A stretch of 64,000 bases of DNA, from the NCBI GenBank assembly GCA_002709075.1, contig PAPV01000014.1:479-64478 (forward strand), in the 5' to 3' direction. The position numbers were made by a program, and so were the translations under genes. This document shows, in pieces, positions 1 through 64,000 of this stretch; positions within the stretch are counted from its first letter, which is position 1; the number at the start of each line of letters is the position of its first letter. The stretch is from Rhodospirillaceae bacterium. Lineage in GTDB: Bacteria > Pseudomonadota > Alphaproteobacteria > MPNO01 > UBA2964. A model generated the notes under the pieces. It was not told the origin of the DNA. It worked only from the letters and a program-made list of their open reading frames with translations, and searched no databases.

Positions 1-1
1 C

Positions 2-502
2 GTGGATATACCGATTGTGATATATAATATACCAAGTCGATCAGTTATTGATATGTCGGTGGATACAATGGAGCGTTTGGCTAAACTTGAAAACATTTTA
101 GGAGTAAAGGACGCTACAAATGACGTATCCCGGGCAACTCGGCAGAAAATGGTAGTTAGCAAAGATTTTTCTATTCTCTCAGGAGAAGATGGAACTCAAC
201 TCGGTTTCCTTGCTCAAGGCGGTCATGGATGTATTTCAGTTACTGCAAATGTAGCCCCGGGATTAATGGCAAGATTTCACAGTGCATGGATTGATGGTGA
301 CGTGGACGTTGCTCAATCTATCAATGAACAGTTGATGCCGCTTCATAAAGATTTATTTTGTGAGACCAATCCTGCGCCTGTAAAATATGCTTTGAGTCTT
401 TTAGGCAAATGCACTGATAACGTTCGTTTGCCGATAGTGCCAGTTTCAAAAGAAAATCGTTCAAAAATTAAAGTTGCAATGCGAGCAGCAAGTTTAATTT
501 AA
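2..502 (+). CDS. dapA: 4-hydroxy-tetrahydrodipicolinate synthase, 3' part (5' end outside window)
   Basis: ORF open to left edge; [32 protein letters not shown] motifs of DapA-type class I aldolases. Confidence 0.85.
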
Positions 503-515
503 AAAGGATTCTTTC

Positions 516-983
516 GTGACACGTTCAATTATCTCAAAAGCCGCTGCAGTGAATCGTAAGGCTAGGCATAACTTTTTTATAGAAGATACGTTCGAAACTG
601 GACTTGTTTTGACTGGAAGTGAAGTAAAATCACTAAGGTCTGGAAGGGCTAACATTGCGGAATCCTACGCTAATGAAGAAAAAAGTGAAATTTGGTTAAT
701 AAATTCATACATTCCTGAATATGAGCAAGCCGGGCTAAGAAATCATGAAGCGCGTCGACCTAGAAAGTTGTTGCTTCACAGGCGGCAAATCGAACGTTTG
801 GGAGGATTAGTGAGTAGGCAGGGAATGGCTCTTGTTCCTTTAAAGCTATATTTCAATGTTCGTGGTATTGCAAAACTTGAGCTAGGCTTAGCAAAAGGAA
901 AACGTCAGTATGACAAACGCGAGACCGAAAAAAAACGCGATTGGGAAAGAGAGAAAGCCAGGCTTATGCGTGATAAAGGATAG
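516..983 (+). CDS. smpB: SsrA-binding protein SmpB
   Basis: 155 aa, GTG start 7 nt after AGGA; [35 protein letters not shown] are SmpB signatures. Confidence 0.9.
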
Positions 984-1051
984 ATTGTGTAAAATTCTGT
1001 TTAGTTATAAGTAACCCTTGGTTTAATTTTTTACGGTATCTGATCACACAT

Positions 1052-1753
1052 TCACAATAGTTTTTTAATTTTTGAAAAGATTTCTTTAAACATTTCCTCA
1101 GTTAGCCGACCCGTGTTGGTGTTGTAACGAGAGCAGTGGTAACTATTGACTAGCAAAATGTTATGATTTAGCTCATGGATGGCACCATGACTAAATTTAT
1201 AACAAGATTTTTTTAAACCCATTGTGGCAAGAGTGGCGCCATGTGCAAGAACGCCAAGCGCAAGAATACAGCGAAGATTTCTCATCGCAGAGATTTCTTC
1301 AAATAAAAAATTGCGACAGGCAGCGACTTCCGATCCAACAGGTTTGTTTTGTGGGGGAACACACCTAACTGCATTACAAATCCGGCAATTCACAAGACTC
1401 AGACTATCACCCCCATTTTCGGCATAAGTGCCATGAGTAAAGCCAAAATCATCGAGGGTTGCGTAAAGCAGGTTTCCGGCGTAGTCGCCTGTAAAAGGGC
1501 GTCCTGTTGAGTTCGCCCCCCGTAGGCCTGGAGCAAGCCCAACAATAAGCAATTCTGCATTCAGGGAACCGAAAGAGGGCACTGGTGCGTTAAACCAATT
1601 GGGTTCAAGCATTCGCCAAGACTCCCGAAATTTCACAAGCCTAGGGCATAGAGTACAATTTGGTTCGGGGTCGGAAAAACAAGGGTTGTTCAATGCGGGC
1701 TCGTTAGTTTTTTTCCAAGGTTTCTTCTGAGGACGAGGCCGGAACCTCGACAT
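1052..1753 (-). CDS. uracil-DNA glycosylase superfamily protein (family 4/5-like)
   Basis: GLAPGLRGANSTGRPFTGDYAG motif plus CTLCPRL and HCSRYN; start trimmed to ATG at 1753 (ORF track 1840) to reduce overlap with upstream gene. Confidence 0.7.
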   Translation of the reverse strand: MSRFRPRPQKKPWKKTNEPALNNPCFSDPEPNCTLCPRLVKFRESWRMLEPNWFNAPVPSFGSLNAELLIVGLAPGLRGANSTGRPFTGDYAGNLLYATLDDFGFTHGTYAENGGDSLSLVNCRICNAVRCVPPQNKPVGSEVAACRNFLFEEISAMRNLRCILALGVLAHGATLATMGLKKSCYKFSHGAIHELNHNILLVNSYHCSRYNTNTGRLTEEMFKEIFSKIKKLL

Positions 1754-2369
1754 CAATCGCTTGGCTATCTTCAACGTACCCAGTATGTTGGTTATCCTCA
1801 ATGTGCCCCGCAGGTTGTCCTCCCTCACTATTGGAGTCACGCGCTACTAGATTTGTTAAATCACCAAGTTCTATAAAATTGTCAGCTTGACGCCTTAGTT
1901 CATCTGCGACCATTGGAGGGGACGTGCGAAACGTGCTCACAACCGTGACACGACAACCGCGTTTTTGCACTGCATCTACCAAACGCTTAAAATCCCCATC
2001 GCCGGAAAACAAAACAATATGATCAATATGCTCAGCCATTTCCAGAACATCGATGGCTAGTTCCATATCCATATTTCCCTTGATTTTTTTTCTACCGGTA
2101 GAGTCCGTAAATTCTTTGGTAGGCTTTGTTACCATCGTGTAGCCATTATAATCTAGCCAATCTACAAGTGGTCGAATTGGTAAATAGTCTTGCTCCTCCA
2201 TAAGGGCCGTGTAGTAATAAGCGCGAATCAAACGGCCAGATGAAGAAAAAATTTCTAGTAGATTTTTATAATCTATATCAAAGTCTAAAGCACGAGCTGC
2301 AGCGTAAAGATTTGATCCATCTATAAATAGACCAATCCGCTCTTCGGGGTAAAATTTTACATTTTTCAT
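1704..2369 (-). CDS. NYN-domain (LabA-like) protein
   Basis: RIGLFIDGSNLY, GNMDMELAID, LFSGDGDFKRLV motifs of NYN/LabA family; ATG 2369 preferred, GTG 2399 and ATG 2387 also possible. Confidence 0.7.
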   Translation of the reverse strand: MKNVKFYPEERIGLFIDGSNLYAAARALDFDIDYKNLLEIFSSSGRLIRAYYYTALMEEQDYLPIRPLVDWLDYNGYTMVTKPTKEFTDSTGRKKIKGNMDMELAIDVLEMAEHIDHIVLFSGDGDFKRLVDAVQKRGCRVTVVSTFRTSPPMVADELRRQADNFIELGDLTNLVARDSNSEGGQPAGHIEDNQHTGYVEDSQAIDVEVPASSSEETLEKN

Positions 2370-2495
2370 CGGTATACCTGAATCCATTAAAAATGGCACA
2401 ATAACTAATTAGAAGAAATAAAAATGTTCAGTTTCGTTTAAATTTTATTCTTAGATGTGTTTTTACAATAACTGGCGGTAACAAAAAAGGCGTTT

Positions 2496-3002
2496 TTGAT
2501 GATATTTATAGGACTTGGTGCTAATTTGCCTCATCCTCTTTATGGCAAGCCACAGGCAACTATTAAAGCTGCGGTTGCTGCATTGACTTCTTCAGTTACA
2601 AAAGTTTTAGCTTGTTCACCACTTTACATTAGTAGTCCTGTTCCAATTTCAGATGATCCCTTATTTATTAACGCAGTAGCACTCATGGATACAGATTTGG
2701 CGCCTTCCGATTTGATGAGTTTCATGCATTCTGTTGAGGAACTATTTGGTCGTATCAGAACTACTACCAATGCAGCTCGTGTTTTAGACTTGGATCTTAT
2801 TGCATATAAAGATTTCGTGTCAGTTCCTGATGAGATACCAATTTTACCCCATCCAAGAATGAGCGAAAGAGGTTTTGTTTTGCTACCGTTGGCGGACCTG
2901 GTTCCAACTTGGAAGCACTGCAAGACTGGGATCAGCGTTAGAGAGTTAATTGCGGCATTACCACCTGAACAAAATTGTGTTCGGTTGCCTGATGACTTTT
3001 AA
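2496..3002 (+). CDS. folK: 2-amino-4-hydroxy-6-hydroxymethyldihydropterin diphosphokinase
   Basis: IGLGANL, PLYISSPV, RVLDLDLI, LPHPRMSERGFVLLPL are HPPK signatures. Confidence 0.85.
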   Translation: MMIFIGLGANLPHPLYGKPQATIKAAVAALTSSVTKVLACSPLYISSPVPISDDPLFINAVALMDTDLAPSDLMSFMHSVEELFGRIRTTTNAARVLDLDLIAYKDFVSVPDEIPILPHPRMSERGFVLLPLADLVPTWKHCKTGISVRELIAALPPEQNCVRLPDDF

Positions 3003-3096
3003 AAGAATGTGGCAGACAGGATAGCACATTAGCTTGCATTTTAATGTTAGTTGCTACTATAGTCAGAGATTATATTTATCGAAGGAATTATACAAA

Positions 3097-3510
3097 ATGG
3101 CACGGGTAACAGTGGAAGATTGTGTTGAAAAGGTAAGCAATCGTTTTGAGTTAGTTCTCCTAGCAGCACAACGTGCGAGAGATCTCTCTGTTGGTGCAGA
3201 AATGCAAGTTGAAAAAGACAATGATAAAAATCCGGTTGTAGCACTTAGGGAGATTGCAGAAGACAAAGTTGATCATGATGCGCTTCAAGAAGAAGTTGTA
3301 AGGGGTATGCAGAGGCATATTGAGCGTGATGATCCGGAGGACGATGAAGATGATATTGAAGCACTGGAGGCAGAAATGGCTGCTACTGCCGAAATCGAGG
3401 CCATGATTGAAGCTGCTGGGATTGACTCAACGTTAGCTGATACTAAACCACCGGGTAACGACCTCACGAACTCTTTATCGACGGGTGTAACCAACGGTGG
3501 AAAGAGTTAA
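3097..3510 (+). CDS. rpoZ: DNA-directed RNA polymerase subunit omega
   Basis: [31 protein letters not shown]-terminus; start set to ATG 3097 inside longer track ORF; acidic C-terminal tail. Confidence 0.9.
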
Positions 3511-3566
3511 ATGCGCGTATTTACTTTCGCATGATGTTCAAACAATACTGAAAATTAGGATACAGT

Positions 3567-5699
3567 TTGCTTCGTCAGTATGAGCTAGTAGATCGCGTTA
3601 AAGCCTATGATGCTAATGCAAATGAGGACGCATTGAATAGGGCTTACGTTTTTTCGATGGTAGCGCATGGTTCTCAAGTTCGGGCCTCTGGAGATCCCTA
3701 TTTCTCTCATCCCGTCGAGGTTGCCGGTATTCTCAGCGATTTAAAACTCGACAGTGACACCATTGTCACAGGATTATTGCACGACACAGTTGAGGACACT
3801 GTTGCCACAATCACTGAAATAGAATCTCTTTTTGGAAAATCGGTTGCAAGTCTCGTTGATGGTGTTACTAAACTCTCAAAGTTGGAACTTCAATCTGATG
3901 ACAAACGTCAGGTTGAAAACTTTCGTAAACTTCTCCTTGCAACCTCAAGGGATATTCGCGTTCTCTTAGTTAAATTAGCTGATAGACAGCATAACATGCA
4001 GACGCTTCACCATATAAAAAGCTCAGGAAAAAGATCGCGTATCGCTCGAGAAACCCTTGAGATATTTGCACCTCTTGCTGAAAGAATAGGCATGCATCAG
4101 CTTAAAGATAATCTTGAAGATTTAGCGTTTTCTGAATTGCACACTGATGCCCGGTCTACTATCGTAGCGCGTCTATCTTTTTTGCGTGAGGAAGCTGTTG
4201 AACAGGATATAATAGGCCAAATAGGTGATGAACTTACTAACGTGCTCAAAAGCGCAGGAATAAAAGCTAGCATATCGGGACGAGAAAAAAGTCCTTATTC
4301 GATATGGCGTAAGATGCAACAAAAAAACGTAGAATTTGAGCGTCTTTCAGATATCATGGCATTTCGGGTAGTGGTGGATAATATCGGTGACTGTTATAAA
4401 GCTCTAGGTATTGTTCATAAAGAATATCGTTGTGTGCCGGGACGTTTTAAAGACTATATTTCAACTCCGAAGCGTAATGGTTATCGTTCCATACACACGG
4501 GGGTAATAGGCCCTTTGCGTCTCCGTCTGGAAATTCAGTTTCGAACGCAAGAAATGTGCGACGTTGCAGAATTCGGGGTAGCAGCACATTGGCGATATAA
4601 AGAAAGTTCAGATCCAATTGAAACCGTAGAGTATGGGTGGGTGAAGGAATTACTTGAGATACTTGATGATGTAGCAGATCAGGAGGAATTTTTTGAACGC
4701 ACAAGGTTGGATTTGTACAAGGACCGGGTTTTTTGTTTTACCCCTAAGGGTGAATTAATTGCCCTCCCACAGGGAGCAACCCCTGTAGATTTTGCTTACG
4801 AGGTGCACTCTGAAGTTGGTGATAGTTGCGTCAGCGCAAAAATAAACGGACGAACCATACCCCTGAAAACAAAATTGCAGAACGGAGATCAGGTTCAAAT
4901 CATTACTTCTAAGGCAGGAACGCCCGAACCAGAATGGGAACAGTATGTTGTGACTGGAAAGGCCAGATCTCGTATCCGTAGTTTTATTCGAAGCCAGCGT
5001 AGGAATGAATGTATAAAGCTTGGAGCAGCTATTTTAGACAAATCCATAGCTTCTAGGGGGATAAAAATTTCAGATAAGCTTTTAGAGGATGCTCTGCCTC
5101 GATTAGATGCAAACGATATTGATGCGCTTTTTTTGCAAGTTGGTGAGGGTGATCTCAACGCTGATTTAATAACCGATATAATAGTTGGCACCAAGCAAAT
5201 CCCTCAAACGGTTGGCAAAATAAAAAATTTCAAAAAAAATGGAGGTCATGCCATATCTCTGCAAGGGCTTAAAGCCGGTTTGATGGTTCATTATTCTAAC
5301 TGCTGCCATCCCCTTCCCGGAGATCGAATTGTGGGTATAAGAGCCCCGGGGAAGGGAGTAGCAATTCATACCATAGACTGTATAAGCCTTGAGAGTTTTT
5401 ACGATATGCCAGAACGATGGATGGATGTATCTTGGGATTATCCATCGGCAAAAAAAACTACCCACGTTGGAAGATTAACTCTGCAGGTTGAAAACCAGAG
5501 GGGAACACTTGCGGCTTTGGCGGCAGGCGTAGCCAACAATGATGGAAATATTATCAATCTTAAAATAATAAATCGCGAACCATCTTGGTTTGAACTGGCT
5601 CTTGATATAGAGGTTAGAGATGCCAGGCATTTAAACGAAATCATAGCATCATTGCGTAGTTTGTCTGTGGTCGGTACTGTTGATCGGGAGGTGCTTTAA
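3567..5699 (+). CDS. spoT: bifunctional (p)ppGpp synthetase/hydrolase (RSH family)
   Basis: 710 aa; HD hydrolase (SHPVEVA, HDTVEDT), RelA/SpoT synthetase (YRSIHT), TGS and C-terminal ACT-like regions; TTG start after AGGA; follows rpoZ. Confidence 0.9.
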   Translation: MLRQYELVDRVKAYDANANEDALNRAYVFSMVAHGSQVRASGDPYFSHPVEVAGILSDLKLDSDTIVTGLLHDTVEDTVATITEIESLFGKSVASLVDGVTKLSKLELQSDDKRQVENFRKLLLATSRDIRVLLVKLADRQHNMQTLHHIKSSGKRSRIARETLEIFAPLAERIGMHQLKDNLEDLAFSELHTDARSTIVARLSFLREEAVEQDIIGQIGDELTNVLKSAGIKASISGREKSPYSIWRKMQQKNVEFERLSDIMAFRVVVDNIGDCYKALGIVHKEYRCVPGRFKDYISTPKRNGYRSIHTGVIGPLRLRLEIQFRTQEMCDVAEFGVAAHWRYKESSDPIETVEYGWVKELLEILDDVADQEEFFERTRLDLYKDRVFCFTPKGELIALPQGATPVDFAYEVHSEVGDSCVSAKINGRTIPLKTKLQNGDQVQIITSKAGTPEPEWEQYVVTGKARSRIRSFIRSQRRNECIKLGAAILDKSIASRGIKISDKLLEDALPRLDANDIDALFLQVGEGDLNADLITDIIVGTKQIPQTVGKIKNFKKNGGHAISLQGLKAGLMVHYSNCCHPLPGDRIVGIRAPGKGVAIHTIDCISLESFYDMPERWMDVSWDYPSAKKTTHVGRLTLQVENQRGTLAALAAGVANNDGNIINLKIINREPSWFELALDIEVRDARHLNEIIASLRSLSVVGTVDREVL

Positions 5700-5869
5700 C
5701 CATTCAAATTATTTTTTTGTATCAATTTCCAGTTTATTATTCGGATACTCATGCCATTTCGTGCATTTTGTTTGAAATAGTGAACGAATTATTTATCTTT
5801 GATATATAGGTCAAATCGTTTTAAAATTTGGTTAAATAAGTGTTTCAAGAAAGCGACTAACTGAGTCTA

Positions 5870-6622
5870 ATGAGTAATTTTCTTCGTTTGGGTGTTAATA
5901 TTGATCACGTTGCTACTATACGAAATACTCGAGGGGGGAGTCATCCAGACCCGGTGCGCGCAGCTCAGTTAGCTGCTGAGGCAGGGGCTAACAGCATCAC
6001 AGCACACCTCCGTGAAGATCGGCGTCACATACTTGATAACGATATCACTCGAATAAATTTGGAAGTTGACCTACCTCTAAACTTAGAAATGGCACCAACT
6101 GAAGAAATGTTAAAAATTGCTCTTGAACATAAGCCTTTCGCAGTTTGTATGGTTCCGGAAAAACGTAGAGAGAGGACAACTGAAGGTGGGTTAGATGTAG
6201 TCGGGGGAAGGGGTTTTTTAAAAGATTATGTTGCCCAACTGGCTGATGCAGGAATTCGGGTATCCTTGTTTGTTGAACCAGAGCTAGATCAAATTTCTAC
6301 AGCAGCAGAAATCGGTGCTGCAGTGGTCGAATTACACACAGGAAAATATTGTGACGCTGTACCTGACGCTGGATCAAGGGAAAAAGAGCTTTTGAGCATT
6401 TCAAAAGCAGCAGATTTTGCACAAAATATTGGAATAGAATGCCATGCTGGGCATGGATTGGGATTTGATACAGTGAAACCTATAGCTGCTATAGGGGTAA
6501 TAAAGGAATTAAATGTAGGGCATTTTCTTATTGGTGAAGCTGTTTTTTTGGGTTTGGGTAATGCAATAAAACACTTTCGGACCTTGATGAATGAAGCCCG
6601 TGAAAACATTCCAGAGAGATAA
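5870..6622 (+). CDS. pdxJ: pyridoxine 5'-phosphate synthase
   Basis: LGVNIDHVATIRN, ITAHLREDRRHI, ELHTG signatures. Confidence 0.9.
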   Translation: MSNFLRLGVNIDHVATIRNTRGGSHPDPVRAAQLAAEAGANSITAHLREDRRHILDNDITRINLEVDLPLNLEMAPTEEMLKIALEHKPFAVCMVPEKRRERTTEGGLDVVGGRGFLKDYVAQLADAGIRVSLFVEPELDQISTAAEIGAAVVELHTGKYCDAVPDAGSREKELLSISKAADFAQNIGIECHAGHGLGFDTVKPIAAIGVIKELNVGHFLIGEAVFLGLGNAIKHFRTLMNEARENIPER

Positions 6623-6634
6623 AGGCGAAAGCTA

Positions 6635-7033
6635 ATGATTATCGGGATCGGAAGTGACATAATTAATATAAATCGAATTGAAAGAGTTTTAGAACGTTAT
6701 GGAGATAGGTTCATTAAACGGATTTTTACGCCGGTAGAGAAAGAGAAGTCTGAACAGCGTATCAGTCGGGTTGAGAGTTACGCAAAGCGTTTTGCGGCTA
6801 AAGAGGCGTGTGCGAAAGCACTCGGAACTGGGTTCAGGAAAGGCATTTTTTGGCGAGACATGGGCGTAGTAAATCTTACAAGTGGGCAACCAACCATGCA
6901 ATTAACTGGAAATGCAGAAAAAAGATTGATTGAAATAACTCCTGATGGAGCGCAATCTAAAATTGACATAAGTTTGACCGATGAACCACCTTTCGCTCAG
7001 GCAGTCGTTGTTATTACAGCTGTGGCATCGTAA
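6635..7033 (+). CDS. acpS: holo-[acyl-carrier-protein] synthase
   Basis: [22 protein letters not shown] signatures, 132 aa. Confidence 0.9.
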
Positions 7034-7122
7034 TGATATGAAAATAAAGCAAGGTGAAAGTTAAGGACGCCAATGGAATCATCAGTCGCGTTTGATTACT
7101 GTAAAGTTTTAATGAGAAAATA

Positions 7123-7884
7123 ATGGCAAATAACGTAGATAAACAAAATGTTACGAGAGGTGGCGTATGGGAAACTGCTAAGACCATTGTATATGCCATA
7201 CTGCTTGCAATTGTAATTCGAAGTCTAGCATTTGAACCATTTAATATTCCATCAGGTTCGATGATACCTAATCTTTTAGTAGGCGACTATCTCTTTGTGT
7301 CTAAGTATTCTTATGGTTACAGCAAACATTCGTTGCCTTTTAGTCCACCATTATTTTCCGATAGGTTTATGGGTAAAGCTCCCGAGCGGGGAGATGTCGC
7401 GGTTTTTAAATTACCAAGAGATAATGATACCGATTATATCAAACGGGTTGTTGGAATGCCTGGTGATAGGGTGCAGATGGTTAAGGGGCGGGTAAAAATT
7501 AATGGCACTATAGTGCAACGGAAAAGAATTGAAAATTTTATAGATTTTCGGGTAGGAAAGAGCTGGCCTCAATATGTAGAACAACTGCCAAACGGACGTG
7601 AATACCGCATCATCGAACAATTTGGTGATTTTTCTCCTCTTGACAATACGGGTGTCTACGTTGTTCCAAAAGGTCATTATTTTATGATGGGCGATAACCG
7701 TGATAATTCTGCTGACAGCAGAGTTCAGCGTGGAACTGACCGGGTGGGTTTTGTTCCACTTGAAAACTTTGTGGGACGCGCAGAAGTTATTTTCTTTTCT
7801 ACCGACGGAAGTTCCAGTATTTGGGAAATCTGGAAATGGATCCCAGCTATAAGGTTTGGTCGTTTCTTCAGGATAATCCAGTAG
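7123..7884 (+). CDS. lepB: signal peptidase I
   Basis: N-terminal TM helix, SGSMIPNLLVGD (catalytic Ser box), YIKRVVGMPGD, GDNRDNSADSR boxes. Confidence 0.9.
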   Translation: MANNVDKQNVTRGGVWETAKTIVYAILLAIVIRSLAFEPFNIPSGSMIPNLLVGDYLFVSKYSYGYSKHSLPFSPPLFSDRFMGKAPERGDVAVFKLPRDNDTDYIKRVVGMPGDRVQMVKGRVKINGTIVQRKRIENFIDFRVGKSWPQYVEQLPNGREYRIIEQFGDFSPLDNTGVYVVPKGHYFMMGDNRDNSADSRVQRGTDRVGFVPLENFVGRAEVIFFSTDGSSSIWEIWKWIPAIRFGRFFRIIQ

Positions 7885-8576
7885 TGCTTGATAGAAACAC
7901 TGCCCATACATCGCTTGCCGAATTTATTGGATACAATTTCATACGCCCTGAACTGTTGGAATGTGCATTGACACATTCTAGTTTTTCTTGCCATCCTTGT
8001 AAGTCCAATGAGAGACTCGAGTTTTTGGGCGATCGAGTTCTTGGATTAGTTGTTGCTGAAATTTTACTAAAATACTTTCCGTACGAGAACGAAGGACAAA
8101 TTGCCCGTCGTCTTGCGGCCGTAGTAGACAGAAAAACTCTTGTACATATTGCGCGCTTAATTAAGCTTGGTGATTATCTGCGAGTGTCAAACGGAAACAG
8201 TAAAACTGATTTGTTAGTGGGGCAGGATGCGGTTCTTGCCGATGCGGTGGAAGCTATTTTGGGCGCGATTTATCTTGATGCAGGATTGCCTGCAGTTCAA
8301 TCAGTAATAGAACGATTGTGGGAGCCTCTTATTAATGCCGATACCGTGCCACCGATAGATGCGAAAACCAAATTACAAGAGTGGCTTCAAAAGCGGCACA
8401 AGGGCCTACCCAATTACATAGTTCAAGAGCGAACCGGCCCTGATCATGCGCCAGCATTTACGGTTAAAGCAGCTTTGGAAGACGGTCGTTTTAGTATTGG
8501 CGTAGGAAAATCAAAAAGACTGGCAGAACAAAATGCAGCGGTTAAACTCTTAGTAAAAATAGAAAATAAGAAATGA
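7821..8576 (+). CDS. rnc: ribonuclease III
   Basis: ALTHSS, ERLEFLGDRVL, dsRBD at C-terminus. Start ambiguous: TTG 7821, ATG 7836, or GTG 7884 (overlaps lepB stop by 1 nt and gives the usual ~13-aa lead before IGYNF). Confidence 0.9.
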   Translation: MGNLEMDPSYKVWSFLQDNPVVLDRNTAHTSLAEFIGYNFIRPELLECALTHSSFSCHPCKSNERLEFLGDRVLGLVVAEILLKYFPYENEGQIARRLAAVVDRKTLVHIARLIKLGDYLRVSNGNSKTDLLVGQDAVLADAVEAILGAIYLDAGLPAVQSVIERLWEPLINADTVPPIDAKTKLQEWLQKRHKGLPNYIVQERTGPDHAPAFTVKAALEDGRFSIGVGKSKRLAEQNAAVKLLVKIENKK

Positions 8577-9475
8577 ACGACACTTTTGAAAGGTGTGGAT
8601 ACGTAGTCCTTTTGGGTGCCCCGAACGCAGGAAAATCAACCTTACTTAATCGATTAACGGGAGCAAAGATTTCTATTGTTACTCATAAAACTCAGACTAC
8701 TCGTACGAGAGTAATAGGTATGTTTGTCCGCGGGTCGTCTCAGATTTTGCTTGTGGATACACCCGGCATATTCGAGCCCAAAAGGCGTTTTGAGCGGGCG
8801 ATGGTCTCCGCTGCGTGGAGTGGAGTAACCGACGCGGATGTAAAATTACTAATTGTTGATGCAAGTAATCCTGATTTTACCAATGTGAACCTTATCATTG
8901 ATGAACTCTCCCGAGCAGGTCACACGGCAGTTCTTGCGATAAATAAAATTGATAAACTCAAACGGTCGAAACTTTTGTCTATCGTCGCCAAAATCAATGC
9001 TAACAAAACATTTTCTAAAACATTTTTGATTTCAGGTCTTAATGGTGATGGTGTGGACGATTTAGTAGCTTTTTTAGGAGATTCCGTTCCCCATGGAAAG
9101 TGGTTATATCCATCAGATCAAATTTCAGATATGAATGACAGGCTGTTTGCAGCTGAAATAACGCGGGAAAAACTGTTCCTACAGTTACATCAGGAACTTC
9201 CGTATTCGTTGACAGTTGAGACAGTATCTTGGCAAGAACGTAAGGATGGAAGCGTCAGGATTGAACAAGTTGTTTATGTGACTCGGCCCGGTCATAAAGG
9301 TATTTTGCTCGGTAAAGGTGGCCAACAAGTTAAACGTATAGGTGCTGCGGCTCGAAGGGAGTTGGAATTAACATTAAATAAACGGGTCCATTTATTGATT
9401 TTTGTGAAGGTAAGTAAAAAATGGCACGATGATGCAGAAAGATACAGTGCAATTGGCCTGAAGTTTTATCAATAA
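8573..9475 (+). CDS. era: GTPase Era
   Basis: GAPNAGKSTLLN (G1), DTPG (G3), NKID (G4), KH domain; ATGA overlap with rnc. Confidence 0.9.
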   Translation: MNDTFERCGYVVLLGAPNAGKSTLLNRLTGAKISIVTHKTQTTRTRVIGMFVRGSSQILLVDTPGIFEPKRRFERAMVSAAWSGVTDADVKLLIVDASNPDFTNVNLIIDELSRAGHTAVLAINKIDKLKRSKLLSIVAKINANKTFSKTFLISGLNGDGVDDLVAFLGDSVPHGKWLYPSDQISDMNDRLFAAEITREKLFLQLHQELPYSLTVETVSWQERKDGSVRIEQVVYVTRPGHKGILLGKGGQQVKRIGAAARRELELTLNKRVHLLIFVKVSKKWHDDAERYSAIGLKFYQ

Positions 9476-9626
9476 ATTCATAAGAATTTCTTTTATTGAC
9501 TAATTTTTTGGTGTTACACTTTGGCATGCCAGTTAGGTGCAAATTAGTTCATGTATAATTAAGATTTACGGAATGGTTGGTATCAGATCAAGTTGCGACC
9601 AAATTTTACGAAGTACATATATTATT

Positions 9627-10340
9627 ATGGAATGGATTGACAAGGGTTACGTTCTAACCACCCGTTATCATGGTGAAAATTCTCTTATAGTATCGCTGCT
9701 TACTGAAAAAAATGGTAAAAGCTCTGGTCTAGTGCATGGCGGCGGTTCTTCAAAGAGGCGTGGAATTTATCAACCTGGTAATTTTCTCGATATAATATGG
9801 AAGGCACGTTTGCCAGACCACCTTGGCACATACAGATGTGAACTCATACGTTCGCATGCCGCCAATTTTCTTGATGCACCTCTTCCACTTTTAGCGCTGA
9901 GTTCGGCAGTAATAATACTTGAGCGCGCGCTACCAGAACGTGAACCAGACCGAGAATTATTCAAAAAATTCGGCTTATTGTTAAAAGTTTTAAGAGAGGT
10001 TGATTGGGCACCTTCATATGTCAGATGGGAGTTGGATCTGTTGACAAATTTAGGGTTTGGACTTGATTTGTCCAAATGTGCAGTAACTGGTTGTGCTGAA
10101 GAGTTAACACATGTTTCACCAAAGACTGGAAAAGCGGTCTCAGAGGAGATTGCTCGCCCTTATGCTGATAAGCTTTTGGTTCTGCCGAGATTCTTACTTA
10201 AAAGTGGATTTGACGAGGATCTAAGAGATTTGATAAATGGTTTTGCACTTACTGGATATTTTCTTCAACGCCATGTGTTTGGGGGTAAGCCAGATGCCTT
10301 GCCAATTCAGAGGGAAAGAATGATTGCAGCTCTAACCTGA
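9627..10340 (+). CDS. recO: DNA repair protein RecO
   Basis: MEWIDKGYVL...YHGENSLIVSLLT N-terminal OB region typical of RecO; position after era; start trimmed to ATG 9627. Confidence 0.8.
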   Translation: MEWIDKGYVLTTRYHGENSLIVSLLTEKNGKSSGLVHGGGSSKRRGIYQPGNFLDIIWKARLPDHLGTYRCELIRSHAANFLDAPLPLLALSSAVIILERALPEREPDRELFKKFGLLLKVLREVDWAPSYVRWELDLLTNLGFGLDLSKCAVTGCAEELTHVSPKTGKAVSEEIARPYADKLLVLPRFLLKSGFDEDLRDLINGFALTGYFLQRHVFGGKPDALPIQRERMIAALT

Positions 10341-10383
10341 TTCGTATCATGAATATATAAAGGGGATTTTTAAGAGCTGAATA

Positions 10384-12600
10384 ATGGATATAAATTCAAA
10401 AAACATTGATATGGCAGATGCACTTGGCGAACGCTATCTTGCCTATGCATTGTCCACTATTACCTCTCGTTCTCTACCAGATGCTAGAGATGGGTTAAAG
10501 CCGGTTCATAGGCGGCTGCTTTTTGCTATGCGGCAATTAAGACTAAATCCAGATCAAGGTTTTAAAAAATGTGCCCGGGTAGTTGGAGACGTTATTGGGA
10601 AGTATCATCCACATGGTGATACTGCGGTCTATGATGCCATGGTTCGGCTTGCCCAGGAGTTTTCAGTTAGGTACCCTTTAGTTGAAGGGCAAGGTAATTT
10701 TGGCAATGTTGATGGTGATAGTGCAGCAGCCATGCGTTATACCGAGGCGCGGCTCACTGAATATGCACTTGCGATGTTGGAAGGAATTGATGAAGACGCT
10801 GTTGATTTTCGAGAAAATTATGATGGAACAGAGCAAGAACCGGTTTTGCTACCATGCTCTGTGCCCAATCTTTTGGCTAACGGGGCTGCAGGTATCGCAG
10901 TTGGAATGGCAACTTCTATTCCTCCGCACAATTTGGATGAGGTGTGTTCCGCTCTTTTACATTTAATAAAACATCCCAATGCGAGTATTGAAAAGTTAAT
11001 TCAAATAATACCAGGTCCAGACTTTCCAACTGGTGGGGTCTTAGTAGAGACCGGAGATAACATCAAAACTGCTTATTCTTCTGGCCGAGGTGGATTCAGA
11101 TTGCGTGCGCGCTGGGAAGAAGAAAAATTACAACGTGGCAAGTGGCAAATAGTTGTAAAGGAGATACCATATCAGGTTCAAAAAAGCAGATTGATAGAAA
11201 AAATTGCAGAACTCATGTATGAACGAAAGTTACCAATGCTGGAAGATATTCGTGATGAGTCAACTGCTGATATTAGATTAATCTTAACTCCTCGTTCGCG
11301 TTCCATAGAACCAAAAACTTTTATGGAGGCGATTTTCCAGTATACAGATTTAGAAACACGAATTGGTTTAAACATGAATGTCCTTGATGCGGGTACGGTT
11401 CCTCGTGTGCTCAATTTACGAGAAATTCTACAGAGTTTTCTAAACCATCGCCACGATGTCCTCGTTCGCCGTTCCAATTTTCGTCTAATAAAAATAGAGG
11501 ATAGATTACAGAAGTTAGCCGGCTACATGATTGTGTTTTTGAATCTAGAGGCAATTATTGCCATCATTAGAGAAGAGGATAATCCCAAACCACAGTTAAT
11601 GGAGCGCTGGAAATTGTCCGAAGTTCAGGCTGAGGCGATTCTTAATATGAGGTTGCGAAGTTTACGACGCCTGGAGGAAATAACTATTCGGGATGAAATT
11701 GCAAAATTAAAGCTTGAACAAAATCTTATTGAAGAAATCTTGGAAAATGAAAGTTTACGTTGGAAAAGGGTTGGAGAAGAAATTAGGAAGGTCAGAGAAA
11801 GTTTCGGAAAGAAAACAGATTTGGGGAAAAGGCGTACTAGCATTAGTGAAGCTCCAATTGCATCTTGTTTGAACTTTACGCCAATGATTGAATGCGAACC
11901 AATTACGGTGATATTTTCCCAGAAAGGCTGGATCCGTTCCTCGAAAGGACACCAAAATGATTTCTCCAATGTGAGATTCAAGGATGGTGATAATGGAAGG
12001 TTTATATTAAATGCGCATACTACAGATAAATTATTATTGCTTGGAACAAATGGTCGGTTCTACACGATCACTTGTGATAAGCTTTCAAGTGGTCGTGGGC
12101 ATGGTGAACCGCTCAAATTAATGATTGATCTTGGAAATGAGCATGACATAGTAGCAGCTTTAGTATTTGAGCCTGACTCAAAATTGGTAGTGGCTTCTAG
12201 TGATGGTCGCGGTTTTATCGTTGCACAGTCGGACACAATCGCCCAGACGCGAAATGGAAAGCAGGTTCTTAACATTACCGGTACAGTCGAGGCACAAGCT
12301 TGCAGTATTGTTCAGGGTGATACATTGGCTGTTGTAGGTGACAATCATAAACTTATTGTGTTTCCAATTTCTGAATTGCCGGAGATGTCGCGTGGGCGAG
12401 GAGTAAAGTTGCAAAGTTATAAAAATGGAGGGCTCTCTGATATACAGGTTTTCTCTCGGGAAAAAGGCATCAGATGGAAATCCGGTGAACGGACTCGGAC
12501 TGAGTCTGACTTAAGACTTTATTTTGGTAAACGGGCACAAGCAGGAAGGATTGCGCCGCGAGGATTCCCACGCTCCAATAAATTCGGGAGACTGGACTAA
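10384..12600 (+). CDS. parC: DNA topoisomerase IV subunit A
   Basis: 738 aa; [32 protein letters not shown] (catalytic Tyr); length and context fit alphaproteobacterial ParC rather than GyrA. Confidence 0.8.
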
Positions 12601-12763
12601 TATTAGAAACACGAGAGCCATCAATATATTGGTGATTGTAAAAAAAAATTGAGAGCGCTTAATCTTGGGATTGTGATGCAAAAATCTTTTTGCTTATGCC
12701 AGCAATTTCTTAGAAATCTAGAGCATAAAGTTTTTCAGTATCAATCAGCCTTTTGTATGCTGG

Positions 12764-13492
12764 TTATAGGTTGATTATTTCCCATCCTTTTGGACCAAGT
12801 CCTTCAAGTGGCTTGAACCGCGTTTTGTATGCCATTTTAGGACTTTTTTCTACCCAATACCCCAAGTAAACAAACTTCTTATTGAGAAATTTGGCTAATT
12901 TAACGGTCCACAAGACCATGTAAGTTCCTAAGCTTCGTTCACTATTTGTGATATCATAAAAAGAATACACCGCCGAAACCGAGTCTGACTGGTAGTCCGC
13001 CAGTAATACTGCAACTAATTTTTGATTATGTTTTTGTCTAAACTCAATAGTATGTGTTTCTATCGGACTTTGTTCGATCATTGCCTTGTAATCTATGTAA
13101 CGCATATTTTCCATTTCTCCACCGCTGTGCCGTGATTGCTGATAGGTTTGAAACAGATGATACTGTTCTAGCGTTGCACGCGCTTCCAAATTCATAGAAA
13201 AAAGATCGTTGTTTCGTTTTAATGTTCTCTTGAAGCTTTTAGTCCAGAAAAAATTATTGACCTCAATGCGGACTGGAACACAAGCATTGCAATCAGGACA
13301 AGCGGGACGATAGGCAACATTATGACTGCGGCGAAAGCCAGCAATTGATAAACTATCGTACAATTCTTCTGCGTCTGGCTCACACAGTTCTGTTATAACT
13401 TTGCGTTCTATTTTTCCATCGAGGTAAGGGCATGAAAACTCCTTGGTTCCATGGAATATTTGTGTCGTCTTAACTGGTATAGACCTGCTCAT
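12764..13492 (-). CDS. bpt: arginyl/leucyl-tRNA-protein transferase family (Bpt-type aspartate/glutamate leucyltransferase)
   Basis: CPYL, GFRRSHN, YRPACPDCNACVPVRI (ATE_N) and C-terminal acyltransferase part; start trimmed to ATG 13492. Confidence 0.75.
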   Translation of the reverse strand: MSRSIPVKTTQIFHGTKEFSCPYLDGKIERKVITELCEPDAEELYDSLSIAGFRRSHNVAYRPACPDCNACVPVRIEVNNFFWTKSFKRTLKRNNDLFSMNLEARATLEQYHLFQTYQQSRHSGGEMENMRYIDYKAMIEQSPIETHTIEFRQKHNQKLVAVLLADYQSDSVSAVYSFYDITNSERSLGTYMVLWTVKLAKFLNKKFVYLGYWVEKSPKMAYKTRFKPLEGLGPKGWEIINL

Positions 13493-13822
13493 ATGTAAAT
13501 AATTATCTGAAAAAAGAAGTAACGACAGTACTATGGTTTTCCGAAAGCTGTTACGCAAGTAGTTTACGGTTTTTTTTTAATAAGGCGCGTTGAAGTTTGG
13601 GCAAAATATGAACCTATTTTCACTGATTTATTTAATTCATTAAATTAAATATTTAACCGACCATTCCATCATAAGTTTTTTTCTGCATGGCTGGAAGCAA
13701 GATGAAATTTACCTCAGCAGAATAGGTGTTTAACTACTAAAATAATGAGTTTTGGGAGAGACTGCTCTTGACGCAGTTCTTGTCGGGGGACAATTTAACG
13801 TCAGAAAAAAAGGGAGAGAAAC

Positions 13823-14245
13823 ATGACGGAAAACATTGTAGATCAGGAAAAGCTTCAGGAACGACTTGTTGCGAACAAATTTAATGCTTGGATGGGTTTA
13901 AAGATTACTAAGCTCGATGACCATTCCATAGAAATCACTATGAACTGGAGGGAAGAGATGATTTCAAATCCCAAGGCACGTTGGACACATGGTGGGATCT
14001 TGGGCGCGCTAGTAGACGTTACTGCAGACTTTATGATAGCTGCAAAAGTAGGTGCTCCAGCTCCAACTGTTGACTTAAGAACTGATTATCATCGTGCAGC
14101 CACGCCAGGAAACTTGAGGGCGGTTGGGAAAATCATTAAAATTGGTGGCACATTTTCCACCGCAGAGGCAGAGGTTTTTGATGCAGAAGGAAAGTTGGTC
14201 GCTAGCGGAAGGGGTGTATATTTTACTGCTTCAATTAAAAAATAG
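13823..14245 (+). CDS. PaaI-family hotdog-fold thioesterase
   Basis: 140 aa; HGGILGALVDVTADF motif and size. Confidence 0.7.
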   Translation: MTENIVDQEKLQERLVANKFNAWMGLKITKLDDHSIEITMNWREEMISNPKARWTHGGILGALVDVTADFMIAAKVGAPAPTVDLRTDYHRAATPGNLRAVGKIIKIGGTFSTAEAEVFDAEGKLVASGRGVYFTASIKK

Positions 14246-14312
14246 TTGGGTTTAAGATATTTTGTCCTTTATTTTCATCTTATAAAAATTTCTAGGTAGA
14301 GTAGATAAATCA

Positions 14313-14792
14313 ATGTCAATAAACCCCAAAGATTTTCGCAACACGGTCGGATTATTTGCGACAGGAATTACAGTCATCACCACAGTTGATGAGAATGGTA
14401 AAGCAATCGGGTTGACGGCGAATTCCTTTACATCAGTTTCTTTGAATCCGCCGATTATTTTGGTTTGCATTGACCGTGCAGTAACAAGCTTTTCTGCATT
14501 TCAAACTGCAGGAGAGTTTGCGGTAAATATACTTGGTTCCGAACAAACTGAATTATCAAACAAGTTCGCAACAAGTGGTGATGAGAAATGGTTGGGTGTA
14601 GAGTTTGAAACTTGGACGGGCAGAGCACCTATTCTTTTGAATTGCTTAGCCAATATAGAATGTCAAACCCGCGAAATACACGAATCAGGCGATCACATAA
14701 TTATTACAGGTGAAGTCAAAAGCTTAGCTTCAAAAGATGGTAATCCATTGCTTTATTGGCGAGGCCAATATGCACAATTAAAGTCGACATAG
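14313..14792 (+). CDS. flavin reductase family protein
   Basis: FRNTVGLFATGITVITT, GLTANSFTSVSLNPP signatures of Flavin_Reduct domain. Confidence 0.75.
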   Translation: MSINPKDFRNTVGLFATGITVITTVDENGKAIGLTANSFTSVSLNPPIILVCIDRAVTSFSAFQTAGEFAVNILGSEQTELSNKFATSGDEKWLGVEFETWTGRAPILLNCLANIECQTREIHESGDHIIITGEVKSLASKDGNPLLYWRGQYAQLKST

Positions 14793-14846
14793 AAATAGCT
14801 AGCCTGCAAACTAAGATACTTAAATTATTTTACCGCTTTACCAGAG

Positions 14847-15872
14847 TTATATTGCCTTGTGAGATTTTATTATTCGTGCAATTTCAATTGCTGCATATGT
14901 AAGAATTCCATCAGCACCTGCTCTTTTGTAGGACTTTAGTGATTCCAACATCAGTTGATTTTTCTGTGCCCAATCTTGTCTTTCAGCAAATTTAATCATC
15001 GCATATTCACCGCTCACCTGATAAGCAAATGTCGGCATGGCAAATTGGTCTTTAATCAACCTTAAAATATCAAGGTAGAAGACTCCAGGTTTAACCATCA
15101 GCATGTCTGCGCCCTCAGAAATATCCAGAGCAGCTTCTCTCAAGGCCTCATCACTATTTGCTGGGTCCATTTGGTAAGTTTTTTTATCTCCAGCAGCAAG
15201 ATTGAGATTGGAGCCTAGAGCATCACGGAACGGGCCATATAATGCAGATGCATATTTAACAGCGTATGATAAAATACGGACGTTTTGGAAATTTTCCTTC
15301 TCAAGAGACTGTCTTATGATTCCAACCCGGCCGTCCATCATATCTGAAGGTGCAATAATATCGCAGCCTGCTTTTGCTTGCACCAGAGCTTGCTTGCACA
15401 GGACTTCTAAAGTTTCGTCGTTCGTTACATAGCCATTTTTTACAAGTCCGTCATGACCATGACTGGTAAATGGATCGAGAGCGACATCACACATAATCCC
15501 AAGATCAGGATATTCCTTCTTAAGTGCTCTTACTGAACGACAAACAATGTTTTCTGGGTTCAGAGCTTCTTCTGCTTCTTCGGTCTTAAGTGATTTACCA
15601 ATTACTGGAAATATCGCGACCATTGGTATGCCGAGTTCGACCGCTTCTGCAACATCGTTTAAAAGAGAATTTATAGATAGACGATTTACTCCAGTGAGCG
15701 ATGGTATTTCTTCCCGATCAACATCCGAGTCTTGAACAAAGATCGGCCAGATTAAATCATCAATCGTTATATTGTTTTCCGCGATCAAACGTCTACACCA
15801 TGGGTCAGCGCGATTGCGTCTCATTCGAAGTTTTGGGAATGCGGGTGCAGTTTGAATATGATTTTTTATCAT
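14847..15872 (-). CDS. hemB: porphobilinogen synthase (delta-aminolevulinate dehydratase)
   Basis: RMRRNR, LIWPIFV, MVKPG (Schiff-base Lys), YQVSGEY signatures. Confidence 0.9.
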   Translation of the reverse strand: MIKNHIQTAPAFPKLRMRRNRADPWCRRLIAENNITIDDLIWPIFVQDSDVDREEIPSLTGVNRLSINSLLNDVAEAVELGIPMVAIFPVIGKSLKTEEAEEALNPENIVCRSVRALKKEYPDLGIMCDVALDPFTSHGHDGLVKNGYVTNDETLEVLCKQALVQAKAGCDIIAPSDMMDGRVGIIRQSLEKENFQNVRILSYAVKYASALYGPFRDALGSNLNLAAGDKKTYQMDPANSDEALREAALDISEGADMLMVKPGVFYLDILRLIKDQFAMPTFAYQVSGEYAMIKFAERQDWAQKNQLMLESLKSYKRAGADGILTYAAIEIARIIKSHKAI

Positions 15873-15884
15873 AATACCTGTAAT

Positions 15885-17171
15885 TCAAATTGATTTTAGA
15901 GCTTGATCTAGGTCTGAAATAATATCATCAATATGCTCTATCCCAATTGATAGACGAACATAACCTGGGGTAACACCGGCTTGTAACTGCTCGTCCGGAT
16001 TTAATTGTTGATGTGTTGTGGATGCGGGATGAATCGCCAGACTACGCGTATCACCAATATTTGCTACATGATAAAGCAGCTTTAGGGAGTCAATAAATTT
16101 GCTACCCGCTTCCTTACCACCAGCGAGCTCAAAACCAATAAGCGCTCCAAGTCCGCCATTTAAGTGTTCTTTCGCTCTTCTCTTTGCTTCGCCTGTCATC
16201 AGGCTAGGATGAATTACTTTTGTAACATCTTTATGTCCGTTTAAATATTTGGCTACTTTTTCTGCATTTTCACAATGGGCTCGAATTCGTAAAGGTAGTG
16301 TCTCCATACCTTGAATAAACATAAACGCATTAAATGGGCTCATTGCTGTTCCCATATCCCTCAACTGAGTAACCCTTGCCTTTATAATGTAGGCAATTGG
16401 ACCCAGTGGCTTGACTGCATCAGTCCAGACGGCACCGTGGTAACTAGGGTCCGGTTGGGTCAACATCGGAAAACGTTCACCATGTTTTTCCCAGTCAAAA
16501 TTCCCACCATCTATTATAATACCTCCAATAGACGTTCCATGTCCCCCAATATATTTTGTTGTGGAATGAACTACAATTGCTGCACCATGTTCAATTGGTT
16601 TGCAGATTATAGGTGCAGCAGTGTTATCAACAATCAGAGGAACTCCTAGCGACCTTCCAATTTCTGCGACTTCTTTAATAGGAAATACCTCAAGTTTTGG
16701 ATTTGGAAGTGTTTCTGCGAAATAACATCTTGTTCGTTCATCTGTTGCTTCGCGAAATGCCTCAGGATTATCTGGGTTAACATACCGGACCTCTATTCCA
16801 AAAGTGCTTAAGGTATTCTGAAACATATTCCATGTGCCACCGTAAAGATTAGTGGAACTAACGAAATTATCCCCTGCATGGCAAATGTTAGTAATTGCTA
16901 CAAGTTCTGCCGCTTGCCCAGAGCTCATTGCAAGTCCGGCAACTCCTCCTTCAAGAGCGGCAAGTCTCTCTTCAAGAACTGCGGTGGTCGGATTCATTAT
17001 CCGAGTATAAATATTACCAAAATCCGATAAAGAGAACAAATTGGCAGCATGCTCCGTACTGTCAAACTCGTACGATGTAGTTTGGTGAATTGGAACAACT
17101 ACAGAATTTTGTGTGGCATCTTTTCTCCATCCGGCGTGTAATGCGATAGTCTCAGGATGTTTGCTCTTCAT
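15885..17171 (-). CDS. metY: O-acetylhomoserine aminocarboxypropyltransferase (sulfhydrylase), PLP-dependent
   Basis: 428 aa; ETIALHAG, HQTTSYEF, STTKYIGGHG (PLP Lys) signatures. Confidence 0.8.
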   Translation of the reverse strand: MKSKHPETIALHAGWRKDATQNSVVVPIHQTTSYEFDSTEHAANLFSLSDFGNIYTRIMNPTTAVLEERLAALEGGVAGLAMSSGQAAELVAITNICHAGDNFVSSTNLYGGTWNMFQNTLSTFGIEVRYVNPDNPEAFREATDERTRCYFAETLPNPKLEVFPIKEVAEIGRSLGVPLIVDNTAAPIICKPIEHGAAIVVHSTTKYIGGHGTSIGGIIIDGGNFDWEKHGERFPMLTQPDPSYHGAVWTDAVKPLGPIAYIIKARVTQLRDMGTAMSPFNAFMFIQGMETLPLRIRAHCENAEKVAKYLNGHKDVTKVIHPSLMTGEAKRRAKEHLNGGLGALIGFELAGGKEAGSKFIDSLKLLYHVANIGDTRSLAIHPASTTHQQLNPDEQLQAGVTPGYVRLSIGIEHIDDIISDLDQALKSI

Positions 17172-17251
17172 TTAATTCTCCATGCGCTATGGTTCCTAAT
17201 AAAAACATACATTATGTTTTTTCATGATTTTGTTTTTCTGCCAACGATATT

Positions 17252-18505
17252 TTACTTTAAATTTTTCTTAATTTCTTTTGAACGACCCGCTAAAATAGCT
17301 GTTATTCCCGCTCCGGCAATGAAAATTAGGGCTACGGTGTAAAATCCTTCTCCGATATTCCCTCCTGCGATATCAATTATAAACCCGGCAAGAAACGGAA
17401 TTAAACAAGCACTGAAGCGATTAGCAGTTGTTCGTAACCCAACACTGAGGCCAAACTGTGGTGTTGGCACACTTTGTGAAAGTAATGATAAGATGTATGC
17501 CATACCGAGACCAACGCCGGCTCCAAATATTACAGTCGAGAATATCAATCCGCTTATACTTTCAACCATATTAACTATCCCGTTGCCGATTGCTGATAGT
17601 AAAATCATCAGTAAAACAATCCATTGGGGTTTAAAAAACCTACGTGCTTGCTCTGTGGGTAGAGCAGTTACACCCGCTACAAGGAAGGCAAAGCCAGTTA
17701 CGAAACCGATTACAGTACCCTCATATCCTATTGTTTCCATGTAAACAGAGAGAAAGTTCATACGAAGTTGAATAAGTCCGTTCATTAAGAAAGAACAGGT
17801 TACTACGAAAGCAACAGATGGCATAAGTAGCAGTTGAAGCGCTTTATTGTAATCTTTAAACTTTGGCAAAACATCATTTATTTTTGGCTGATGCATAGGA
17901 GTTTTTATCCCCATAGCGATTGGCATTGACGCAATAGAAAACCATAATGCCATATTCCATGCTGCAACTGCACCAAAAGCTAACCAAGCACCCCCTATTG
18001 ATGAGCTTTGTCCGAAGTCCCAACACCAGCCAGCAACAAGAGGGGTAATAAAATTTGAAAAATTTGAAACAGACACAAAACGGCCCATGTGCTTGGGTGA
18101 ACCTTGGGTAAGTTGTCCGATTTGGGTTTGTGCGCCTATCCAACCGATAGTGTGAAGGAACCCACTTACCAACTGCAACATAATAAGCAGTAAAAACTGA
18201 ATCTGGTTAGAGTCTGTAACAATTGGAACACTTGGATATAAAAGCATTAAAAATATATTTGTTGCGGCGCATAAAGTTCCGACTTTTTTTACGCCTAAAC
18301 GGTCTAGAAGTGCACCACTATGAATCGAAAAAAAAGTTGCTAAGAAAGCCCGAGCCCCCGCAATAAGACCGATTTGTGTAGCAGGCATGTTTAATTCTAC
18401 AACACACCAGAGTGGAACTAACATTTGCACCATAGGTAACATCCCAATGCTAATAAATGCAGTGGAATAGGCGGAGAGTTCAGACCTTAAAGAAAGTTTT
18501 TTCAT
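17252..18505 (-). CDS. MFS transporter
   Basis: 417 aa, about 12 hydrophobic segments, GALLDRLGVKK loop 2-3 motif. Confidence 0.7.
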   Translation of the reverse strand: MKKLSLRSELSAYSTAFISIGMLPMVQMLVPLWCVVELNMPATQIGLIAGARAFLATFFSIHSGALLDRLGVKKVGTLCAATNIFLMLLYPSVPIVTDSNQIQFLLLIMLQLVSGFLHTIGWIGAQTQIGQLTQGSPKHMGRFVSVSNFSNFITPLVAGWCWDFGQSSSIGGAWLAFGAVAAWNMALWFSIASMPIAMGIKTPMHQPKINDVLPKFKDYNKALQLLLMPSVAFVVTCSFLMNGLIQLRMNFLSVYMETIGYEGTVIGFVTGFAFLVAGVTALPTEQARRFFKPQWIVLLMILLSAIGNGIVNMVESISGLIFSTVIFGAGVGLGMAYILSLLSQSVPTPQFGLSVGLRTTANRFSACLIPFLAGFIIDIAGGNIGEGFYTVALIFIAGAGITAILAGRSKEIKKNLK

Positions 18506-18837
18506 GGATGGAAAAATAGTTTCCGATCTCTTGATTTTTCCGGTGTGTTCATTTTCAATAATGTTTTAAATAAAGTTATATAAGAAAATGACCTATAATC
18601 TATGGTTTCTTACCAAAATTAGTGAACTCAGCTTCGATTAGGTTTAATAGTTAAGACTATGTAAATAGATCGGATTAAAGGGGTTTTAACTAATACACTT
18701 TTATGAATCTGTTACTTTTGCGTGTTAAAAAATGCAGAAAAGGAAATTTTTTTCATGAAATTTGAAGTGGAAAGAGATTTCTTTGTGGTCTAAAAACACA
18801 AGAAGGTAACAAAAACTTTGATTGAGGAATAGTTTTT

Positions 18838-19656
18838 ATGCCAAAAATCTTGTCAACCAATCAACTGGCTACTTATCGTCGTGATGGATTTATAGCACCC
18901 ATAGATTGCATTTCACCGGAACAGGCTAGAAGTTACCTAAAAATATGTGAGAAATTTGAGGAAGAATCTGGAGAAAATGTCACTGATAGGTTGCGTGTAC
19001 GTGCAGTGCTTGGTTTAAAATGGTTACTCGATCTTGCTAGAGGCCCGGTAATCTCCGGCGTTTTGGAAGATACTATTGGGTCAAATGTCATACTATTTTT
19101 GTCGGCATTTTGGTCCAAGTCACCCCACACTGGTAAATTTGTGTCATGGCATCAAGATGGAGCGTATAATCCGTTTGATAGAAATTTGGGTGCTACAGTA
19201 TGGCTGGCTCTCACTGATGCAACTGAGGAAATGGGCTGTATGCATTTTATTCCTGGCAGCCAAGTTAATCCAAACATTGTTCATAAGGAGACGTTCGCAG
19301 AGGATAATCTTCTTTCACGCGGACAAACAGTTTTAGATGTTGATGAGAGTGACAGTATTGCAGCACCAGTAATGGCAGGACAACTTTCCGTTCATCACGA
19401 GATGGTGGTGCACGGATCTGGTCCCAATAAGTCCAATAAACGTCGCTTAGGAATATCTTTATCCTGTGTACCATCGGAAGCAGTTCCTTTATCAGGCTTA
19501 AAAACTGGAGTTTTAATTTCTGGAAATCCTCTTAATTGGAAACTTAACAAAGAACCTGCGTTCGATTTTGATCCTGAGGGCATGGCGGAATTATTGAGAG
19601 TGCAAAAGGCCTATCGTAATCCTCAATCCACTATTCTGGCTCAGGATGTAATATAA
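18838..19656 (+). CDS. phytanoyl-CoA dioxygenase (PhyH) family Fe(II)/2-oxoglutarate oxygenase
   Basis: YRRDGF, WHQDG (HxD), HHEMVVHGSGPN (distal His) motifs. Confidence 0.7.
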   Translation: MPKILSTNQLATYRRDGFIAPIDCISPEQARSYLKICEKFEEESGENVTDRLRVRAVLGLKWLLDLARGPVISGVLEDTIGSNVILFLSAFWSKSPHTGKFVSWHQDGAYNPFDRNLGATVWLALTDATEEMGCMHFIPGSQVNPNIVHKETFAEDNLLSRGQTVLDVDESDSIAAPVMAGQLSVHHEMVVHGSGPNKSNKRRLGISLSCVPSEAVPLSGLKTGVLISGNPLNWKLNKEPAFDFDPEGMAELLRVQKAYRNPQSTILAQDVI

Positions 19657-19964
19657 AATCCATTTTTTATAAAAAGTTTAATTTTCTCACTGTGGCTAAT
19701 TTTTTGGATTTTGGCCAAACCATGGCATATTTCGGGGTAAAATAATATTTCTGTATTTAATAATTTACCTGAATGTTTAACTATATATTACAAGTTAGTA
19801 ACTTTTGGCGCCAAAATGTTGGACGCCCAGTTTTGGTTTGGTAGAGCTTTTGTTACTTTTATTACTAAGATAACTTGAATTAAGTTTATCCTTTTTGTAT
19901 TTTGATATTTAATTTTGGGTGTCAGCTATTTTGTACATCCGACAAAAGAAACCGGAGGAAAGTT

Positions 19965-21089
19965 GTGGACACTACTGCAGACGAATTTAGATCAAAAGTA
20001 GATGATAGGCCTTTTTTGTCAGACCCCTATCTCGATTGGGCGGAGGCACAAAATATCGAAATTGTCGAGGATTTTGGTATTCATTTGCCTGATGTACCTG
20101 TGAAACCTTGGGATCACTTCGAATGTAATGGTGGATTAGCCCATTTAAAGGGTCGTGGAGATTGGTTGGCTGTTTTCGTTCTGGAATTACCGCCTGGCGG
20201 CAACACACGACCTCGCAATCATATGTTTGAAGAAGTATATTACGTGTTGTCCGGTACCGGTTCGACTCAGGTAGAGTTGTCGGATGGTTCAAAGCACAGC
20301 TTTGAATGGAATCAGGGTAGTATGTTTGCTGTTCCGTTAAATGCTAAGTACCAACATTTTAATGGTTCAGGCCAAGAACCAGCTCGTTTATCATCGACTA
20401 ATAATTCGCCTATGATCATGAATGTGTATCATGACCATGAATTTGTGTTTTCCAATGATTATAAATTTAAGAGTAGAGAGGGAACTGATAATTATTTCTC
20501 TGGAGAAGGTACTTTTTTACCAAAGCGACCTGGACGTCACATGTGGGAAACGAATTTTGTCCCTGATTTGAGAAGCTTTGAGCTTCAAAAATGGAATGCT
20601 CGAGGTGCTGGTGGTTCTAACATGATGTTTTGTTTGGCAGATGGTGCGATGCATGCGCACATATCTGAAATGCCGGTCGGCACTTACAAGAAGGGCCATC
20701 GTCACGGTGCTGACTTCCATGTAATGTGTGTAACAGGTCATGGTTATTCTCTTTTATGGTATCAGGGTGATGAGGAGCCAACAAAGGTTAATTGGGCACA
20801 TGGAACAGTTTTTGCGCCGCCAGATATGATGTTCCATCAGCATTTTAACGCTGCACCTAATCCCTCCAGATATTTAGCAATTGCATGCGGAGGCCTGCGG
20901 TATCCACTCATGGAAGAAAAACGTAGAATTTTTATGGGAATGGATGTGGATGTAAATAAAGGAGGAGCACAAATTGAATACGAGAACCAAAACCCACGGA
21001 TCCATCAAATCTTTCTCGAAGCCATGAAAAAAGCGGGGGCAAAGTCTAAGATGGGTGAATTTATCGACGAATCACAGTACAAAATTTAA
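19965..21089 (+). CDS. bicupin protein, C-terminal cupin with metal-binding His residues
   Basis: GHRHGADFHVMCVTGHG and PPDMMFHQHFN cupin motifs; start moved to GTG 19965, 5 nt after GGAGGA (19954-19959). Confidence 0.6.
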   Translation: MDTTADEFRSKVDDRPFLSDPYLDWAEAQNIEIVEDFGIHLPDVPVKPWDHFECNGGLAHLKGRGDWLAVFVLELPPGGNTRPRNHMFEEVYYVLSGTGSTQVELSDGSKHSFEWNQGSMFAVPLNAKYQHFNGSGQEPARLSSTNNSPMIMNVYHDHEFVFSNDYKFKSREGTDNYFSGEGTFLPKRPGRHMWETNFVPDLRSFELQKWNARGAGGSNMMFCLADGAMHAHISEMPVGTYKKGHRHGADFHVMCVTGHGYSLLWYQGDEEPTKVNWAHGTVFAPPDMMFHQHFNAAPNPSRYLAIACGGLRYPLMEEKRRIFMGMDVDVNKGGAQIEYENQNPRIHQIFLEAMKKAGAKSKMGEFIDESQYKI

Positions 21090-21149
21090 TTTCTTTTTTT
21101 TGAAATAAAAATGCACTAAAAGCTACGAGTTGCTGCAGAATATATGCAG

Positions 21150-21740
21150 TTACGCTATCCAATGTAGATTGGCTTTTTCAATGTTAAACCACGCTCCATG
21201 AAGCGACAATTTTGAATTCAAAATAGCTTTTTCAACGAAAGGGTACACTTTTAAGTTGTTTAAAGACTGTTGGATACTAATCTTCTCCAATTTGGTTTGG
21301 GATGCATCTACATCAACGACGGTTTTACACGCCGGTTTCAAGTTATCTACCCATTTTACAATATTTTCTTCAATATTTTGTCCCTTCCCTATAGCTAACG
21401 CTGCGGCCACGCCGCCACAATTGCTGTGTCCCAGAACTAAAATTCTTCTCACGTGAAGAATTTTGACGGCGTATTCTAACGCTGCCAAAGTACAGTGTGA
21501 AGATGCGCAAGAAATTTCATAGGATGGTATTATATTTGCAACGTTACGAATTACAAATAATTCGCCCGGTGCTGCGTTAAATATCAAATTCGGGTCAATT
21601 CGTGAGTCAGCACAAGTAATAACCATAGTTTCAGGCGATTGTATGTCTGATAAACTTTCAAATAATTCCATATCTTTTTCTAAAAGTTTGGATCGGAATC
21701 GTTGATAACCGGAATTCAATGAGTCAGGTGGCCGCGTCAT
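21150..21740 (-). CDS. beta-class carbonic anhydrase
   Basis: CADSRIDP, FVIRNVAN, LGHSNCGGV zinc-ligand motifs; ATGA overlap with upstream gene. Confidence 0.85.
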   Translation of the reverse strand: MTRPPDSLNSGYQRFRSKLLEKDMELFESLSDIQSPETMVITCADSRIDPNLIFNAAPGELFVIRNVANIIPSYEISCASSHCTLAALEYAVKILHVRRILVLGHSNCGGVAAALAIGKGQNIEENIVKWVDNLKPACKTVVDVDASQTKLEKISIQQSLNNLKVYPFVEKAILNSKLSLHGAWFNIEKANLHWIA

Positions 21741-22744
21741 GATTCTTTCTCCAAATTCATTGCTCCTTGATATGAGAGCCCCGATTTTTTTATGGCAATT
21801 CGAATGGTGTAAAGTTCAGATTGTGATAATTTTACCAGTGGCGGACGGACAATGGCTCTCGGAAGGCGACCTAGCATAACAAGCGCCTCCTTCATCCGAT
21901 TGTGCATGTCAGTAGTTGGTAAACCGTAAAAGCATTTTGCGGTTGGATAAATTCTATCATTTATTTTCTGAGCCTTTGGAAGATTTCCACTTTTGACCGC
22001 TTGAAATAAGGCAACTTGCAAATCAGCGATCACACTTCCAGAACCGGATAAGACGCCTTTTGCACCCATTGTTAGAGAACCCATAAGCCATCCTGAATTT
22101 GTGGATAAGACGGTAAATTTGCGCGCTACGTCTTGAAGCTCTCTCACATGGGCTTCATGAACTTGTCCCATATTCCAATCTTTTATTGCAATTAGTGTTG
22201 GGATTTCATCAATCATTCGATGCAGTGTGTTCATTTGGTAAGCATAATTTTCGGGATATTGGAATGCAATAAGTGGCAAATTGGTAGCATCTGCAATGGT
22301 TTTAAAATGCGAAATTGCCATTTCCGGTTTGAATTGACCTTGCATCATCATGATTGGTTGTGGGGGAAAGATTAGTAAAGCCGAAGCACCAGCTCGTTCT
22401 GCCCATTTTGCTATCTTCGCGGCCTGATGGCTGCCGTCAGCCCAAACGCCCGTAATCAATGGAAGCCTGTCTCCCACTTCATTTAAGGCGAGATCGAGAA
22501 TATATCGTTGTTCATCATCCGAACAAGCATGGACTTCAGATGCATGTCCATTGACAGTTATAGAAGAAATATTTTCTACAGCAGCAACATGGCGAATGTG
22601 AGCCCGAGTAGCTGCTTCATCGATAGAAAAGTCATTCTTAAATGCAAGTAATGTTGCTGGGATAACTCCTTGTGGATGAAAGTTTTTAAATGGCCACATG
22701 TTTAGACTTTCAATAAAACCATAATGGATTTTTTTACTTTTCAT
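21737..22744 (-). CDS. dihydrodipicolinate synthase/N-acetylneuraminate lyase family aldolase
   Basis: GVIPATLLAF, TVNGHASE, IAIKDW (Schiff-base Lys region) pattern of DHDPS family; not the housekeeping dapA, which is at the left edge. Confidence 0.7.
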   Translation of the reverse strand: MKSKKIHYGFIESLNMWPFKNFHPQGVIPATLLAFKNDFSIDEAATRAHIRHVAAVENISSITVNGHASEVHACSDDEQRYILDLALNEVGDRLPLITGVWADGSHQAAKIAKWAERAGASALLIFPPQPIMMMQGQFKPEMAISHFKTIADATNLPLIAFQYPENYAYQMNTLHRMIDEIPTLIAIKDWNMGQVHEAHVRELQDVARKFTVLSTNSGWLMGSLTMGAKGVLSGSGSVIADLQVALFQAVKSGNLPKAQKINDRIYPTAKCFYGLPTTDMHNRMKEALVMLGRLPRAIVRPPLVKLSQSELYTIRIAIKKSGLSYQGAMNLEKES

Positions 22745-22825
22745 AAAATTACAGAAAATACTTTGACGTACAATATCTTAATGACAAGAATGGGGATCAA
22801 TAGTTTTCGAGGAGATAAAAAATAA

Positions 22826-23821
22826 ATGTCTAATGAAAAACTTAAACTGACATTTGCAACAAGTGACTACGATCATGTTCGTGATTTAACATCAGGTAGA
22901 GTGCAAGTCGAAGGCGTTGAATTAAATTGCCTAACTATGCAAATAGAGGAGATGTTTTACCGTTTCATTAATTTTGAAGAATTTGACGTTTCGGAAATAT
23001 CCAGTGGAAAGTATACCTCAATGATCAGTCAGGGGATTGATAAATTTGTTGGATTACCTGTTTTCCCCTCGCGTGTATCCCGACAATCATCATGTTATAT
23101 AAGAACCGATGGCCCGGTAAAAACTCCAAAAGATTTGTCAGGAAAGACTATTGGAATACCAGAATGGGGACAATCTGCATCTGTCTATTCTCGCGGTTGG
23201 ATACAGCATGATTTGGGTATTTCACTATCTGATATCAACTGGGTACAGGCGGGTGTGAATCAACCCGGACGGAAGGAAAAGGTTTCCTTAAATTTACCGG
23301 ATGGAATCAAACTCAGTCCTCGATCGGACAAATCTTTAACCGAATTACTCATTGATGGAGAAATTGATGCTATTTTAACCGCACATCCACCAGAAATTTT
23401 CGAAAATAAAGACCCAAGAATTGACCGTCTTTTTAATAACTATGCAGAAGTAGAAAAGGAATATTACAGCCGCACTGGTATTTGGCCCATAATGCATTTG
23501 TATGCGATGAGGAGAGAAATATTTGAGGAACATCCCTGGGTTGCAATGAATCTCGTTAAAGCTCTCACAACGGCAAAAAACTTGTCTCTACAACGCATGT
23601 TAGACATAACAGCCTGTCGGGCACCGGTTGGCTGGATCTTTCATGCGGCGGAAGAAATGAGGAATATGATGGGCGATGATTTTTATCCGTATGGTATCGA
23701 GCCCAATCGTAAAACACTTGAGGCCTTTTTGATTTATGGTTTTGAGCAGGGGCTCTTCCATCGTAAATTGGAGGTTGAGGACATGTTTCCGAAAGAAGTG
23801 CTTAGTGAATTTAAAGTTTGA
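22826..23821 (+). CDS. 4,5-dihydroxyphthalate decarboxylase-like protein (periplasmic-binding-protein fold, cytoplasmic)
   Basis: 331 aa, no signal peptide; LPVFPSR..YIRTD, GKTIGIPEW, WPIMH, C-terminal SEFKV resemble Pht5/PhtD-type decarboxylases (recalled from memory). Confidence 0.55.
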   Translation: MSNEKLKLTFATSDYDHVRDLTSGRVQVEGVELNCLTMQIEEMFYRFINFEEFDVSEISSGKYTSMISQGIDKFVGLPVFPSRVSRQSSCYIRTDGPVKTPKDLSGKTIGIPEWGQSASVYSRGWIQHDLGISLSDINWVQAGVNQPGRKEKVSLNLPDGIKLSPRSDKSLTELLIDGEIDAILTAHPPEIFENKDPRIDRLFNNYAEVEKEYYSRTGIWPIMHLYAMRREIFEEHPWVAMNLVKALTTAKNLSLQRMLDITACRAPVGWIFHAAEEMRNMMGDDFYPYGIEPNRKTLEAFLIYGFEQGLFHRKLEVEDMFPKEVLSEFKV

Positions 23822-23832
23822 GGAAAAGCGAG

Positions 23833-24933
23833 ATGCTTTTTATTCATAATGATGTAGTTCAGAAACTTTTAAATATGAAAGATTGTATTGAAGTCCAAGA
23901 ACAAGCATTTCGTGATTTAGCCGAAGGAAAAGCCGCGCATAGGCCACGCTCGGACATTTATGCTCCTTGTGAACTTGAGGATGGCTATTATCGCTGGGGT
24001 ACCATGGAAGGATACTCAGGTGGCTATCTTGCCATCAGAATGAAGTCTGATGTGATGCGTTGGCCGGTTTCCGAAAATGGGTCTTGGACCGAAGAAAAAT
24101 ATTGCGTGAAGATGGGAACCTATTGTGGATTGATAATGCTTTTTTCTTCTACCAATGGTATTCCACTAGCTTTCATAAATGATGGTATTTTGCAGCATAT
24201 GCGAGTTGGTGGTGCGGGTGGTCTTGGTGCAAAATACCTTGCAAGAGAAGATGCCTCAACTGTTGGCATGCTTGGATCTGGAGGAATGGCTCGTTCTTAT
24301 TTGCAAGCATATTGCGCGGTGAGAAGTATAAGGCGTGCAAAGGTGTTTTCTCCAACAAAGACCAACCGAGAGTCTTTTGCAGAAGAAATGAGCTCTCTTC
24401 TTAATATAACGGTTGAACCTGTTAATTCCGCAGAAGAAGCCGTGCGTGGAATGGATATTGTCTCTAGCTGCACTGACTCAATGTCTCCGACATTTGACTC
24501 AGATTGGTTGTCAAAAGGACAGCATGTAACAATGTTGGGGCCAATGGAGGTTTCCAAACAGGCGATAAGAAAATTTGATGTGTGTATAACGCAAGGAAAA
24601 AGTGGGTTAAATGCTTCCGAAAATAGCATGCAAGAGGGCATAGGGCATAGCCCTGTAGCTTGGATTGCCGGGTCCGAGGCTGAAAGAAGTCGTTTACCAA
24701 AAAAGCAACTCAAAACTTCTGGATTTGCTGTGGATTTTCCAGATTTCAGTGATTTAGTTTCAGATCCAATGATTGGTCGCACAGACAATGATCAAATCAC
24801 ATATTACCACAACATAGGCAACCAGGGTTTGCAATTTTCCTCTGTAGGTGGGTTAGTTTATGAAAAGGCTAGAGAAAGAGAGTTGGGACGTGAGATTCCT
24901 ACTGAATGGTTTTTGCAAGACATAAGGGATTGA
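23833..24933 (+). CDS. ornithine cyclodeaminase/mu-crystallin family protein
   Basis: N-terminal MKDCIEVQEQAFRDLAEGKA, Rossmann GSGGMARSY; ATG 23833 after AGGAAAAG preferred to TTG 23818. Confidence 0.7.
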   Translation: MLFIHNDVVQKLLNMKDCIEVQEQAFRDLAEGKAAHRPRSDIYAPCELEDGYYRWGTMEGYSGGYLAIRMKSDVMRWPVSENGSWTEEKYCVKMGTYCGLIMLFSSTNGIPLAFINDGILQHMRVGGAGGLGAKYLAREDASTVGMLGSGGMARSYLQAYCAVRSIRRAKVFSPTKTNRESFAEEMSSLLNITVEPVNSAEEAVRGMDIVSSCTDSMSPTFDSDWLSKGQHVTMLGPMEVSKQAIRKFDVCITQGKSGLNASENSMQEGIGHSPVAWIAGSEAERSRLPKKQLKTSGFAVDFPDFSDLVSDPMIGRTDNDQITYYHNIGNQGLQFSSVGGLVYEKARERELGREIPTEWFLQDIRD

Positions 24934-24941
24934 TCATAAAA

Positions 24942-25211
24942 ATGTGTGCATTTGTCTACATAATCGGGACTGAAACCCCAAAGGGTTGGAAAACCTATGT
25001 TGGTTGGACTAACGATCTGGATAAGAGGCTCTTAATGCACAATCAGGGAAAGGGTGCAAAATTTACCCGTGGGCTTAGATGGAAATTACTTTACGCCGAG
25101 AAATATCTGGACCGGTCATCTGCAATGAGCCGAGAATTCTATATAAAAAGAGACACGAAGTTACGAAAATCGGTTTTGCCAACAGAGGCTAAAACGCATC
25201 ATACAAAATAA
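24942..25211 (+). CDS. GIY-YIG nuclease superfamily protein (UPF0213-like)
   Basis: 89 aa; VYIIG...YVGWTNDLDKRLLMHN...GAKFTR pattern; start trimmed to ATG 24942. Confidence 0.7.
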   Translation: MCAFVYIIGTETPKGWKTYVGWTNDLDKRLLMHNQGKGAKFTRGLRWKLLYAEKYLDRSSAMSREFYIKRDTKLRKSVLPTEAKTHHTK

Positions 25212-25936
25212 GATTAATCATAAATGCCGTCAATAAATAATTGATAAAGCCTGCGGGTTGCTAAATAAAATTTAGTAAGAACTATACTGTTAATTTATTT
25301 TTTCCTTTAAAAACAAAGTCACAAAGTCAACTGGCGAAGGACACTTATGCCTCGCATAACAATTGATTTTCGAAAATATCCGATGCATTACTTAGTGTTA
25401 GCATTTAAAAGATTAATATGTCCGGAGGTGGTTTCTAAAACAAAATGCCTGCGAATGTTTGATATGGACAAAGAACTCGAATTTTTTTAAGACACGATTA
25501 CTTTGACGATTGCATTACCTGCTTACTAGAAGATTTTGTTGTCTTTTGTCGGATGCCGTAGAATTTTCTTCGGAGATGATGATGAAACGCCATTATTTTC
25601 TTCTGCTTTTAATGACTCAGCACTTCTTAGCTATAAAATGATTGTGGACGGTATTGTGTATTTTGGTATTTGAGAGGTTTTATAAAGCTGTTGGACGAAA
25701 CAGAGGCGAATATTCAAAGGGAACCAATTACGGGACCCGCGCAACAATTTACCGCATAGCCAAAAAAAATTAATTTGTTTTTTAAAATGAAGACATTGAC
25801 ATTGTTTACTAGTTTATTGATAAACGATATAAGTATATCGGTTTGGAGAGCTACCGATTTGGCGTGTATCTGTCTTCAAGGCAATAGAAAACTCCAATGC
25901 AATCCAGTTTAGTTTTTATGTAATTTTTTTTGACAA

Positions 25937-26464
25937 TTAGATTCCAAAGAATTGATCTTTGAAGATTACCTCTTCTTTTTTGTTTTCTTTAGAATCGCCC
26001 TTCATTTCATTACCCTGTTGGTTCACCCGATTTGGAGATTTCATATTTTTGTGTGCCGGATTACCAACTCGGATCATAACCAGTGGTTCATCGGATGTCG
26101 CAAAAAACTTGTATAAGTTCCCTTTTGGCAACATTATGCCCTGAAACTGGCTCAATTCTATTTCTTCATTTTCTGGTCCAAAAAATTTTGCTGATCCTTG
26201 CAGGATCATAAAACTGTGATCCTCATAAGGATGTGCATGTAATTCATTTTCCCCCCCTGAAGCGTACACTTTTAACCGTACTGTAAGATTTTCTGTTGCA
26301 GCTAACACAGAGTCCGTTCGTCCTTGCGCTAGCATTTGCCCTCTTAACGCAAAAACAGTAGGTTTTGTGTTTAATATCAATTCGCTCTCACGAGCGGCCA
26401 TTTCATCTCCGGTAAAGGACGGTGGTGTCATTTGAGGTTGATCTGGCATAGATTTTTTCTCCAA
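25937..26464 (-). CDS. cupin domain protein
   Basis: GGENELHAHPYEDHSFMILQGSA cupin motif 1 and LPKGNLYKF motif 2 region. Confidence 0.6.
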   Translation of the reverse strand: MEKKSMPDQPQMTPPSFTGDEMAARESELILNTKPTVFALRGQMLAQGRTDSVLAATENLTVRLKVYASGGENELHAHPYEDHSFMILQGSAKFFGPENEEIELSQFQGIMLPKGNLYKFFATSDEPLVMIRVGNPAHKNMKSPNRVNQQGNEMKGDSKENKKEEVIFKDQFFGI

Positions 26465-26541
26465 TATTATTTATATAGGTTCATTATTTATCGAAAATAC
26501 TACACCATTTTTTATAGAATACACCCTTCCCACAGATCGTC

Positions 26542-26554
26542 TGTACACATACAA
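26542..26554 (+). promoter_or_regulatory. related box TGTACACATACAA upstream of UbiD-1
   Basis: 12/13 match to the kor/44739 box, same orientation relative to the gene, 39 nt upstream of ATG 26594. Confidence 0.4.
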
Positions 26555-26593
26555 TCAGGGTGAGTTGAGGTTAATATCCAGAAGGAGCGAAGC

Positions 26594-28159
26594 ATGGCAG
26601 ACCGTATGGCTGTTAAATTGGAGGGAAAAGGCGCGAACGGCATGATTAGGGAGGAGGCGCTTGTAGATTTGCGTTCTACCCTAGATTGGTTGGGAGATGA
26701 TGTGCATTACATTAAAGCGCCAGTGGATCCGCATGTAGAAATGTGCACCATTACCAAAGCGTTTGATAATTCAAAGGTGATAGTCGCTAATAATATTAAA
26801 CGTTATCCAGGGGTCCGGATGATATCCAATCTTTATTCCCGTAAGGAACGCGTTTGTAAATTTCATAATTGTGAGGATTTTCGTGATATCAAGCTACAAC
26901 TTCTCTCTCAAAACTCAAATCCAATTCCTCCTAGGATTGTTAAGGATGCTCCAGTTCAAGAAGAAACGCTTATTCCTGGAAAAGATTTTGATCATATTGA
27001 AGAAATATTTCCGATTGCACAGCACACTTTTACAGATGGTGGAAGAATTTTTGGATCGGGATCACATTTATTTATGGGAGAACCCTTTGTTCCGGGCGGT
27101 GGTAGCCAAATATCTATGTATCGTATGTCGTTCCGGCCAGGGCAAAAGTATGCATCCATTAATATGGTGCCCGGTGGTGCGGGAGATGTAATTTGCTCCA
27201 GACACCCCGGGAAGAAGATACCGTGTACAGTCAATGTGTGTCCTCCTGTAGGGGCGGAGTTGGTTTCAGTGTCAACGCTTAACCCGGCTCTATTTCCTGG
27301 GCAAACCGATAAATTGGGATTTGCGGGGGCAATTCAAGGATTTCCGGTTGATGTCGTAAGGGCACAAACCGTTGACTCGTACGCTATTGCAAATTCTGAA
27401 TGGGTCTTAGAGGGATACGTTGTTGAGGGCGAACGTGTATGGGAGACCCAAGAGGCCGAGGACCTCGGTCGACAAGGTGTTGCTCTACTTCATCCAGAAT
27501 GGGCGCGGTCGATGGGACATGCCTACCGGACTCCAAGAGCATTTGAGCTTACAGCTATAACGCGGCGCAAACATAACCCTATTGTTTATACTCCTCACTT
27601 TGGAGCATTTTGGTATGAAGCACCATTTATGTGCGCATCAGTTTATGAACTTTGCGATCGTATGGCTCCTGGTTTTGTAAAAGATGTTGCAAGCTGGCTG
27701 GGATTAACTTTATGGGGTGGTTTAGTTGTACAAGTGAAAAAAAGGCGCCGCTCTGATGAGGGAATGCAGCGGAATTTGTTAACTGCCATAATGGGTTTAT
27801 TCCGTGGAATGCGACTGGTAGTGATGGTTGATGAGGATATTGACCCATGGCAACCCGAGGATGTTATGTGGGCAATACAATCCCGTGCCTCTGCTCAAAA
27901 GGATTATGTTGTTTATAACGAGTATGGGCGGGGGCAAGCTTTTCAGCCATCGGAACTAAAAATAGGTAATATTTCGGTGTCTGATGGTGGTATGGGGATT
28001 GATGCGACTGCCCCACTTGGTGAGCAGGTGTATGAACGATCGTACTATCCCGTGAAAGAAATGGACTTTTCACAATGGTTCTCTGAAGATGAAATAGAAA
28101 ATCTTAAGAATCTTCAAGATCCATATTTTCGTTGGTTAGGAGAAACTGGTCACGGGTAG
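26594..28159 (+). CDS. UbiD-family decarboxylase, divergent paralog (UbiD-1)
   Basis: 521 aa; ISMYRMSF, SEWVLEGYV, VMVDEDIDPWQPEDVMWAIQSR align to UbiD family; the EGPFGE acid-base loop is replaced by a longer EGERVWETQEAEDLGRQGVALLHPEW segment. Confidence 0.7.
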   Translation: MADRMAVKLEGKGANGMIREEALVDLRSTLDWLGDDVHYIKAPVDPHVEMCTITKAFDNSKVIVANNIKRYPGVRMISNLYSRKERVCKFHNCEDFRDIKLQLLSQNSNPIPPRIVKDAPVQEETLIPGKDFDHIEEIFPIAQHTFTDGGRIFGSGSHLFMGEPFVPGGGSQISMYRMSFRPGQKYASINMVPGGAGDVICSRHPGKKIPCTVNVCPPVGAELVSVSTLNPALFPGQTDKLGFAGAIQGFPVDVVRAQTVDSYAIANSEWVLEGYVVEGERVWETQEAEDLGRQGVALLHPEWARSMGHAYRTPRAFELTAITRRKHNPIVYTPHFGAFWYEAPFMCASVYELCDRMAPGFVKDVASWLGLTLWGGLVVQVKKRRRSDEGMQRNLLTAIMGLFRGMRLVVMVDEDIDPWQPEDVMWAIQSRASAQKDYVVYNEYGRGQAFQPSELKIGNISVSDGGMGIDATAPLGEQVYERSYYPVKEMDFSQWFSEDEIENLKNLQDPYFRWLGETGHG

Positions 28160-28202
28160 TGCCAGTTTTCCTCACCATATTTTAACCACACTAATTTAAA
28201 AA

Positions 28203-28943
28203 CTAGCTACCAAAATTTGAGCCACCGTTTATGTGCATATTTTCTCCTGTCATAAAACTGGCAGCGTCAGATATAAGGAAAAGTGCGCCTTCGGCAATTT
28301 CTTTTGGTTCCGCAAACCGTCCTAGAGGAAAGCGTTCTTTCATAGTCTGTTTTTTTTCTTCTGTGTAATGAGCAATCATGGGGGTGTTGGTAATACCAGG
28401 GCTCACGGCATTGACGCGAATGCCTTTTGGCCCAAGCGACCGAGCTAGACATCGGGTAAGTGCTAACACTCCTCCTTTAGAGCTTGCATAGGCCGGTCCA
28501 CCCTGTCCGTTACCGCCAGTTACCCCGAATAAAATGGATGCCGAAGTTGTGAGAACAATTGAACCTTTTTCAGATTTTGTCATTTCATTTGCTGCCGCGC
28601 GAGCGATTTGAAATGTTCCCGTTACATTGATGTTCAGAATTCGGTTCATTTCTTCGGGTTCTAATTCGTTCCAGCGGAGACTTGAGTGTGCTGCCCCGCA
28701 GTGAATAAGTCCATCTAAAGATCCGAAGTGGGTTGTGGTATGATGAATAACATCAATGCAATCATTTTCCGAGGTCACATCACCTTTGTATTTTGAAATA
28801 TTATCTGATGAAGGAATATTTTGATTTAACTTTTCAAATTGTGGATCAAACGCAACAACTTTTGCTCCTCGTTCATGTAATAGTTTTGTGCAGGCTAAGC
28901 CTATCCCGCTTGCTGCACCGGTAACAATTACTGTCTTTCTCAT
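28203..28943 (-). CDS. SDR family oxidoreductase
   Basis: TGAASGIGLA, NxAG region, YASSKGG catalytic motif; start trimmed to ATG 28943. Confidence 0.85.
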   Translation of the reverse strand: MRKTVIVTGAASGIGLACTKLLHERGAKVVAFDPQFEKLNQNIPSSDNISKYKGDVTSENDCIDVIHHTTTHFGSLDGLIHCGAAHSSLRWNELEPEEMNRILNINVTGTFQIARAAANEMTKSEKGSIVLTTSASILFGVTGGNGQGGPAYASSKGGVLALTRCLARSLGPKGIRVNAVSPGITNTPMIAHYTEEKKQTMKERFPLGRFAEPKEIAEGALFLISDAASFMTGENMHINGGSNFGS

Positions 28944-29018
28944 TTTTTGTCCCATTTTTTTTTTGTGAAGAATGAAGACCGTATTGCCGGTCATCTTTTC
29001 AAATGGTACATCACTTTT

Positions 29019-30566
29019 ATGATTTCGAAAAAAGATGAAAAATTACGGTCTTTCCATGACATTGTGTCGGAAAATGCTCGCCACCGGCCGGAAGCATTAT
29101 ACGCTTACTCCATAGATCAAGATAAAAGATTATCCTACGGTGAGCTTAATTCTGTCGGCAATCGCGCAGCACATTTTTTTAAAGAAATAGGTGTTGGCCG
29201 TAACCAGCGTGTTCTTTTGTTATCCGAAAACTCAATTGAAAGTCTAATAGTATTTATTTCAACCTTACGATATGGAGCAACACTTGCCACAGTGCATGTT
29301 GATATGAATGAAGCACACCTGAAGGAAATTATCAGTGCTATCAATCCCGTTGTAACTATCTATCAGGGTGGATTAAATCTAGAACGTTTTGCCGATAGAG
29401 AGTCTTCGTTATGGATTGAACTTGGTAAATGGCGACCTGATGAGAAGTCTATAAATAGCGGATTTTTTAAAAAAATAGAAAACTTTTCCAATTCAGATTC
29501 TATACCCTCAATCGCAAAACCTGAAGATCAGGGAGTTATTTTTTATACCTCTGGAACTGTTGCAAAACCAAAGGGTGTTATTCAGACCCATGCAACGGCG
29601 TATTACAACTACGATGCCACCGCGGATTATCTTGGTTTAGGCCCAGGGGTAAGGACTTTGGATTGTCGATCGTTCAGTTGGCTTTCTGCTCAACACATGA
29701 GTCTCGGTGCTCCATTAGTGGCAGGTGCTACGTCTGTTTTTGCAAATCACTTTTCTCGGACAAATTATTTTTCATGGATTATTGATTACGATATCAACAT
29801 TGGTTTTGTAGTGCCTACAATGATAAATATGTTAATAAATCGTCCGATAAAGATTTCTAGGGGAGACCTGCGTAATCTGTCCTTCTTAACTTCCTCTAGT
29901 GCACCGTTGTTGGAAGAACAATGGAGAACCTTTGAAAAGATGTATGGAATCATATTAGCGCAGAGTTGTGGTTCTAGTGAGGGAGGAAATACAGCAGCTC
30001 ACAGGGGGGCGGAACGCAAGATTGGCACGATTGGATTAACACAAAAATACCAAAGAATTCGTATAGTAAACACCAGTGGGGAAGACCTTGAAACAGGAGA
30101 AATTGGTGAAATTATTGTTGGTGGTGGAAAGCAGCAAGCTCTTGGTTATCTAAACTCAAAAGGCGATATTGAAACTCTTCCGAAAGATGGCCATCACACA
30201 GGAGATCTGGGTTATTTCGATAAAGATGGACATCTACACATTACGGGAAGGGCGAAAGAATTAATAATTCGCGGTGGAATTAATATATCGCCAGTGGAAG
30301 TTGACTCTGTATTGGTTAGTCATCCACATATTGCTGAGGCGGGAAGTTTTGGAGTGCCCCACAAAATATATGGAGAGGAAGTGGCTGCCTTTGTCGTGAA
30401 GAGAGAAGGGGTGAAACTAGATGAAATCGATGTATTAGATCATTGCTGCAAAAGTCTACCTGATGCTAAACAGCCTAAAAATATTATGTTCATATCTGAA
30501 TTACCAAAAAATTCACGTGGAAAGCTTGATCGCGGTGCTTTGTTAAAAATATGGAAAAATAGGTAA
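29019..30566 (+). CDS. AMP-dependent acyl-CoA synthetase/ligase (class I adenylate-forming enzyme)
   Basis: FYTSGTVAKPKGV, YHTGDLGYFDKDGHLHITGRAKELIIRGGINISP, C-terminal GKLDR; start trimmed to ATG 29019. Confidence 0.8.
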   Translation: MISKKDEKLRSFHDIVSENARHRPEALYAYSIDQDKRLSYGELNSVGNRAAHFFKEIGVGRNQRVLLLSENSIESLIVFISTLRYGATLATVHVDMNEAHLKEIISAINPVVTIYQGGLNLERFADRESSLWIELGKWRPDEKSINSGFFKKIENFSNSDSIPSIAKPEDQGVIFYTSGTVAKPKGVIQTHATAYYNYDATADYLGLGPGVRTLDCRSFSWLSAQHMSLGAPLVAGATSVFANHFSRTNYFSWIIDYDINIGFVVPTMINMLINRPIKISRGDLRNLSFLTSSSAPLLEEQWRTFEKMYGIILAQSCGSSEGGNTAAHRGAERKIGTIGLTQKYQRIRIVNTSGEDLETGEIGEIIVGGGKQQALGYLNSKGDIETLPKDGHHTGDLGYFDKDGHLHITGRAKELIIRGGINISPVEVDSVLVSHPHIAEAGSFGVPHKIYGEEVAAFVVKREGVKLDEIDVLDHCCKSLPDAKQPKNIMFISELPKNSRGKLDRGALLKIWKNR

Positions 30567-30744
30567 AAAGGGGTAGTTTGTCTTAGCAATAAAGAATCGC
30601 ACATTTAGAAGGACAAGAACTTACCCGTAGACAAAAACAGAGTTCAATTTAAAAATATGTAGCATAAACAATATTTTTTGAAAAAAATAGCATTAGGATT
30701 AACCAATGGTCAAAACATCGTACTTAATACTTCAAGGGAATCCA

Positions 30745-31182
30745 TCACTGTTTTTTTCTGTCTTTAATAGCTGGCCTTACATCCTTAACTGCGCCACCCC
30801 AACCAAGGTCAGTGATATCTAGGATCACTCCATTTGGATCTTTGTATTTTTCTTCATAGAAAGTATTTTTTATATCACCTTCATTATTTTCGGGCCTTCC
30901 CATAAGATAGGTTCCACCTGCTGATTCAACTTGTTTTTCTGCTGCCCGAATATCATTAACCCAAAATCCTATGTGGTGAATACCCACATAATCTCTGTCA
31001 CCTTGGTCATCATTTTTAAATTTCAACAGAGCTACTGTTATGGTTCCATCGGAGACGTAAACGCCCTCTGCTATTGGTGAGTTAGTCTTTCCTACACGCT
31101 TCATGTCGAAGGCTTTCTGATAAAACTCTGCTGTTTTTTCCGGATCAGGCACTGACATAGCTACATGCCGCAATTTTGCCAT
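30745..31182 (-). CDS. VOC (glyoxalase/bleomycin resistance/dioxygenase) family protein
   Basis: 145 aa; LRHVAMSVPD, HHIGFWV motifs; AGGAG RBS. Confidence 0.75.
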   Translation of the reverse strand: MAKLRHVAMSVPDPEKTAEFYQKAFDMKRVGKTNSPIAEGVYVSDGTITVALLKFKNDDQGDRDYVGIHHIGFWVNDIRAAEKQVESAGGTYLMGRPENNEGDIKNTFYEEKYKDPNGVILDITDLGWGGAVKDVRPAIKDRKKQ

Positions 31183-31194
31183 GGGTTTCTCCTA

Positions 31195-31232
31195 TGTAAA
31201 ACAGAATTTATATTGTAAAACAGAATTTATAT
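31195..31232. repeat. perfect 19-bp tandem direct repeat x2 (TGTAAAACAGAATTTATAT)
   Basis: 31195-31213 and 31214-31232 are identical; immediately upstream of the RBS of the VOC gene in the divergent VOC/UbiD-2 intergenic region. Confidence 0.9.
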
Positions 31233-31448
31233 CATAATATGTTAAATGAAAAAATCTAAGCTTTAAACTCAAAATTAAGAATTAAAAGCTCTTAATTATA
31301 GTTAATGGTTGTTTTAAGCACTTATATGGATGAAATTTCAAGTTGTGATTTGTTATTTTCCAAGGTCAGCGTTAGTATGACATAGAAATGGGCTAAGGGT
31401 TAATGACTTAGGTCAAGTGGAGCAGTTTTTATTTGAGGAGACTAAATA

Positions 31449-32942
31449 ATGGTAGATAAAGCTGAAGCGACAGAGGCTATAGCAGGGTCAAATATTGGTG
31501 CTCAGATGTCCTATGAAGATATGCGCGGCTGGCTCATTGAGGCCGAACGACTCGGGGAATTAAGGGTTGCAGAAGGACTTAACTGGGAAACTGATATTGG
31601 AGAGGTTGCAGAAGTTGTGCTTCATAATGAGAACGCACCCGCTATTCTCTTTGATAATGTGCAGGGATGTCCGCCTGGTTTTCGCTTATTAATAAACTTT
31701 TTTGCTGGAAAAAGACGTAACATGACGATGGGCTTCCCAACTGATTGGGATAAACTTGAGCTTACAGATGGTATTCAGAAACACATGAAATCAGTGGAAC
31801 CCATACCTCACAAAATTGTCAAATCCGGACCGGTTTGTGAAAATATTCTTGAGGGTGACAAAATTGATGTTGAGAAGTTTCCAACACCAATGTGGCACGA
31901 GCAAGATGGTGGTCGCTATATTGGGACTGGTTCATACAATATAACACGTGACCCAGAGACAGGTTGGATAAATATCGGGACTTACCGGGTAATGATACAA
32001 AGCAAAAATGAGGTAGGGTTTTATATTTCTCCTGGTAAACATGGTCGCATTCATAGGGATAAATATGAGGCCAATGGTGAAGCAATGCCAGCTTGTATTG
32101 TATTAGGTGGTGACTTGATGGCGTTTCTGATGGGATGCACAGAAATGCCGCCTAATGACAACGAATTAGATATTTTGGGAGGGTATCGTGGGCATGCCAT
32201 TGAATGTATTGAGGGTAAACATACTGGGTTACCCTTTCCAGCAAACGCGGAGGTGGTATTGGAAGGATTCATTCACCCAGAAACGCGTAAATTAGAGGGT
32301 CCATTTGGTGAGTGGACAGGATATTACGGATCGGATGTTCGTCCGGAGCCTGTGATGGAGATCAAGGCTATTTATCATCGAAATGACCCTGTAATTTTGG
32401 GTTGCCCCCCTCTCCGTCCCCCTGATGAATTGGCCAGATATCGTGCGGTGACGCGGTCAGCAGCACTCAAAGAAAATATCCAAAAAGCGGGCATACCTGA
32501 CGTAACTGGTGTTTGGGCTCACGAGTGTGGAACAGCAAGAATGTTGTTAGGTATTTCTATTAAGCAGCGATATCCCGGCCATGCTATGCAGACTGGTCAT
32601 GTTGCGGCGATGTGTCATCTTGGGGCTTACGCAGGCAAGTACGTTGTAGTAGTTGATGAAGATATTGATGTTTCCAACCTGGAGGAGTTAATGTGGGCGA
32701 TGATAACACGCTCAGATCCCGCTAGCTCAATTGATATAATTCATAACTGTTGGTCTACCCCTCTTGATCCTAGAATTCCACCGGAAGAAAAAGAAAAGGG
32801 TAATCTGACTAACAGTCGCGCTATTATTGATGCGTGTAGGCCTTTTCATTGGAAAGATAAGTTTCCGGCAGTCAATGCTCCACCGCCGGATGTTGTAAGA
32901 GAGTTACAACAGAAATGGGCACATTTGGCTGAGAAGCCCTAA
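31449..32942 (+). CDS. UbiD-family decarboxylase (UbiD-2)
   Basis: 497 aa; GGRYIGTG, NIGTYRVMI, AEVVLEGFI, EGPFGEWTGYYG, VVVDEDIDVSN canonical UbiD motifs. Confidence 0.85.
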   Translation: MVDKAEATEAIAGSNIGAQMSYEDMRGWLIEAERLGELRVAEGLNWETDIGEVAEVVLHNENAPAILFDNVQGCPPGFRLLINFFAGKRRNMTMGFPTDWDKLELTDGIQKHMKSVEPIPHKIVKSGPVCENILEGDKIDVEKFPTPMWHEQDGGRYIGTGSYNITRDPETGWINIGTYRVMIQSKNEVGFYISPGKHGRIHRDKYEANGEAMPACIVLGGDLMAFLMGCTEMPPNDNELDILGGYRGHAIECIEGKHTGLPFPANAEVVLEGFIHPETRKLEGPFGEWTGYYGSDVRPEPVMEIKAIYHRNDPVILGCPPLRPPDELARYRAVTRSAALKENIQKAGIPDVTGVWAHECGTARMLLGISIKQRYPGHAMQTGHVAAMCHLGAYAGKYVVVVDEDIDVSNLEELMWAMITRSDPASSIDIIHNCWSTPLDPRIPPEEKEKGNLTNSRAIIDACRPFHWKDKFPAVNAPPPDVVRELQQKWAHLAEKP

Positions 32943-33016
32943 GTGTTGGAACTAATACGGCCGACAATTTTTTTGTTGATGGCTGTCTAGTTTATACAGG
33001 TTGGTATTTGTAATTA

Positions 33017-34504
33017 ATGAGTGCATTAGAAAAGAAAAATCCTGCTAAAAAAGGCACAAATACTAGGTGCTCATTGGAATATTTTGACTTACGGGATTGG
33101 CTCTCAATTGTTGAAAATTCTGGTGATCTAAGGATTGTCAAAGGTGCAAATTGGAAGACTGATATTGGTCAAGTGGTAGAGGTAATGTGCCATGACGAGG
33201 GGACTCCTTCGGTAATTTTTGACGACGTTGAAGGGTGCTTTGAGGGCTTTCGTTTGTTGGTGAATTGGTTTACCGGAACACGAAAAAATTTAACGCTTGG
33301 ATTTCCAGACCATTTAAATAAACTAGAACTAAGCCAAGCTTATAATCAGCACACCCGTACGATAGAACCTATTCCGCATAGAATTGTAGATTCTGGTCCC
33401 ATTTTGGAAAATGTTCTTGAGGAAGAGGCTATTGATGTAACAAAGTTTCCAGCCCCCATTTGGAATCCTGATGATGGTGGGCGATACATAGGCACGGGTT
33501 GTTACAACATTACGCAGGATCCAGATACTGGGTGGATCAATTGCGGCACTTATCGTGTAATGATTCATGATTCCAAGCGTGTAGGCCTTTATATCTCTCC
33601 AGGAAAACATGGGCGTATCCATCGTGATAAATATCTGGCAAAGGGTAAATCAATGCCAGTGTGCATTGTGGTAGGTTCTGATCCTCTATCATTCCTTACT
33701 TCATCCACTGAAGTACCAGAGGGTACAAGTGAACTAGATATGATGGGAGCTTATAGAGGTAAAGCTATAGAGTGTGTGATAGGTAAACACACTGGGCTTC
33801 CGTTTCCTGCAAGCTCCGAAGTTGTAATTGAAGGGTTTATTCATCCTGGAAATACGAAGCGCGAGGGTCCGTTTGGTGAATGGTTAGGATATCAAGGAGC
33901 TGCAATGCCGTCGGAACCGTGGGTGGATATATCAGCAGTTTATCATCGCGACAACCCAATTATCCTTGGTGCAGCTCATATCAGAATGCCGTACGAGTAT
34001 GCAAGATATCGCGCTATAAGTCGTTCAGCTGTCTTGAAGGAGAACATTGCAAAAGCAGGTGTGCCTGATGTCACCGAAGTTTGGGCTCATGAAGTGGGTG
34101 GCTCGCGGCTATTTTTAGCGGTAGCGATTAATCAGCGCTATCCCGGTCATTCAACTCAGGCAGGTCAAATTGCGGCGACTTGCCACGCAGGGGCGTATTT
34201 GGGTCGGTTAGTTGTGGTTGTTGATGAAGATGTTGATGTCTCTAATTTAGAGGAGGTTATTTGGGCGGTTTGCACTCGATGTGATCCCGCAACAAATATT
34301 GATGTAATAAAAAATATGTGGTCCTCTGCGCTTGACCCGATAATTTCACCAGACGATCGTGCTTCTGGGAAATTGTATAACAGTAGGGCGGTAATTGATG
34401 CTTGTCGGCCATTTCATTGGAAAAAAGATTTTCAAAAAGTTAATGCACTTGGTTCTAAGGCGAGGAAAGAAGCTTGGTCGCGTTGGGGGCATCTAAGAGA
34501 TTAA
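33017..34504 (+). CDS. UbiD-family decarboxylase (UbiD-3), tandem paralog of UbiD-2
   Basis: 495 aa; colinear with UbiD-2 over the full length with many identical blocks (GGRYIGTG, GTYRVMI, ISPGKHGRIHRDKY, EGPFGEW, VVVVDEDVDVSNLEE, IDACRPFHWK). Confidence 0.85.
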   Translation: MSALEKKNPAKKGTNTRCSLEYFDLRDWLSIVENSGDLRIVKGANWKTDIGQVVEVMCHDEGTPSVIFDDVEGCFEGFRLLVNWFTGTRKNLTLGFPDHLNKLELSQAYNQHTRTIEPIPHRIVDSGPILENVLEEEAIDVTKFPAPIWNPDDGGRYIGTGCYNITQDPDTGWINCGTYRVMIHDSKRVGLYISPGKHGRIHRDKYLAKGKSMPVCIVVGSDPLSFLTSSTEVPEGTSELDMMGAYRGKAIECVIGKHTGLPFPASSEVVIEGFIHPGNTKREGPFGEWLGYQGAAMPSEPWVDISAVYHRDNPIILGAAHIRMPYEYARYRAISRSAVLKENIAKAGVPDVTEVWAHEVGGSRLFLAVAINQRYPGHSTQAGQIAATCHAGAYLGRLVVVVDEDVDVSNLEEVIWAVCTRCDPATNIDVIKNMWSSALDPIISPDDRASGKLYNSRAVIDACRPFHWKKDFQKVNALGSKARKEAWSRWGHLRD

Positions 34505-34649
34505 ACATCTGCATGTTTAATATGTTTGTATTACTGGTTGAGTGCAGGAATGAATAATGGTTCTTGTTCTTAATCGTATTGAAATCCACAAAAAGCCCTA
34601 GCAGTTATGCGCTTGCCTTAGAGTTTTTTGGTAGAGAAAAACCCTCTTT

Positions 34650-35591
34650 CTATAATTCGTTTAGTGTAAGAGTGGTTGGCTCGATAATATCTTCTATTTG
34701 AAATTGCTTTTTGGTTATGTGTTGGAGTTGCGCTTGCCGACATAGAGTTTCTAGTGCTTGACGGTTTCTTTCAACGCCATAGGGAAAGGGGTCACCGTTT
34801 ATCCCATCGCGCAAACTGGCGGTAAGTTTATCTTCTTTTGAAGCTTCTATGTTCTCACCAAGGTTTTCGATATAATCTTTTTTTGAAAGTGAGAGCGCTT
34901 GAAAGAGTTGTCTTGGTAATTCGGGATATTTTGAAATTGTATCCAAATGCATAACAACGATGTGGTTGATAGGGTATAGTCCCGTCTTTTTAAATGACTC
35001 AAAACCCATTTTTTCAGGGTTTGCGATAAGCGGTTTTACATAATCAGGTGGGTTTACGAGTGAACCAACAGCACCAACTATTTCTTCATTTTCAAACATT
35101 GAATTCAGGTCACGACCACGGTAGCTAGGGTCAACATTCTTTGGAAGTTCAAATTCAGCGACGTGTTCGTCATCAGTGACGGCCCAATTAATGGTGTCAA
35201 GTTCTACATCATATTCTTCGGATAGAATTGACCGAGCCCAGACCCCGGTAGTAACAGTATAACCACGCACGACACCTATCGTTTTTCCTTCAAAATCTTT
35301 TGGATTGGTAATGCCAGTACGCGTATCGACATGTATTGCTTGATGATGAAAATTACGTGTTATGGGAGTTGGTAGTGCAATAATGGGTTTTCCGTATGCT
35401 TTAGCGGCGATGTAGGTTGTTGTTGGCATTTCACAAATATCAAATACCCCCTCACGTACCATTTGCCGTGCGGCGACCAAAATATTGTTAAAATGCGGAA
35501 ATTCGATCATACAGTTATTTGCTAATTCCGTGCCGCGCTTCATCTGGCGAAGTAAACCGTAATTACGAACTGGAAATGTAAGTTTTGGCAT
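34650..35591 (-). CDS. 4,5-dihydroxyphthalate decarboxylase-like / PBP-fold protein, second paralog
   Basis: 313 aa, no signal peptide; same architecture as 22826..23821 (GKTIG, INW, YPINH). Confidence 0.5.
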   Translation of the reverse strand: MPKLTFPVRNYGLLRQMKRGTELANNCMIEFPHFNNILVAARQMVREGVFDICEMPTTTYIAAKAYGKPIIALPTPITRNFHHQAIHVDTRTGITNPKDFEGKTIGVVRGYTVTTGVWARSILSEEYDVELDTINWAVTDDEHVAEFELPKNVDPSYRGRDLNSMFENEEIVGAVGSLVNPPDYVKPLIANPEKMGFESFKKTGLYPINHIVVMHLDTISKYPELPRQLFQALSLSKKDYIENLGENIEASKEDKLTASLRDGINGDPFPYGVERNRQALETLCRQAQLQHITKKQFQIEDIIEPTTLTLNEL

Positions 35592-35799
35592 AAGCTATCT
35601 CGTTAGTAATATGATTATTAATTTTATTTCAAAATTCCTTGAAAAAGCACATCTTAGAATTTTTCTATTCTGCATGTTAAATTCAATTGTAAAAATGTCA
35701 GGGATTATTGCATATCATAGCTCTTCATAATCAAGAATACGGTCTGTATAATTGCACCTTATCATCTCTGGATGGAAAATAAATAATTACAAAAAGTTT

Positions 35800-36228
35800 T
35801 TAATTAGAATTTTCATTTCGACTCATTTGACGTAACATTTCAAGGCGGTCGCCCAAAACCCAACAATGGCTGATTAACCCGTCTGCAAAAATAAAAATTC
35901 CAGTTCCCACGTAGTTTATTTGCTTTCCAGTTGAAGGAATACCAAATAGTTCACCTTCGTGGGTTCCAGAGTATGAAAGACATGCCGCTAGTTTACTATT
36001 TTCGGAAATCATCTCTTCAAGTGTTATAGTAAAATCGGGAAAAGCATGAAACACTATTTCGGCATAGCGCTTAACACCTGTATGTCCATTCATATCTGCT
36101 CCTAGTGAGCCTCTGAAGATAACATCCTCCTTCATTAAATCGTGGATTGCTTCAAAATTACGCTTATTCCAAAATTCTTCGTAAAATCGCCTTACTATGG
36201 CCTTTTGACCCTTTATTAATTGGTCCAT
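35800..36228 (-). CDS. SnoaL-like ester cyclase family protein
   Basis: 142 aa; FYEEFWNKRNFEAI, FPDFTITLEEMI, YSGTHEGELFGIPSTGK pattern of ester cyclase/SnoaL fold. Confidence 0.7.
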   Translation of the reverse strand: MDQLIKGQKAIVRRFYEEFWNKRNFEAIHDLMKEDVIFRGSLGADMNGHTGVKRYAEIVFHAFPDFTITLEEMISENSKLAACLSYSGTHEGELFGIPSTGKQINYVGTGIFIFADGLISHCWVLGDRLEMLRQMSRNENSN

Positions 36229-36343
36229 TTTTTAATTGCTTCCTTCCTTTGTTGTTTAAACCATTACATCGAGTAACATAGAATAAAGCCCTACTAAAAA
36301 GGGAATAAAGCCTACCACAAAGGCATATATTGGAGATTATATA

Positions 36344-37560
36344 ATGGACAGCGGATTTGAAAAAACACAAGACCTACCTAATCAGCAAATAACCACAGAT
36401 ACAGATACTCGAGATATTTTGAGACGGGAGGCAAAGTATCAAAAAATAAATGGTCTCTTTAAATGGCCGATCGTTGACATTGATGGCCACCATTCTGAAA
36501 TGACTTCATGGAAGGAAGTAATTGAATATATTGATGATCCGATCTTGCTACATCAAGCGCAAGAGTTTCAGTCGCGCACAGGCGGCGCGCCTGGATTATC
36601 CAATCATACTCCAGGTTTACGTTATCAAGATGTAGGCGGTCGAATTCCCCATCAACAACAACTTGGGGAAAGAATTAGAGACAAAACTGTTCATCGTGAT
36701 GTGACGCTTGTGCGGCGCAGCATGGATGCTCTGGGGCTAGATTATCAGGTTTTATTTCCGGGAAATTTATTGCAATTGGGTACGCACCCACAACCAAGGG
36801 TTGAAGCACAGCTTGCACTCGCCTATAACCGGTGGCTTTGCGATAACATACTTCCATTTGATAATAGAATAAAAACTCTGCTCTATCTTCCTCTGGGGGA
36901 ACCAGAAATGTGTCATCAAATTATTGATGAATTTTCTAATAGGGATGGGGTGGTAGGATTTATGGTTACCTCTGTGCGTTTCAAGCCAGTCCATCACAAC
37001 TCGTATATACCAATCTATCGGAAGTTAGAGGAACGAAAATTACCTTTAGCATTCCATGCAGGACTGAATTGGACAGATGAATGGACCAGGCAGACCGATT
37101 TATTCATTTCCATGCATGCCATTTCATTTGTTTTGTGTAACATCGTTCATATGACCAACTGGATTATCCACGGATTGCCGGAGCGTTTTCCAAATTTGAA
37201 AACTATATGGATTGAATCTGGGCTTGCTTGGCTTCCTTTCATGATGCAGCGTTTAGACTCAGAATATCAGATGAGACCTTCTGAAGCACCACTTCTCAAG
37301 AAACTTCCGTCGGACTATATACTCGATATGTATTTTTCGTCTCAACCTATTGAGACTTCAAATATTAAGCTTGCGGAGGCTACCTTTAATGCCATTAACG
37401 CTAGCACTCAATTAATGTATTGTCTGACTAGCCCCATTGGGATTTTAATCCGCCAAGCACCATTTATGAGCTTAAGTTTTTGAAAGAAATAGAGAAGCGG
37501 AATATACTAGGCGAAAATGCTTTGAGATTATTTAATCTTAAACGACCAATGGGAAAATAA
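36344..37560 (+). pseudogene. amidohydrolase-2 (ACMSD/LigW-type decarboxylase/hydrolase) family gene with disrupted 3' end
   Basis: Track ORF ends 37483 with an unrelated tail, but another frame (37432..37560) encodes the canonical family C-terminus PHWDF...ILGENALRLFNL; joining needs a 1-nt frameshift near 37405-37422 and read-through of TAG 37429-37431. Confidence 0.6.
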
Positions 37561-37584
37561 CCCGTGTGATGGAGACAAAAGATA

Positions 37585-37950
37585 ATGAATAAAATATTTG
37601 TTGGAGTGGAGAGTGATTTTGAAGATCGCGGGCGAAGGGTGATCGAATATAACGACCTTGAAATTGGTATATTTTTTGTGGGCGGTGATTTTTATGCCTA
37701 TGAAAATAACTGTGTCCATCAAGGCGGCCCTATTTGTCAAGGAAGAATACTTAATAGAGTGGTTGAGTTGTTGGCAGATGATAAAACAAGCCAGGGGCTA
37801 GCTTGGGATGAACACGATGTACATATCATTTGCCCGTGGCATGGGTATGAGTTCAATATAAGAACTGGAGTTCATCCTGGAAATAAGCACGCACGATTGC
37901 GCAGTTTCGATGTTAGTGTCGAGAAAGGTGAAGTTTATGTCCACATCTGA
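37585..37950 (+). CDS. small Rieske [2Fe-2S] domain protein (NirD-like)
   Basis: 121 aa; CVHQGGP and CPWHGYEF Rieske ligand boxes. Confidence 0.8.
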   Translation: MNKIFVGVESDFEDRGRRVIEYNDLEIGIFFVGGDFYAYENNCVHQGGPICQGRILNRVVELLADDKTSQGLAWDEHDVHIICPWHGYEFNIRTGVHPGNKHARLRSFDVSVEKGEVYVHI

Positions 37951-38233
37951 TACTGATATAGCGATTCAACACGCATTTGAGTTATCTATGAGAGCTTTAA
38001 AAAGAGACGGGGACCTCGACATATCAGATAAATCAGTTCAAATGCTGCTCACTATCGGTGCAAAAGCATTTTCTCGAAAATTTACCGATGAGGACAGGTT
38101 CTTTTCTCCGTTTGTTGAAGAGGAAATTGTTACCGCTACCGAGGCAATAGTTTCAATTTCTGAGTTTATGCACGCGGCAGATTTGAACACATTTGATTTA
38201 GGAATGTGGATGTCTCGTCCACGACCAAAATAA
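37937..38233 (+). CDS. hypothetical small acidic protein (98 aa)
   Basis: ATG 37937 preceded by AAAGGTG, overlaps Rieske gene by 14 nt; no family recognised. Confidence 0.4.
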   Translation: MSTSDTDIAIQHAFELSMRALKRDGDLDISDKSVQMLLTIGAKAFSRKFTDEDRFFSPFVEEEIVTATEAIVSISEFMHAADLNTFDLGMWMSRPRPK

Positions 38234-38332
38234 AAAATATAAGAAATTTAAATAAATTTGCTTCATGGGTTAGATTATACGTTTTTTTTTCGTATTATAT
38301 TATGAAACTTACAAACTGGAGAAGAAAAAGAC

Positions 38333-39553
38333 ATGGATGATGTACGTGTCGACGTCGACGGTCCTCGTGTTAAGAAATGGGCGAGCTTTAATTGGGAAGA
38401 CCCATTTCTGCTAGAAAATCAACTTTCTGAGGAAGAAAAACTGGTTCGTGATTCTGCTAGGGCATACGCAGATGAAAAGCTAATGCCTGGCATACAAAAA
38501 GCCAACCGGAATGAAACCTTCGATCCTAACATAATTAGAGAAATGGGAGCCTTAGGTTTTTTAGGTTCCACCTTGCCAGAAGAATATGGTTGTGCGGGAG
38601 CATCCTATGTAATTTATGGGTTAATTGCGCGAGAAGTTGAAAGGGTAGATAGTGCCTATCGGTCAACTTTGTCGGTGCAATCCAGTTTGGTCATGTGGCC
38701 AATTTATTCTTACGGCACCGAAATGCATAGAAAGAAATATCTTCCAAAGTTAGCTACTGGAGAGCTGATAGGCTGTTTTGGTTTGACCGAGCCGGATCAT
38801 GGATCAGATCCTAGCAGTATGATCACACGAGCGAAAAGTGTTGATGGAGGATTTTTAGTCAGTGGGTCTAAGATGTGGATAAGTAACGCACCAATTGCAG
38901 ATGTTTTTATTATCTGGGCTAAGGACGACGAGGGTGCTATCGGCGGATTTATTCTCGAAAAAGGTATGAAGGGCCTATCAGTGAATAAGGTTGAAGGAAA
39001 ATTTTCTTTACGGGCCTCGCTGACTGGCGAGGTGGTGATGGATGAGGTCTTCGTACCTGATGAAAATCGATTGCCGGGAGCTAATGGTTTAGGAGGCCCT
39101 TTTGGCTGCCTTAATAATGCGCGCTTTGGTATTGCATGGGGCGTGATGGGTGCTGCAGAGTTTTGCTGGCACTCAGCTCGAAATTACACCATGGAGCGCT
39201 CCCAGTTTGGTAGACCATTGGCCTCAAACCAGTTGGTTCAAAAAAAACTGGCTGACATCCAAACTGATATTACAATTGGTTTGCAATCATGTCTTCGCCT
39301 TGGTCGTATGATGGATGATGGAACTTGTTCTCCGGAGACGATTTCTTTGATGAAGCGCCACACTACTGGTAAAGCCCTTGAAATTGCGCGTGTTGCTCGA
39401 GACATGCACGGTGGCAACGGTATAGTTGATGAATACCATATTATTCGTCACGTAATGAATCTTGAGACAGTAATCACCTACGAAGGTACACACGATATAC
39501 ATGCTCTTATACTTGGTAGAGCTCAGACCGGCCTTCAGGCATTTTCTGGATAG
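38333..39553 (+). CDS. gcdH: glutaryl-CoA dehydrogenase
   Basis: 406 aa; [32 protein letters not shown] acyl-CoA dehydrogenase motifs with GCDH-type N-terminus. Confidence 0.8.
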
Positions 39554-39568
39554 TTAAGAAAATATTTT

Positions 39569-40792
39569 ATGTTTAGGCCGCTTTCGCATATTCGTGTTTT
39601 AGATATGAGTAGGATTCTTGCTGGACCATGGGCTGCGCAGACACTCGCTGATTTGGGGGCTGAAGTGATAAAAATTGAAAGGCCCGGTCCTGGGGATGAT
39701 ACTCGAAGCTGGGGACCACCGTTCGTAGCGAACAACACTGGTTCATCAAAAGAGTCTGCTTATTTCATGTCTGCTAATCGTGGAAAAAAATCTGTAGCGC
39801 TTGATATTTCGAAGCCACAAGGGCAAAAGATTTTGAAAAGTCTGGTTTCGAAAGCAGATATTCTAATTGAAAATTACAAGGTTGGTGGTCTCTCACGTTA
39901 TGGTTTAGGGTACGAGGACCTCAAAAAAGTGAATCCTGGTTTAATCTACTGTTCAATAACTGGATTTGGTCAGTCCGGTCCTCTTTCCAACCGGGCAGGC
40001 TATGATTTTTTAGTGCAAGCAATGGGTGGGTTAATGAGCGTGACTGGCGAAGCCGATGGGAAGGCCGGCGCCGGACCGCAAAAGATTGGTGTAGCTTTAA
40101 CGGATATTTTGACAGGGCTTTACACAGGAATTGCGGCCTTGTCCGCATTGTCAAATAGAGAAAAATCCAGCGAAGGTTGCCACATTGATATGGCACTTCT
40201 TGATGTCACCGCTGCTTGTATGGCTAATCAAGCAATGAATTTTTTAGTGACTGGAAAATCCCCAGTTCGTATGGGAAATGCACATCCAAATATTGTGCCA
40301 TATGAAGCATTTGCAACTGCTGACCAATATGTAATTATTGCGGTTGGAAATGACGCTCAGTTCAAACGATTTGCTTCTGTGGTTGACATGACGGAATTAT
40401 CTGAAGATCCAAAATTTAAAACAAATTCCGCGCGAGTTGAAAATAGGGATGAATTAATTCCGCTTATTCAAAAATCCTTAAAAAAACGCACTGCAGAAGA
40501 ATGGATTAACGCGTTTGAAGAGGTTGGAGTTCCTTGTGGTCCGATAAATAATATGGAACAGGTATTTGTCAACGAGCAGATGCAACATCGCGGTGTAAAG
40601 ATCGATATGGAGCATAAAACCCTAGGAAAGATACCGCAGGTGGCAAGCCCTATAAAGTTCGCGGGTAAGAACCTTGCTTATGAACGCGCCCCTCCCGCAC
40701 TTGGTCAGGACACGAAGGAGGTTCTTTTCGAAATCGCAGATATTTCCGATGCAGAGATGGCCGATCTTTTTGATAAAAAAATTATTGCCTGA
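39569..40792 (+). CDS. family III (CaiB/BaiF) CoA-transferase
   Basis: IRVLDMSRILAGPWAAQTLADLGAEVIKIE, GDDTRSWGPP, catalytic Asp region GYDFLVQAMGG. Confidence 0.85.
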   Translation: MFRPLSHIRVLDMSRILAGPWAAQTLADLGAEVIKIERPGPGDDTRSWGPPFVANNTGSSKESAYFMSANRGKKSVALDISKPQGQKILKSLVSKADILIENYKVGGLSRYGLGYEDLKKVNPGLIYCSITGFGQSGPLSNRAGYDFLVQAMGGLMSVTGEADGKAGAGPQKIGVALTDILTGLYTGIAALSALSNREKSSEGCHIDMALLDVTAACMANQAMNFLVTGKSPVRMGNAHPNIVPYEAFATADQYVIIAVGNDAQFKRFASVVDMTELSEDPKFKTNSARVENRDELIPLIQKSLKKRTAEEWINAFEEVGVPCGPINNMEQVFVNEQMQHRGVKIDMEHKTLGKIPQVASPIKFAGKNLAYERAPPALGQDTKEVLFEIADISDAEMADLFDKKIIA

Positions 40793-40848
40793 CTAAACCG
40801 CTACAAAAGATTTACATCACCGAAATTAGTCTAACTTTAAATGATAGT

Positions 40849-41337
40849 TTGGCACTTAAGAAAAAAGTAAATGTTATTAACTGCGAAGATAAGAAGTTGA
40901 GTGACTCCTCCAAAAATTCTAATAAATACATTTTGGAAAAACAAGTGGGACATTTACTTCGTCGTGCCCATCAGCGTCATACTTGGATTTTCCAGAAAAG
41001 AATTGGCGACAGGAGTTTGACACCGGTTCAATTCGCTGCTTTGGTGAAACTCAATGTTTTGGGGGAAGTGTCTCAAAATCAACTTGGCCGAAACACCGCT
41101 ATGGATGCATCGACAATGCAAGGTGTTATTAAACGTCTTGCATCACGTGGGTTAATAGAGAGAAAAGCTGACCCTAACGATCGTCGTAGATTACTTTTGA
41201 GTCTGAGTGAGGAGGGTAAAAAAGTTCTGGAATTGGCAATTCCGTCAGGCCGAATCATAACAAATTCTACTCTCTCGCCTCTTTCTGACGATGAGCAAAA
41301 AACACTTATAGCATTGTTAAAAAAAATCTCATATTAA
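40849..41337 (+). CDS. MarR family transcriptional regulator
   Basis: 162 aa; LTPVQFAALVKL, winged-helix RLASRGLIERKADPNDRR; TTG start (another in-frame TTG lies ~45 nt downstream). Confidence 0.8.
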   Translation: MALKKKVNVINCEDKKLSDSSKNSNKYILEKQVGHLLRRAHQRHTWIFQKRIGDRSLTPVQFAALVKLNVLGEVSQNQLGRNTAMDASTMQGVIKRLASRGLIERKADPNDRRRLLLSLSEEGKKVLELAIPSGRIITNSTLSPLSDDEQKTLIALLKKISY

Positions 41338-41592
41338 GTTTGTCTTCAGCGTTAATTTTAAAACCAAATATAGTTGTTTAGATATTCCATGTTTCAATCA
41401 TGTTATTTCTTATGGTTAAAAATATAAGCAAAATTAAAAATGACAATCGATGTTTTTGTTGTGAGGTAGTTTGAAAAAAAATTTAAACGAGCAACTATTA
41501 GGGAAGTAAATTTTTTCAATCATAAATATACTTAAACCGAAGAACTTAGTCGCATATGAAGGTTATTTGACCAATGTTTAAACTTTTTTCTA

Positions 41593-42618
41593 TTAGATAA
41601 TTGTCCAAGTTCTACCATTGTGCATAAGGTTAGTTACGGTCATTGGGGAAGTTTGTTTTGTTGCTTCCTGAATTTGCAGATGAACAGCTTCTTCATAGGT
41701 TTTGTTCGGATTAGCATATATTACACCCATTGCCACAGGCCATTTCGGCGCTTGCATTTTCGCTAGCATAGAAGCGAGGACGCGATTTGTTCTGTCGTGA
41801 ACTAAAATATCTGTTTTTTTAACACCCTTGGGTCCAATAGTTACTATTTCAAGCTCGAGTTTTTCTTTATTAAGACGAAGTCCCTTTTCAGCGTCCTTTC
41901 CAAAAATAAGTGGTTTTCCGTGTTCGCAGAAAATTTGACCATCACTGCTGTTATTTTTTTCTGTGAAGGAAGAAAACACACCATCATTATAAACAATACA
42001 ATTTTGTAAAATTTCAACTAATGCAGCACCTTTGTGAGCTTTCGCCTCTGCTAATATATTTGGCAGGAGTTTTTGATCGGTATCGACACCACGAGCAACA
42101 AAAGTTGCATTGCAACCCATAGCAAATTGACAAGCAGATACTGGTGAGTCAATAGATCCTGTCGGTGTAGATGGCGATTTGGTGCCAATATCAGAGGTTG
42201 GGGAATATTGTCCTTTAGTTAGGCCGTATATCGAATTGTTGAATAAAAGAATTTGTAGGTCAATATTTCGTCGCAGTGCATGCAAAGTATGGTTGCCGCC
42301 AATAGATAGCATATCTCCGTCTCCACCGATTACCCAGACGTCGAGGTCAGGATTGCTTAATTTCACACCAGTCGCTACCGCAGGTGCTCTTCCGTGGATT
42401 GTATGAAAACCATATGTCTCCATGTAATAAGGAAATCGCGCAGCGCAGCCGATGCCAGAGATAAAGACGGTTTTAGCAGGGTCAGCTCCGTTATCTGAAA
42501 GTGCGCGCTGAACTCCCTTTAGAATGGCATAATCGCCGCAACCTGGACACCAACGAACTTCTTGATCGGAAGCAAAATCATTCGGTTTGAGTTCTTTATG
42601 TGGACTTTCATTTTTCAC
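41593..42618 (-). CDS. korB: 2-oxoglutarate/2-oxoacid:ferredoxin oxidoreductase beta subunit (TPP-binding)
   Basis: WCPGCGDYAIL, GGDGD, IYGLTKGQ motifs; ATGA-type 4-nt overlap with korA. Confidence 0.85.
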   Translation of the reverse strand: MKNESPHKELKPNDFASDQEVRWCPGCGDYAILKGVQRALSDNGADPAKTVFISGIGCAARFPYYMETYGFHTIHGRAPAVATGVKLSNPDLDVWVIGGDGDMLSIGGNHTLHALRRNIDLQILLFNNSIYGLTKGQYSPTSDIGTKSPSTPTGSIDSPVSACQFAMGCNATFVARGVDTDQKLLPNILAEAKAHKGAALVEILQNCIVYNDGVFSSFTEKNNSSDGQIFCEHGKPLIFGKDAEKGLRLNKEKLELEIVTIGPKGVKKTDILVHDRTNRVLASMLAKMQAPKWPVAMGVIYANPNKTYEEAVHLQIQEATKQTSPMTVTNLMHNGRTWTII

Positions 42619-44489
42619 TTTAAATTCTCCAATCGAGTCCTAATTTGGGCTTCAAGATCTGCTACTTTAAAAGGTTTACCATTAATTTGTGTAAATGACT
42701 CTGCTGCGATTAAATATTCAGCTTTTAAAAGTTTTACAAGTTGTCCATTATTTATTTCAGGGACTAGAATTTTTTCAAAATTTGAAAGCAGTTTGAATAT
42801 ATTTTTCGGCATGGGCCATATATGCCGGATATGCAATTGTGATACTTGTAACCCATCAGAACGACAACGGCGAACAGCTTGTTCGATCGCACCAAACGTT
42901 GACCCCCAACCCACAACAAGTAATTTTCCGGACTCCGCACCATTTGCGATTTCTTGATCGGGTATGTCATTGCTTATATTATTGATTTTTGCCGCACGAA
43001 CTTTTGTCATCTTGTGATGATTATCAGCATCGTAAGAAATATTTCCAGAATCATAATCTTTTTCAATTCCGCCTATGCGGTGCTCTAAACCCGGGGTTCC
43101 GGGCACCACCCACGGACGAGCAAGTGTTTGTTCATTACGATTATAAGGCTGAAAATCTGTTTTTTCGGTGTGAAAACTTACCGGAAACTCTTTAATATTC
43201 TCAACGTCTGGAATGCGCCACGGCTCGGCCGCATTCGCAAGATATCCTTCGTTTAAAAACATTACAGGTGTCATGTATTTAGTGGCTAATCGAACCGCCT
43301 CGACTGCGCACTCAAAGCAGTCTGATGGTGTAGATGCAGAAATAACCGGCATTGGTGTATCGCCGTTTCGTCCCCAAACGGCTTGTAGTAGATCAGACTG
43401 CTCCGTCTTGGTAGGCATACCTGTGGATGGCCCTGCTCTTTGAAAATTTATTATAACAAGTGGGAGTTCTGTCGAAACCGCTAGTCCCATAGCTTCCGTC
43501 TTAAGTGCAATACCGGGCCCGGAACTTGATGTAATACCCAAGCATCCGGAGAAGGATGCTCCAATAGCTGCGCAAATCGCAGATATTTCATCCTCTGCCT
43601 GAAATGTAATTACTCCATGTTCGCGCAGATTGCTGAGTGAATGTAAAAGGGGAGAGGCAGGGGTTATAGGGTATGAACCAAAAAATAATTTTAAACCAGT
43701 TTTTTCGGCGCCGGCAAGCAGGCCCCATGTTGTTGTTTCTATTCCTGTTACGGCGCGATAAATTCCAGGTTTTTTTTCTGCTTTTGGAACAATAAAGGTG
43801 GCTAAATCAGCTGAAATTTCAGCCGTTTCTCCATAAGAATGGCCTGCATTTAGAGCTGCTACATTTGCTTTAGCAATATTAGGACGGTCAGAAAAACGCG
43901 ACTCAAGCCATTCTAAAGTAGACTGCCTCTCTCGACCATACATCCAACACATTAAACCTAGTGTCCAGATATTTTTACAGCGAAGAGCATCGCGTTTGCT
44001 AAGGCCGAGGCCTTCCACGGAAGCAAGAGTAAGTTTTGATATATCAATTTTTATAGAACGAAAAAACTCAAGTGTATTATCTTCCAAAGGGTCTGTATCG
44101 TAACCGGCTTTTTTAATATTTCGCGGATTAAATGTACCCGTATTAACAATTACTAATCCGCTTGATGCTAAATCTGAGAGATGCACTTTTAATGCTGCTG
44201 GGTTCATAGCAACCAAAACATCAGGCCTGTCACCTGGGGTTTTAATACTATGCGAGGCAAAGTTTATTTGAAATGCTGAAACACCAAAAGTTGTTCCGAC
44301 CGGGGCACGTATTTCTGCTGGAAAATCCGGAAAAGTTGAAAGGTCATTACCCATCAGTGCTGTTGATTGCGTGAATTGAGTTCCCGTTAACTGCATACCA
44401 TCGCCGGAATCACCCGCAAAACGTATCACTACAGAGTCTAGAATCTCTCTTCCTTTGAAATTCGTGTCCAATTTTGTTGCCATTTTCAT
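42615..44489 (-). CDS. korA: 2-oxoglutarate/2-oxoacid:ferredoxin oxidoreductase alpha subunit (fused gamma-alpha)
   Basis: 624 aa; FAGDSGDGMQLTG, FPAEIRAP N-terminal gamma-type domain then pyruvate:flavodoxin OR core domains. Confidence 0.85.
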   Translation of the reverse strand: MKMATKLDTNFKGREILDSVVIRFAGDSGDGMQLTGTQFTQSTALMGNDLSTFPDFPAEIRAPVGTTFGVSAFQINFASHSIKTPGDRPDVLVAMNPAALKVHLSDLASSGLVIVNTGTFNPRNIKKAGYDTDPLEDNTLEFFRSIKIDISKLTLASVEGLGLSKRDALRCKNIWTLGLMCWMYGRERQSTLEWLESRFSDRPNIAKANVAALNAGHSYGETAEISADLATFIVPKAEKKPGIYRAVTGIETTTWGLLAGAEKTGLKLFFGSYPITPASPLLHSLSNLREHGVITFQAEDEISAICAAIGASFSGCLGITSSSGPGIALKTEAMGLAVSTELPLVIINFQRAGPSTGMPTKTEQSDLLQAVWGRNGDTPMPVISASTPSDCFECAVEAVRLATKYMTPVMFLNEGYLANAAEPWRIPDVENIKEFPVSFHTEKTDFQPYNRNEQTLARPWVVPGTPGLEHRIGGIEKDYDSGNISYDADNHHKMTKVRAAKINNISNDIPDQEIANGAESGKLLVVGWGSTFGAIEQAVRRCRSDGLQVSQLHIRHIWPMPKNIFKLLSNFEKILVPEINNGQLVKLLKAEYLIAAESFTQINGKPFKVADLEAQIRTRLENLK

Positions 44490-44535
44490 CCCTTATCTCC
44501 GATCTTTTTTGTGAATGGTCTCACTGATCAGTAGA

Positions 44536-44558
44536 TTGTTTGTGTACATACAATTATT
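44536..44558 (-). promoter_or_regulatory. 23-bp promoter/operator block upstream of korA (minus-strand reading AATAATTGTATGTACACAAACAA)
   Basis: 22/23 identical to 44670..44692 read on the plus strand; box ends 46 nt upstream of korA ATG; AATAAT is a plausible -10. Confidence 0.6.
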
Positions 44559-44646
44559 CAAATTTCTGATTTTCAATCCAACCTGTCAAGTCTGCTTGGA
44601 ATCAATATTTAAAAAAATGATACATATGTGTTTTTACCTCCTTTGC

Positions 44647-44675
44647 TTGACAGTATTCGCTGCTGATTGAATATT
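44647..44675 (+). promoter_or_regulatory. sigma70-like promoter for the 44739..48320 operon
   Basis: TTGACA (44647-44652), 17-nt spacer, AATATT (44670-44675). Confidence 0.5.
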
Positions 44676-44713
44676 TGTATGTACACAAACAAAAATTATA
44701 TGTACACAAACAA
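44670..44713 (+). promoter_or_regulatory. two direct TGTACACAAACAA boxes (44680-44692, 44701-44713), 21-bp phasing, putative operator
   Basis: Exact 13-mer repeated twice right after the putative -10 and 25 nt upstream of ATG 44739. Confidence 0.6.
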
Positions 44714-44738
44714 ATTGTACCGGGAATTTGGAGGCACC

Positions 44739-46226
44739 ATGGCGCAAATGAGAGAAAATAAAGATGATGGTTTGATACGATGCGATGCTTGTCCAGTGTT
44801 GTGCAGAATTCGTCCTGAAAAGACCGGTGCCTGCAATCGATACGGAAATTTTGAGGGCAAACTTACAAGAGTGGATCCAGTAGTAGTTGTACAAAAAGCG
44901 CTGGATGAAGATTGTGAACTTGTTCCATTTGCGAGAGCATCGGAGGAGTGGGACGGATCTCTGATAAGTCAAGCACCAACATTTTTGACTGGCATTGGAT
45001 CTACTACAACTTATCCTGACTATAAGCCTGCTCCTTTTATTGTGTCGAGCGATCAAGATGGTGTTGATATGGTTACTGTCGTCAGTGAGGGAGTTTTTTC
45101 ATATTGTGGTGTTAAGGTTAAAATCGATACTGATGCTTACATCGGTCCAGAGCCTGCTCCAATTAGAGTAAAAGGCGAGCAGGTTGGTCATGTAACCACC
45201 GCTGAATATGGCAGTCAAATGTTGGCAATTGGCGGTGTACGGCACTTGACCGGAGGAAGTAAAAAAGAAGGTATGGTGACCTGTAACACTATGATGCGAC
45301 TTTGCAATAAAGAACCAGTTGAAATGACTATTGATGGTGGTGCGAATATAATAGTTCAGGGAGGAGAGCCTCCAATTATTAATGGGTTTAAAGAAGAACG
45401 TATGCGGGTAGGGTGTGGCTCAGCAACAGTTGGAATATTTGCACCTCAATGGAAAGACCATGTGGATGAGGTAATAGTCGTAGATGATCATATTACGGCA
45501 GTTTTATCCGAGCATCAGGCGGGACAATTTCTTGATATGCCTCTAGCTGGAATCAGAGTAAGAGGACGTCGTTCTACGCTTGGTCGTTATTTTCAAGTTG
45601 CAGATCATGGGGCAGGTTGGGGAGGAACCGATGTTGAAGATCCATTAGATATAATAGAGAAGATTGATGAAGATATTGCTTGGCCAGGCCTACGATTGTT
45701 GATGGTATCCACAACTGGTCAGGATTCTGCTTGGTATGTTTTAGATGATAATCTCGCACCTCAACCGACTAAAATGCCCCAGGAGGTAAAACTAGTTGTT
45801 GATCGTATTGGTGAAAATTGCGAGCCAGCGTTGTGTACTGTGATGTTCATGGCAGGCGCAGGTGGCTCTTTAAGGGCTGGTGTAACTATTAATCCTGTGC
45901 ACTTAACCCGAAGTGTTCGTGCTTCAGAGACACAAGTAACATGCGGCGGAGCACCTGTATTTGTGTGGCCGGGTGGTGGTATTACTCTTTTGGTGGATGT
46001 GAACCAAATGCCAGATAATTCCTTCGGGTGGGTTCCCACGCCTGCATTAGTTGCTCCCATAGAGTTCACCGTGCGTCGTGATCTTTATGAACGAATTGGA
46101 GGTTATTCTGATAAGGTAAAAAATATTCATGATGTTATTTCTGAACTAGGAAATATTCGATCTGTTCCATGGCGGGAAAATCACCCATGGCCGCCAGAGG
46201 GCATGGCTCGCAAAGATAAGGTGTAA
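44739..46226 (+). CDS. Cys-rich protein of the family commonly auto-annotated as 6-hydroxynicotinate reductase
   Basis: 495 aa from ATG 44739 (GGAGG 4 nt upstream); N-terminal CDACPVLCRIRPEKTGAC cluster motif; family assignment is from memory and unverified. Confidence 0.55.
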   Translation: MAQMRENKDDGLIRCDACPVLCRIRPEKTGACNRYGNFEGKLTRVDPVVVVQKALDEDCELVPFARASEEWDGSLISQAPTFLTGIGSTTTYPDYKPAPFIVSSDQDGVDMVTVVSEGVFSYCGVKVKIDTDAYIGPEPAPIRVKGEQVGHVTTAEYGSQMLAIGGVRHLTGGSKKEGMVTCNTMMRLCNKEPVEMTIDGGANIIVQGGEPPIINGFKEERMRVGCGSATVGIFAPQWKDHVDEVIVVDDHITAVLSEHQAGQFLDMPLAGIRVRGRRSTLGRYFQVADHGAGWGGTDVEDPLDIIEKIDEDIAWPGLRLLMVSTTGQDSAWYVLDDNLAPQPTKMPQEVKLVVDRIGENCEPALCTVMFMAGAGGSLRAGVTINPVHLTRSVRASETQVTCGGAPVFVWPGGGITLLVDVNQMPDNSFGWVPTPALVAPIEFTVRRDLYERIGGYSDKVKNIHDVISELGNIRSVPWRENHPWPPEGMARKDKV

Positions 46227-46231
46227 GAAAA

Positions 46232-47101
46232 ATGTTTGATGGTGCTCAAGTATGCATGCTTCCTGATGGCAAGCGGCTTCATTTGTGCGAAGGACCCATT
46301 GATATCATTCTTGAGGCTTTTGGTCCTCCGAGCGAAATAACTGCAGCCTATAAACGTGCAGAGGTTTGTTTCCTTGATATTCTCTCTACACTAGTTGGTG
46401 AGTTATCTGATTTACGAAAACAGATAGGTGACCCAGAATGCTATCCCGTTGGTCCCGTTGCTAGAAGAATGTTTAACGCTTGTTGGCCTCATCGCAAATG
46501 TTTTGTAACTCCTATGGCAGCTGTAGCAGGTTCTGTGGCAGATGAAGTTTTGACATCATTATCTGCTTCAAAATGTCTTTCAAAAGCATATATCAATAAT
46601 GGGGGTGATATTGCATTTTACTTGGCGAAAGGGGAAAGTTTAACCGCCGGGATTGTAGGTGATTATCATCTTCCCCAGATTAACGCTACGTGTGCTTTTA
46701 CTTCGGATTCGCCTGTCCGTGGGATCGCAACTAGTGGTTGGAAGGGGCGTTCTTTTTCGTTGGGAATCGCGGATACCGTTTCTGTGCTTGCGGAAAATGC
46801 TGCGAAAGCAGATGTGGCAGCTACATTGATAGCTAATGCTGTTGATGTTGATCATCCATCGGTATCTCGTGTTTGTGCTCGTGAATTGGACCCCGATAGT
46901 GATTTAGAGAATCGTGCAGTGACGACAGGGGTAGGAAAACTTGAACCAGAGGTGGTAGAGGAGGCACTTAATCAGGGAGTAAAAACAGCAAAAATTATGC
47001 TTGCATCTGGACTAATTCACGCAGCAGTGTTGATATTAAACAATAAATATAAAATGGTCGGTGATATGCCGGCTGGTTTGTTGGCGGGAGAAAAACAATG
47101 A
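46232..47101 (+). CDS. UPF0280 family protein (ApbE superfamily fold)
   Basis: 289 aa; NNGGDI, GIATSG, ADVAATLIANAV resemble ApbE-fold signatures; 5 nt after upstream stop. Confidence 0.55.
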   Translation: MFDGAQVCMLPDGKRLHLCEGPIDIILEAFGPPSEITAAYKRAEVCFLDILSTLVGELSDLRKQIGDPECYPVGPVARRMFNACWPHRKCFVTPMAAVAGSVADEVLTSLSASKCLSKAYINNGGDIAFYLAKGESLTAGIVGDYHLPQINATCAFTSDSPVRGIATSGWKGRSFSLGIADTVSVLAENAAKADVAATLIANAVDVDHPSVSRVCARELDPDSDLENRAVTTGVGKLEPEVVEEALNQGVKTAKIMLASGLIHAAVLILNNKYKMVGDMPAGLLAGEKQ

Positions 47102-47733
47102 AAAATGTACGGAATATCAAAGATATACAAGTGCCACCTGCTGGTGATTTTGGAGAATTAGTAAAAATTCGCAAATATGTTTTGCATACAGAAGAAGTAC
47201 TACATGAGTTTGGACCGCCCGCTAACCCTCCGCAGTTGCGAGGCTTCATTGCGGCGGTAGCGGCTAATCCTTATGCTGGCGAGTATATTGAAGATCTTAT
47301 ACCTCTGATGGAAGCACTTAAACCATTGGGTTTGCTGATGGCAAAGCGGCTAGCGGACAGTCTTGGTGGAGCGGACAAGATTGTTGCCTATGGAAAATCG
47401 GCGCTGGTAGGTGAAGATGGAGAGCTTGAACATGCAGCACTGTGGCATGAACCAGGAGGCTACGGCATGCGTGAACTGATTAAACCATCAAAAGCCATTG
47501 TGCCATCTACAAAAAAGGTTGCGGGGCCGGGTCGGCCTTTAGATGTCCCTCTTGCTCATGTGAACGCAGCATATGTGCGTAGCCATTTTGATTGTGTAGA
47601 ATGTTGTATCGCTGATGCACCACGTCGTGACGAGGTTGTTTGGGTCCAGGCGATGGCAACTGGTCCTCGAATTTATGATCGGTCTGGTGGTCTATCGGCG
47701 GATGAAATAAAAGGAGAGGATGGATTACGCTAA
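47098..47733 (+). CDS. 'amino acid synthesis' family protein (PF06684/DUF1185), paralog 1
   Basis: 211 aa; YGKSALVGEDGELEHAA, DVPLAHVNAAYVRSHFD, DAPRRDE; ATGA overlap with upstream gene. Confidence 0.7.
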   Translation: MKNVRNIKDIQVPPAGDFGELVKIRKYVLHTEEVLHEFGPPANPPQLRGFIAAVAANPYAGEYIEDLIPLMEALKPLGLLMAKRLADSLGGADKIVAYGKSALVGEDGELEHAALWHEPGGYGMRELIKPSKAIVPSTKKVAGPGRPLDVPLAHVNAAYVRSHFDCVECCIADAPRRDEVVWVQAMATGPRIYDRSGGLSADEIKGEDGLR

Positions 47734-47735
47734 TA

Positions 47736-48320
47736 ATGAGGGTATCTCCTCGTAAAACTCATGTTTCCTGTGAGACCACTTATGTTGATGGAGGGAAAAA
47801 AGCAGAAATTCCCTCACGAAAGGCCGTTGCAATTGCTGTAATTGAAAACCCTTTTGCTAATAAATTTCATAAAAGACTTACTCAACTCGAAAATATTGGT
47901 GAATGGCTTGGGAAATACTTAGGGGAGTTGGCGGTAAATGCAATGAATGCGGCACCAAGTGAAATAGAGAGTTTTGGCAAGGCTGCTATTGTTGGAGAGA
48001 ATGGTGAGTTGGAGCATGCTGCTGCCATTTTGCACCCAAAATTGGGGCAACCTCTCCGTGAGGTGATGGGTGGTGGTCGAGCCCTTGTGCCTTCTGCAAA
48101 AAAATTGGGTGGACCTGGAATTCGTATCGATGTACCACTTGGTCATAAGAACGCAGCCTACGTTCGCAGCCATTTTGACTCAATTGAAGCTGGTTTGCCA
48201 GATGCGCCGCGCGCAAATGAAATTCTCGTGTGCGTAGCAGTGGCGGACTTCGGCAGACCTCATGCCCGGGTTGGCGGATTGAAAAAAGAGGATGTGGTTG
48301 GAAAAGACGGCTTAAAATGA
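47736..48320 (+). CDS. 'amino acid synthesis' family protein (PF06684/DUF1185), paralog 2
   Basis: 194 aa; FGKAAIVGENGELEHAAAILHPKLG, DVPLGHKNAAYVRSHFD, DAPRANE; 2 nt after upstream stop. Confidence 0.75.
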   Translation: MRVSPRKTHVSCETTYVDGGKKAEIPSRKAVAIAVIENPFANKFHKRLTQLENIGEWLGKYLGELAVNAMNAAPSEIESFGKAAIVGENGELEHAAAILHPKLGQPLREVMGGGRALVPSAKKLGGPGIRIDVPLGHKNAAYVRSHFDSIEAGLPDAPRANEILVCVAVADFGRPHARVGGLKKEDVVGKDGLK

Positions 48321-48954
48321 GTTTTTTGTAAATTAACCTGTTCATGTTTTTCTGCTAAAGTAAAAAAATTCAACGTTGAATACAAAAAATCTCTCACGTG
48401 AGTAAAATGCTATTATTGGATTGATAAATTCTTTCCGTGAATGATATGTCATGAGGCCGTTTATCCGACACAACTTAATTCAGTGTGTTATTTAAAAAAG
48501 GTCAATCTATGGTTCAAATGCGCATCGTTTCTTCGTCTGATTTCATTTTTGTATTCCAAGAAAAATTTCGATATTACGTTGATATTCAACGATGAGAGTA
48601 TTGATGTGTTTGCTTCTCTACCCAAAGAGAGTTATTAACAGAACTCCAACAGCGTCATATTGGTTTTAGTGTTTGCCGTGAGATAACTAAGACTCTGGTG
48701 TGTGACCGTCACCATATAAGCAGTGGGTGTGGTGCCTGGAACAGAAACCTCAAAAACATCATATTTGGTTCTTTGATTGAGATGGGCATTTCAAAAAAGT
48801 TTAGTTTAAACATCATTGAAGCCACGGATTTGATACCATCGGAGCTACTTTTTTACAAAAACAATTTCTGCATCATTTTATAACGTCAACTCAAATTATA
48901 AGTTCGACAACTTATTCCACAATATTTAAATGCAAAATACAATATTTTAGATGT

Positions 48955-51291
48955 TTAGTTTTTTGCAGCTTGGATGGCTTCCCAGACGCGAGCTGGAGTA
49001 GCGGGTGCGTCAAGCTTTGTAACACCAACAGGGGCCAGTGCGTGCAGTATAGCGCACATTGATGCTGCCATAGATCCACCATTTCCCGCTTCCCCACAAC
49101 CTTTTACTCCTAAAGGGTTGGTGGTAGAGGGTACGTTGCGAGTTGAAAACGCTATATTGCAAAGATCATCGGCTCGAGGCATGCAGTAGTCCATGTAAGA
49201 CCCAGTAACAAGTTGTCCATTTTCATCATAGACAGTATTCTCAAGCAAAACTTGCCCAATACCTTGCATTATTCCTCCTTGTACTTGGCCCTCGACAACC
49301 AGAGGGTTAATTACTAACCCGAAGTCATCTACAACAGTATACCGGACAATTTCTGTAACTCCGGTTTCGGGATCAATTTCTACCTCACATATGTGACAAC
49401 CATTTGGGAATGATGAAGGACTGGTATCGTGAACTGCTTTGTCGTCTAGTGTGTCTGGAACATCTTTTGGCAAATTAATTTCAGATTGTAATCTTTTTGA
49501 TAGCTCTATTATACCGATTGATCGATCTGTTCCGGCTACAATAAAGTCACCTGCGGCAAATTCAATATCCTCTGCTGCAGCCTCAAGAAAATGTGCGGCA
49601 GCAATTTTTCCTTTTTCTGCAATCTTTGTGGCGCAGTCATTAATGGCATTTCCTGCCCCCAAAAGTGTTTTGGAGCCCCCAGATCCGCTGGCGCCCTTAC
49701 TCATAAGTTCTGAGTCATTTTGGATAACACGTATTTTTTCATATGGAACGCCCAGTTTGTCAGACAAAATCTGCGCAAAGGGGGTGCGATGACTTGTTCC
49801 CATGTCTTTTGCTCCAGTAATCAGTGCTACCGTGCCATCATCATGAAATCGAACATCACAAAGCTCTCCAGCGGCGCCCGTGTTTTCAAGATAAGGGGTT
49901 AGAGCAATACCGCATAATTTTCCACGTTGAGCAGCTTTTGCTCTTCGCTCTTCAAAACCAGCCCAATCCGCTTGTTTTAAACATTCATCCATCAACGCTT
50001 CAAATTCACCAGAATCATACTCTTGCCCGTTAGGAGTTTTCCAAGGGAATGACCCAGCTGGGATTAGATTTTTTCTTCGGATTTCAACCCTATCAAAGCC
50101 CATTTCGCTGGCTGCTTTATCAATTAGTTGCTCCAAAATATATTTGGATTCTGGACGCCCTGCACCGCGGTATGGTCCCGTAGGAACCGTGTTTGAAAAC
50201 ACGGCTTTTGTTCCGTAGGCAAAAGCGGGCGTTTTATACACACTGACCAAATTTCGGGAGATTACACCAGTGACTGGACCAGGACCCATAGCGGTTGAAT
50301 AAGCCCCCAAATTCCCAACACCCCCGCATCTGAGCGCCAAAAAATTTCCATCTTTATCCAAAGCCAATTCTGCACTTATAAGACTGTCACGACCCTGTTG
50401 GTCTGAGAGAAAACTCTCGGTCCTACTGGCTGTCCATTTTACTGTTCGGTTCAGCTTCCGGGAAGCATACATAACAGCGATAGGCTCTGCTAGACACGCA
50501 CCTTTCATGCCAAAAGAACCGCCCACATCATTGGAAAGAATACGAATTTTTTCATCTTTCATTTTGAAAATTGCTTTAGCTAACTGCGATCTCATTCCAA
50601 CGACACCTTGCGTTGGCAGAGTTACAGTGAATTTGTCCAAGTGCGAGTCGTATTCGGCTATAACAGCTCGTGGTTCCATTGCATTTACCACCATACGGGT
50701 AGATAAAACACGAATACTGCTTACATGGTCGGCTTCCTCAAATGCCTGGTCGCAGGCTTTCTGATCTCCAGTAAAATAGTCAAGGCAAATGTTATTTTCT
50801 GCTTCGTCCCATAGTTGAACAGCACCATCTTGAAGCGCATCCCACGCCTCAACAGTTACTTTTTCTGGCAGAATATCTACTGCTACTAATTCAGCTGCTT
50901 CTTCTGCAAGCGCTGCAGTTTCTGCAATAACAACTGCTATTATTTCACCAACGTGTCGAACCCGACCTTCAGCCATCCCACAACGAGGAGGTACAAAGTA
51001 GGGGGATCCGTCCCGATTTTTGATTGGCATGTTTGATGGAATGTCTCCCACGCTATCGGCTCGCAAATCCTCCGCAGTATAAATTGCCAACACACCAGGC
51101 ATTTCCAAAGCTGTACATATCTTTATTGATTTAATTATCCCGTGGGCAACCTGACTGCGAACAAAACGCGCATAGAGTTGCCCGTCCGCGGAATAATCAT
51201 CCGTGTATTCCCCGCCACCAGTCAGAAGTCGAGGATCCTCTGATCGATAAACAGGTTGCCCAATACCAAAATTTAGCGGTATCCTACTCAT
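48955..51291 (-). CDS. xanthine dehydrogenase/aldehyde oxidase family molybdopterin-binding large subunit (CoxL-like, non-CO-dehydrogenase type)
   Basis: 778 aa; GQPVYRSEDPRLLTG N-terminus, GSFGMKG, GPYRGAGRPE active-site loop; 8-nt overlap with hyuB. Confidence 0.85.
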   Translation of the reverse strand: MSRIPLNFGIGQPVYRSEDPRLLTGGGEYTDDYSADGQLYARFVRSQVAHGIIKSIKICTALEMPGVLAIYTAEDLRADSVGDIPSNMPIKNRDGSPYFVPPRCGMAEGRVRHVGEIIAVVIAETAALAEEAAELVAVDILPEKVTVEAWDALQDGAVQLWDEAENNICLDYFTGDQKACDQAFEEADHVSSIRVLSTRMVVNAMEPRAVIAEYDSHLDKFTVTLPTQGVVGMRSQLAKAIFKMKDEKIRILSNDVGGSFGMKGACLAEPIAVMYASRKLNRTVKWTASRTESFLSDQQGRDSLISAELALDKDGNFLALRCGGVGNLGAYSTAMGPGPVTGVISRNLVSVYKTPAFAYGTKAVFSNTVPTGPYRGAGRPESKYILEQLIDKAASEMGFDRVEIRRKNLIPAGSFPWKTPNGQEYDSGEFEALMDECLKQADWAGFEERRAKAAQRGKLCGIALTPYLENTGAAGELCDVRFHDDGTVALITGAKDMGTSHRTPFAQILSDKLGVPYEKIRVIQNDSELMSKGASGSGGSKTLLGAGNAINDCATKIAEKGKIAAAHFLEAAAEDIEFAAGDFIVAGTDRSIGIIELSKRLQSEINLPKDVPDTLDDKAVHDTSPSSFPNGCHICEVEIDPETGVTEIVRYTVVDDFGLVINPLVVEGQVQGGIMQGIGQVLLENTVYDENGQLVTGSYMDYCMPRADDLCNIAFSTRNVPSTTNPLGVKGCGEAGNGGSMAASMCAILHALAPVGVTKLDAPATPARVWEAIQAAKN

Positions 51292-53041
51292 CCCGGGGTT
51301 TCTCCAAATTTTCTATCAAGATTTTGCGTTTTTTATTAGTTTTAACTATATTTGCTTTGCCGCTTTTATCTATACAGACGCCAAAAAGTTCTTCTGCTTG
51401 CAGTTCCGTGTAGTAACCCCGTTTCACATCACTTTGTACCAGACTTATATCTCGTTCGCATGGATTACCATAGCCACCACCACCAGGAGTTGAAACTCTA
51501 ACAGTATCATTCTGATTTACCTCGATATCTTGGTCTTTTGATAGATGTGGCGGTATGTAATCTACACCATTTTGGCTGATCACAACCCTGTTAACGCCGC
51601 CATTCGCTCCACCAAGTACCCCTAACGGTCCTGTTCGCCCATGATCCATAACCATCGAAGCTCTTGCCTCACCTCTCTGGAGTCTAATTTTGTAGTTTAC
51701 TCCAAATCCTCCTCGATATTTTCCGGCTCCTCCGGACCCTTCATGAAGTGAAAATTCTTCAAAAATAACTGGGTAATATTGTTCCATAACCTCTATGGGA
51801 GTTGTTTTTGATATTCCAATTGTTGAGCAACCATTCGAGATACCATCCCCAAAATTACTTCCACCATAACCACCACCAGATATGACATACATTACGTAGG
51901 GTCGATCTTTTTCTGGATCAACACCACCAAGACAGAAATTCCCACTTGTACCTGCAGGCGCGGCAAAAAGTTTGTTGGGTATAGCTTCCACTAATGCTAC
52001 GAATACGGCCTCTGCGATGCGTTGACTAACTTCTGCAGCACAACCAGAAACTGGACGTGGATATTCTGCATATAGAAAAGTTCCCTTTGGATCATGAATA
52101 TGAAGTGGGTCAAATGTGCCTGCATTTATTGGTACATCAGGAAAAATGTGTTTCATAGCCAAATATATTGAAGATCTCGTGGTAGCAATCACAGAATTCA
52201 TTGGTCCAAGGCAAGGTGGACTGGAGTCCGACATATCAAAATATAATTCAGTTCCCTCGCAACGAATCTTCATTTTAATTTCCAGAGGTTTGTCCACTAC
52301 ACCATCGGAGTCAACAAATGCACTTCCATTGTATTCACCATCAGGGATATCATTAATGCATGCTCTCATTTGCTGTGCTGCCCGTTCGCGCAGTTCCTCA
52401 ATTGCTTGTTTAACTGTTTGTACGCCGTACCGTTCCAGCAATACCTCGAAGCGTTTTTCTCCAACAGTCAGAGCTGCAGCCTGTGCCTTTATATCTCCTA
52501 TACGTTGATCAGCGATCCTTATGTTTGAAAGCACTATTGAGAGTATTTCTTTATCTATAACGCCCTCTTTATATAGTTTAACTGGCGGCAACCTCAATCC
52601 TTCCTGCTCGACCTCAGTCGCACTTGCAGAAAAACCACCAGGTACAGATCCACCTGTGTCTGGCCAATGACCAGTGTTGGCCAACCATGCGAAAAGTTCT
52701 CCCTGATAAAAAAATGGTTTTACGAAGCGTACATCCATTAGATGTGTTCCGCCCAGATATGGGTCATTTACAATATAAACATCACCAGCTTTAGCATTTT
52801 TCGCTCTTTCGATTACACATTTAGTGCCAAACTGCATTGTTCCTACAAACACCGGCAAACCTAATTCCCCTTGGGAAATTAAATCTCCGTTTTCTGGATG
52901 ATAAATGCCATCTGACCTATCCAAAGCCTCTGAAATTACTGGACTAAATGCAGACCTTACAAACGCGAGATCCATCTCATTGCAAACCTGCTGAAGACCC
53001 GATTGAATAACGGCTAATGTAACGGGGTCTAGCGAACTCAT
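51284..53041 (-). CDS. hyuB: hydantoinase B/oxoprolinase family protein
   Basis: 585 aa; DPVTLAVIQSGL, NDPYLGGTHLMD, GGGYG motifs. Confidence 0.8.
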   Translation of the reverse strand: MSSLDPVTLAVIQSGLQQVCNEMDLAFVRSAFSPVISEALDRSDGIYHPENGDLISQGELGLPVFVGTMQFGTKCVIERAKNAKAGDVYIVNDPYLGGTHLMDVRFVKPFFYQGELFAWLANTGHWPDTGGSVPGGFSASATEVEQEGLRLPPVKLYKEGVIDKEILSIVLSNIRIADQRIGDIKAQAAALTVGEKRFEVLLERYGVQTVKQAIEELRERAAQQMRACINDIPDGEYNGSAFVDSDGVVDKPLEIKMKIRCEGTELYFDMSDSSPPCLGPMNSVIATTRSSIYLAMKHIFPDVPINAGTFDPLHIHDPKGTFLYAEYPRPVSGCAAEVSQRIAEAVFVALVEAIPNKLFAAPAGTSGNFCLGGVDPEKDRPYVMYVISGGGYGGSNFGDGISNGCSTIGISKTTPIEVMEQYYPVIFEEFSLHEGSGGAGKYRGGFGVNYKIRLQRGEARASMVMDHGRTGPLGVLGGANGGVNRVVISQNGVDYIPPHLSKDQDIEVNQNDTVRVSTPGGGGYGNPCERDISLVQSDVKRGYYTELQAEELFGVCIDKSGKANIVKTNKKRKILIENLEKPRDE

Positions 53042-55083
53042 TTGGTAATCTCCGTATCAATATTCATTATAATATTGCCAAAAATATCAGTGTACATATT
53101 ATCTTTGGGTTCCATAATTACGGTTGTATCGCTTTGTTCAAGGATAGCAGGGCCTTGCAAAGTTGTTTCTAGTGGCATTGCCTCTCTATTGTAAATAGGT
53201 GTTTCTGTGCGGCCACCTTCAAACCAAACCAGGCGGGCCCCGGTTTGCGCTTTTTCAATTCTGTTTGTTCGCATTTTAATATCCATGAGATTAGAAAGTT
53301 CGACCTGTTTGCGCTTTCCAATTACCGCAGTGTGCAAATTTACAACGACCGGTCGGATCTCATCGAGTTCAACGGCAAATCTGTTCCAATATGCTGATGC
53401 AAAAGCATCATGGAGTTTCCGCTTCGTAATGTTTTTATTTACGGAAACGGTAAGAATATGTGTTTGTCCTTGAAATTGCATATCGATATCGTGAAAAATA
53501 ATGATATCTTCCACCTCTATACCTTCTGCATTAATCGTCTCTTGGCCACGCGTTTCTTGTTCTGTGAAAATCGCTGAAATTTCTTCCATGTTTGCTTCGA
53601 CCAAAGATTTATTAATCGTATTAACGTAGTCATGTCGAACATCGGCCACTACACAACCCACTGCATTTGTAATGCCTGGTCTTGCCGGAACTAGAACTTT
53701 TGGAATACCCAGTTCACGAGCGAGTGCGGCTGCGTGCAGAGGACCAGCTCCACCAAAGGGAAATAAAGCAAAGTCTCTTGGATCATGTCCTCTAGCAAGG
53801 GAGACAATTCTGAGAGCACCGGCCATTTTTGTATTGGCAATTTGTATTATCGCAGCAGCCGCTTCCTCAGGAGAATTTAAACCCAGAGGTTCACTGATTT
53901 TTTTTGTAAATATATCAATTATTTTATCAAGTCCAATATCAGAATTTGCCATAATTTCTGGATTTAGCCGTCCCAGTAGCATATTCGCATCTGTTATCGT
54001 CGGCTGCACACCACCGCGGCCATAACAAATAGGTCCTGGCACTGCACCGGCACTCTCTGGGCCCACTTCCAACAGGCCAGCAGGGGTTATAGCCGCGATT
54101 GACCCGCCACCAGCACCAATTGTTCGCACATCGACCATAGGAACGTGAATGGGCATCGCATACTCGATTTCTAATTCTGAGGAAACTTGGGGTATGCCGT
54201 TTTTGATAAGCGCCACATCACAACTTGTTCCACCCATATCACAGGTAATAACATTATCATATCCAGCGCTTTTTGCTGTGTAGGCGGCGGCCATCACGCC
54301 TGAGGCTGGTCCAGACATAACGGTGTTAACAGCGGTTTCGGAAATTAATTTGGATGATACCGTACCACCATTGCCCTGCATTACTAGCAAATCATGGACA
54401 TAGCCTCGGTCTTTTAGTTCATTCCTAAGCTTCTTTATATAATTGTCCAAAACCGGTTGGATCGCTGCATTTATCATCGCCGTAGTTCCACGTTCATATT
54501 CGCGAAATTCAGACATTACAGCGCTTCCACGAGTAATAAAGTCGTTCGGCCAAATCTCTCTCACAACCTGTTCTGCATGTTTTTCATTAGTATCATTGAC
54601 ATATGAATGAAGAAAGTGAATCACGATGGAGTCAACTCCCATATCGAGCAATCTTTGTGCTGCTTTTCGGACATCATTCTCATCCAAGGCTGTTATGATT
54701 TGCCCGTTTGCGCCAATTCGTTCTGACGCCTCCAAACGCCTTTCTCGCGGTATCAAGCATTCAAAACTGCCTGTGAGTCCGTATGGGTTCGGTCTTGTTC
54801 GACGACCAAGTTCAAGCGAGTCCCGAAAACCTAGGGTTGTTATGAGTCCACATTTTGCGATTTTTCGTTCTAAAAGGGCATTAGTAGTAACCGTTGTTCC
54901 ATGCACTATGGTGTGAATAGAAGCTGGTTGAACACCTCCTTCAGTTATTGCTGACAGAACTCCAAATGCCTGATTTTCCGGAGTTGAAGGCACTTTAGCA
55001 ATTTTTACTGTGCCCGTCTCGTCATCTAGAATTATTAAATCGGTAAAAGTACCACCTACATCCACTCCTACAATTCGGCTCAT
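53038..55083 (-). CDS. hyuA: hydantoinase A/oxoprolinase family protein (ATP-binding, ASKHA fold)
   Basis: 681 aa; GVDVGGTFTD, DMGGTSCD, GAGGGSIA motifs; 4-nt overlap with hyuB. Confidence 0.8.
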   Translation of the reverse strand: MSRIVGVDVGGTFTDLIILDDETGTVKIAKVPSTPENQAFGVLSAITEGGVQPASIHTIVHGTTVTTNALLERKIAKCGLITTLGFRDSLELGRRTRPNPYGLTGSFECLIPRERRLEASERIGANGQIITALDENDVRKAAQRLLDMGVDSIVIHFLHSYVNDTNEKHAEQVVREIWPNDFITRGSAVMSEFREYERGTTAMINAAIQPVLDNYIKKLRNELKDRGYVHDLLVMQGNGGTVSSKLISETAVNTVMSGPASGVMAAAYTAKSAGYDNVITCDMGGTSCDVALIKNGIPQVSSELEIEYAMPIHVPMVDVRTIGAGGGSIAAITPAGLLEVGPESAGAVPGPICYGRGGVQPTITDANMLLGRLNPEIMANSDIGLDKIIDIFTKKISEPLGLNSPEEAAAAIIQIANTKMAGALRIVSLARGHDPRDFALFPFGGAGPLHAAALARELGIPKVLVPARPGITNAVGCVVADVRHDYVNTINKSLVEANMEEISAIFTEQETRGQETINAEGIEVEDIIIFHDIDMQFQGQTHILTVSVNKNITKRKLHDAFASAYWNRFAVELDEIRPVVVNLHTAVIGKRKQVELSNLMDIKMRTNRIEKAQTGARLVWFEGGRTETPIYNREAMPLETTLQGPAILEQSDTTVIMEPKDNMYTDIFGNIIMNIDTEITK

Positions 55084-55106
55084 AATTTACCTTCCTGCGC
55101 AAAGAT

Positions 55107-55125
55107 TCATTCGTGTACATATAAT
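55107..55125 (-). promoter_or_regulatory. related box upstream of hyuA (minus-strand reading ATTATATGTACACGAATGA)
   Basis: ATTATATGTACAC is 13/13 identical to 44695..44707; lies 23-41 nt upstream of hyuA ATG (55083). Confidence 0.45.
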
Positions 55126-55423
55126 AATGTATGGATGAAATAAAGGCAGCAATGCTATCTGATTATTTTCTGAGCCGAAAATGAAAGAAGTGCATTTTTA
55201 AAATAAAGTGGTTGTCAGTAAAAATGTTATTGTAGGTGCTATTCAATATTTAATGATATTTTGAGTTTGTTCTGGATATAAAATTATTTTAAAAGCTGTC
55301 CCAGCAGCTTGTTATCCCAAACTTAATCTTGTTGTTTCTGGATTGTAGTTTTTGCAATGATTTTATACATTCAAAGAAAAGGCTAGTCGTGTATAATGTA
55401 GTTTTTTAACATTTGTTCGCTCG

Positions 55424-55921
55424 GTGTTATTTGTGAAAAATCCAGTACTTACTTTTTCATTATGTTTTCTCATGGGCTTTATGGGTTTAAGATTGTACTT
55501 CGGGGGTACAGAGAACCCATTAATTTTAATTCCTGAGGAAGGTTTAGATGAAATACAAACCGGGTTTTTGCGCGAAAAAATTGTTGAGGTGACCAAGGGA
55601 AAAGTCGATCGTGGTAAAGTAAAGGATCTGACTAATTTTGAATGGGATCAGGTTTGTGTTTTTTTAAATGAAAAAAATTCAAATATAGTTTCCATTCGGG
55701 AGAGGCGCTTGAAAAATGCACCTCCAAAAAACCAAAAAGATTATGTTTATTTAGTTTTCAAGAAAACAGGTATTCGGCAAATGACAGTGAAGTTAAAGAT
55801 CACTGATCAATTTGGTTATTATCAAATCGGTCCATACAGTACGAAATGTTTTCCTGCGACAGCAATCTTTTATACAAAGCAGAAAAGTAAAAGTGTTCGA
55901 CGTTTGTTAGTATTGAATTAG
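55424..55921 (+). CDS. hypothetical protein with N-terminal hydrophobic helix
   Basis: GTG-start ORF, 165 aa, PVLTFSLCFLMGFMGLRLYF segment; no family recognised; start uncertain. Confidence 0.35.
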   Translation: MLFVKNPVLTFSLCFLMGFMGLRLYFGGTENPLILIPEEGLDEIQTGFLREKIVEVTKGKVDRGKVKDLTNFEWDQVCVFLNEKNSNIVSIRERRLKNAPPKNQKDYVYLVFKKTGIRQMTVKLKITDQFGYYQIGPYSTKCFPATAIFYTKQKSKSVRRLLVLN

Positions 55922-55925
55922 AAAT

Positions 55926-56654
55926 TCATTTTGTTTTCAATTTGTTATGGTGGGTTTTTTTACCCCCATTATGTAGTTTCGAAATAATATCATCAGTAAG
56001 CATTACGTCGGCAAAATGAGTATACATAGAGTTTATTGAGGCTTCATGTGCTTTTGGGTTGGATGCAGCGCAAGAATCCTCTGCGACAAGCACATCATAA
56101 TTTAACATCATCGCATCTCTTACTGTTGACTCAACACAGACATTTGTGACAATTCCGCAAATGATTAAGAGCTCAATCCCGTGTTCCCCTAGAACCTTCT
56201 CAATATTGGAAGACCCTTTAGCGAAAGCAGAAAACCGTGATTTATTTATTTTTCGATCACTGCTTCGAATATCTAAATGATCAAACAATTTGAAACCTAA
56301 GCCATCCTTTGAAAGTTCAGTTCTGCGGTAGTTCAAACGTTCTTGTGTTAGATGTCCATAGAAAGCAGACCAATCTTTTACATCCTTATTAGTAAAAATA
56401 TTGCGAAGCCAAATTACTGGAGCGCCAATGTTCCGAAATGTTCCTGCAAGCCGGTTAATATTAGGCACAATTTCCAAAGCAAACGGGCAGAAATTTGTTG
56501 ACCCATCGAGTAAATAAAAGTTTTGCATATCCACAATAACAAGCGCTGTTTCAGTCGGTTTTATTTCGGTTAGACGACCTGACAGACCAAATTGTTTTTG
56601 GTTTCTCTGGATGCTTTCTTGCCAAAGCACGCTCTGATTGACAGGGCTTTTCAA
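55926..56654 (-). CDS. isochorismatase-like cysteine hydrolase
   Basis: TALVIVDMQNFY, SRFSAF, GIVTNVCVESTVRDA (catalytic Cys) motifs. Confidence 0.8.
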   Translation of the reverse strand: MKSPVNQSVLWQESIQRNQKQFGLSGRLTEIKPTETALVIVDMQNFYLLDGSTNFCPFALEIVPNINRLAGTFRNIGAPVIWLRNIFTNKDVKDWSAFYGHLTQERLNYRRTELSKDGLGFKLFDHLDIRSSDRKINKSRFSAFAKGSSNIEKVLGEHGIELLIICGIVTNVCVESTVRDAMMLNYDVLVAEDSCAASNPKAHEASINSMYTHFADVMLTDDIISKLHNGGKKTHHNKLKTK

Positions 56655-56697
56655 AAAATAGCTCCCAAAATTTTTACAAACAAGTATTAATCAACGT

Positions 56698-57399
56698 TTA
56701 TACTGCGGCAGCAACTATTGTGCATTCATTTAAGAGTGTTAACACTTGTTGTGTGTCCTGAACATCCCCAAATTGCAGGTAAAATTGGTTTAATGTTGCG
56801 TTGTGCAGGCTATCATCAGGCGCAGCATTTGCATCGGAAATCATCATTGTTCTGAAATTTAGCATCATGGCATCACGAGCAGTTGACTCGCAGCAGGTGC
56901 AGGTGGAGACTCCTGTTATAAGTACAGTATCGATTTCCCGTCTCCGCAGTTCTTCCTCTAATTTTGATGGGGAAGGAATGAATGCTGAATATCGAGTTTT
57001 CGGAATTATGGGATCTTCTTCTTTAACATCTAAACCTGGCCAAAGATCAAAACCGGATCCGCCAGGTTTCATGCCCTCAACACGTTTTTTGGTGCCTTCG
57101 TCGGTCATTCTTTCATAATATGCAGACCAATGTTCGACGGAGTCTGGGCCTGAATGAGTTTGTATCCATATCACCGAGCCCCCTGCACGTCGGGTAGCAG
57201 CTGCTAAGAGATTAATATTTGGGACTATATCCCTTGCAACCGGGCATTCCGAGGGTTGCCCTGCTTCGACAAAATAAAGTTGCATGTCTACAACTATAAG
57301 TGCGGTTTTTGGTCCCTCCAGTGAAGTCACAGTGTGTTTTCGACCAGAGCGACGTTTAACACGCTCAATATATTCCGGTTTTATGGAAACTTTATGCAT
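56698..57399 (-). CDS. isochorismatase-like cysteine hydrolase, tandem paralog
   Basis: TALIVVDMQLYF, TRYSAF, GVSTCTCCESTARDA motifs. Confidence 0.8.
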   Translation of the reverse strand: MHKVSIKPEYIERVKRRSGRKHTVTSLEGPKTALIVVDMQLYFVEAGQPSECPVARDIVPNINLLAAATRRAGGSVIWIQTHSGPDSVEHWSAYYERMTDEGTKKRVEGMKPGGSGFDLWPGLDVKEEDPIIPKTRYSAFIPSPSKLEEELRRREIDTVLITGVSTCTCCESTARDAMMLNFRTMMISDANAAPDDSLHNATLNQFYLQFGDVQDTQQVLTLLNECTIVAAAV

Positions 57400-57456
57400 T
57401 CATTCCTCCATCATTAATTTTCTTTTAACATTAAGCGGCAGATTAGTCATTACATG

Positions 57457-58194
57457 CTATACACTACCCCCTCCACTTACGCTTATAACCTCTCCTGTTA
57501 CGAAACGCGCTGCGTCGGAAATTAAAAATTTTGCTACTTCTGCAACGTCATCCGGTTCTGCTATCCTTCCCAGCATAGAGCGATTTGCTGCAGCCTCACG
57601 GGCTGAGTTGCTATATTCAGCAATCATTGGTGTTGAGGTCGCTCCGGGACTCACTGTATTAACACGTATTTTATGGGGGCCTAAGGCTCGGGCAAGAGAT
57701 CGATTTAAACCATATATTGCCGCTTTTGAAGTTACATAGGCGGGCCCACCGCGTCCGGAACCTCCACCGACACCGCTTGCTTGTACCGAACCGGATGACG
57801 TAAGCACTATAGAACCGCCACCATTAGATTTCATATATTCGCCTGCAGCTTTAGCAATATGAAAAGAACCCAAAACATTTATCTCATGGACTTTCAAAAA
57901 TTTTTCAGATGAAATTTCTTCCCATGTGTCTGTGGAGTGAATTGCGGCGAAATGGCACACAGAATCTACCGATCCGAAAAACTCTGCTGTTCGGGTTACG
58001 GCACTCCGGCATGCATCAAGGTCAGACACATCTATAGTTAGAGGTAAACAGGAATTAGTGTATTGGGTGAGTGTTTCTGGGATAGGGTATATGTCGACTG
58101 CAGTGACGTTAAAGCCATCCCGTAGTAGTGAGGCAGAACAGGCATGTCCAATTCCTCTGCGTGCTCCGGTAACTATAATAGTTTTAGTTGGCAT
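57457..58194 (-). CDS. SDR family oxidoreductase
   Basis: TGARRGIGHA, YVTSKAA catalytic motif, 245 aa. Confidence 0.85.
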   Translation of the reverse strand: MPTKTIIVTGARRGIGHACSASLLRDGFNVTAVDIYPIPETLTQYTNSCLPLTIDVSDLDACRSAVTRTAEFFGSVDSVCHFAAIHSTDTWEEISSEKFLKVHEINVLGSFHIAKAAGEYMKSNGGGSIVLTSSGSVQASGVGGGSGRGGPAYVTSKAAIYGLNRSLARALGPHKIRVNTVSPGATSTPMIAEYSNSAREAAANRSMLGRIAEPDDVAEVAKFLISDAARFVTGEVISVSGGGSV

Positions 58195-58792
58195 GGTAAT
58201 TTCTCAATACTTTGTGATACATATTAATGTCTCCATTTGCTTCGGCCCTCGAAATTGCATGCAGCGCATTGTAACTATGTAAAGCCGGAATAGAATCTTT
58301 CATATCCATGTTAATTTATATATTTTCTTAATCCATCGATTACCTCCCGGCTTTTTACTCATGGCGGGTTTTTGAATTCTTTTTCCTGTGGATTGGTTTG
58401 ACGAAGTTTCCAAATCCAATACAAAACCTTTTAAAGTTTAGATAGTTACCATGCAGATGTATTGACTCAATCTTAAATAAATTCGCATTTAAGTTAAAAA
58501 TAAAGATAAAAAAATTAAAGTAATTACAATTTTTTTGTTTATCTCCTTGACATCGATGACATCATGTTATCCCATCCCGATAATAAGAGATAGTTTGAGT
58601 TCGTAAAATGTTTGGTTCGGAATTTTAAACAGCGAAGTAGTCTTGAATGGGCTTTCCCGTGATTGTAAATACATTTGATTCGGTGGATAGATTCGCTTTC
58701 TACATGAGTGTATATTGTTTATAATAAAGTTTGAAATATTTGCGCAGATGACTACTCGTTAGACTAGTTTAACCAGAAAGCAGGCGAAGATT

Positions 58793-60946
58793 ATGGAAAC
58801 CGCTGTTCTTCCTGATATTTCATTGGCCGCAGCCGCTTGGGATGCTCTTGGTATTTTATTCTCCTGGGAGAGAATGGGATTCTTAGTTCTAGGTGTTTTG
58901 ATCGGTCTGATTGTGGGTGTTATTCCTGGGTTAGGTGGGCTTGTGGGGCTATCGCTTCTACTCCCATTCACCTTCGATATGAACCCTTACACCGCATTAG
59001 CCTTTCTTATGGGACTTCAGGCGGTGACGGTGACATCCGATACAATTCCTGCAGTAATGTTTGGAGTGCCAGGTACAGTTGGGTCAGCCGCAACTATACT
59101 TGACGGCTACCCAATGTCGCGAAAAGGAGAATCTGGACGTGCATACGGAGCAGCCTTCTCTGCATCCGTTATCGGAGGTTTGTGGGGGGCATTGTTATTA
59201 GGCGTGAGTATTCCAATTTTGCGTCCTGTTATGTTGCATATTGGTTCACCCGAACTTTTATCGTTTTGTATATTTGGGTTGTCTCTTGCCTCCGTTTTAT
59301 CGGGAGGTTCTTTGTTAAAGGGCTTGGCCGGTGCATGTTTGGGAATTTTAGTGAAAACAGCTGGCGATGATCCACAAACGGGCACACTGAGATGGACCTT
59401 TGACTCACTCTACTTATGGGATGGCCTGCCTGTCGTGCCGCTTGCTCTGGGACTTTTTGCTATCCCTGAATTGGCAGATTTAGCCATACAGCAAAAATCC
59501 ATAGCGGACGATGACCAAATAAAAGAGGGACAAAAGTCGGGTTCGCAGTCTGGTCATCGAAAGGAGCAGCTGGTAGGCGTTGGTGATGTTTTCAAAAATT
59601 GGTGGTTGGTGATCAGGTGTGGGACGATCGGTGCTGGCCTCGGTGCAGTGCCTGGCATAGGGGCATCTGTTGTCGATTGGATTGCTTATGGTCATGCTGC
59701 GCGTACTGAAAAGGGAGCGGCTCAGTCCTTCGGAAAGGGTGATGTCCGTGGGGTTATTGCATCTGAGAGTTCTAATAATGCTAAAGAAGGGGGTGCATTG
59801 GTTCCAACGATCGCTTTTGGAGTTCCGGGATCGGCCTCCATGGCACTGATTCTTGGTGCGTTCCTCATACATGGTCTTGTGCCTGGGCCTGAAATGGTAA
59901 CTAAGAAACTTGATGTAACGTATACAATGGTATGGTCAGTGGCGTTTGCAAATATAATTGGTGCAGGCATTTGTTTTACATTTGCCGATCAATTGGCAAA
60001 GCTTGCTTTAATCCGGCCAGGTTTGCTTGTTCCCATAGTTCTGGCGGTAGTTTTTGTTGGTGCGTTTCAGGGTTCACGTCAATGGGGCGACATTTACGCG
60101 CTTTTGGGTTTTGGTTTGCTAGGGTTCATAATGAAGCGCTTGCGTTGGCCACGCCCTCCTCTTGTTTTAGGATTTGTTTTGGGAGGCCTTATTGAGCGGT
60201 ATATGTTTATCTCAGTTGAACGCTACGGTGCCCAATGGGCGTATGACATAACTGAATTTCCTGTTGTGGTCATTATGTTTGTAATTACTATTTACGGTAT
60301 CGCATTCCCTCTAATAAGGGATATCCGGGAACGTCGTAAAGCAGTTCGTGAGGGCAATGCTGAGATAGTTACAAAGAAATACGGCTTTAGGCGGGAGGGG
60401 CTCGACTACGACCTAGCCTTCACTGTCGGTTTGATGATCTTGTTTGTTGTCGAGCTTTATATAGCTTCCACATGGGAATTTGGAGCGCGATTGGTTCCTC
60501 AAGTAATGGGATATACAGCACTTTTGGTATTATCGGGTATTTGTTTTACCAAATTGTTTGTAAGTCGTGAAGTAAAGGTTCCAGATCATATTGACCCTGC
60601 CGAAATAGAAGCGAAGACAGATGTGCATTTTGATATAGTGGTAGATTTTGGGGATTTACCGATACCGACTATATGGAAACGTGCTTTTGCTTATTTTGCG
60701 TTTTGCGGAGGGTTTTTTCTTGGTGCATCAATCATCGGTTTACTCCCGGCTATGTTTTTCTTTCTGGTTATTTATATGAAAACCTGGGGCAAAGCGAGTT
60801 GGGCAGTGACACTGGGGATAGCTATTCCTCTTTGGGCATTTTGTTATGGATTATTCCACCACATCTTGATCATTCCCTGGCCGCAAACCGTTGTTGGAGA
60901 TGCATTCCCAATATTAAGGACGATGAATAATATTAACTTATTCTGA
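58793..60946 (+). CDS. tripartite tricarboxylate transporter large permease TctA with C-terminal TctB-like extension (fusion)
   Basis: 717 aa versus about 500 for TctA; GLIVGVIPGLGGLVGLSLLLPFTF TctA signature; last ~200 aa add about 4 TM helices resembling TctB. Confidence 0.7.
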   Translation: METAVLPDISLAAAAWDALGILFSWERMGFLVLGVLIGLIVGVIPGLGGLVGLSLLLPFTFDMNPYTALAFLMGLQAVTVTSDTIPAVMFGVPGTVGSAATILDGYPMSRKGESGRAYGAAFSASVIGGLWGALLLGVSIPILRPVMLHIGSPELLSFCIFGLSLASVLSGGSLLKGLAGACLGILVKTAGDDPQTGTLRWTFDSLYLWDGLPVVPLALGLFAIPELADLAIQQKSIADDDQIKEGQKSGSQSGHRKEQLVGVGDVFKNWWLVIRCGTIGAGLGAVPGIGASVVDWIAYGHAARTEKGAAQSFGKGDVRGVIASESSNNAKEGGALVPTIAFGVPGSASMALILGAFLIHGLVPGPEMVTKKLDVTYTMVWSVAFANIIGAGICFTFADQLAKLALIRPGLLVPIVLAVVFVGAFQGSRQWGDIYALLGFGLLGFIMKRLRWPRPPLVLGFVLGGLIERYMFISVERYGAQWAYDITEFPVVVIMFVITIYGIAFPLIRDIRERRKAVREGNAEIVTKKYGFRREGLDYDLAFTVGLMILFVVELYIASTWEFGARLVPQVMGYTALLVLSGICFTKLFVSREVKVPDHIDPAEIEAKTDVHFDIVVDFGDLPIPTIWKRAFAYFAFCGGFFLGASIIGLLPAMFFFLVIYMKTWGKASWAVTLGIAIPLWAFCYGLFHHILIIPWPQTVVGDAFPILRTMNNINLF

Positions 60947-60962
60947 ATTTTTCCTAATGATA

Positions 60963-60998
60963 AAAGAGCACTGGTTCTCATAAGAACTAATGCTCTTT
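60963..60998 (+). terminator. putative intrinsic terminator after tctA fusion gene
   Basis: AAAGAGCA (60963-60970) pairs with TGCTCTTT (60991-60998), inner GTTCT/AGAAC pairing; T-rich tract follows after a short gap. Confidence 0.4.
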
Positions 60999-61094
60999 AT
61001 TGGTCTTTTTACTGCACGTAGATACGTTTAATCGCAATTTAATTATAACAAATTATTGATTTTTGCGTGTTGAAGTATTTTTCAGGGGTGTCGA

Positions 61095-62627
61095 ATGATT
61101 GTTAACGAATCCCACGTTTACGAAGTAGAATATGATGTTGTTGTTGTTGGTTTTGGATTTGCAGGTGGAGTAGCAGCCATTGAGGCTCATGATGCCGGAG
61201 CAAAGGTTTTGTTGGTAGAAAAAATGCCTGATCCTGGCGGCATTTCAATTTGTTCTCACGGTGCTATTTGCTCCACTAGAAATTCGGCCGGGGCATTTGA
61301 ATATTTAAAAGCAACAAATGGAGGACGAACCGATGAGAATGTTTTGCGGGCATTAGCAGATGGAATGATGAACAATGAGGCACATGCTCGTAAGCTCGCT
61401 GAACTGACTGGTGGAGAATTTATGATTCGTGAGAGGGGCGGCAATTACCCTTTTCCCGGTGAAGACAGTTTTTATTACACACAAGTTACAAAAATTCCTA
61501 ATTTTGAAGCTGATCAAATTTATCCTCAGGTTAAAGGACGTCCTGGCGGTCCAATGGTATTCTATATGATTCAACGAAATGTAGAAGAACGGGATATCGA
61601 TGTGTGGTTAGACTCACCTGTGCAGGATTTGATTACTGATGCAGATATGAAAGTCTCTGGAGTGTGTGTTAAAACTTCTCAGGGGAAGTGTACGGTTAAA
61701 GTAAAACGTGGTGTTATTTTGGCTTCTGGTGGGTTTGAAGCGAATGAGGAGATGAAAAAACAATTTTGGCAAATTACTCCTGTAACCACAGCAGCAAATA
61801 AGGGTAACACGGGTGATGGAATCAGAATGGCTCAGTCGCTCGGAGCTGACCTATGGCATATGTGGCATTTTCATGGATCATATGGGTTTCTTCATCCAGA
61901 TAAAGAAAAGTTTCCATATGGTATACGAGTAAAACGTTTTCCCGACTGGGTTCCAGGTAAGGAAAGCAGAGCGGTAGTGCAAGCACCGTGGATAATATTG
62001 GATCAGGATGGAAAAAGATTCATGAATGAATTTCCACCATATGTGCAAGACACTGGCTGGCGCGATCTAGAACATTATGATCCAAGTAGGCAGTGTTTTC
62101 CGCGAATTCCGGCGTTATTGATTTATGACGAACTTGGTCGCCGACGTTTCCCAATGGGAGATCCAGCATATAACGAGCGCGAAATGAATTATGAATGGAG
62201 TAGAGATAATTTAAAAGAGATTGATGAGGGAATTATCAAGAAAGCTGATACAGTTGGTGAATTAGCGGCAGCATTTGGGTTTGACTCTCATGTTGCAGAG
62301 ACTTCTATCGGACGCTGGAACGAGCTTTGTGTTCAGAAAAAAGATCAAGATTTTGGTAGACCATCTGGCACTATGATGAAAATACAAAGGCCACCTTTTT
62401 ATGGTGGTTTAATTTGGCCAATTTTGAATAACACCCAGGGTGGTCCTGTTCATGATGAGAAGCAGAGAATTATTAATGTAAATGGTGAGCCAATTTCGGG
62501 ACTTTTTGCGGCTGGAGAAATGGGCAGTTCATTCGGTCACCTGTATCTTGCGGGTGGAAATATAGCAGAATGTTTTGTAACCGGTCGTATCGCTGGAAAA
62601 GAGGCAGCAATGATTACAAATTGTTGA
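61095..62627 (+). CDS. FAD-dependent oxidoreductase (FAD_binding_2; fumarate reductase/KstD/TcuA-like flavoprotein)
   Basis: YDVVVVGFGFAGGVAAIEAHDAGAKVLLVEK dinucleotide fold, C-terminal GLFAAGE motif. Confidence 0.8.
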   Translation: MIVNESHVYEVEYDVVVVGFGFAGGVAAIEAHDAGAKVLLVEKMPDPGGISICSHGAICSTRNSAGAFEYLKATNGGRTDENVLRALADGMMNNEAHARKLAELTGGEFMIRERGGNYPFPGEDSFYYTQVTKIPNFEADQIYPQVKGRPGGPMVFYMIQRNVEERDIDVWLDSPVQDLITDADMKVSGVCVKTSQGKCTVKVKRGVILASGGFEANEEMKKQFWQITPVTTAANKGNTGDGIRMAQSLGADLWHMWHFHGSYGFLHPDKEKFPYGIRVKRFPDWVPGKESRAVVQAPWIILDQDGKRFMNEFPPYVQDTGWRDLEHYDPSRQCFPRIPALLIYDELGRRRFPMGDPAYNEREMNYEWSRDNLKEIDEGIIKKADTVGELAAAFGFDSHVAETSIGRWNELCVQKKDQDFGRPSGTMMKIQRPPFYGGLIWPILNNTQGGPVHDEKQRIINVNGEPISGLFAAGEMGSSFGHLYLAGGNIAECFVTGRIAGKEAAMITNC

Positions 62628-62776
62628 ATACAGTTATCGTTGGTATACCAAAGCACAAAAAGAAAAAAACAGTTATTTTGTCAAATCTTTAATATATAGA
62701 TTTTCTTGGGACTTGTATCCATCGGCAGACTATCATAAAAAAACTGTGTCAGATGCAAATTGAAAAGGTAGTTCAA

Positions 62777-64000
62777 ATGTCTAAGGATAGGGAGTACCCG
62801 GATTTTCAAGATCATCTTAAAACGCTAGAAAATCGTGGTCTCTTGCAACAGATCTCAGAGCCAATAAATAAAGACACGGAAATGCATCCGCTGGTTCGTT
62901 GGCAGTTTCGTGGCGGTATTCCCGAGCCGGAACGCAAAGCTTTTATTTTTGATAACATTACGTGTTCACGCGGGAGGTCATACAATTTGCCAGTTGTGGT
63001 CGGAGCTTTGTCATCAAATCGCGAGATTTATTCGATTGGAATTGGCGCGCCAATCAATGAAATAGGCAGTATATGGTCTAACGCTATCGCAAACCCGATT
63101 GAACCTCGTGAGATTTCTAATGCTTCGTGTCATGAAGTAATCATTGAAGGAAATGATTTGCAAGGAGAAGGTAATGGTTTAGATGCTTTGCCGGTTCCGA
63201 TCTCTACTCCTGGGTTCGATTGTGCTCCTTATTTTACTGCGACTGGATGTATAAGTCAGGATCCAGAAACAGGTATCCAAAATATGGGAACTTATCGAGC
63301 CGGATTGAAGTCTTCAACTAGGATGGCGCTGCGGATGTCATCAAGGTCTGGCGGGGCAGAAGGACATGAACATTGGAAGAAGTATCGGGATCGTAAAGAA
63401 AAAATGCCTATGGCTATTATTCTTGGGGGGCCCCCGGCACTTTGTTATTGTGCACCACAGAAACTTAGAATGGGAGTAAATGAATTATCCGTCGCCGGAG
63501 GATTAGTTGGATCACCAATAAATGTTGTCAAAGGGCATACAGTAGACCTTTTGATCCCCGCAGAAGCCGAGGTGGTGATCGAGGGTTTTGTCGATACGGA
63601 AAATTTAGAACCGGAAGCTCCATTCGGTGAGAGTCATGGTCACATTGCTTTGGAAGACTATAACAACATTATGGAAGTCACTGCTATAACCCATCGAAAA
63701 AATGCAGTTTTGGCATCCATTATCAGTCAGGTTACACCCTCGGAGTCGAGCGTGATAAAGCGCGTTGCGTATGAGCCAATTTGGTACGATCATCTAACAA
63801 ATGGGTTGGGCATTAAGGGCTTAAAACGAGTTTCCATGCATGAACCACTCACAAATATACGGAGAGTGCTGTTTCTCGTATTCGAGCGAGGCGTTGCTAA
63901 CACCGAGATTTGGCGCGCGCTGTATGGTGCTTCAATATTAAATGCTTCAGTAGGCAAGTATATTATTGCTATAAATGAGGATATTGATCCTAACAATGGT
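62777..64000 (+). CDS. UbiD-family decarboxylase (UbiD-4), 5' part; runs off right edge
   Basis: Absent from ORF track because no stop is reached; manual translation from ATG 62777 gives 408 open codons: MSKDREYPDFQDHLKTLENRGLL, NMGTYRAGL, AEVVIEGFV, EAPFGESHGH, IAINEDIDP. Confidence 0.8.
   Translation, partial: MSKDREYPDFQDHLKTLENRGLLQQISEPINKDTEMHPLVRWQFRGGIPEPERKAFIFDNITCSRGRSYNLPVVVGALSSNREIYSIGIGAPINEIGSIWSNAIANPIEPREISNASCHEVIIEGNDLQGEGNGLDALPVPISTPGFDCAPYFTATGCISQDPETGIQNMGTYRAGLKSSTRMALRMSSRSGGAEGHEHWKKYRDRKEKMPMAIILGGPPALCYCAPQKLRMGVNELSVAGGLVGSPINVVKGHTVDLLIPAEAEVVIEGFVDTENLEPEAPFGESHGHIALEDYNNIMEVTAITHRKNAVLASIISQVTPSESSVIKRVAYEPIWYDHLTNGLGIKGLKRVSMHEPLTNIRRVLFLVFERGVANTEIWRALYGASILNASVGKYIIAINEDIDPNNG

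Follow-up and report, generated by a model that had tools for sequence, protein, structure and literature searches.

BpsR of Bordetella bronchiseptica and B. pertussis is a member of the MarR family, a homologue of NicR and a 6-hydroxynicotinate-responsive repressor of the nic genes (PDB 6PCO, 6PCP; PMC6837509). Its residues Tyr15, His23, Arg26 and His32 contact 6-hydroxynicotinate, and ligand-driven separation of the recognition helices was shown structurally (PMC6837509). The recognition sequence of BpsR was described as unclear in the 2019 structure paper, and hence no complex of BpsR with DNA was obtained (PMC6837509). In Pseudomonas putida KT2440, NicR, another MarR-type repressor, acts on the nicC and nicX operons, with 6-hydroxynicotinate as its inducer (cited in PMC6837509 and PMC10269826).

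The locus described here lies in a window of 64 kb, the whole stretch of DNA that was analyzed, in which palindromic sites occupy the intergenic region between the divergent kor and hnr operons, about 3 kb from a marR gene (Table 1). In classical MarR-family systems, such as E. coli MarR at marO, OhrR at ohrA and HucR at hucO, the operator is a pseudo-palindrome of about 18 bp that takes one dimer and overlaps the -10 box or the transcription start, and divergent genes have a common control region; tandem sites occur as well, as in the two sites of marO. The sites at our locus were similar in size, in their predicted overlap with the -10 or the start, in lying in a divergent control region and in their tandem arrangement, whereas their sequence was unrelated and, in this lineage, marR was neither divergent from nor preceded by an operator.

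Similarly to BpsR, the MarR protein of the window is encoded inside a putative nicotinate-catabolism cluster. However, BpsR targets the aerobic maleamate pathway (nicC, nicX, nicD, nicF, nicE), whereas the genes here, among them hnr and those for a 2-oxoacid:ferredoxin oxidoreductase and a hydantoinase-type enzyme, appeared to specify a reductive, Azorhizobium/Eubacterium-type pathway. The neighboring genes, which encode a Mo-hydroxylase, isochorismatase-type amidases and proteins resembling glutaryl-CoA dehydrogenase and succinate-glutarate CoA-transferase, gave the cluster a predicted content that fits nicotinate catabolism (PMC3511419). The likeness to NicR lies in the proposed logic, in which a MarR repressor from a nicotinate cluster has its operators at the promoters of divergent catabolic genes and responds to the first intermediate of the pathway.

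Table 1. Genes, predicted promoters and putative operators of the window.
Feature	Position	Strand	Evidence and remarks
marR, BpsR-like MarR-family regulator, candidate repressor	40849..41337	+	Pfam MarR PF01047, 2.2e-13
korB and korA, 2-oxoacid:ferredoxin oxidoreductase, operon behind O1	41593..44489	-	TIGR03710 3.1e-190; TIGR02177
hnr operon behind O2 and O3	44739..48320	+	6-hydroxynicotinate reductase homologue, AbpE_bact/PRK04334 protein, two AA_synth (PF06684) proteins
O1, kor side, TTGTATGTACACAAACAA read toward korA	44536..44553	.	29.1 bits; 47 nt upstream of korA start codon
O2, hnr side, TTGTATGTACACAAACAA	44675..44692	.	29.1 bits; identical or nearly so at same position in relatives
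O3, TTATATGTACACAAACAA	44696..44713	.	25.9 bits; repeats O2 in tandem, 21 bp further downstream
Two 21-bp tandem units, each GAATATT(TG/AT)ATGTACACAAAC	44669..44710	+	Repeat search; duplication apparently gave O3
Predicted sigma-70-type hnr promoter	44647..44675	+	-35 TTGACA 44647-44652, 17-nt spacer, -10 AATATT 44670-44675
Predicted kor promoter	44561..44589	-	-35 TTGACA 44589-44584, 17-nt spacer, weak -10 GAAATT 44566-44561
O4, TCATTCGTGTACATATAA	55107..55124	.	17.6 bits; 24 nt upstream of hydantoinase-A start codon (55083)
O5, TCGTCTGTACACATACAA	26537..26554	.	19.8 bits in the window; 40 nt upstream of UbiD-family decarboxylase gene (26594-28159)

The sequence-only reading had described mirrored, nearly identical blocks in the kor/hnr intergenic region, and all of its sequence claims were borne out on re-reading: 44536-44558 reads AATAATTGTATGTACACAAACAA on the minus strand, 44670-44692 reads AATATTTGTATGTACACAAACAA on the plus strand, and the two are identical at 22 of 23 positions. 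A repeat search extended this inverted repeat to 26 nt (44536-44561 against 44667-44692; 25/26, 96% complementary), the two arms standing 105 nt apart, and returned a 21-nt direct repeat on the hnr side (44670-44690 against 44691-44711, 86%). The exact repeat reported there was real, with the correction that its unit is the 15-mer TATGTACACAAACAA rather than a 13-mer; it occurred three times, at 44536-50 on the minus strand and at 44678-92 and 44699-713 on the plus strand. The putative functional unit is an 18-bp palindrome, TTGTWWGTAYACWWACAA, of which the window has three copies (O1, O2 and O3) and two weaker ones (O4 and O5). This palindrome is the core of each block first described, and it, rather than the whole 23 bp, would be the operator.

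With up to three mismatches, TTGTWWGTAYACWWACAA gave eight strand-matches in the window against a shuffle mean of 1.68, and none of 100 shuffles reached eight. A PWM built from orthologous sites was used on the 64-kb window and on related loci; it found only five sites in the 64 kb, each scoring at least 17.6 bits, while shuffles gave 0.07 sites at 16 bits or more. Palindrome positions T4, G7, C12 and A15 were invariant, and T8 and A11 differed in 1 of 107 sites. At 18 bp, the palindrome agreed with the pseudopalindromic operators of the MarR family (ca. 16-20 bp, one winged-helix dimer); 18 bp is the usual format of a MarR-dimer site.

The placement of the palindromes relative to promoter boxes differed between the two sides of the intergenic region. 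The predicted hnr promoter had 10 of 12 consensus matches in a promoter scan, and the pattern cTTGACAg-N17-GATAT, with the operator directly after it, was kept in 18 of 20 aligned relatives; the first base of O2 is the last one of the predicted -10, and the site spans the predicted transcription start. The predicted starts fall near 44682 on the plus strand and near 44554 on the minus strand. Each block had been thought to open with a -10-like hexamer. This was credible for AATATT on the hnr side, given the perfect TTGACA that stands 17 nt upstream and is kept in relatives, but AATAAT on the kor side is probably not a -10, as the alignment of relatives placed a conserved kor promoter further upstream. 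The kor -35 TTGACA was kept in all relatives aligned, ATCAGAAATT was common to the window and its closest relatives (L005 and L016), and the kor-side pattern in relatives was cTTGACAa-N16/17-GATACT, then ca. 13 nt, then the operator, with GATACT or GAAATT as the -10. GAAATT, which agrees with the consensus at three of six positions, was missed by the promoter scan and was assigned from sequence and alignment. O1 starts 7 nt past this predicted -10. The kor operator sits downstream of the predicted start and not over the promoter, which counts against the reading that we favor.

The two weaker copies also stand before catabolic genes. O4 precedes the hydA-hydB-Mo-hydroxylase operon (48955-55083, minus strand), and its equivalent was found ca. 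42 nt upstream of hydA in three related loci (L010, L018 and L021). Promoter and terminator scans around O4 and O5 gave several weak promoter candidates, none of them decisive.

Across relatives, dozens of alphaproteobacterial species, some with genomes of 60-72% GC, kept the palindrome at equivalent promoters. Its placement with respect to a conserved -35 box, TTGACA, was fixed. The kor/hnr intergenic regions of 22 related loci (the window plus L005, L009, L010, L016-L033 and L050) contained 41 PWM-seed sites, two in most loci, at approximately -55 and -225 from the hnr ATG; L022 and L027 had no sites, and L021 and L028 had one each. The rest of the spacer diverged among these loci while the palindromes were kept, and the kor-side orthologous site was found in all 20 of the close relatives aligned. 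In the distant loci of 60-72% GC, the motif stood between korA and an ndh-hnr operon, before hydA, before marR, and between a second Mo-hydroxylase gene and aas2. This comparative evidence supported the earlier proposal of a duplicated promoter-operator arrangement in which one protein, bound over the transcription start or immediately past it, would control both divergent units. The spacing of O1 and O2 varied from 139 to 204 bp across loci with no consistent helical phase, and therefore DNA looping is not proposed.

The protein that had been put forward for binding assays, the MarR encoded at 40849-41337, was upheld as the candidate, as it appeared to be a BpsR homologue with the 6-hydroxynicotinate-binding residues. 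It matched the BpsR entries 6PCP and 6PCO in the PDB (8e-27), and a pairwise comparison with BpsR gave 41% identity over 138 residues (8e-37). The ligand-contacting Y15, H23, R26 and H32 of BpsR aligned with Y27, H35, R38 and H44, so that four of four were kept; they were also kept in close MarR orthologues, with the fourth His missing in some distant ones. The best solved-structure match, PDB 2NNN, a MarR-family 'probable transcriptional regulator' (1.5e-35), lacks two of the four, with F at the position of H35 and Y at that of H44. The BpsR ligand residues are likewise given as not conserved in NicR (PMC6837509), in contrast to the MarR of the window. The recognition helix differed, reading IDQATVRGV in BpsR and MDA(A/S)TMQGV here.

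The linkage of nicotinate genes with marR was observed, and their control by MarR is suggested by the sites. MarR was the sole protein with a recognizable DNA-binding domain among the window ORFs scanned, and marR was syntenic in relatives. In a set of 80 species-level loci, sites were present in 28 of the 30 loci with marR in the ±10 kb flank, many of them directly before marR, compared with 23 of the 50 loci without it (Fisher 1e-5). In at least 13 relatives, L044 among them, a site stood 10-47 nt ahead of marR, which indicated probable autoregulation of the gene there. In the window, the PWM found no operator upstream of marR at 6 bits or more, nor was one found in L005 and L016, so that the argument from autoregulation is drawn from other lineages. 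In the MarR family, control of the regulator's own gene is frequent without being obligatory.

The absence of a site before marR in the window, L005 and L016 also agrees with a different assignment, in which the palindromes are operators of another transcription factor encoded elsewhere and MarR has other targets or governs just a part of the cluster. The 23 site-bearing loci without marR within 10 kb point the same way, as their regulator could be another protein encoded elsewhere, and one of the loci without marR in that range, L040, had three strong sites. However, no alternative regulator gene was found among the window ORFs scanned or in the L040 neighborhood, nearly all marR-bearing loci had sites, an 18-bp palindrome suits a MarR dimer, and this MarR keeps the ligand residues of a known regulator of nicotinate genes. 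We regard a different transcription factor as improbable, though it is the strongest of the competitors. That O1-O3 are the operators of a BpsR-like, 6-hydroxynicotinate-responsive repressor, most likely the MarR at 40849-41337, which would co-control kor and hnr, is in our judgment likely. Directly seen were the sequence and its conservation, where it stands with respect to the conserved promoter boxes, the presence of marR alongside it and the retention of the ligand residues.

Under control by MarR, its dimers would occupy O2, over the predicted hnr start, and O3 when ligand is absent, and a further dimer would sit on O1, just downstream of the predicted kor -10; with these dimers in place, RNA polymerase would be blocked at the two divergent promoters. 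The weaker O4 and O5 could potentially impose the same block at the hydantoinase/Mo-hydroxylase operon and at the UbiD-type decarboxylase gene. Hydroxylation of nicotinate would yield 6-hydroxynicotinate, which would bind at the dimer interface (Y27, H35, R38, H44') and spread the recognition helices, causing the DNA to be released. The regulon would then be switched on together, providing the 6-hydroxynicotinate reductase, the 2-oxoacid:ferredoxin oxidoreductase and the downstream ring-opening enzymes, with the oxidoreductase plausibly feeding reduced ferredoxin to the reductase. The predicted content of this regulon matches the Azorhizobium-type nicotinate pathway via tetrahydro-6-oxonicotinate and glutarate. 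What we infer in this scheme is where transcription starts, that MarR binds, that it represses, that 6-hydroxynicotinate is its ligand and that the oxidoreductase supplies the ferredoxin.

A relation to the nic loci of BpsR was suggested by the center of the motif. By eye and by exact-word search, a GTGTACAC core overlapping the center of the present motif was recognized in paired palindromes of the Bordetella, Cupriavidus and Caballeronia nic intergenic regions; the Bordetella nicC/nicE region had AGTGTGTACACT elements, and the GTGTACAC/TGTGTACA core also occurred once ca. 190 nt upstream of the bpsR homologue in a Cupriavidus locus (L099). The outer half-sites (TTGT...ACAA) were absent from these betaproteobacterial loci, and the alphaproteobacterial PWM gave no match in the nic loci of BpsR. 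A wider proposal, to which we give even chances, is that TTGTWWGTAYACWWACAA is the alphaproteobacterial recognition sequence of BpsR-like 6-hydroxynicotinate-sensing MarRs, with a GTGTAC core common to the Bordetella, Cupriavidus and Caballeronia operators. In the same proposal, the regulon would couple the 2-oxoacid:ferredoxin oxidoreductase, as a dedicated low-potential electron supply, to the reductase in aerobic marine bacteria, and the operator would have been recently amplified to three near-perfect sites for tighter, possibly cooperative repression.

The locus appears to hold a real and well-supported control element of an ordinary kind, in a standard repressor-operator arrangement. If control by MarR is true, the palindrome would be a concrete DNA target for the vitamin-B3-sensing MarR subfamily, in which BpsR also affects biofilm genes in Bordetella. 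It would also delineate a regulon for nicotinate catabolism, widespread among uncultured Alphaproteobacteria of sea and soil, that takes in the AbpE_bact/PRK04334 and AA_synth (PF06684) families, both conserved and of unknown function, as well as the 2-oxoacid:ferredoxin oxidoreductase; co-regulation would suggest how an aerobe feeds reduced ferredoxin to 6-hydroxynicotinate reductase. The motif could be used for annotating such clusters in metagenomes and as part of a 6-hydroxynicotinate biosensor.

An action of the boxes as RNA, with O2 and O3 in the hnr leader serving as hairpins or, through their A-rich ACAAACAA tracts, in Hfq-type binding that controls translation or stability, is very improbable. 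The transcribed leader probably contains O3 and the greater part of O2, the sequence is A/C-rich, and each palindrome could fold in principle. However, an Rfam scan of 43500-45500 gave one weak sRNA match (18 bits against a gathering threshold of 440), folding of the leader was no better than that of shuffles (z = +0.76), and there was no covariation at symmetric positions. The half-sites changed independently, symmetric positions had no compensatory changes and complementarity was at or below the independence expectation, which is the pattern of a protein site and not of a hairpin. The motif also stood in both orientations and at promoter positions upstream of marR and hydA, and on the hnr side it overlaps the predicted -10, so that its left half would stay untranscribed. 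Motifs of the CRP/FNR, Rex, GntR-type and Hfq/Crc 'CA' kinds, considered at first from the sequence alone, were set aside when the palindrome had been recognized and linked to marR.

A reading of the 26-nt inverted repeat as the ends of a MITE or as an invertible promoter switch (inverton), which its arms around a 105-bp segment with both -35 boxes superficially resemble, is the least probable of all, as each arm is itself palindromic and recurs singly, in conserved form, at further promoters and in further species, the ORFs scanned included neither a recombinase nor a transposase, the window had no further copies, and one orientation without joints was seen in contigs from four independent metagenomes and in L001-L003, although contigs reveal rare inversions poorly. 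The contig X4 merely ends at 44598-44602.

In this lineage the block on the kor side appears to be an inverted copy of the one on the hnr side, and O3, which was specific to it, looks like a recent 21-bp tandem duplication, as relatives had a single hnr-side site. The 21-bp phasing of O2 and O3 noted in the sequence-only reading was present here but was confined to this lineage and not conserved in relatives. The outcome looks like three near-perfect operators, compared with one strong and one weaker site in relatives. The strain variants L001 and L002 differed from the window at 44691 and 44694, and in L001 the two 21-bp units were identical at 19 of 21 positions.

The sequence of the mirrored promoter/operator blocks between kor (the 2-oxoacid:ferredoxin oxidoreductase operon) and hnr (the 6-hydroxynicotinate reductase operon), as given in the sequence-only reading, matched a direct read-out of the window. 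The repeat finder returned an inverted repeat of 26 nt (44536-44561 versus 44667-44692, identical at 25 of 26 positions, with 105 nt separating the arms) and a tandem repeat of 21 nt (44670-44690 versus 44691-44711), and the exactly repeated 15-mer TATGTACACAAACAA was present in three copies. A degenerate palindrome with at most three mismatches gave eight strand-matches in the window versus a shuffle mean of 1.68, with none of 100 shuffles reaching eight. A PWM scan of the 64-kb window found five sites (O1 to O5), each at 17.6 bits or more, compared to 0.07 sites at ≥16 bits in shuffles. The repeats and palindrome matches are not due to chance.

Orthologous loci were gathered through exact-protein look-ups and a scan of one genome per species. 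In relatives whose Hnr was 75-87% identical, kor and hnr were again divergent, and their spacers had diverged almost wholly except for two islands, each holding an 18-bp element. The variants of this element (TTGTATGTACACAAACAA, TTGTATGTATACAAACAA, TTGTTTGTATACTAACAA and TTGTTAGTATACAAACAA) defined the palindrome TTGTWWGTAYACWWACAA, with the perfect form TTGTTTGTATACAAACAA; therefore, the 23-bp block previously taken as the unit consisted of this palindrome and five upstream bases. Among 107 sites from 81 sources, motif positions 4, 7, 12 and 15 were invariant, and positions 8 and 11 varied once. The central dinucleotide (positions 9-10) was AC, AT or GT and never GC in all 107 sites, so that the two central pairs always include an A·T pair; this constancy at the dyad may reflect a need for DNA deformability. 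The PWM also matched loci of 60-72% GC, in which the A/T-rich 18-mer stands out. In most of these loci, the spacer separating korA from an operon that opens with Mo-hydroxylase subunits and runs on into hnr held one or two sites; further sites were located ahead of hydA, ahead of marR, and in the spacer that separates aas2 from a second Mo-hydroxylase gene. In 51 of 80 species-level loci, the scan found one or more sites at ≥16 bits. No operator motif was found upstream of hnr in two loci with Hnr 77-82% identical (L022 and L027), indicating that the motif was lost, or regulation changed, in some lineages.

Every transcription start referred to here is a prediction from sequence. On the hnr side, 18 of 20 aligned relatives showed cTTGACAg, 17 nt, GATAT, and the operator motif directly after. 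The consensus scan of the window predicted an hnr promoter scoring 10/12, with TTGACA at 44647-44652, 17 nt, and AATATT at 44670-44675, a placement by which the first base of O2 is the last of the -10, and O2 would cover the expected start. On the kor side, TTGACA was kept in all relatives, mostly with GATACT 16-17 nt on and the operator motif ca. 13 nt further; in the window, L005 and L016 (two related loci), the order was TTGACA, 17 nt, GAAATT, 7 nt, and the operator motif. With this layout, the predicted kor transcript would carry the operator in its first bases, at roughly +1 to +25. The kor-side AATAAT, earlier proposed as a -10, is more likely a by-product of the duplication described below, and the conserved TTGACA-16/17 nt-GATACT arrangement (GAAATT in the window) is preferred instead.

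The palindromes are very probably transcription-factor operators, and the factor that binds them is likely the adjacent MarR-family regulator, the sole DNA-binding-domain protein among the window ORFs scanned. The marR gene was syntenic throughout the clade. A site of the variant TTATTCGTACACAAACAA preceded marR by 10-47 nt in at least 13 relatives, in one locus (L044) a motif site abutted the marR ORF, and in other distant loci marR was immediately upstream of an ndh-hnr operon with a motif site between. Autoregulated MarR proteins are typically recognised by an operator directly upstream of their gene. Among the 80 species-level loci, 30 had marR in the 10-kb flank, and 28 of these had sites; of the 50 lacking marR there, 23 had sites (Fisher test, 1e-5). 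Binding by a different regulator is conceivable, as the window has no marR-proximal site and many site-bearing loci have no marR within 10 kb; we consider it improbable, and no alternative regulator was found in the neighbourhood of one locus with sites but without nearby marR. An RNA element is unlikely, as Rfam gave no match above threshold, there was neither excess folding energy nor compensatory variation across sites, and the motif is found either way round, with part of it preceding the predicted start. That the 26-nt inverted repeat is an inverton or MITE is also unlikely, as no recombinase was found among the window ORFs scanned and no extra copies in the window, every assembly had one orientation only, and each arm was conserved independently elsewhere. 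The proposal of the sequence-only reading, that a DNA-binding protein at duplicated promoter-operator blocks controls both divergent units, appears essentially right, supported by the conserved palindrome, the promoter placement and the marR linkage.

The best solved-structure matches of the window MarR were 2NNN, with no function assigned, and 6PCP and 6PCO, both of Bordetella BpsR, a 6-hydroxynicotinate-responsive repressor of nic genes to which it is 41% identical. In BpsR, one monomer contributes Tyr15, His23 and Arg26 and its partner contributes His32 to the binding of 6-hydroxynicotinate, and ligand binding moves the recognition helices by ~7 Å, preventing DNA binding (PMC6837509). These residues aligned with Y27, H35, R38 and H44 of the window MarR, which were kept in close orthologues; the 2NNN protein lacks two of the four, whereas the window MarR has all four. 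6-Hydroxynicotinate is moderately likely to be its ligand. The blocks are best read as operators of a BpsR-like MarR repressor that would control a nicotinate-catabolic regulon.

The 2019 structure paper described the precise DNA sequence recognised by BpsR as unclear (PMC6837509). Three betaproteobacterial BpsR loci (Bordetella, Cupriavidus and Caballeronia; 20 kb each) were compared, and the alphaproteobacterial PWM had no match in them. Their nic intergenic regions contained GTGTACAC, with two copies in each nicE/nicC spacer of L099 (Cupriavidus) and L101 and an extra copy in L099 at 9812, ~190 nt upstream of the bpsR homologue. This element, a candidate BpsR recognition sequence, has the local consensus AGTGTGTACACT, of which TGTGTACA is common to the centre of the alphaproteobacterial motif. 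The recognition helices of the alphaproteobacterial MarR branch differ from those of the BpsR branch, which is compatible with a shared core and different flanks; the link between the two branches is putative.

In close relatives, one strong hnr-side site was accompanied by a weaker kor-side site (such as TTGTTCGTACACATATGA in L005), and their flanks were unrelated. In the window, the kor-side and hnr-side sites were identical when each was read toward its own operon, and the identity extended 8 nt more (TTGAATAA versus TTGAATAT), so that the kor-side block takes after the window's hnr-side block rather than its kor-side orthologues. In our reading, the spacer has probably undergone an inverted duplication or conversion. 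O3 seems to have arisen when the 21-bp unit GAATATT(TG/AT)ATGTACACAAAC was duplicated in tandem. Relative to the window, the strain-level variants L001 and L002 have G instead of A at 44691 (right edge of O2) and T instead of A at 44694 (O2-O3 spacer), where L003 shared the window bases; apart from these positions, the 249-bp intergenic region was identical among four TARA/Logan contigs. The two tandem units are more alike in L001 and L002, which suggests that the duplication was recent. The 21-bp spacing places O2 and O3 on the same helix face, so that two dimers could interact, a speculative notion, and the spacing was not conserved elsewhere. TARA samples yielded identical contigs, and the sequence was present in several marine metagenomes. 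In one metagenome run (X4), the assembly broke in the segment between the arms of the inverted repeat, where contigs stop at 44598 and resume at 44602; three other runs spanned the gap.

This type of system is already well known, and the window is an additional example. Of modest interest are a concrete candidate recognition sequence for a BpsR-like regulator subfamily, a ferredoxin-generating oxidoreductase predicted to be regulated together with 6-hydroxynicotinate reductase, and the recent amplification of a putative operator in the window lineage.

Palindrome sites and genes of the window, and candidate BpsR elements in related loci (positions in the locus named)
Feature	Position	Strand	Location or remark
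O1, palindrome site	44536-44553		kor side
O2, palindrome site	44675-44692		hnr side
O3, palindrome site	44696-44713		hnr side
O4, weaker site	55107-55124		24 nt before hydantoinase-A start
O5, weaker site	26537-26554		40 nt before UbiD-family decarboxylase gene
MarR-family gene	40849-41337		left of kor
Glutaryl-CoA-dehydrogenase-like and succinate-glutarate CoA-transferase-like genes			left of kor
2-Oxoacid:ferredoxin oxidoreductase beta subunit	41593-42618	minus	
2-Oxoacid:ferredoxin oxidoreductase alpha subunit	42615-44489	minus	
Hnr	44739-46226	plus	database relatives named 6-hydroxynicotinate reductase by their sources
AbpE_bact/PRK04334 protein, then two PF06684 'AA_synth' proteins	46232-48320	plus	after hnr
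Mo-hydroxylase large subunit, hydantoinase B and A		minus	right of hnr operon
Two isochorismatase-family amidases and short-chain dehydrogenase		minus	right of hnr operon
GTGTACAC elements, L096	20292-20323 and 10700-10730		
GTGTACAC elements, L099	17102-17133 and 17294-17325		
GTGTACAC elements, L101	17834-17865 and 17990-18021		

The predicted gene content fits the reductive nicotinate route of Eubacterium barkeri and Azorhizobium caulinodans, which runs from nicotinate through 6-hydroxynicotinate and tetrahydro-6-oxonicotinate to glutarate. The window lineage has a trimmed version of the nicotinate cluster. In relatives, marR and korB are separated by a Pyr_redox_2 gene (~440 aa), and a Flavin_Reduct gene (~240 aa) follows aas2, ahead of the gene for the Mo-hydroxylase; both are absent from the window (41338-41592 and 48321-48954, respectively), where tblastn found no remnants of them.

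Downstream of the Hnr gene, an AbpE_bact/PRK04334 protein was invariably encoded together with one or two AA_synth proteins, conserved partners whose function is unassigned. Their co-regulation with hnr suggests a role in 6-hydroxynicotinate reduction or tetrahydro-6-oxonicotinate processing. Hydantoinase A and B (51284-55083; ATP-dependent lactamase type) were under a putative operator in the window (O4) and in relatives, and may open the tetrahydro-6-oxonicotinate lactam ring, replacing the E. barkeri enamidase. Some distant loci had an Amidohydro_1 enzyme in addition to or instead of the hydantoinase (e.g., L040, 16352-17542). Three UbiD-family decarboxylase paralogues (26594-28159, 31449-32942 and 33017-34504) lay in one catabolic island that also encodes an AMP-ligase, a glyoxalase, a SnoaL-like protein, an amidohydrolase and a Rieske ferredoxin; O5, a putative MarR-type operator, precedes the first paralogue but neither of the others. 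These paralogues may feed pyridine carboxylates into the nicotinate pathway.

Follow-up and report, generated by a model that had tools for sequence, protein, structure and literature searches.

The four-gene operon analyzed here probably provides the reductive core, a reductase with accessory proteins, for nicotinate catabolism through the 6-oxo-tetrahydronicotinate (THON) branch. The window, i.e., the whole 64,000-nucleotide stretch of Rhodospirillaceae DNA that was analyzed, carries on its forward strand the genes of protein 1 (44739–46226, 495 aa), a 6-hydroxynicotinate reductase (Hnr) homologue of the short proteobacterial form, protein 2 (46232–47101, 289 aa), a remotely ApbE-like member of the UPF0280 family, and proteins 3 (47098–47733, 211 aa) and 4 (47736–48320, 194 aa), two DUF1185/AA_synth paralogs of the “D3” and “D4” types, respectively. 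Of the four co-directional ORFs, the first two lie 5 nt apart, the second and third overlap by 4 nt (ATGA), and the last two are separated by 2 nt; a GGAGG ribosome binding site (44729–44733) lies 5 bases ahead of the ATG of protein 1. This tight packing, the ribosome binding site, and the promoter described in the first-pass annotation were all confirmed. The view that the genes form an undescribed system is not upheld, as protein 1 matches the Hnr of known nicotinate clusters (PMC3511419). Likewise, the description “no defined biochemistry” fails for protein 1, the family of which has a purified member in Eubacterium barkeri Hnr, and protein 1 is the only one of the four that homology assigns to a characterized enzyme.

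Judged from its sequence, protein 1 is an Hnr homologue over its whole length. Many of its >8000 homologues are named 6-hydroxynicotinate reductase by NCBI, the family to which it had been provisionally assigned. Residues 15–466 share 40% identity with Hnr of Sporomusa aerivorans, the gene of which belongs to a complete nicotinate fermentation cluster of the E. barkeri type containing nicotinate dehydrogenase subunits, an enamidase, a 3-hydroxyisobutyrate-type dehydrogenase, an aconitase-family protein, a B12 mutase, and PrpF, the same gene set as that of the E. barkeri pathway. A Bradyrhizobiaceae homologue has 42% identity to purified E. barkeri Hnr, and two conserved unknown proteins were mentioned for the same cluster (PMC3511419). 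The nearest known systems are Hnr (EC 1.3.7.1) of E. barkeri and the clusters of Azorhizobium caulinodans, Bradyrhizobium, and Rhodopseudomonas (Alhapel 2006; PMC3511419), with which the window shares homology throughout the catalytic region, a CxxCxxxCx9C motif, C226, and downstream UPF0280 and DUF1185 genes. The motif, present in protein 1 as previously noted, reads CDACPVLCRIRPEKTGAC (C15, C18, C22, and C32) and is invariant in 60 homologues; these four residues and C226 are the only invariant cysteines common to the proteobacterial and anaerobe Hnr clades. In the anaerobe forms, the motif is preceded by an N-terminal Fer4 dicluster domain, whereas protein 1, like all proteobacterial forms and unlike E. 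barkeri Hnr, has no such N-terminal 2×[4Fe–4S] domain. Pfam and NCBIfam searches assigned no family to protein 1, and its confident AlphaFold model (pLDDT 83.5) had no match among PDB structures at E ≤ 1e-3. Two anaerobe Hnr homologues are seemingly fused to an additional domain of ~450–500 aa, which by eye resembles a GltD-type NAD(P)H/FAD domain. Protein 1 would be the catalytic component, converting 6-hydroxynicotinate, or a closely similar compound, to the tetrahydro lactam by reduction of the pyridone ring, with low-potential electrons entering via the N-terminal four-cysteine cluster.

The electron source in this clade may be a 2-oxoacid:acceptor (ferredoxin) oxidoreductase, which is transcribed divergently from the operon. 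Its alpha subunit (42615–44489, reverse strand) scores 633.5 bits against TIGR03710 (cut-off 482.75), and its beta subunit (41593–42618, reverse strand), which carries the Pfam domain TPP_enzyme_C, scores 255.2 bits against TIGR02177, slightly short of the cut-off of 261.9. Since protein 1 lacks a built-in 2×[4Fe–4S] ferredoxin domain, we infer that electrons are delivered by this oxidoreductase; no small ferredoxin gene was found within the window. The divergent arrangement is retained in the closest relatives (loci L001, L002, and L005–L011), and L003 keeps the alpha subunit. In Sagittula, a ferredoxin-NADP reductase gene occupies the equivalent place.

Both transcription units share an operator-like motif. 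The operon is preceded by a sigma-70-type promoter (TTGACA-17-AATATT, 44647–44675, forward strand) that is conserved upstream of the relatives L005–L008; of six aligned upstream regions, with a mean column identity of just 57%, five retain the –35/–10 pair, although promoter-like sites in the region are no more common than expected by chance (10 found against 10.8 expected). Two tandem copies of TTGTATGTACACAAACAA (44667–44713, forward strand; direct repeat D1, inverted repeats I1/I2) overlap both the –10 element and the start of transcription, and the first copy is invariant in L005–L008. A third, inverted copy (44536–44561; 26-nt arms, 96% complementary to 44667–44692) adjoins the oxidoreductase promoter, is conserved in relatives, and is followed by an invariant TGTCAAG, the reverse complement of which is CTTGACA. 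Because the motif is common to the oxidoreductase and operon promoters, control by the same MarR-type repressor is probable. The candidate is a MarR-family regulator (40849–41337, forward strand; Pfam MarR), a gene that recurs near the module in many loci.

The window belongs to a variant clade. Unlike the E. barkeri and Azorhizobium clusters, this clade has neither an hnr-adjacent nicotinate dehydrogenase nor an enamidase, and instead has the co-regulated oxidoreductase in place of the former and a hydantoinase/oxoprolinase (HydA/B) pair in place of the latter. As both the canonical Hnr-adjacent nicotinate dehydrogenase and enamidase are missing from the window, 6-hydroxynicotinate as the physiological substrate here is only something that we infer. 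Their absence would also suit a reading in which protein 1 in this marine clade reduces another hydroxylated N-heterocyclic carboxylate, supplied by a distinct molybdenum hydroxylase and subsequently handled by HydA/B. A molybdenum hydroxylase large subunit (48955–51291, reverse strand; Pfam MoCoBD_1 and MoCoBD_2) is indeed encoded in an operon with HydA/B, and no [2Fe–2S] or FAD subunit was found within the window. It was rejected as an orthologue of the Hnr-adjacent nicotinate dehydrogenase, having 210 bits with the Hnr-adjacent subunit of locus L088 against ~580–1340 bits (median 625) for the listed Hnr-adjacent orthologues. Three decarboxylases of the UbiD type, two amidases of the isochorismatase family, and an Amidohydro_2 protein are encoded in the island as well and could likewise fit another substrate. 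Nevertheless, such a substrate seems unlikely: protein 1 is 62–86% identical to Hnr of 80 fetched, mostly proteobacterial cluster members, in ~70 of which the gene immediately preceding Hnr encodes a Mo-hydroxylase large subunit, and on average 79% of the alignment columns are conserved. Protein 1 is accompanied by UPF0280 and DUF1185, as in those clusters, a lower pathway of the glutarate type is encoded, and L012 has both the oxidoreductase pair upstream and a Mo-hydroxylase large-subunit gene between the pair and Hnr.

For the preferred route through THON, ring opening here would probably be carried out by ATP-dependent HydA/B rather than by an enamidase. HydA (53038–55083, reverse strand; Pfam Hydantoinase_A) and HydB (51284–53041, reverse strand; Pfam Hydantoinase_B) are a candidate ring-opening lactamase and have the complete domain set of ATP-dependent lactam hydrolases, as in caprolactamase, 5-oxoprolinase, and N-methylhydantoinase. 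Their best NCBIfam matches are to caprolactamase (527 and 338 bits), far under the 1000-bit equivalog cut-offs, and the candidate substrate differs from that of the caprolactamase family in being the cyclic enamide THON. Among proteobacterial loci, HydA/B (22 loci) and enamidase (12 loci) are mutually exclusive, with no locus having both. The carbon skeleton would then probably pass through glutarate to glutaryl-CoA via a neighboring family III CoA-transferase (39569–40792, forward strand; SucGlutTfsCaiB, 511 bits, cut-off 750), a candidate succinyl-CoA:glutarate CoA-transferase, and an acyl-CoA dehydrogenase (38333–39553, forward strand; GlutCoADH, 226 bits, cut-off 470), a candidate glutaryl-CoA dehydrogenase. 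These two genes are conserved beside the module in L007–L009 and L011, and with its MarR regulator and its glutarate-type lower pathway, the window resembles the Azorhizobium route.

The core gene order is conserved far beyond this clade. Across ~250 fetched loci, Hnr is followed directly, and nearly without exception, by UPF0280 in Proteobacteria, Desulfobacterota, and Bacillota, with DUF1185 next in most; co-occurrence across phyla, which the first-pass annotation had wanted surveyed, is real and strong. UPF0280 is directly after Hnr in ~76 of 83 loci from Proteobacteria, 46 of 49 full loci from Desulfobacterota, and 11 of 11 from Bacillota; a few loci have no UPF0280 adjoining Hnr. Among plasmid records, protein 2 has 27 and protein 1 has 26, a ratio of roughly 1:1, the single extra UPF0280 record being an IS1071-truncated remnant. 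UPF0280 is likely a maturation factor or subunit of Hnr; as a dedicated partner, it would most likely be a cytoplasmic maturation factor that installs the covalent flavin of Hnr or a different cofactor, a role as stoichiometric subunit being less likely. By eye, protein 2 has no obvious signal peptide and is probably cytoplasmic.

The UPF0280 assignment and the ApbE-like motifs given in the first-pass annotation are borne out: protein 2 matches NCBIfam NF003322 (355.5 bits, cut-off 290), its precomputed Pfam family is PF27030 AbpE_bact, and within NNGGDI, GIATSG, and ADVAAT the residues G125-D126, G164/A166-G169, and A193-D194/T198 are invariant among 30 orthologues. As in the FAD:protein FMN transferase ApbE/Ftp (PF02424), GGD, TSG, and ADxxxT are kept, and in an hhalign alignment they line up with the corresponding motifs of E. 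coli Ftp, which we take to be nucleotide/Mg-binding. Protein 2 is also encoded beside a protein that reportedly carries a covalently bound flavin, at least in E. barkeri. However, a flavin-transferase role fails several tests. The Pfam search of protein 2 gave no ApbE match, its profile recovered no canonical ApbE structure from the PDB, and the hhalign probability with E. coli Ftp is 18%, the His-containing HxIDPxTG segment being deleted in protein 2. Unlike targets of ApbE/Ftp, Hnr has no conserved Dxx(S/T)GA(T/S) motif, and the candidate flavin-attachment residue T230 (GCGSAT) of protein 1 is replaced by Ala or Val in 20 loci despite the presence of UPF0280.

UPF0280 might instead deliver sulfur or Fe–S clusters to Hnr. 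The sole PDB match of the protein 2 profile is 2o34 (E 2.4e-13), the only solved relative and a member of the COG2122/UPF0280 group of the DUF39 homocysteine pathway (also represented by Desulfovibrio DvMF_0044 and Methanosarcina MA1715). These relatives belong to the same superfamily and resemble protein 2 in being accessory factors encoded or required along with a ferredoxin-domain redox protein; beside DUF39 and a NIL/ferredoxin protein, they are needed for homocysteine synthesis in Desulfovibrio and methanogens. The deletion of the ApbE catalytic-His segment also fits such a role. This alternative is rather improbable in view of the 60–69 bits of protein 2 against COG2122-type models, as opposed to 355 bits against its own NCBIfam subfamily, the invariance of the Ftp-aligned motifs, and a Sporomusa orthologue that barely passes the Pfam ApbE threshold (26.0 against 25.6 bits). 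Furthermore, the partner of protein 2 is Hnr and not DUF39, and we know of no sulfur chemistry in the Hnr reaction.

Proteins 3 and 4 are DUF1185 paralogs, as first recognized: both match PF06684 (E 3.9e-64 and 7.6e-65, respectively), they share 40% identity, and protein 3 matches PDB 3byq (E 2e-49). The proposal that they form a heteromer is not supported, because in other genomes one paralog is usually found without the other. Of 47 proteobacterial loci with flanks of ≥6 kb on each side, 15 carry both types, 16 a single type, and 16 neither, DUF1185 being absent from about one-third of proteobacterial loci. In Proteobacteria, D3 follows UPF0280 with or without enamidase, and D4 tracks enamidase (12 of 12 enamidase-containing loci). 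Desulfobacterota and Bacillota loci nearly always have one copy, which is most similar to D4 and of that type where classified (the Desulfobacterota copy has 242 bits with protein 4 against 160 bits with protein 3). In trigonelline-type clusters, DUF1185 lies beside a hydrolase and an aldehyde dehydrogenase, with neither Hnr nor UPF0280 present, and its plasmid records number 387 against 26–27 for Hnr and UPF0280. This distribution, and the prior description of the system (PMC3511419), make it very unlikely that all four proteins build one new multi-subunit Fe–S/flavin reductase with the paralogs as a heteromeric subunit, despite the translational coupling of the four genes, the Hnr–UPF0280–DUF1185 order kept in three phyla, and the organization of DUF1185 proteins as hexamers made of dimers, in which mixed dimers are physically possible.

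Proteins 3 and 4 may rather be hexameric accessory enzymes at the ring-opening stage. Most probably, DUF1185 would accelerate the step from the ring-opened enamine 2-(aminomethylene)glutarate to 2-formylglutarate and ammonium, by enamine/imine hydrolysis or tautomerization. E. barkeri enamidase frees ammonia by itself, and any DUF1185 role would therefore be accessory. DUF1185 had been described as having no assigned reaction, which needs qualifying by one experimental finding: TgnF, a DUF1185 protein encoded in the trigonelline cluster of Acinetobacter baylyi, is reported to stimulate the reaction of TgnE, the downstream aldehyde dehydrogenase (PMC7913881, citing Perchat 2018), although this stimulation is all that has been reported, with no reaction defined. 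TgnF may act at an analogous step in trigonelline breakdown. It shares with proteins 3 and 4 the Pfam family and the charged and His residues invariant across nicotinate-type and trigonelline-type DUF1185 (K, E, E, H, H, R, R, D, R, R), and a position beside the enzyme that sets free an aminomethylene/formyl dicarboxylate from the opened pyridine ring, in most cases with an aldehyde dehydrogenase nearby. On the other hand, identity is 35–36%, measured to rhizobial orthologue-like copies and not to A. baylyi TgnF itself, and ring opening in the trigonelline pathway is oxidative, carried out by a two-component flavin oxygenase, and not reductive.

DUF1185 could also be the 2-formylglutarate decarboxylase that is missing from the Azorhizobium-type pathway, providing glutarate semialdehyde for the aldehyde dehydrogenase. 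Decarboxylation is the sole step without a gene in the Desulfobacterota operon (Aldedh-Ndh-enamidase-Hnr-UPF0280-DUF1185), the trigonelline pathway needs the analogous conversion of 2-formylsuccinate to succinate semialdehyde, and the reported stimulation of the following dehydrogenase by TgnF (PMC7913881) would agree. Such an activity is nonetheless quite unlikely, as DUF1185 is present in 11 of 11 Bacillota clusters, among which that of Sporomusa, the sole one scanned fully, corresponds to the E. barkeri fermentative route, where 2-formylglutarate is reduced by the neighboring 3-hydroxyisobutyrate-type dehydrogenase without decarboxylation.

The module is of an already known nicotinate-cluster type, here in the form of a clade variant. 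The three helper proteins, with candidate roles in Hnr maturation and at ring opening, are conserved with Hnr in three phyla.

The genes of the module, hnr (P1, 44739-46226, + strand, 495 aa), UPF0280 (P2, 46232-47101, + strand, 289 aa), and two DUF1185 paralogs (P3, 47098-47733, + strand, 211 aa; P4, 47736-48320, + strand, 194 aa), are co-directional and closely packed, with a 5-nt gap, a 4-nt ATGA overlap, and a 2-nt gap at the successive junctions, as the first-pass annotation had described. That annotation also regarded the four genes as an undescribed Fe-S/flavin reductase system, which does not hold: the P1 family is biochemically characterized, and publications of 2006 and 2012 already contain the gene order. 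The operon is a known catabolic system in a mildly variant genomic setting. It is likely a reductive nicotinate or 6-hydroxynicotinate module centered on 6-hydroxynicotinate reductase (Hnr), and the specific roles proposed for individual accessory proteins are far more tentative, ranging from improbable to possible.

P1 matches no Pfam or NCBIfam family and has no sequence relative in the PDB. Its homologues in the databases number more than 8000, and many carry the NCBI name 6-hydroxynicotinate reductase. P1 shares 40% identity with the Hnr of Sporomusa aerivorans (residues 15-466, E 3e-119), whose gene neighborhood encodes FAD, [2Fe-2S], and Mo subunits, enamidase, a 3-hydroxyisobutyrate-type dehydrogenase, an aconitase-family protein, a B12-binding mutase, PrpF, and MutL, the same gene set as the E. 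barkeri fermentation cluster. Scans of species genomes brought up Proteobacteria, Desulfobacterota, and Bacillota other than E. barkeri, and the loci of Sporomusa, Moorella, and Desulfosporosinus served as proxies for the E. barkeri Hnr locus. P1 is tied to the characterized enzyme by this homology to a protein from an E. barkeri-type cluster and by a Bradyrhizobiaceae Hnr homologue for which 42% identity with the enzyme purified from E. barkeri is reported (PMC3511419).

Clustering of the Hnr family at 50% identity separates two groups, a closely knit proteobacterial clade to which P1 belongs (79% mean column identity, n = 12 members) and an anaerobe tier (37-47% identity, proteins of ~510 aa). 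In the anaerobe proteins, the CxxCxxxCx9C motif seen in P1 is preceded by an additional N-terminal 2x[4Fe-4S] ferredoxin domain, and Pfam matches to Fer4 were found in 43 of 60 aligned members, every one of the anaerobe type. A Pfam scan found no such domain in P1, which starts 14 residues before the CxxC. As the domain is absent from the entire proteobacterial clade, its absence marks a subtype and is no bar to membership in the Hnr family. Among 60 sequences of both clades, the only invariant cysteines are C15, C18, C22, C32, and C226, which include all four cysteines of the CxxCxxxCx9C motif first noticed in P1, and S228 is nearly invariant (at least 90% of the 60 sequences). The E. barkeri enzyme reportedly contains a covalently bound flavin, one [2Fe-2S] cluster, and two [4Fe-4S] clusters. 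Judged from the arrangement of domains, the two [4Fe-4S] clusters would sit in the Fer4 domain and the [2Fe-2S] cluster at the four-cysteine motif, and P1 keeps only this motif.

Several members of the family depart from this plan. Two anaerobe homologues of ~970-980 aa (P0126 and P0133) contain a long extra region that resembles, by eye, a GltD-type NAD(P)H/FAD domain; it is inserted in the middle of Hnr in one of them, and across the two it is either inserted or N-terminal. If this judgment by eye is right, the region would imply versions of Hnr driven directly by pyridine nucleotides. A JGI metagenome contig encodes a divergent Hnr-like protein (P0134) with CGGAIL where the CGSA(T/S) motif is expected, and its gene adjoins those for a DUF1185 protein and a sulfite/nitrite-reductase-like protein, not nicotinate genes; P0134 may be a paralog with another substrate. 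Among the cluster representatives, sequences that seem to fuse Hnr to UPF0280 or DUF1185 are only short, fragmentary chimeric gene calls and were discounted as evidence.

AlphaFold prediction of P1 from a shallow alignment of 12 close homologues was useless (pLDDT 41), and prediction from the 60-sequence alignment of both clades gave a confident model (pLDDT 83.5, pTM 0.81). A Foldseek search with this model returned no solved structure at E ≤ 1e-3, and its sole echo was the small C-terminal barrel of GcvT (glycine-cleavage T-protein) with a probability of 0.44. A Pfam scan of the 60 homologues gave a weak match to the same barrel in 35 (best E 4e-4, residues 123-159). Kinship of Hnr with GcvT was set aside, the weak Pfam and Foldseek matches amounting to a sub-domain resemblance only. 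On these results, the catalytic region of Hnr has no solved structural relative and no recognizable flavin-binding fold.

The linkage of these genes was examined in 80 proteobacterial, 80 Desulfobacterota, and about ten Bacillota loci, annotated with the window proteins and a Desulfobacterota reference set. UPF0280 lies directly 3' of Hnr in ~76 of the 83 loci of the proteobacterial set, and six of the seven exceptions are contigs ending just past hnr. The same arrangement holds for 46 of the 49 Desulfobacterota loci flanked by 6 kb or more on each side and for all 11 Bacillota loci. DUF1185 follows in 40/49 Desulfobacterota, 11/11 Bacillota, and about two-thirds of proteobacterial loci, and the cultured Sagittula stellata E-37 has the same four-gene string, as named by PGAP. 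Sulfitobacter likewise has all four genes. These locus counts make the Hnr-UPF0280 and DUF1185 linkage real in three phyla, and the same linkage places the module within a known pathway. In ~70 of these 83 proteobacterial-set loci a Mo subunit is encoded upstream of hnr, and 12 proteobacterial and 47/49 Desulfobacterota loci have enamidase. A single scan gave matches to the reductive nicotinate branch in no fewer than 600 species genomes, which span Proteobacteria, Desulfobacterota, and Bacillota and include marine plankton. Of the records in the plasmid collection, 26 match P1 and 27 match P2, the extra record being a remnant truncated by IS1071. This record (a plasmid of Hydrogenophaga sp. 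BPS33) has UPF0280 without hnr, immediately after an IS1071 transposase gene; the unit of UPF0280 and IS1071, which also holds genes for Rieske oxygenase and PDR/VanB, recurs on the plasmid, with tblastn matches at four sites. A composite transposon seems to have picked up a fragment of the cluster and been amplified.

P2 belongs to UPF0280, scoring 355.5 bits against NCBIfam NF003322 (cut-off 290, residues 4-281), and has a precomputed annotation as PF27030 (AbpE_bact). The NNGGDI, GIATSG, and ADVAAT signatures recognized at first reading are present, and 30 orthologues show no variation at G125-D126, G164/A166-G169, and A193-D194/T198 within them. The relationship to canonical ApbE is distant. 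P2 has no match to Pfam ApbE (PF02424) at E ≤ 0.01, and the Sporomusa orthologue is barely over the threshold of that family (26.0 versus 25.6 bits). A profile of the 30 orthologues matched no canonical ApbE structure in the PDB, its only match being 2o34, a COG2122-type hypothetical protein (E 2.4e-13), and alignment of P2 with E. coli Ftp/ApbE by hhalign gave a probability of 18%. This alignment pairs NNGGDI, GIATSG, and ADVAAT of P2 with VGGAL, GISTSG, and EADAWDT of Ftp, so that the GGD, TSG, and ADxxxT motifs, which bind nucleotide and Mg in ApbE, are common to both proteins. In contrast, the HxIDPxTG segment of Ftp (LSHVIDPQTG, ~20 residues, between TSG and ADxxxT) has no counterpart in P2 in the hhalign alignment; the histidine of this segment is catalytic in ApbE.

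The most economical reading is that P2 is a dedicated cofactor-maturation factor of Hnr. We infer this from its nearly 1:1 pairing with Hnr and from the report of a covalent flavin in Hnr, which yet has no canonical flavin fold. T230 of Hnr, within an ApbE-like target motif (GCGSAT), was considered as a flavinylation site that would track UPF0280, and is unsupported because 20 loci that retain UPF0280 have Ala or Val there. COG2122 relatives of P2, together with DUF39 and an NIL/ferredoxin protein, have been reported to be genetically required for homocysteine synthesis. The literature consulted on UPF0280, DUF1185, 6-oxo-1,4,5,6-tetrahydronicotinate (THON, the product of Hnr), enamidase, and TgnF assigns no reaction to UPF0280 or DUF1185 in nicotinate catabolism.

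P3 and P4 match PF06684 with 215.8 and 218.1 bits, respectively (cut-off 27, profile positions 1-175), and are 40% identical to each other, in agreement with their initial description as DUF1185 paralogs. Both keep the E-x-E-H / H / R cluster of PDB 3byq (GELEH, H117, R161, and related residues), and the JCSG structure paper for 3byq describes a conserved His/Glu/Arg cluster in a cavity at the dimer interface. Ten charged or histidine residues (numbered as in P3: K100, E109, E111, H112, H117, R125, R161, D173, R191, and R195) do not vary among the nicotinate-type, trigonelline-type, and Rhodococcus members of DUF1185, and they overlap this dimer-interface cluster. The P3/P4 heteromer proposed in the first-pass annotation is not supported as an obligate assembly, because the two paralogs coincide in only 15 of 47 proteobacterial loci with full flanks; 16 of these loci have neither. 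Of the 47 loci, 12 carry enamidase and 22 the hydantoinase/oxoprolinase pair HydA/B, and none has both. All 12 enamidase loci have the P4 type, and the P3 type is found with either ring-opening enzyme. The single DUF1185 copy of the anaerobes is nearer to P4 (242 bits) than to P3 (160 bits).

DUF1185 is far more widespread than Hnr on plasmids, with 387 records. In Sinorhizobium and Rhizobium it is found in the string GntR, DUF1185, alpha/beta hydrolase, flavin reductase, LLM oxygenase, and aldehyde dehydrogenase, which is the gene set of the trigonelline (tgn) cluster. In both the nicotinate and trigonelline routes, the opened ring yields a 2-(aminomethylene)dicarboxylate, and loss of the amine gives a 2-formyl dicarboxylate. 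DUF1185 may act at this amine-loss step, as an enamine/imine hydrolase or a tautomerase. Such a role fits the link with the ring-opening enzymes, the patchy presence of the gene, and the effect of TgnF, the DUF1185 protein of the Acinetobacter baylyi trigonelline cluster, on the TgnE reaction, which is reported as merely stimulatory (PMC7913881). Mapping of pathway holes in Desulfobacterota had first led to a different proposal, that DUF1185 is the 2-formylglutarate decarboxylase, as decarboxylation is the sole step without a gene in the operons of that phylum. This reading is weakened by the fermentative Bacillota clusters, all of which keep DUF1185 and yet reduce 2-formylglutarate rather than decarboxylate it. 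The role in amine loss would have DUF1185 serve both routes.

The closest relatives of the window module are found in marine alphaproteobacterial MAGs and Tara Oceans contigs. Whereas the canonical proteobacterial layout has nicotinate dehydrogenase upstream of hnr, the window clade lacks it there, and neither nicotinate dehydrogenase nor enamidase was found in the 64-kb window. A Mo hydroxylase large subunit (48955-51291, - strand, 778 aa) is encoded nearby, overlapping the end of hydB by 8 nt. It scores 210 bits against the Hnr-adjacent Mo subunit, compared with ~580-1340 (median 625) for the orthologues listed, and is no orthologue of the Hnr-adjacent nicotinate dehydrogenase; [2Fe-2S] and FAD subunits were found nowhere in the 64-kb window. 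Unlike the canonical layout, the window clade has a two-subunit 2-oxoacid:acceptor oxidoreductase divergent from hnr. Instead of enamidase, the window carries HydA/B (51284-55083, - strand), the alternative present in 22 other proteobacterial loci. Just upstream are a family III CoA-transferase, whose best NCBIfam match is succinate-glutarate CoA-transferase (511 versus a cut-off of 750), and an acyl-CoA dehydrogenase, whose best NCBIfam match is glutaryl-CoA dehydrogenase (226 versus a cut-off of 470). The Azorhizobium route is said to proceed via glutarate, and the two enzymes would fit a glutarate route of this type.

The hnr operon and the oxidoreductase appear to be controlled together. 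The first reading had placed a GGAGG ribosome-binding site and a TTGACA-17-AATATT promoter before P1, and both are present, the former five bases 5' of the start and the latter at 44647-44675. Promoter-like hexamer pairs are not more frequent in the region than in shuffled sequence, and this pair is kept in 5 of 6 aligned upstream regions, where mean column identity is only 57%. The intergenic region between hnr and the oxidoreductase also contains three copies of the imperfectly palindromic motif TTGTATGTACACAAACAA (18-26 nt). Two copies (44667-44713) overlap the -10 element and transcription start of hnr, and the third, inverted copy (44536-44561) lies beside the divergent oxidoreductase promoter. 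The motif, which is invariant in the close relatives L005-L008, with the rest of the spacer poorly conserved, is probably a MarR operator. Its presence at both promoters and its invariance in relatives point to co-repression of the hnr operon and the oxidoreductase by a single regulator, probably the neighboring MarR protein. Sagittula has a gene for ferredoxin-NADP reductase where the window clade has the oxidoreductase. Together with the shared TTGTATGTACACAAACAA control, this suggests that different lineages attach differing low-potential electron suppliers to an Hnr without a ferredoxin domain. A small ferredoxin gene was not found in the window.

The catabolic island is chromosomal, since the left end of the window (1-13000) carries ordinary housekeeping genes, named from their Pfam domains: folK, rpoZ, spoT/relA, pdxJ, lepB, rnc, era, recO, and a gyrA/parC-type topoisomerase subunit A. 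GC content is uniform across the window (~0.38-0.45). The island also encodes three UbiD-family (prFMN-type) decarboxylase paralogs (521, 497, and 495 aa) with an AMP-binding ligase and a short-chain dehydrogenase (26594-34504), which suggests a separate module for decarboxylation of aromatic or heteroaromatic acids; no UbiX-like gene was noticed. Upstream of the acyl-CoA dehydrogenase, a gene for a small Rieske/NirD-like protein (121 aa, CxH...CPWH) overlaps a 107-aa ORF that has no Pfam family and is kept in the relatives L007 and L008; the two genes together span 37585-38233. The isochorismatase family includes nicotinamidase and maleamate amidohydrolase, and two tandem genes of this family (55926-57399, - strand; 242 and 233 aa) might supply the pathway with nicotinamide, given that family members are also found close to hnr in four other loci (L009, L010, L062, and L079). 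A TctA-family transporter of 717 aa (58793-60946) has the TctA domain only in residues 29-459; the long, hydrophobic C-terminal remainder may represent a TctB-like portion fused to it.

As vitamins and sources of nitrogen, nicotinate and nicotinamide are ubiquitous, and the textbook upper pathway of the reductive nicotinate branch has three enzymes, to which genomes consistently add two families, UPF0280 and DUF1185. In its most far-reaching form, the proposal is that Hnr founds a structurally new class of Fe-S flavoenzymes without a canonical flavin fold, UPF0280 is a cytoplasmic ApbE-derived maturase that attaches covalent flavin by a non-classical mechanism, and DUF1185 is a general aminomethylene-dicarboxylate deaminase/tautomerase for both reductive nicotinate and oxidative trigonelline catabolism, while in aerobic marine bacteria a dedicated, co-regulated 2-oxoacid:ferredoxin oxidoreductase drives ring reduction and an ATP-dependent hydantoinase-type lactamase opens the ring. 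We consider it unlikely that all of these parts hold together. Assignment of the two families would complete the classical pathway, providing the first biochemical function for UPF0280 and a defined reaction for DUF1185, and the former might explain the COG2122 relatives in the homocysteine synthesis of archaea and sulfate reducers. The oxidoreductase-coupled variant with hydantoinase found in this Rhodospirillaceae bacterium would illustrate how an aerobic marine heterotroph may accommodate a ferredoxin-dependent reaction of 'anaerobic' type.
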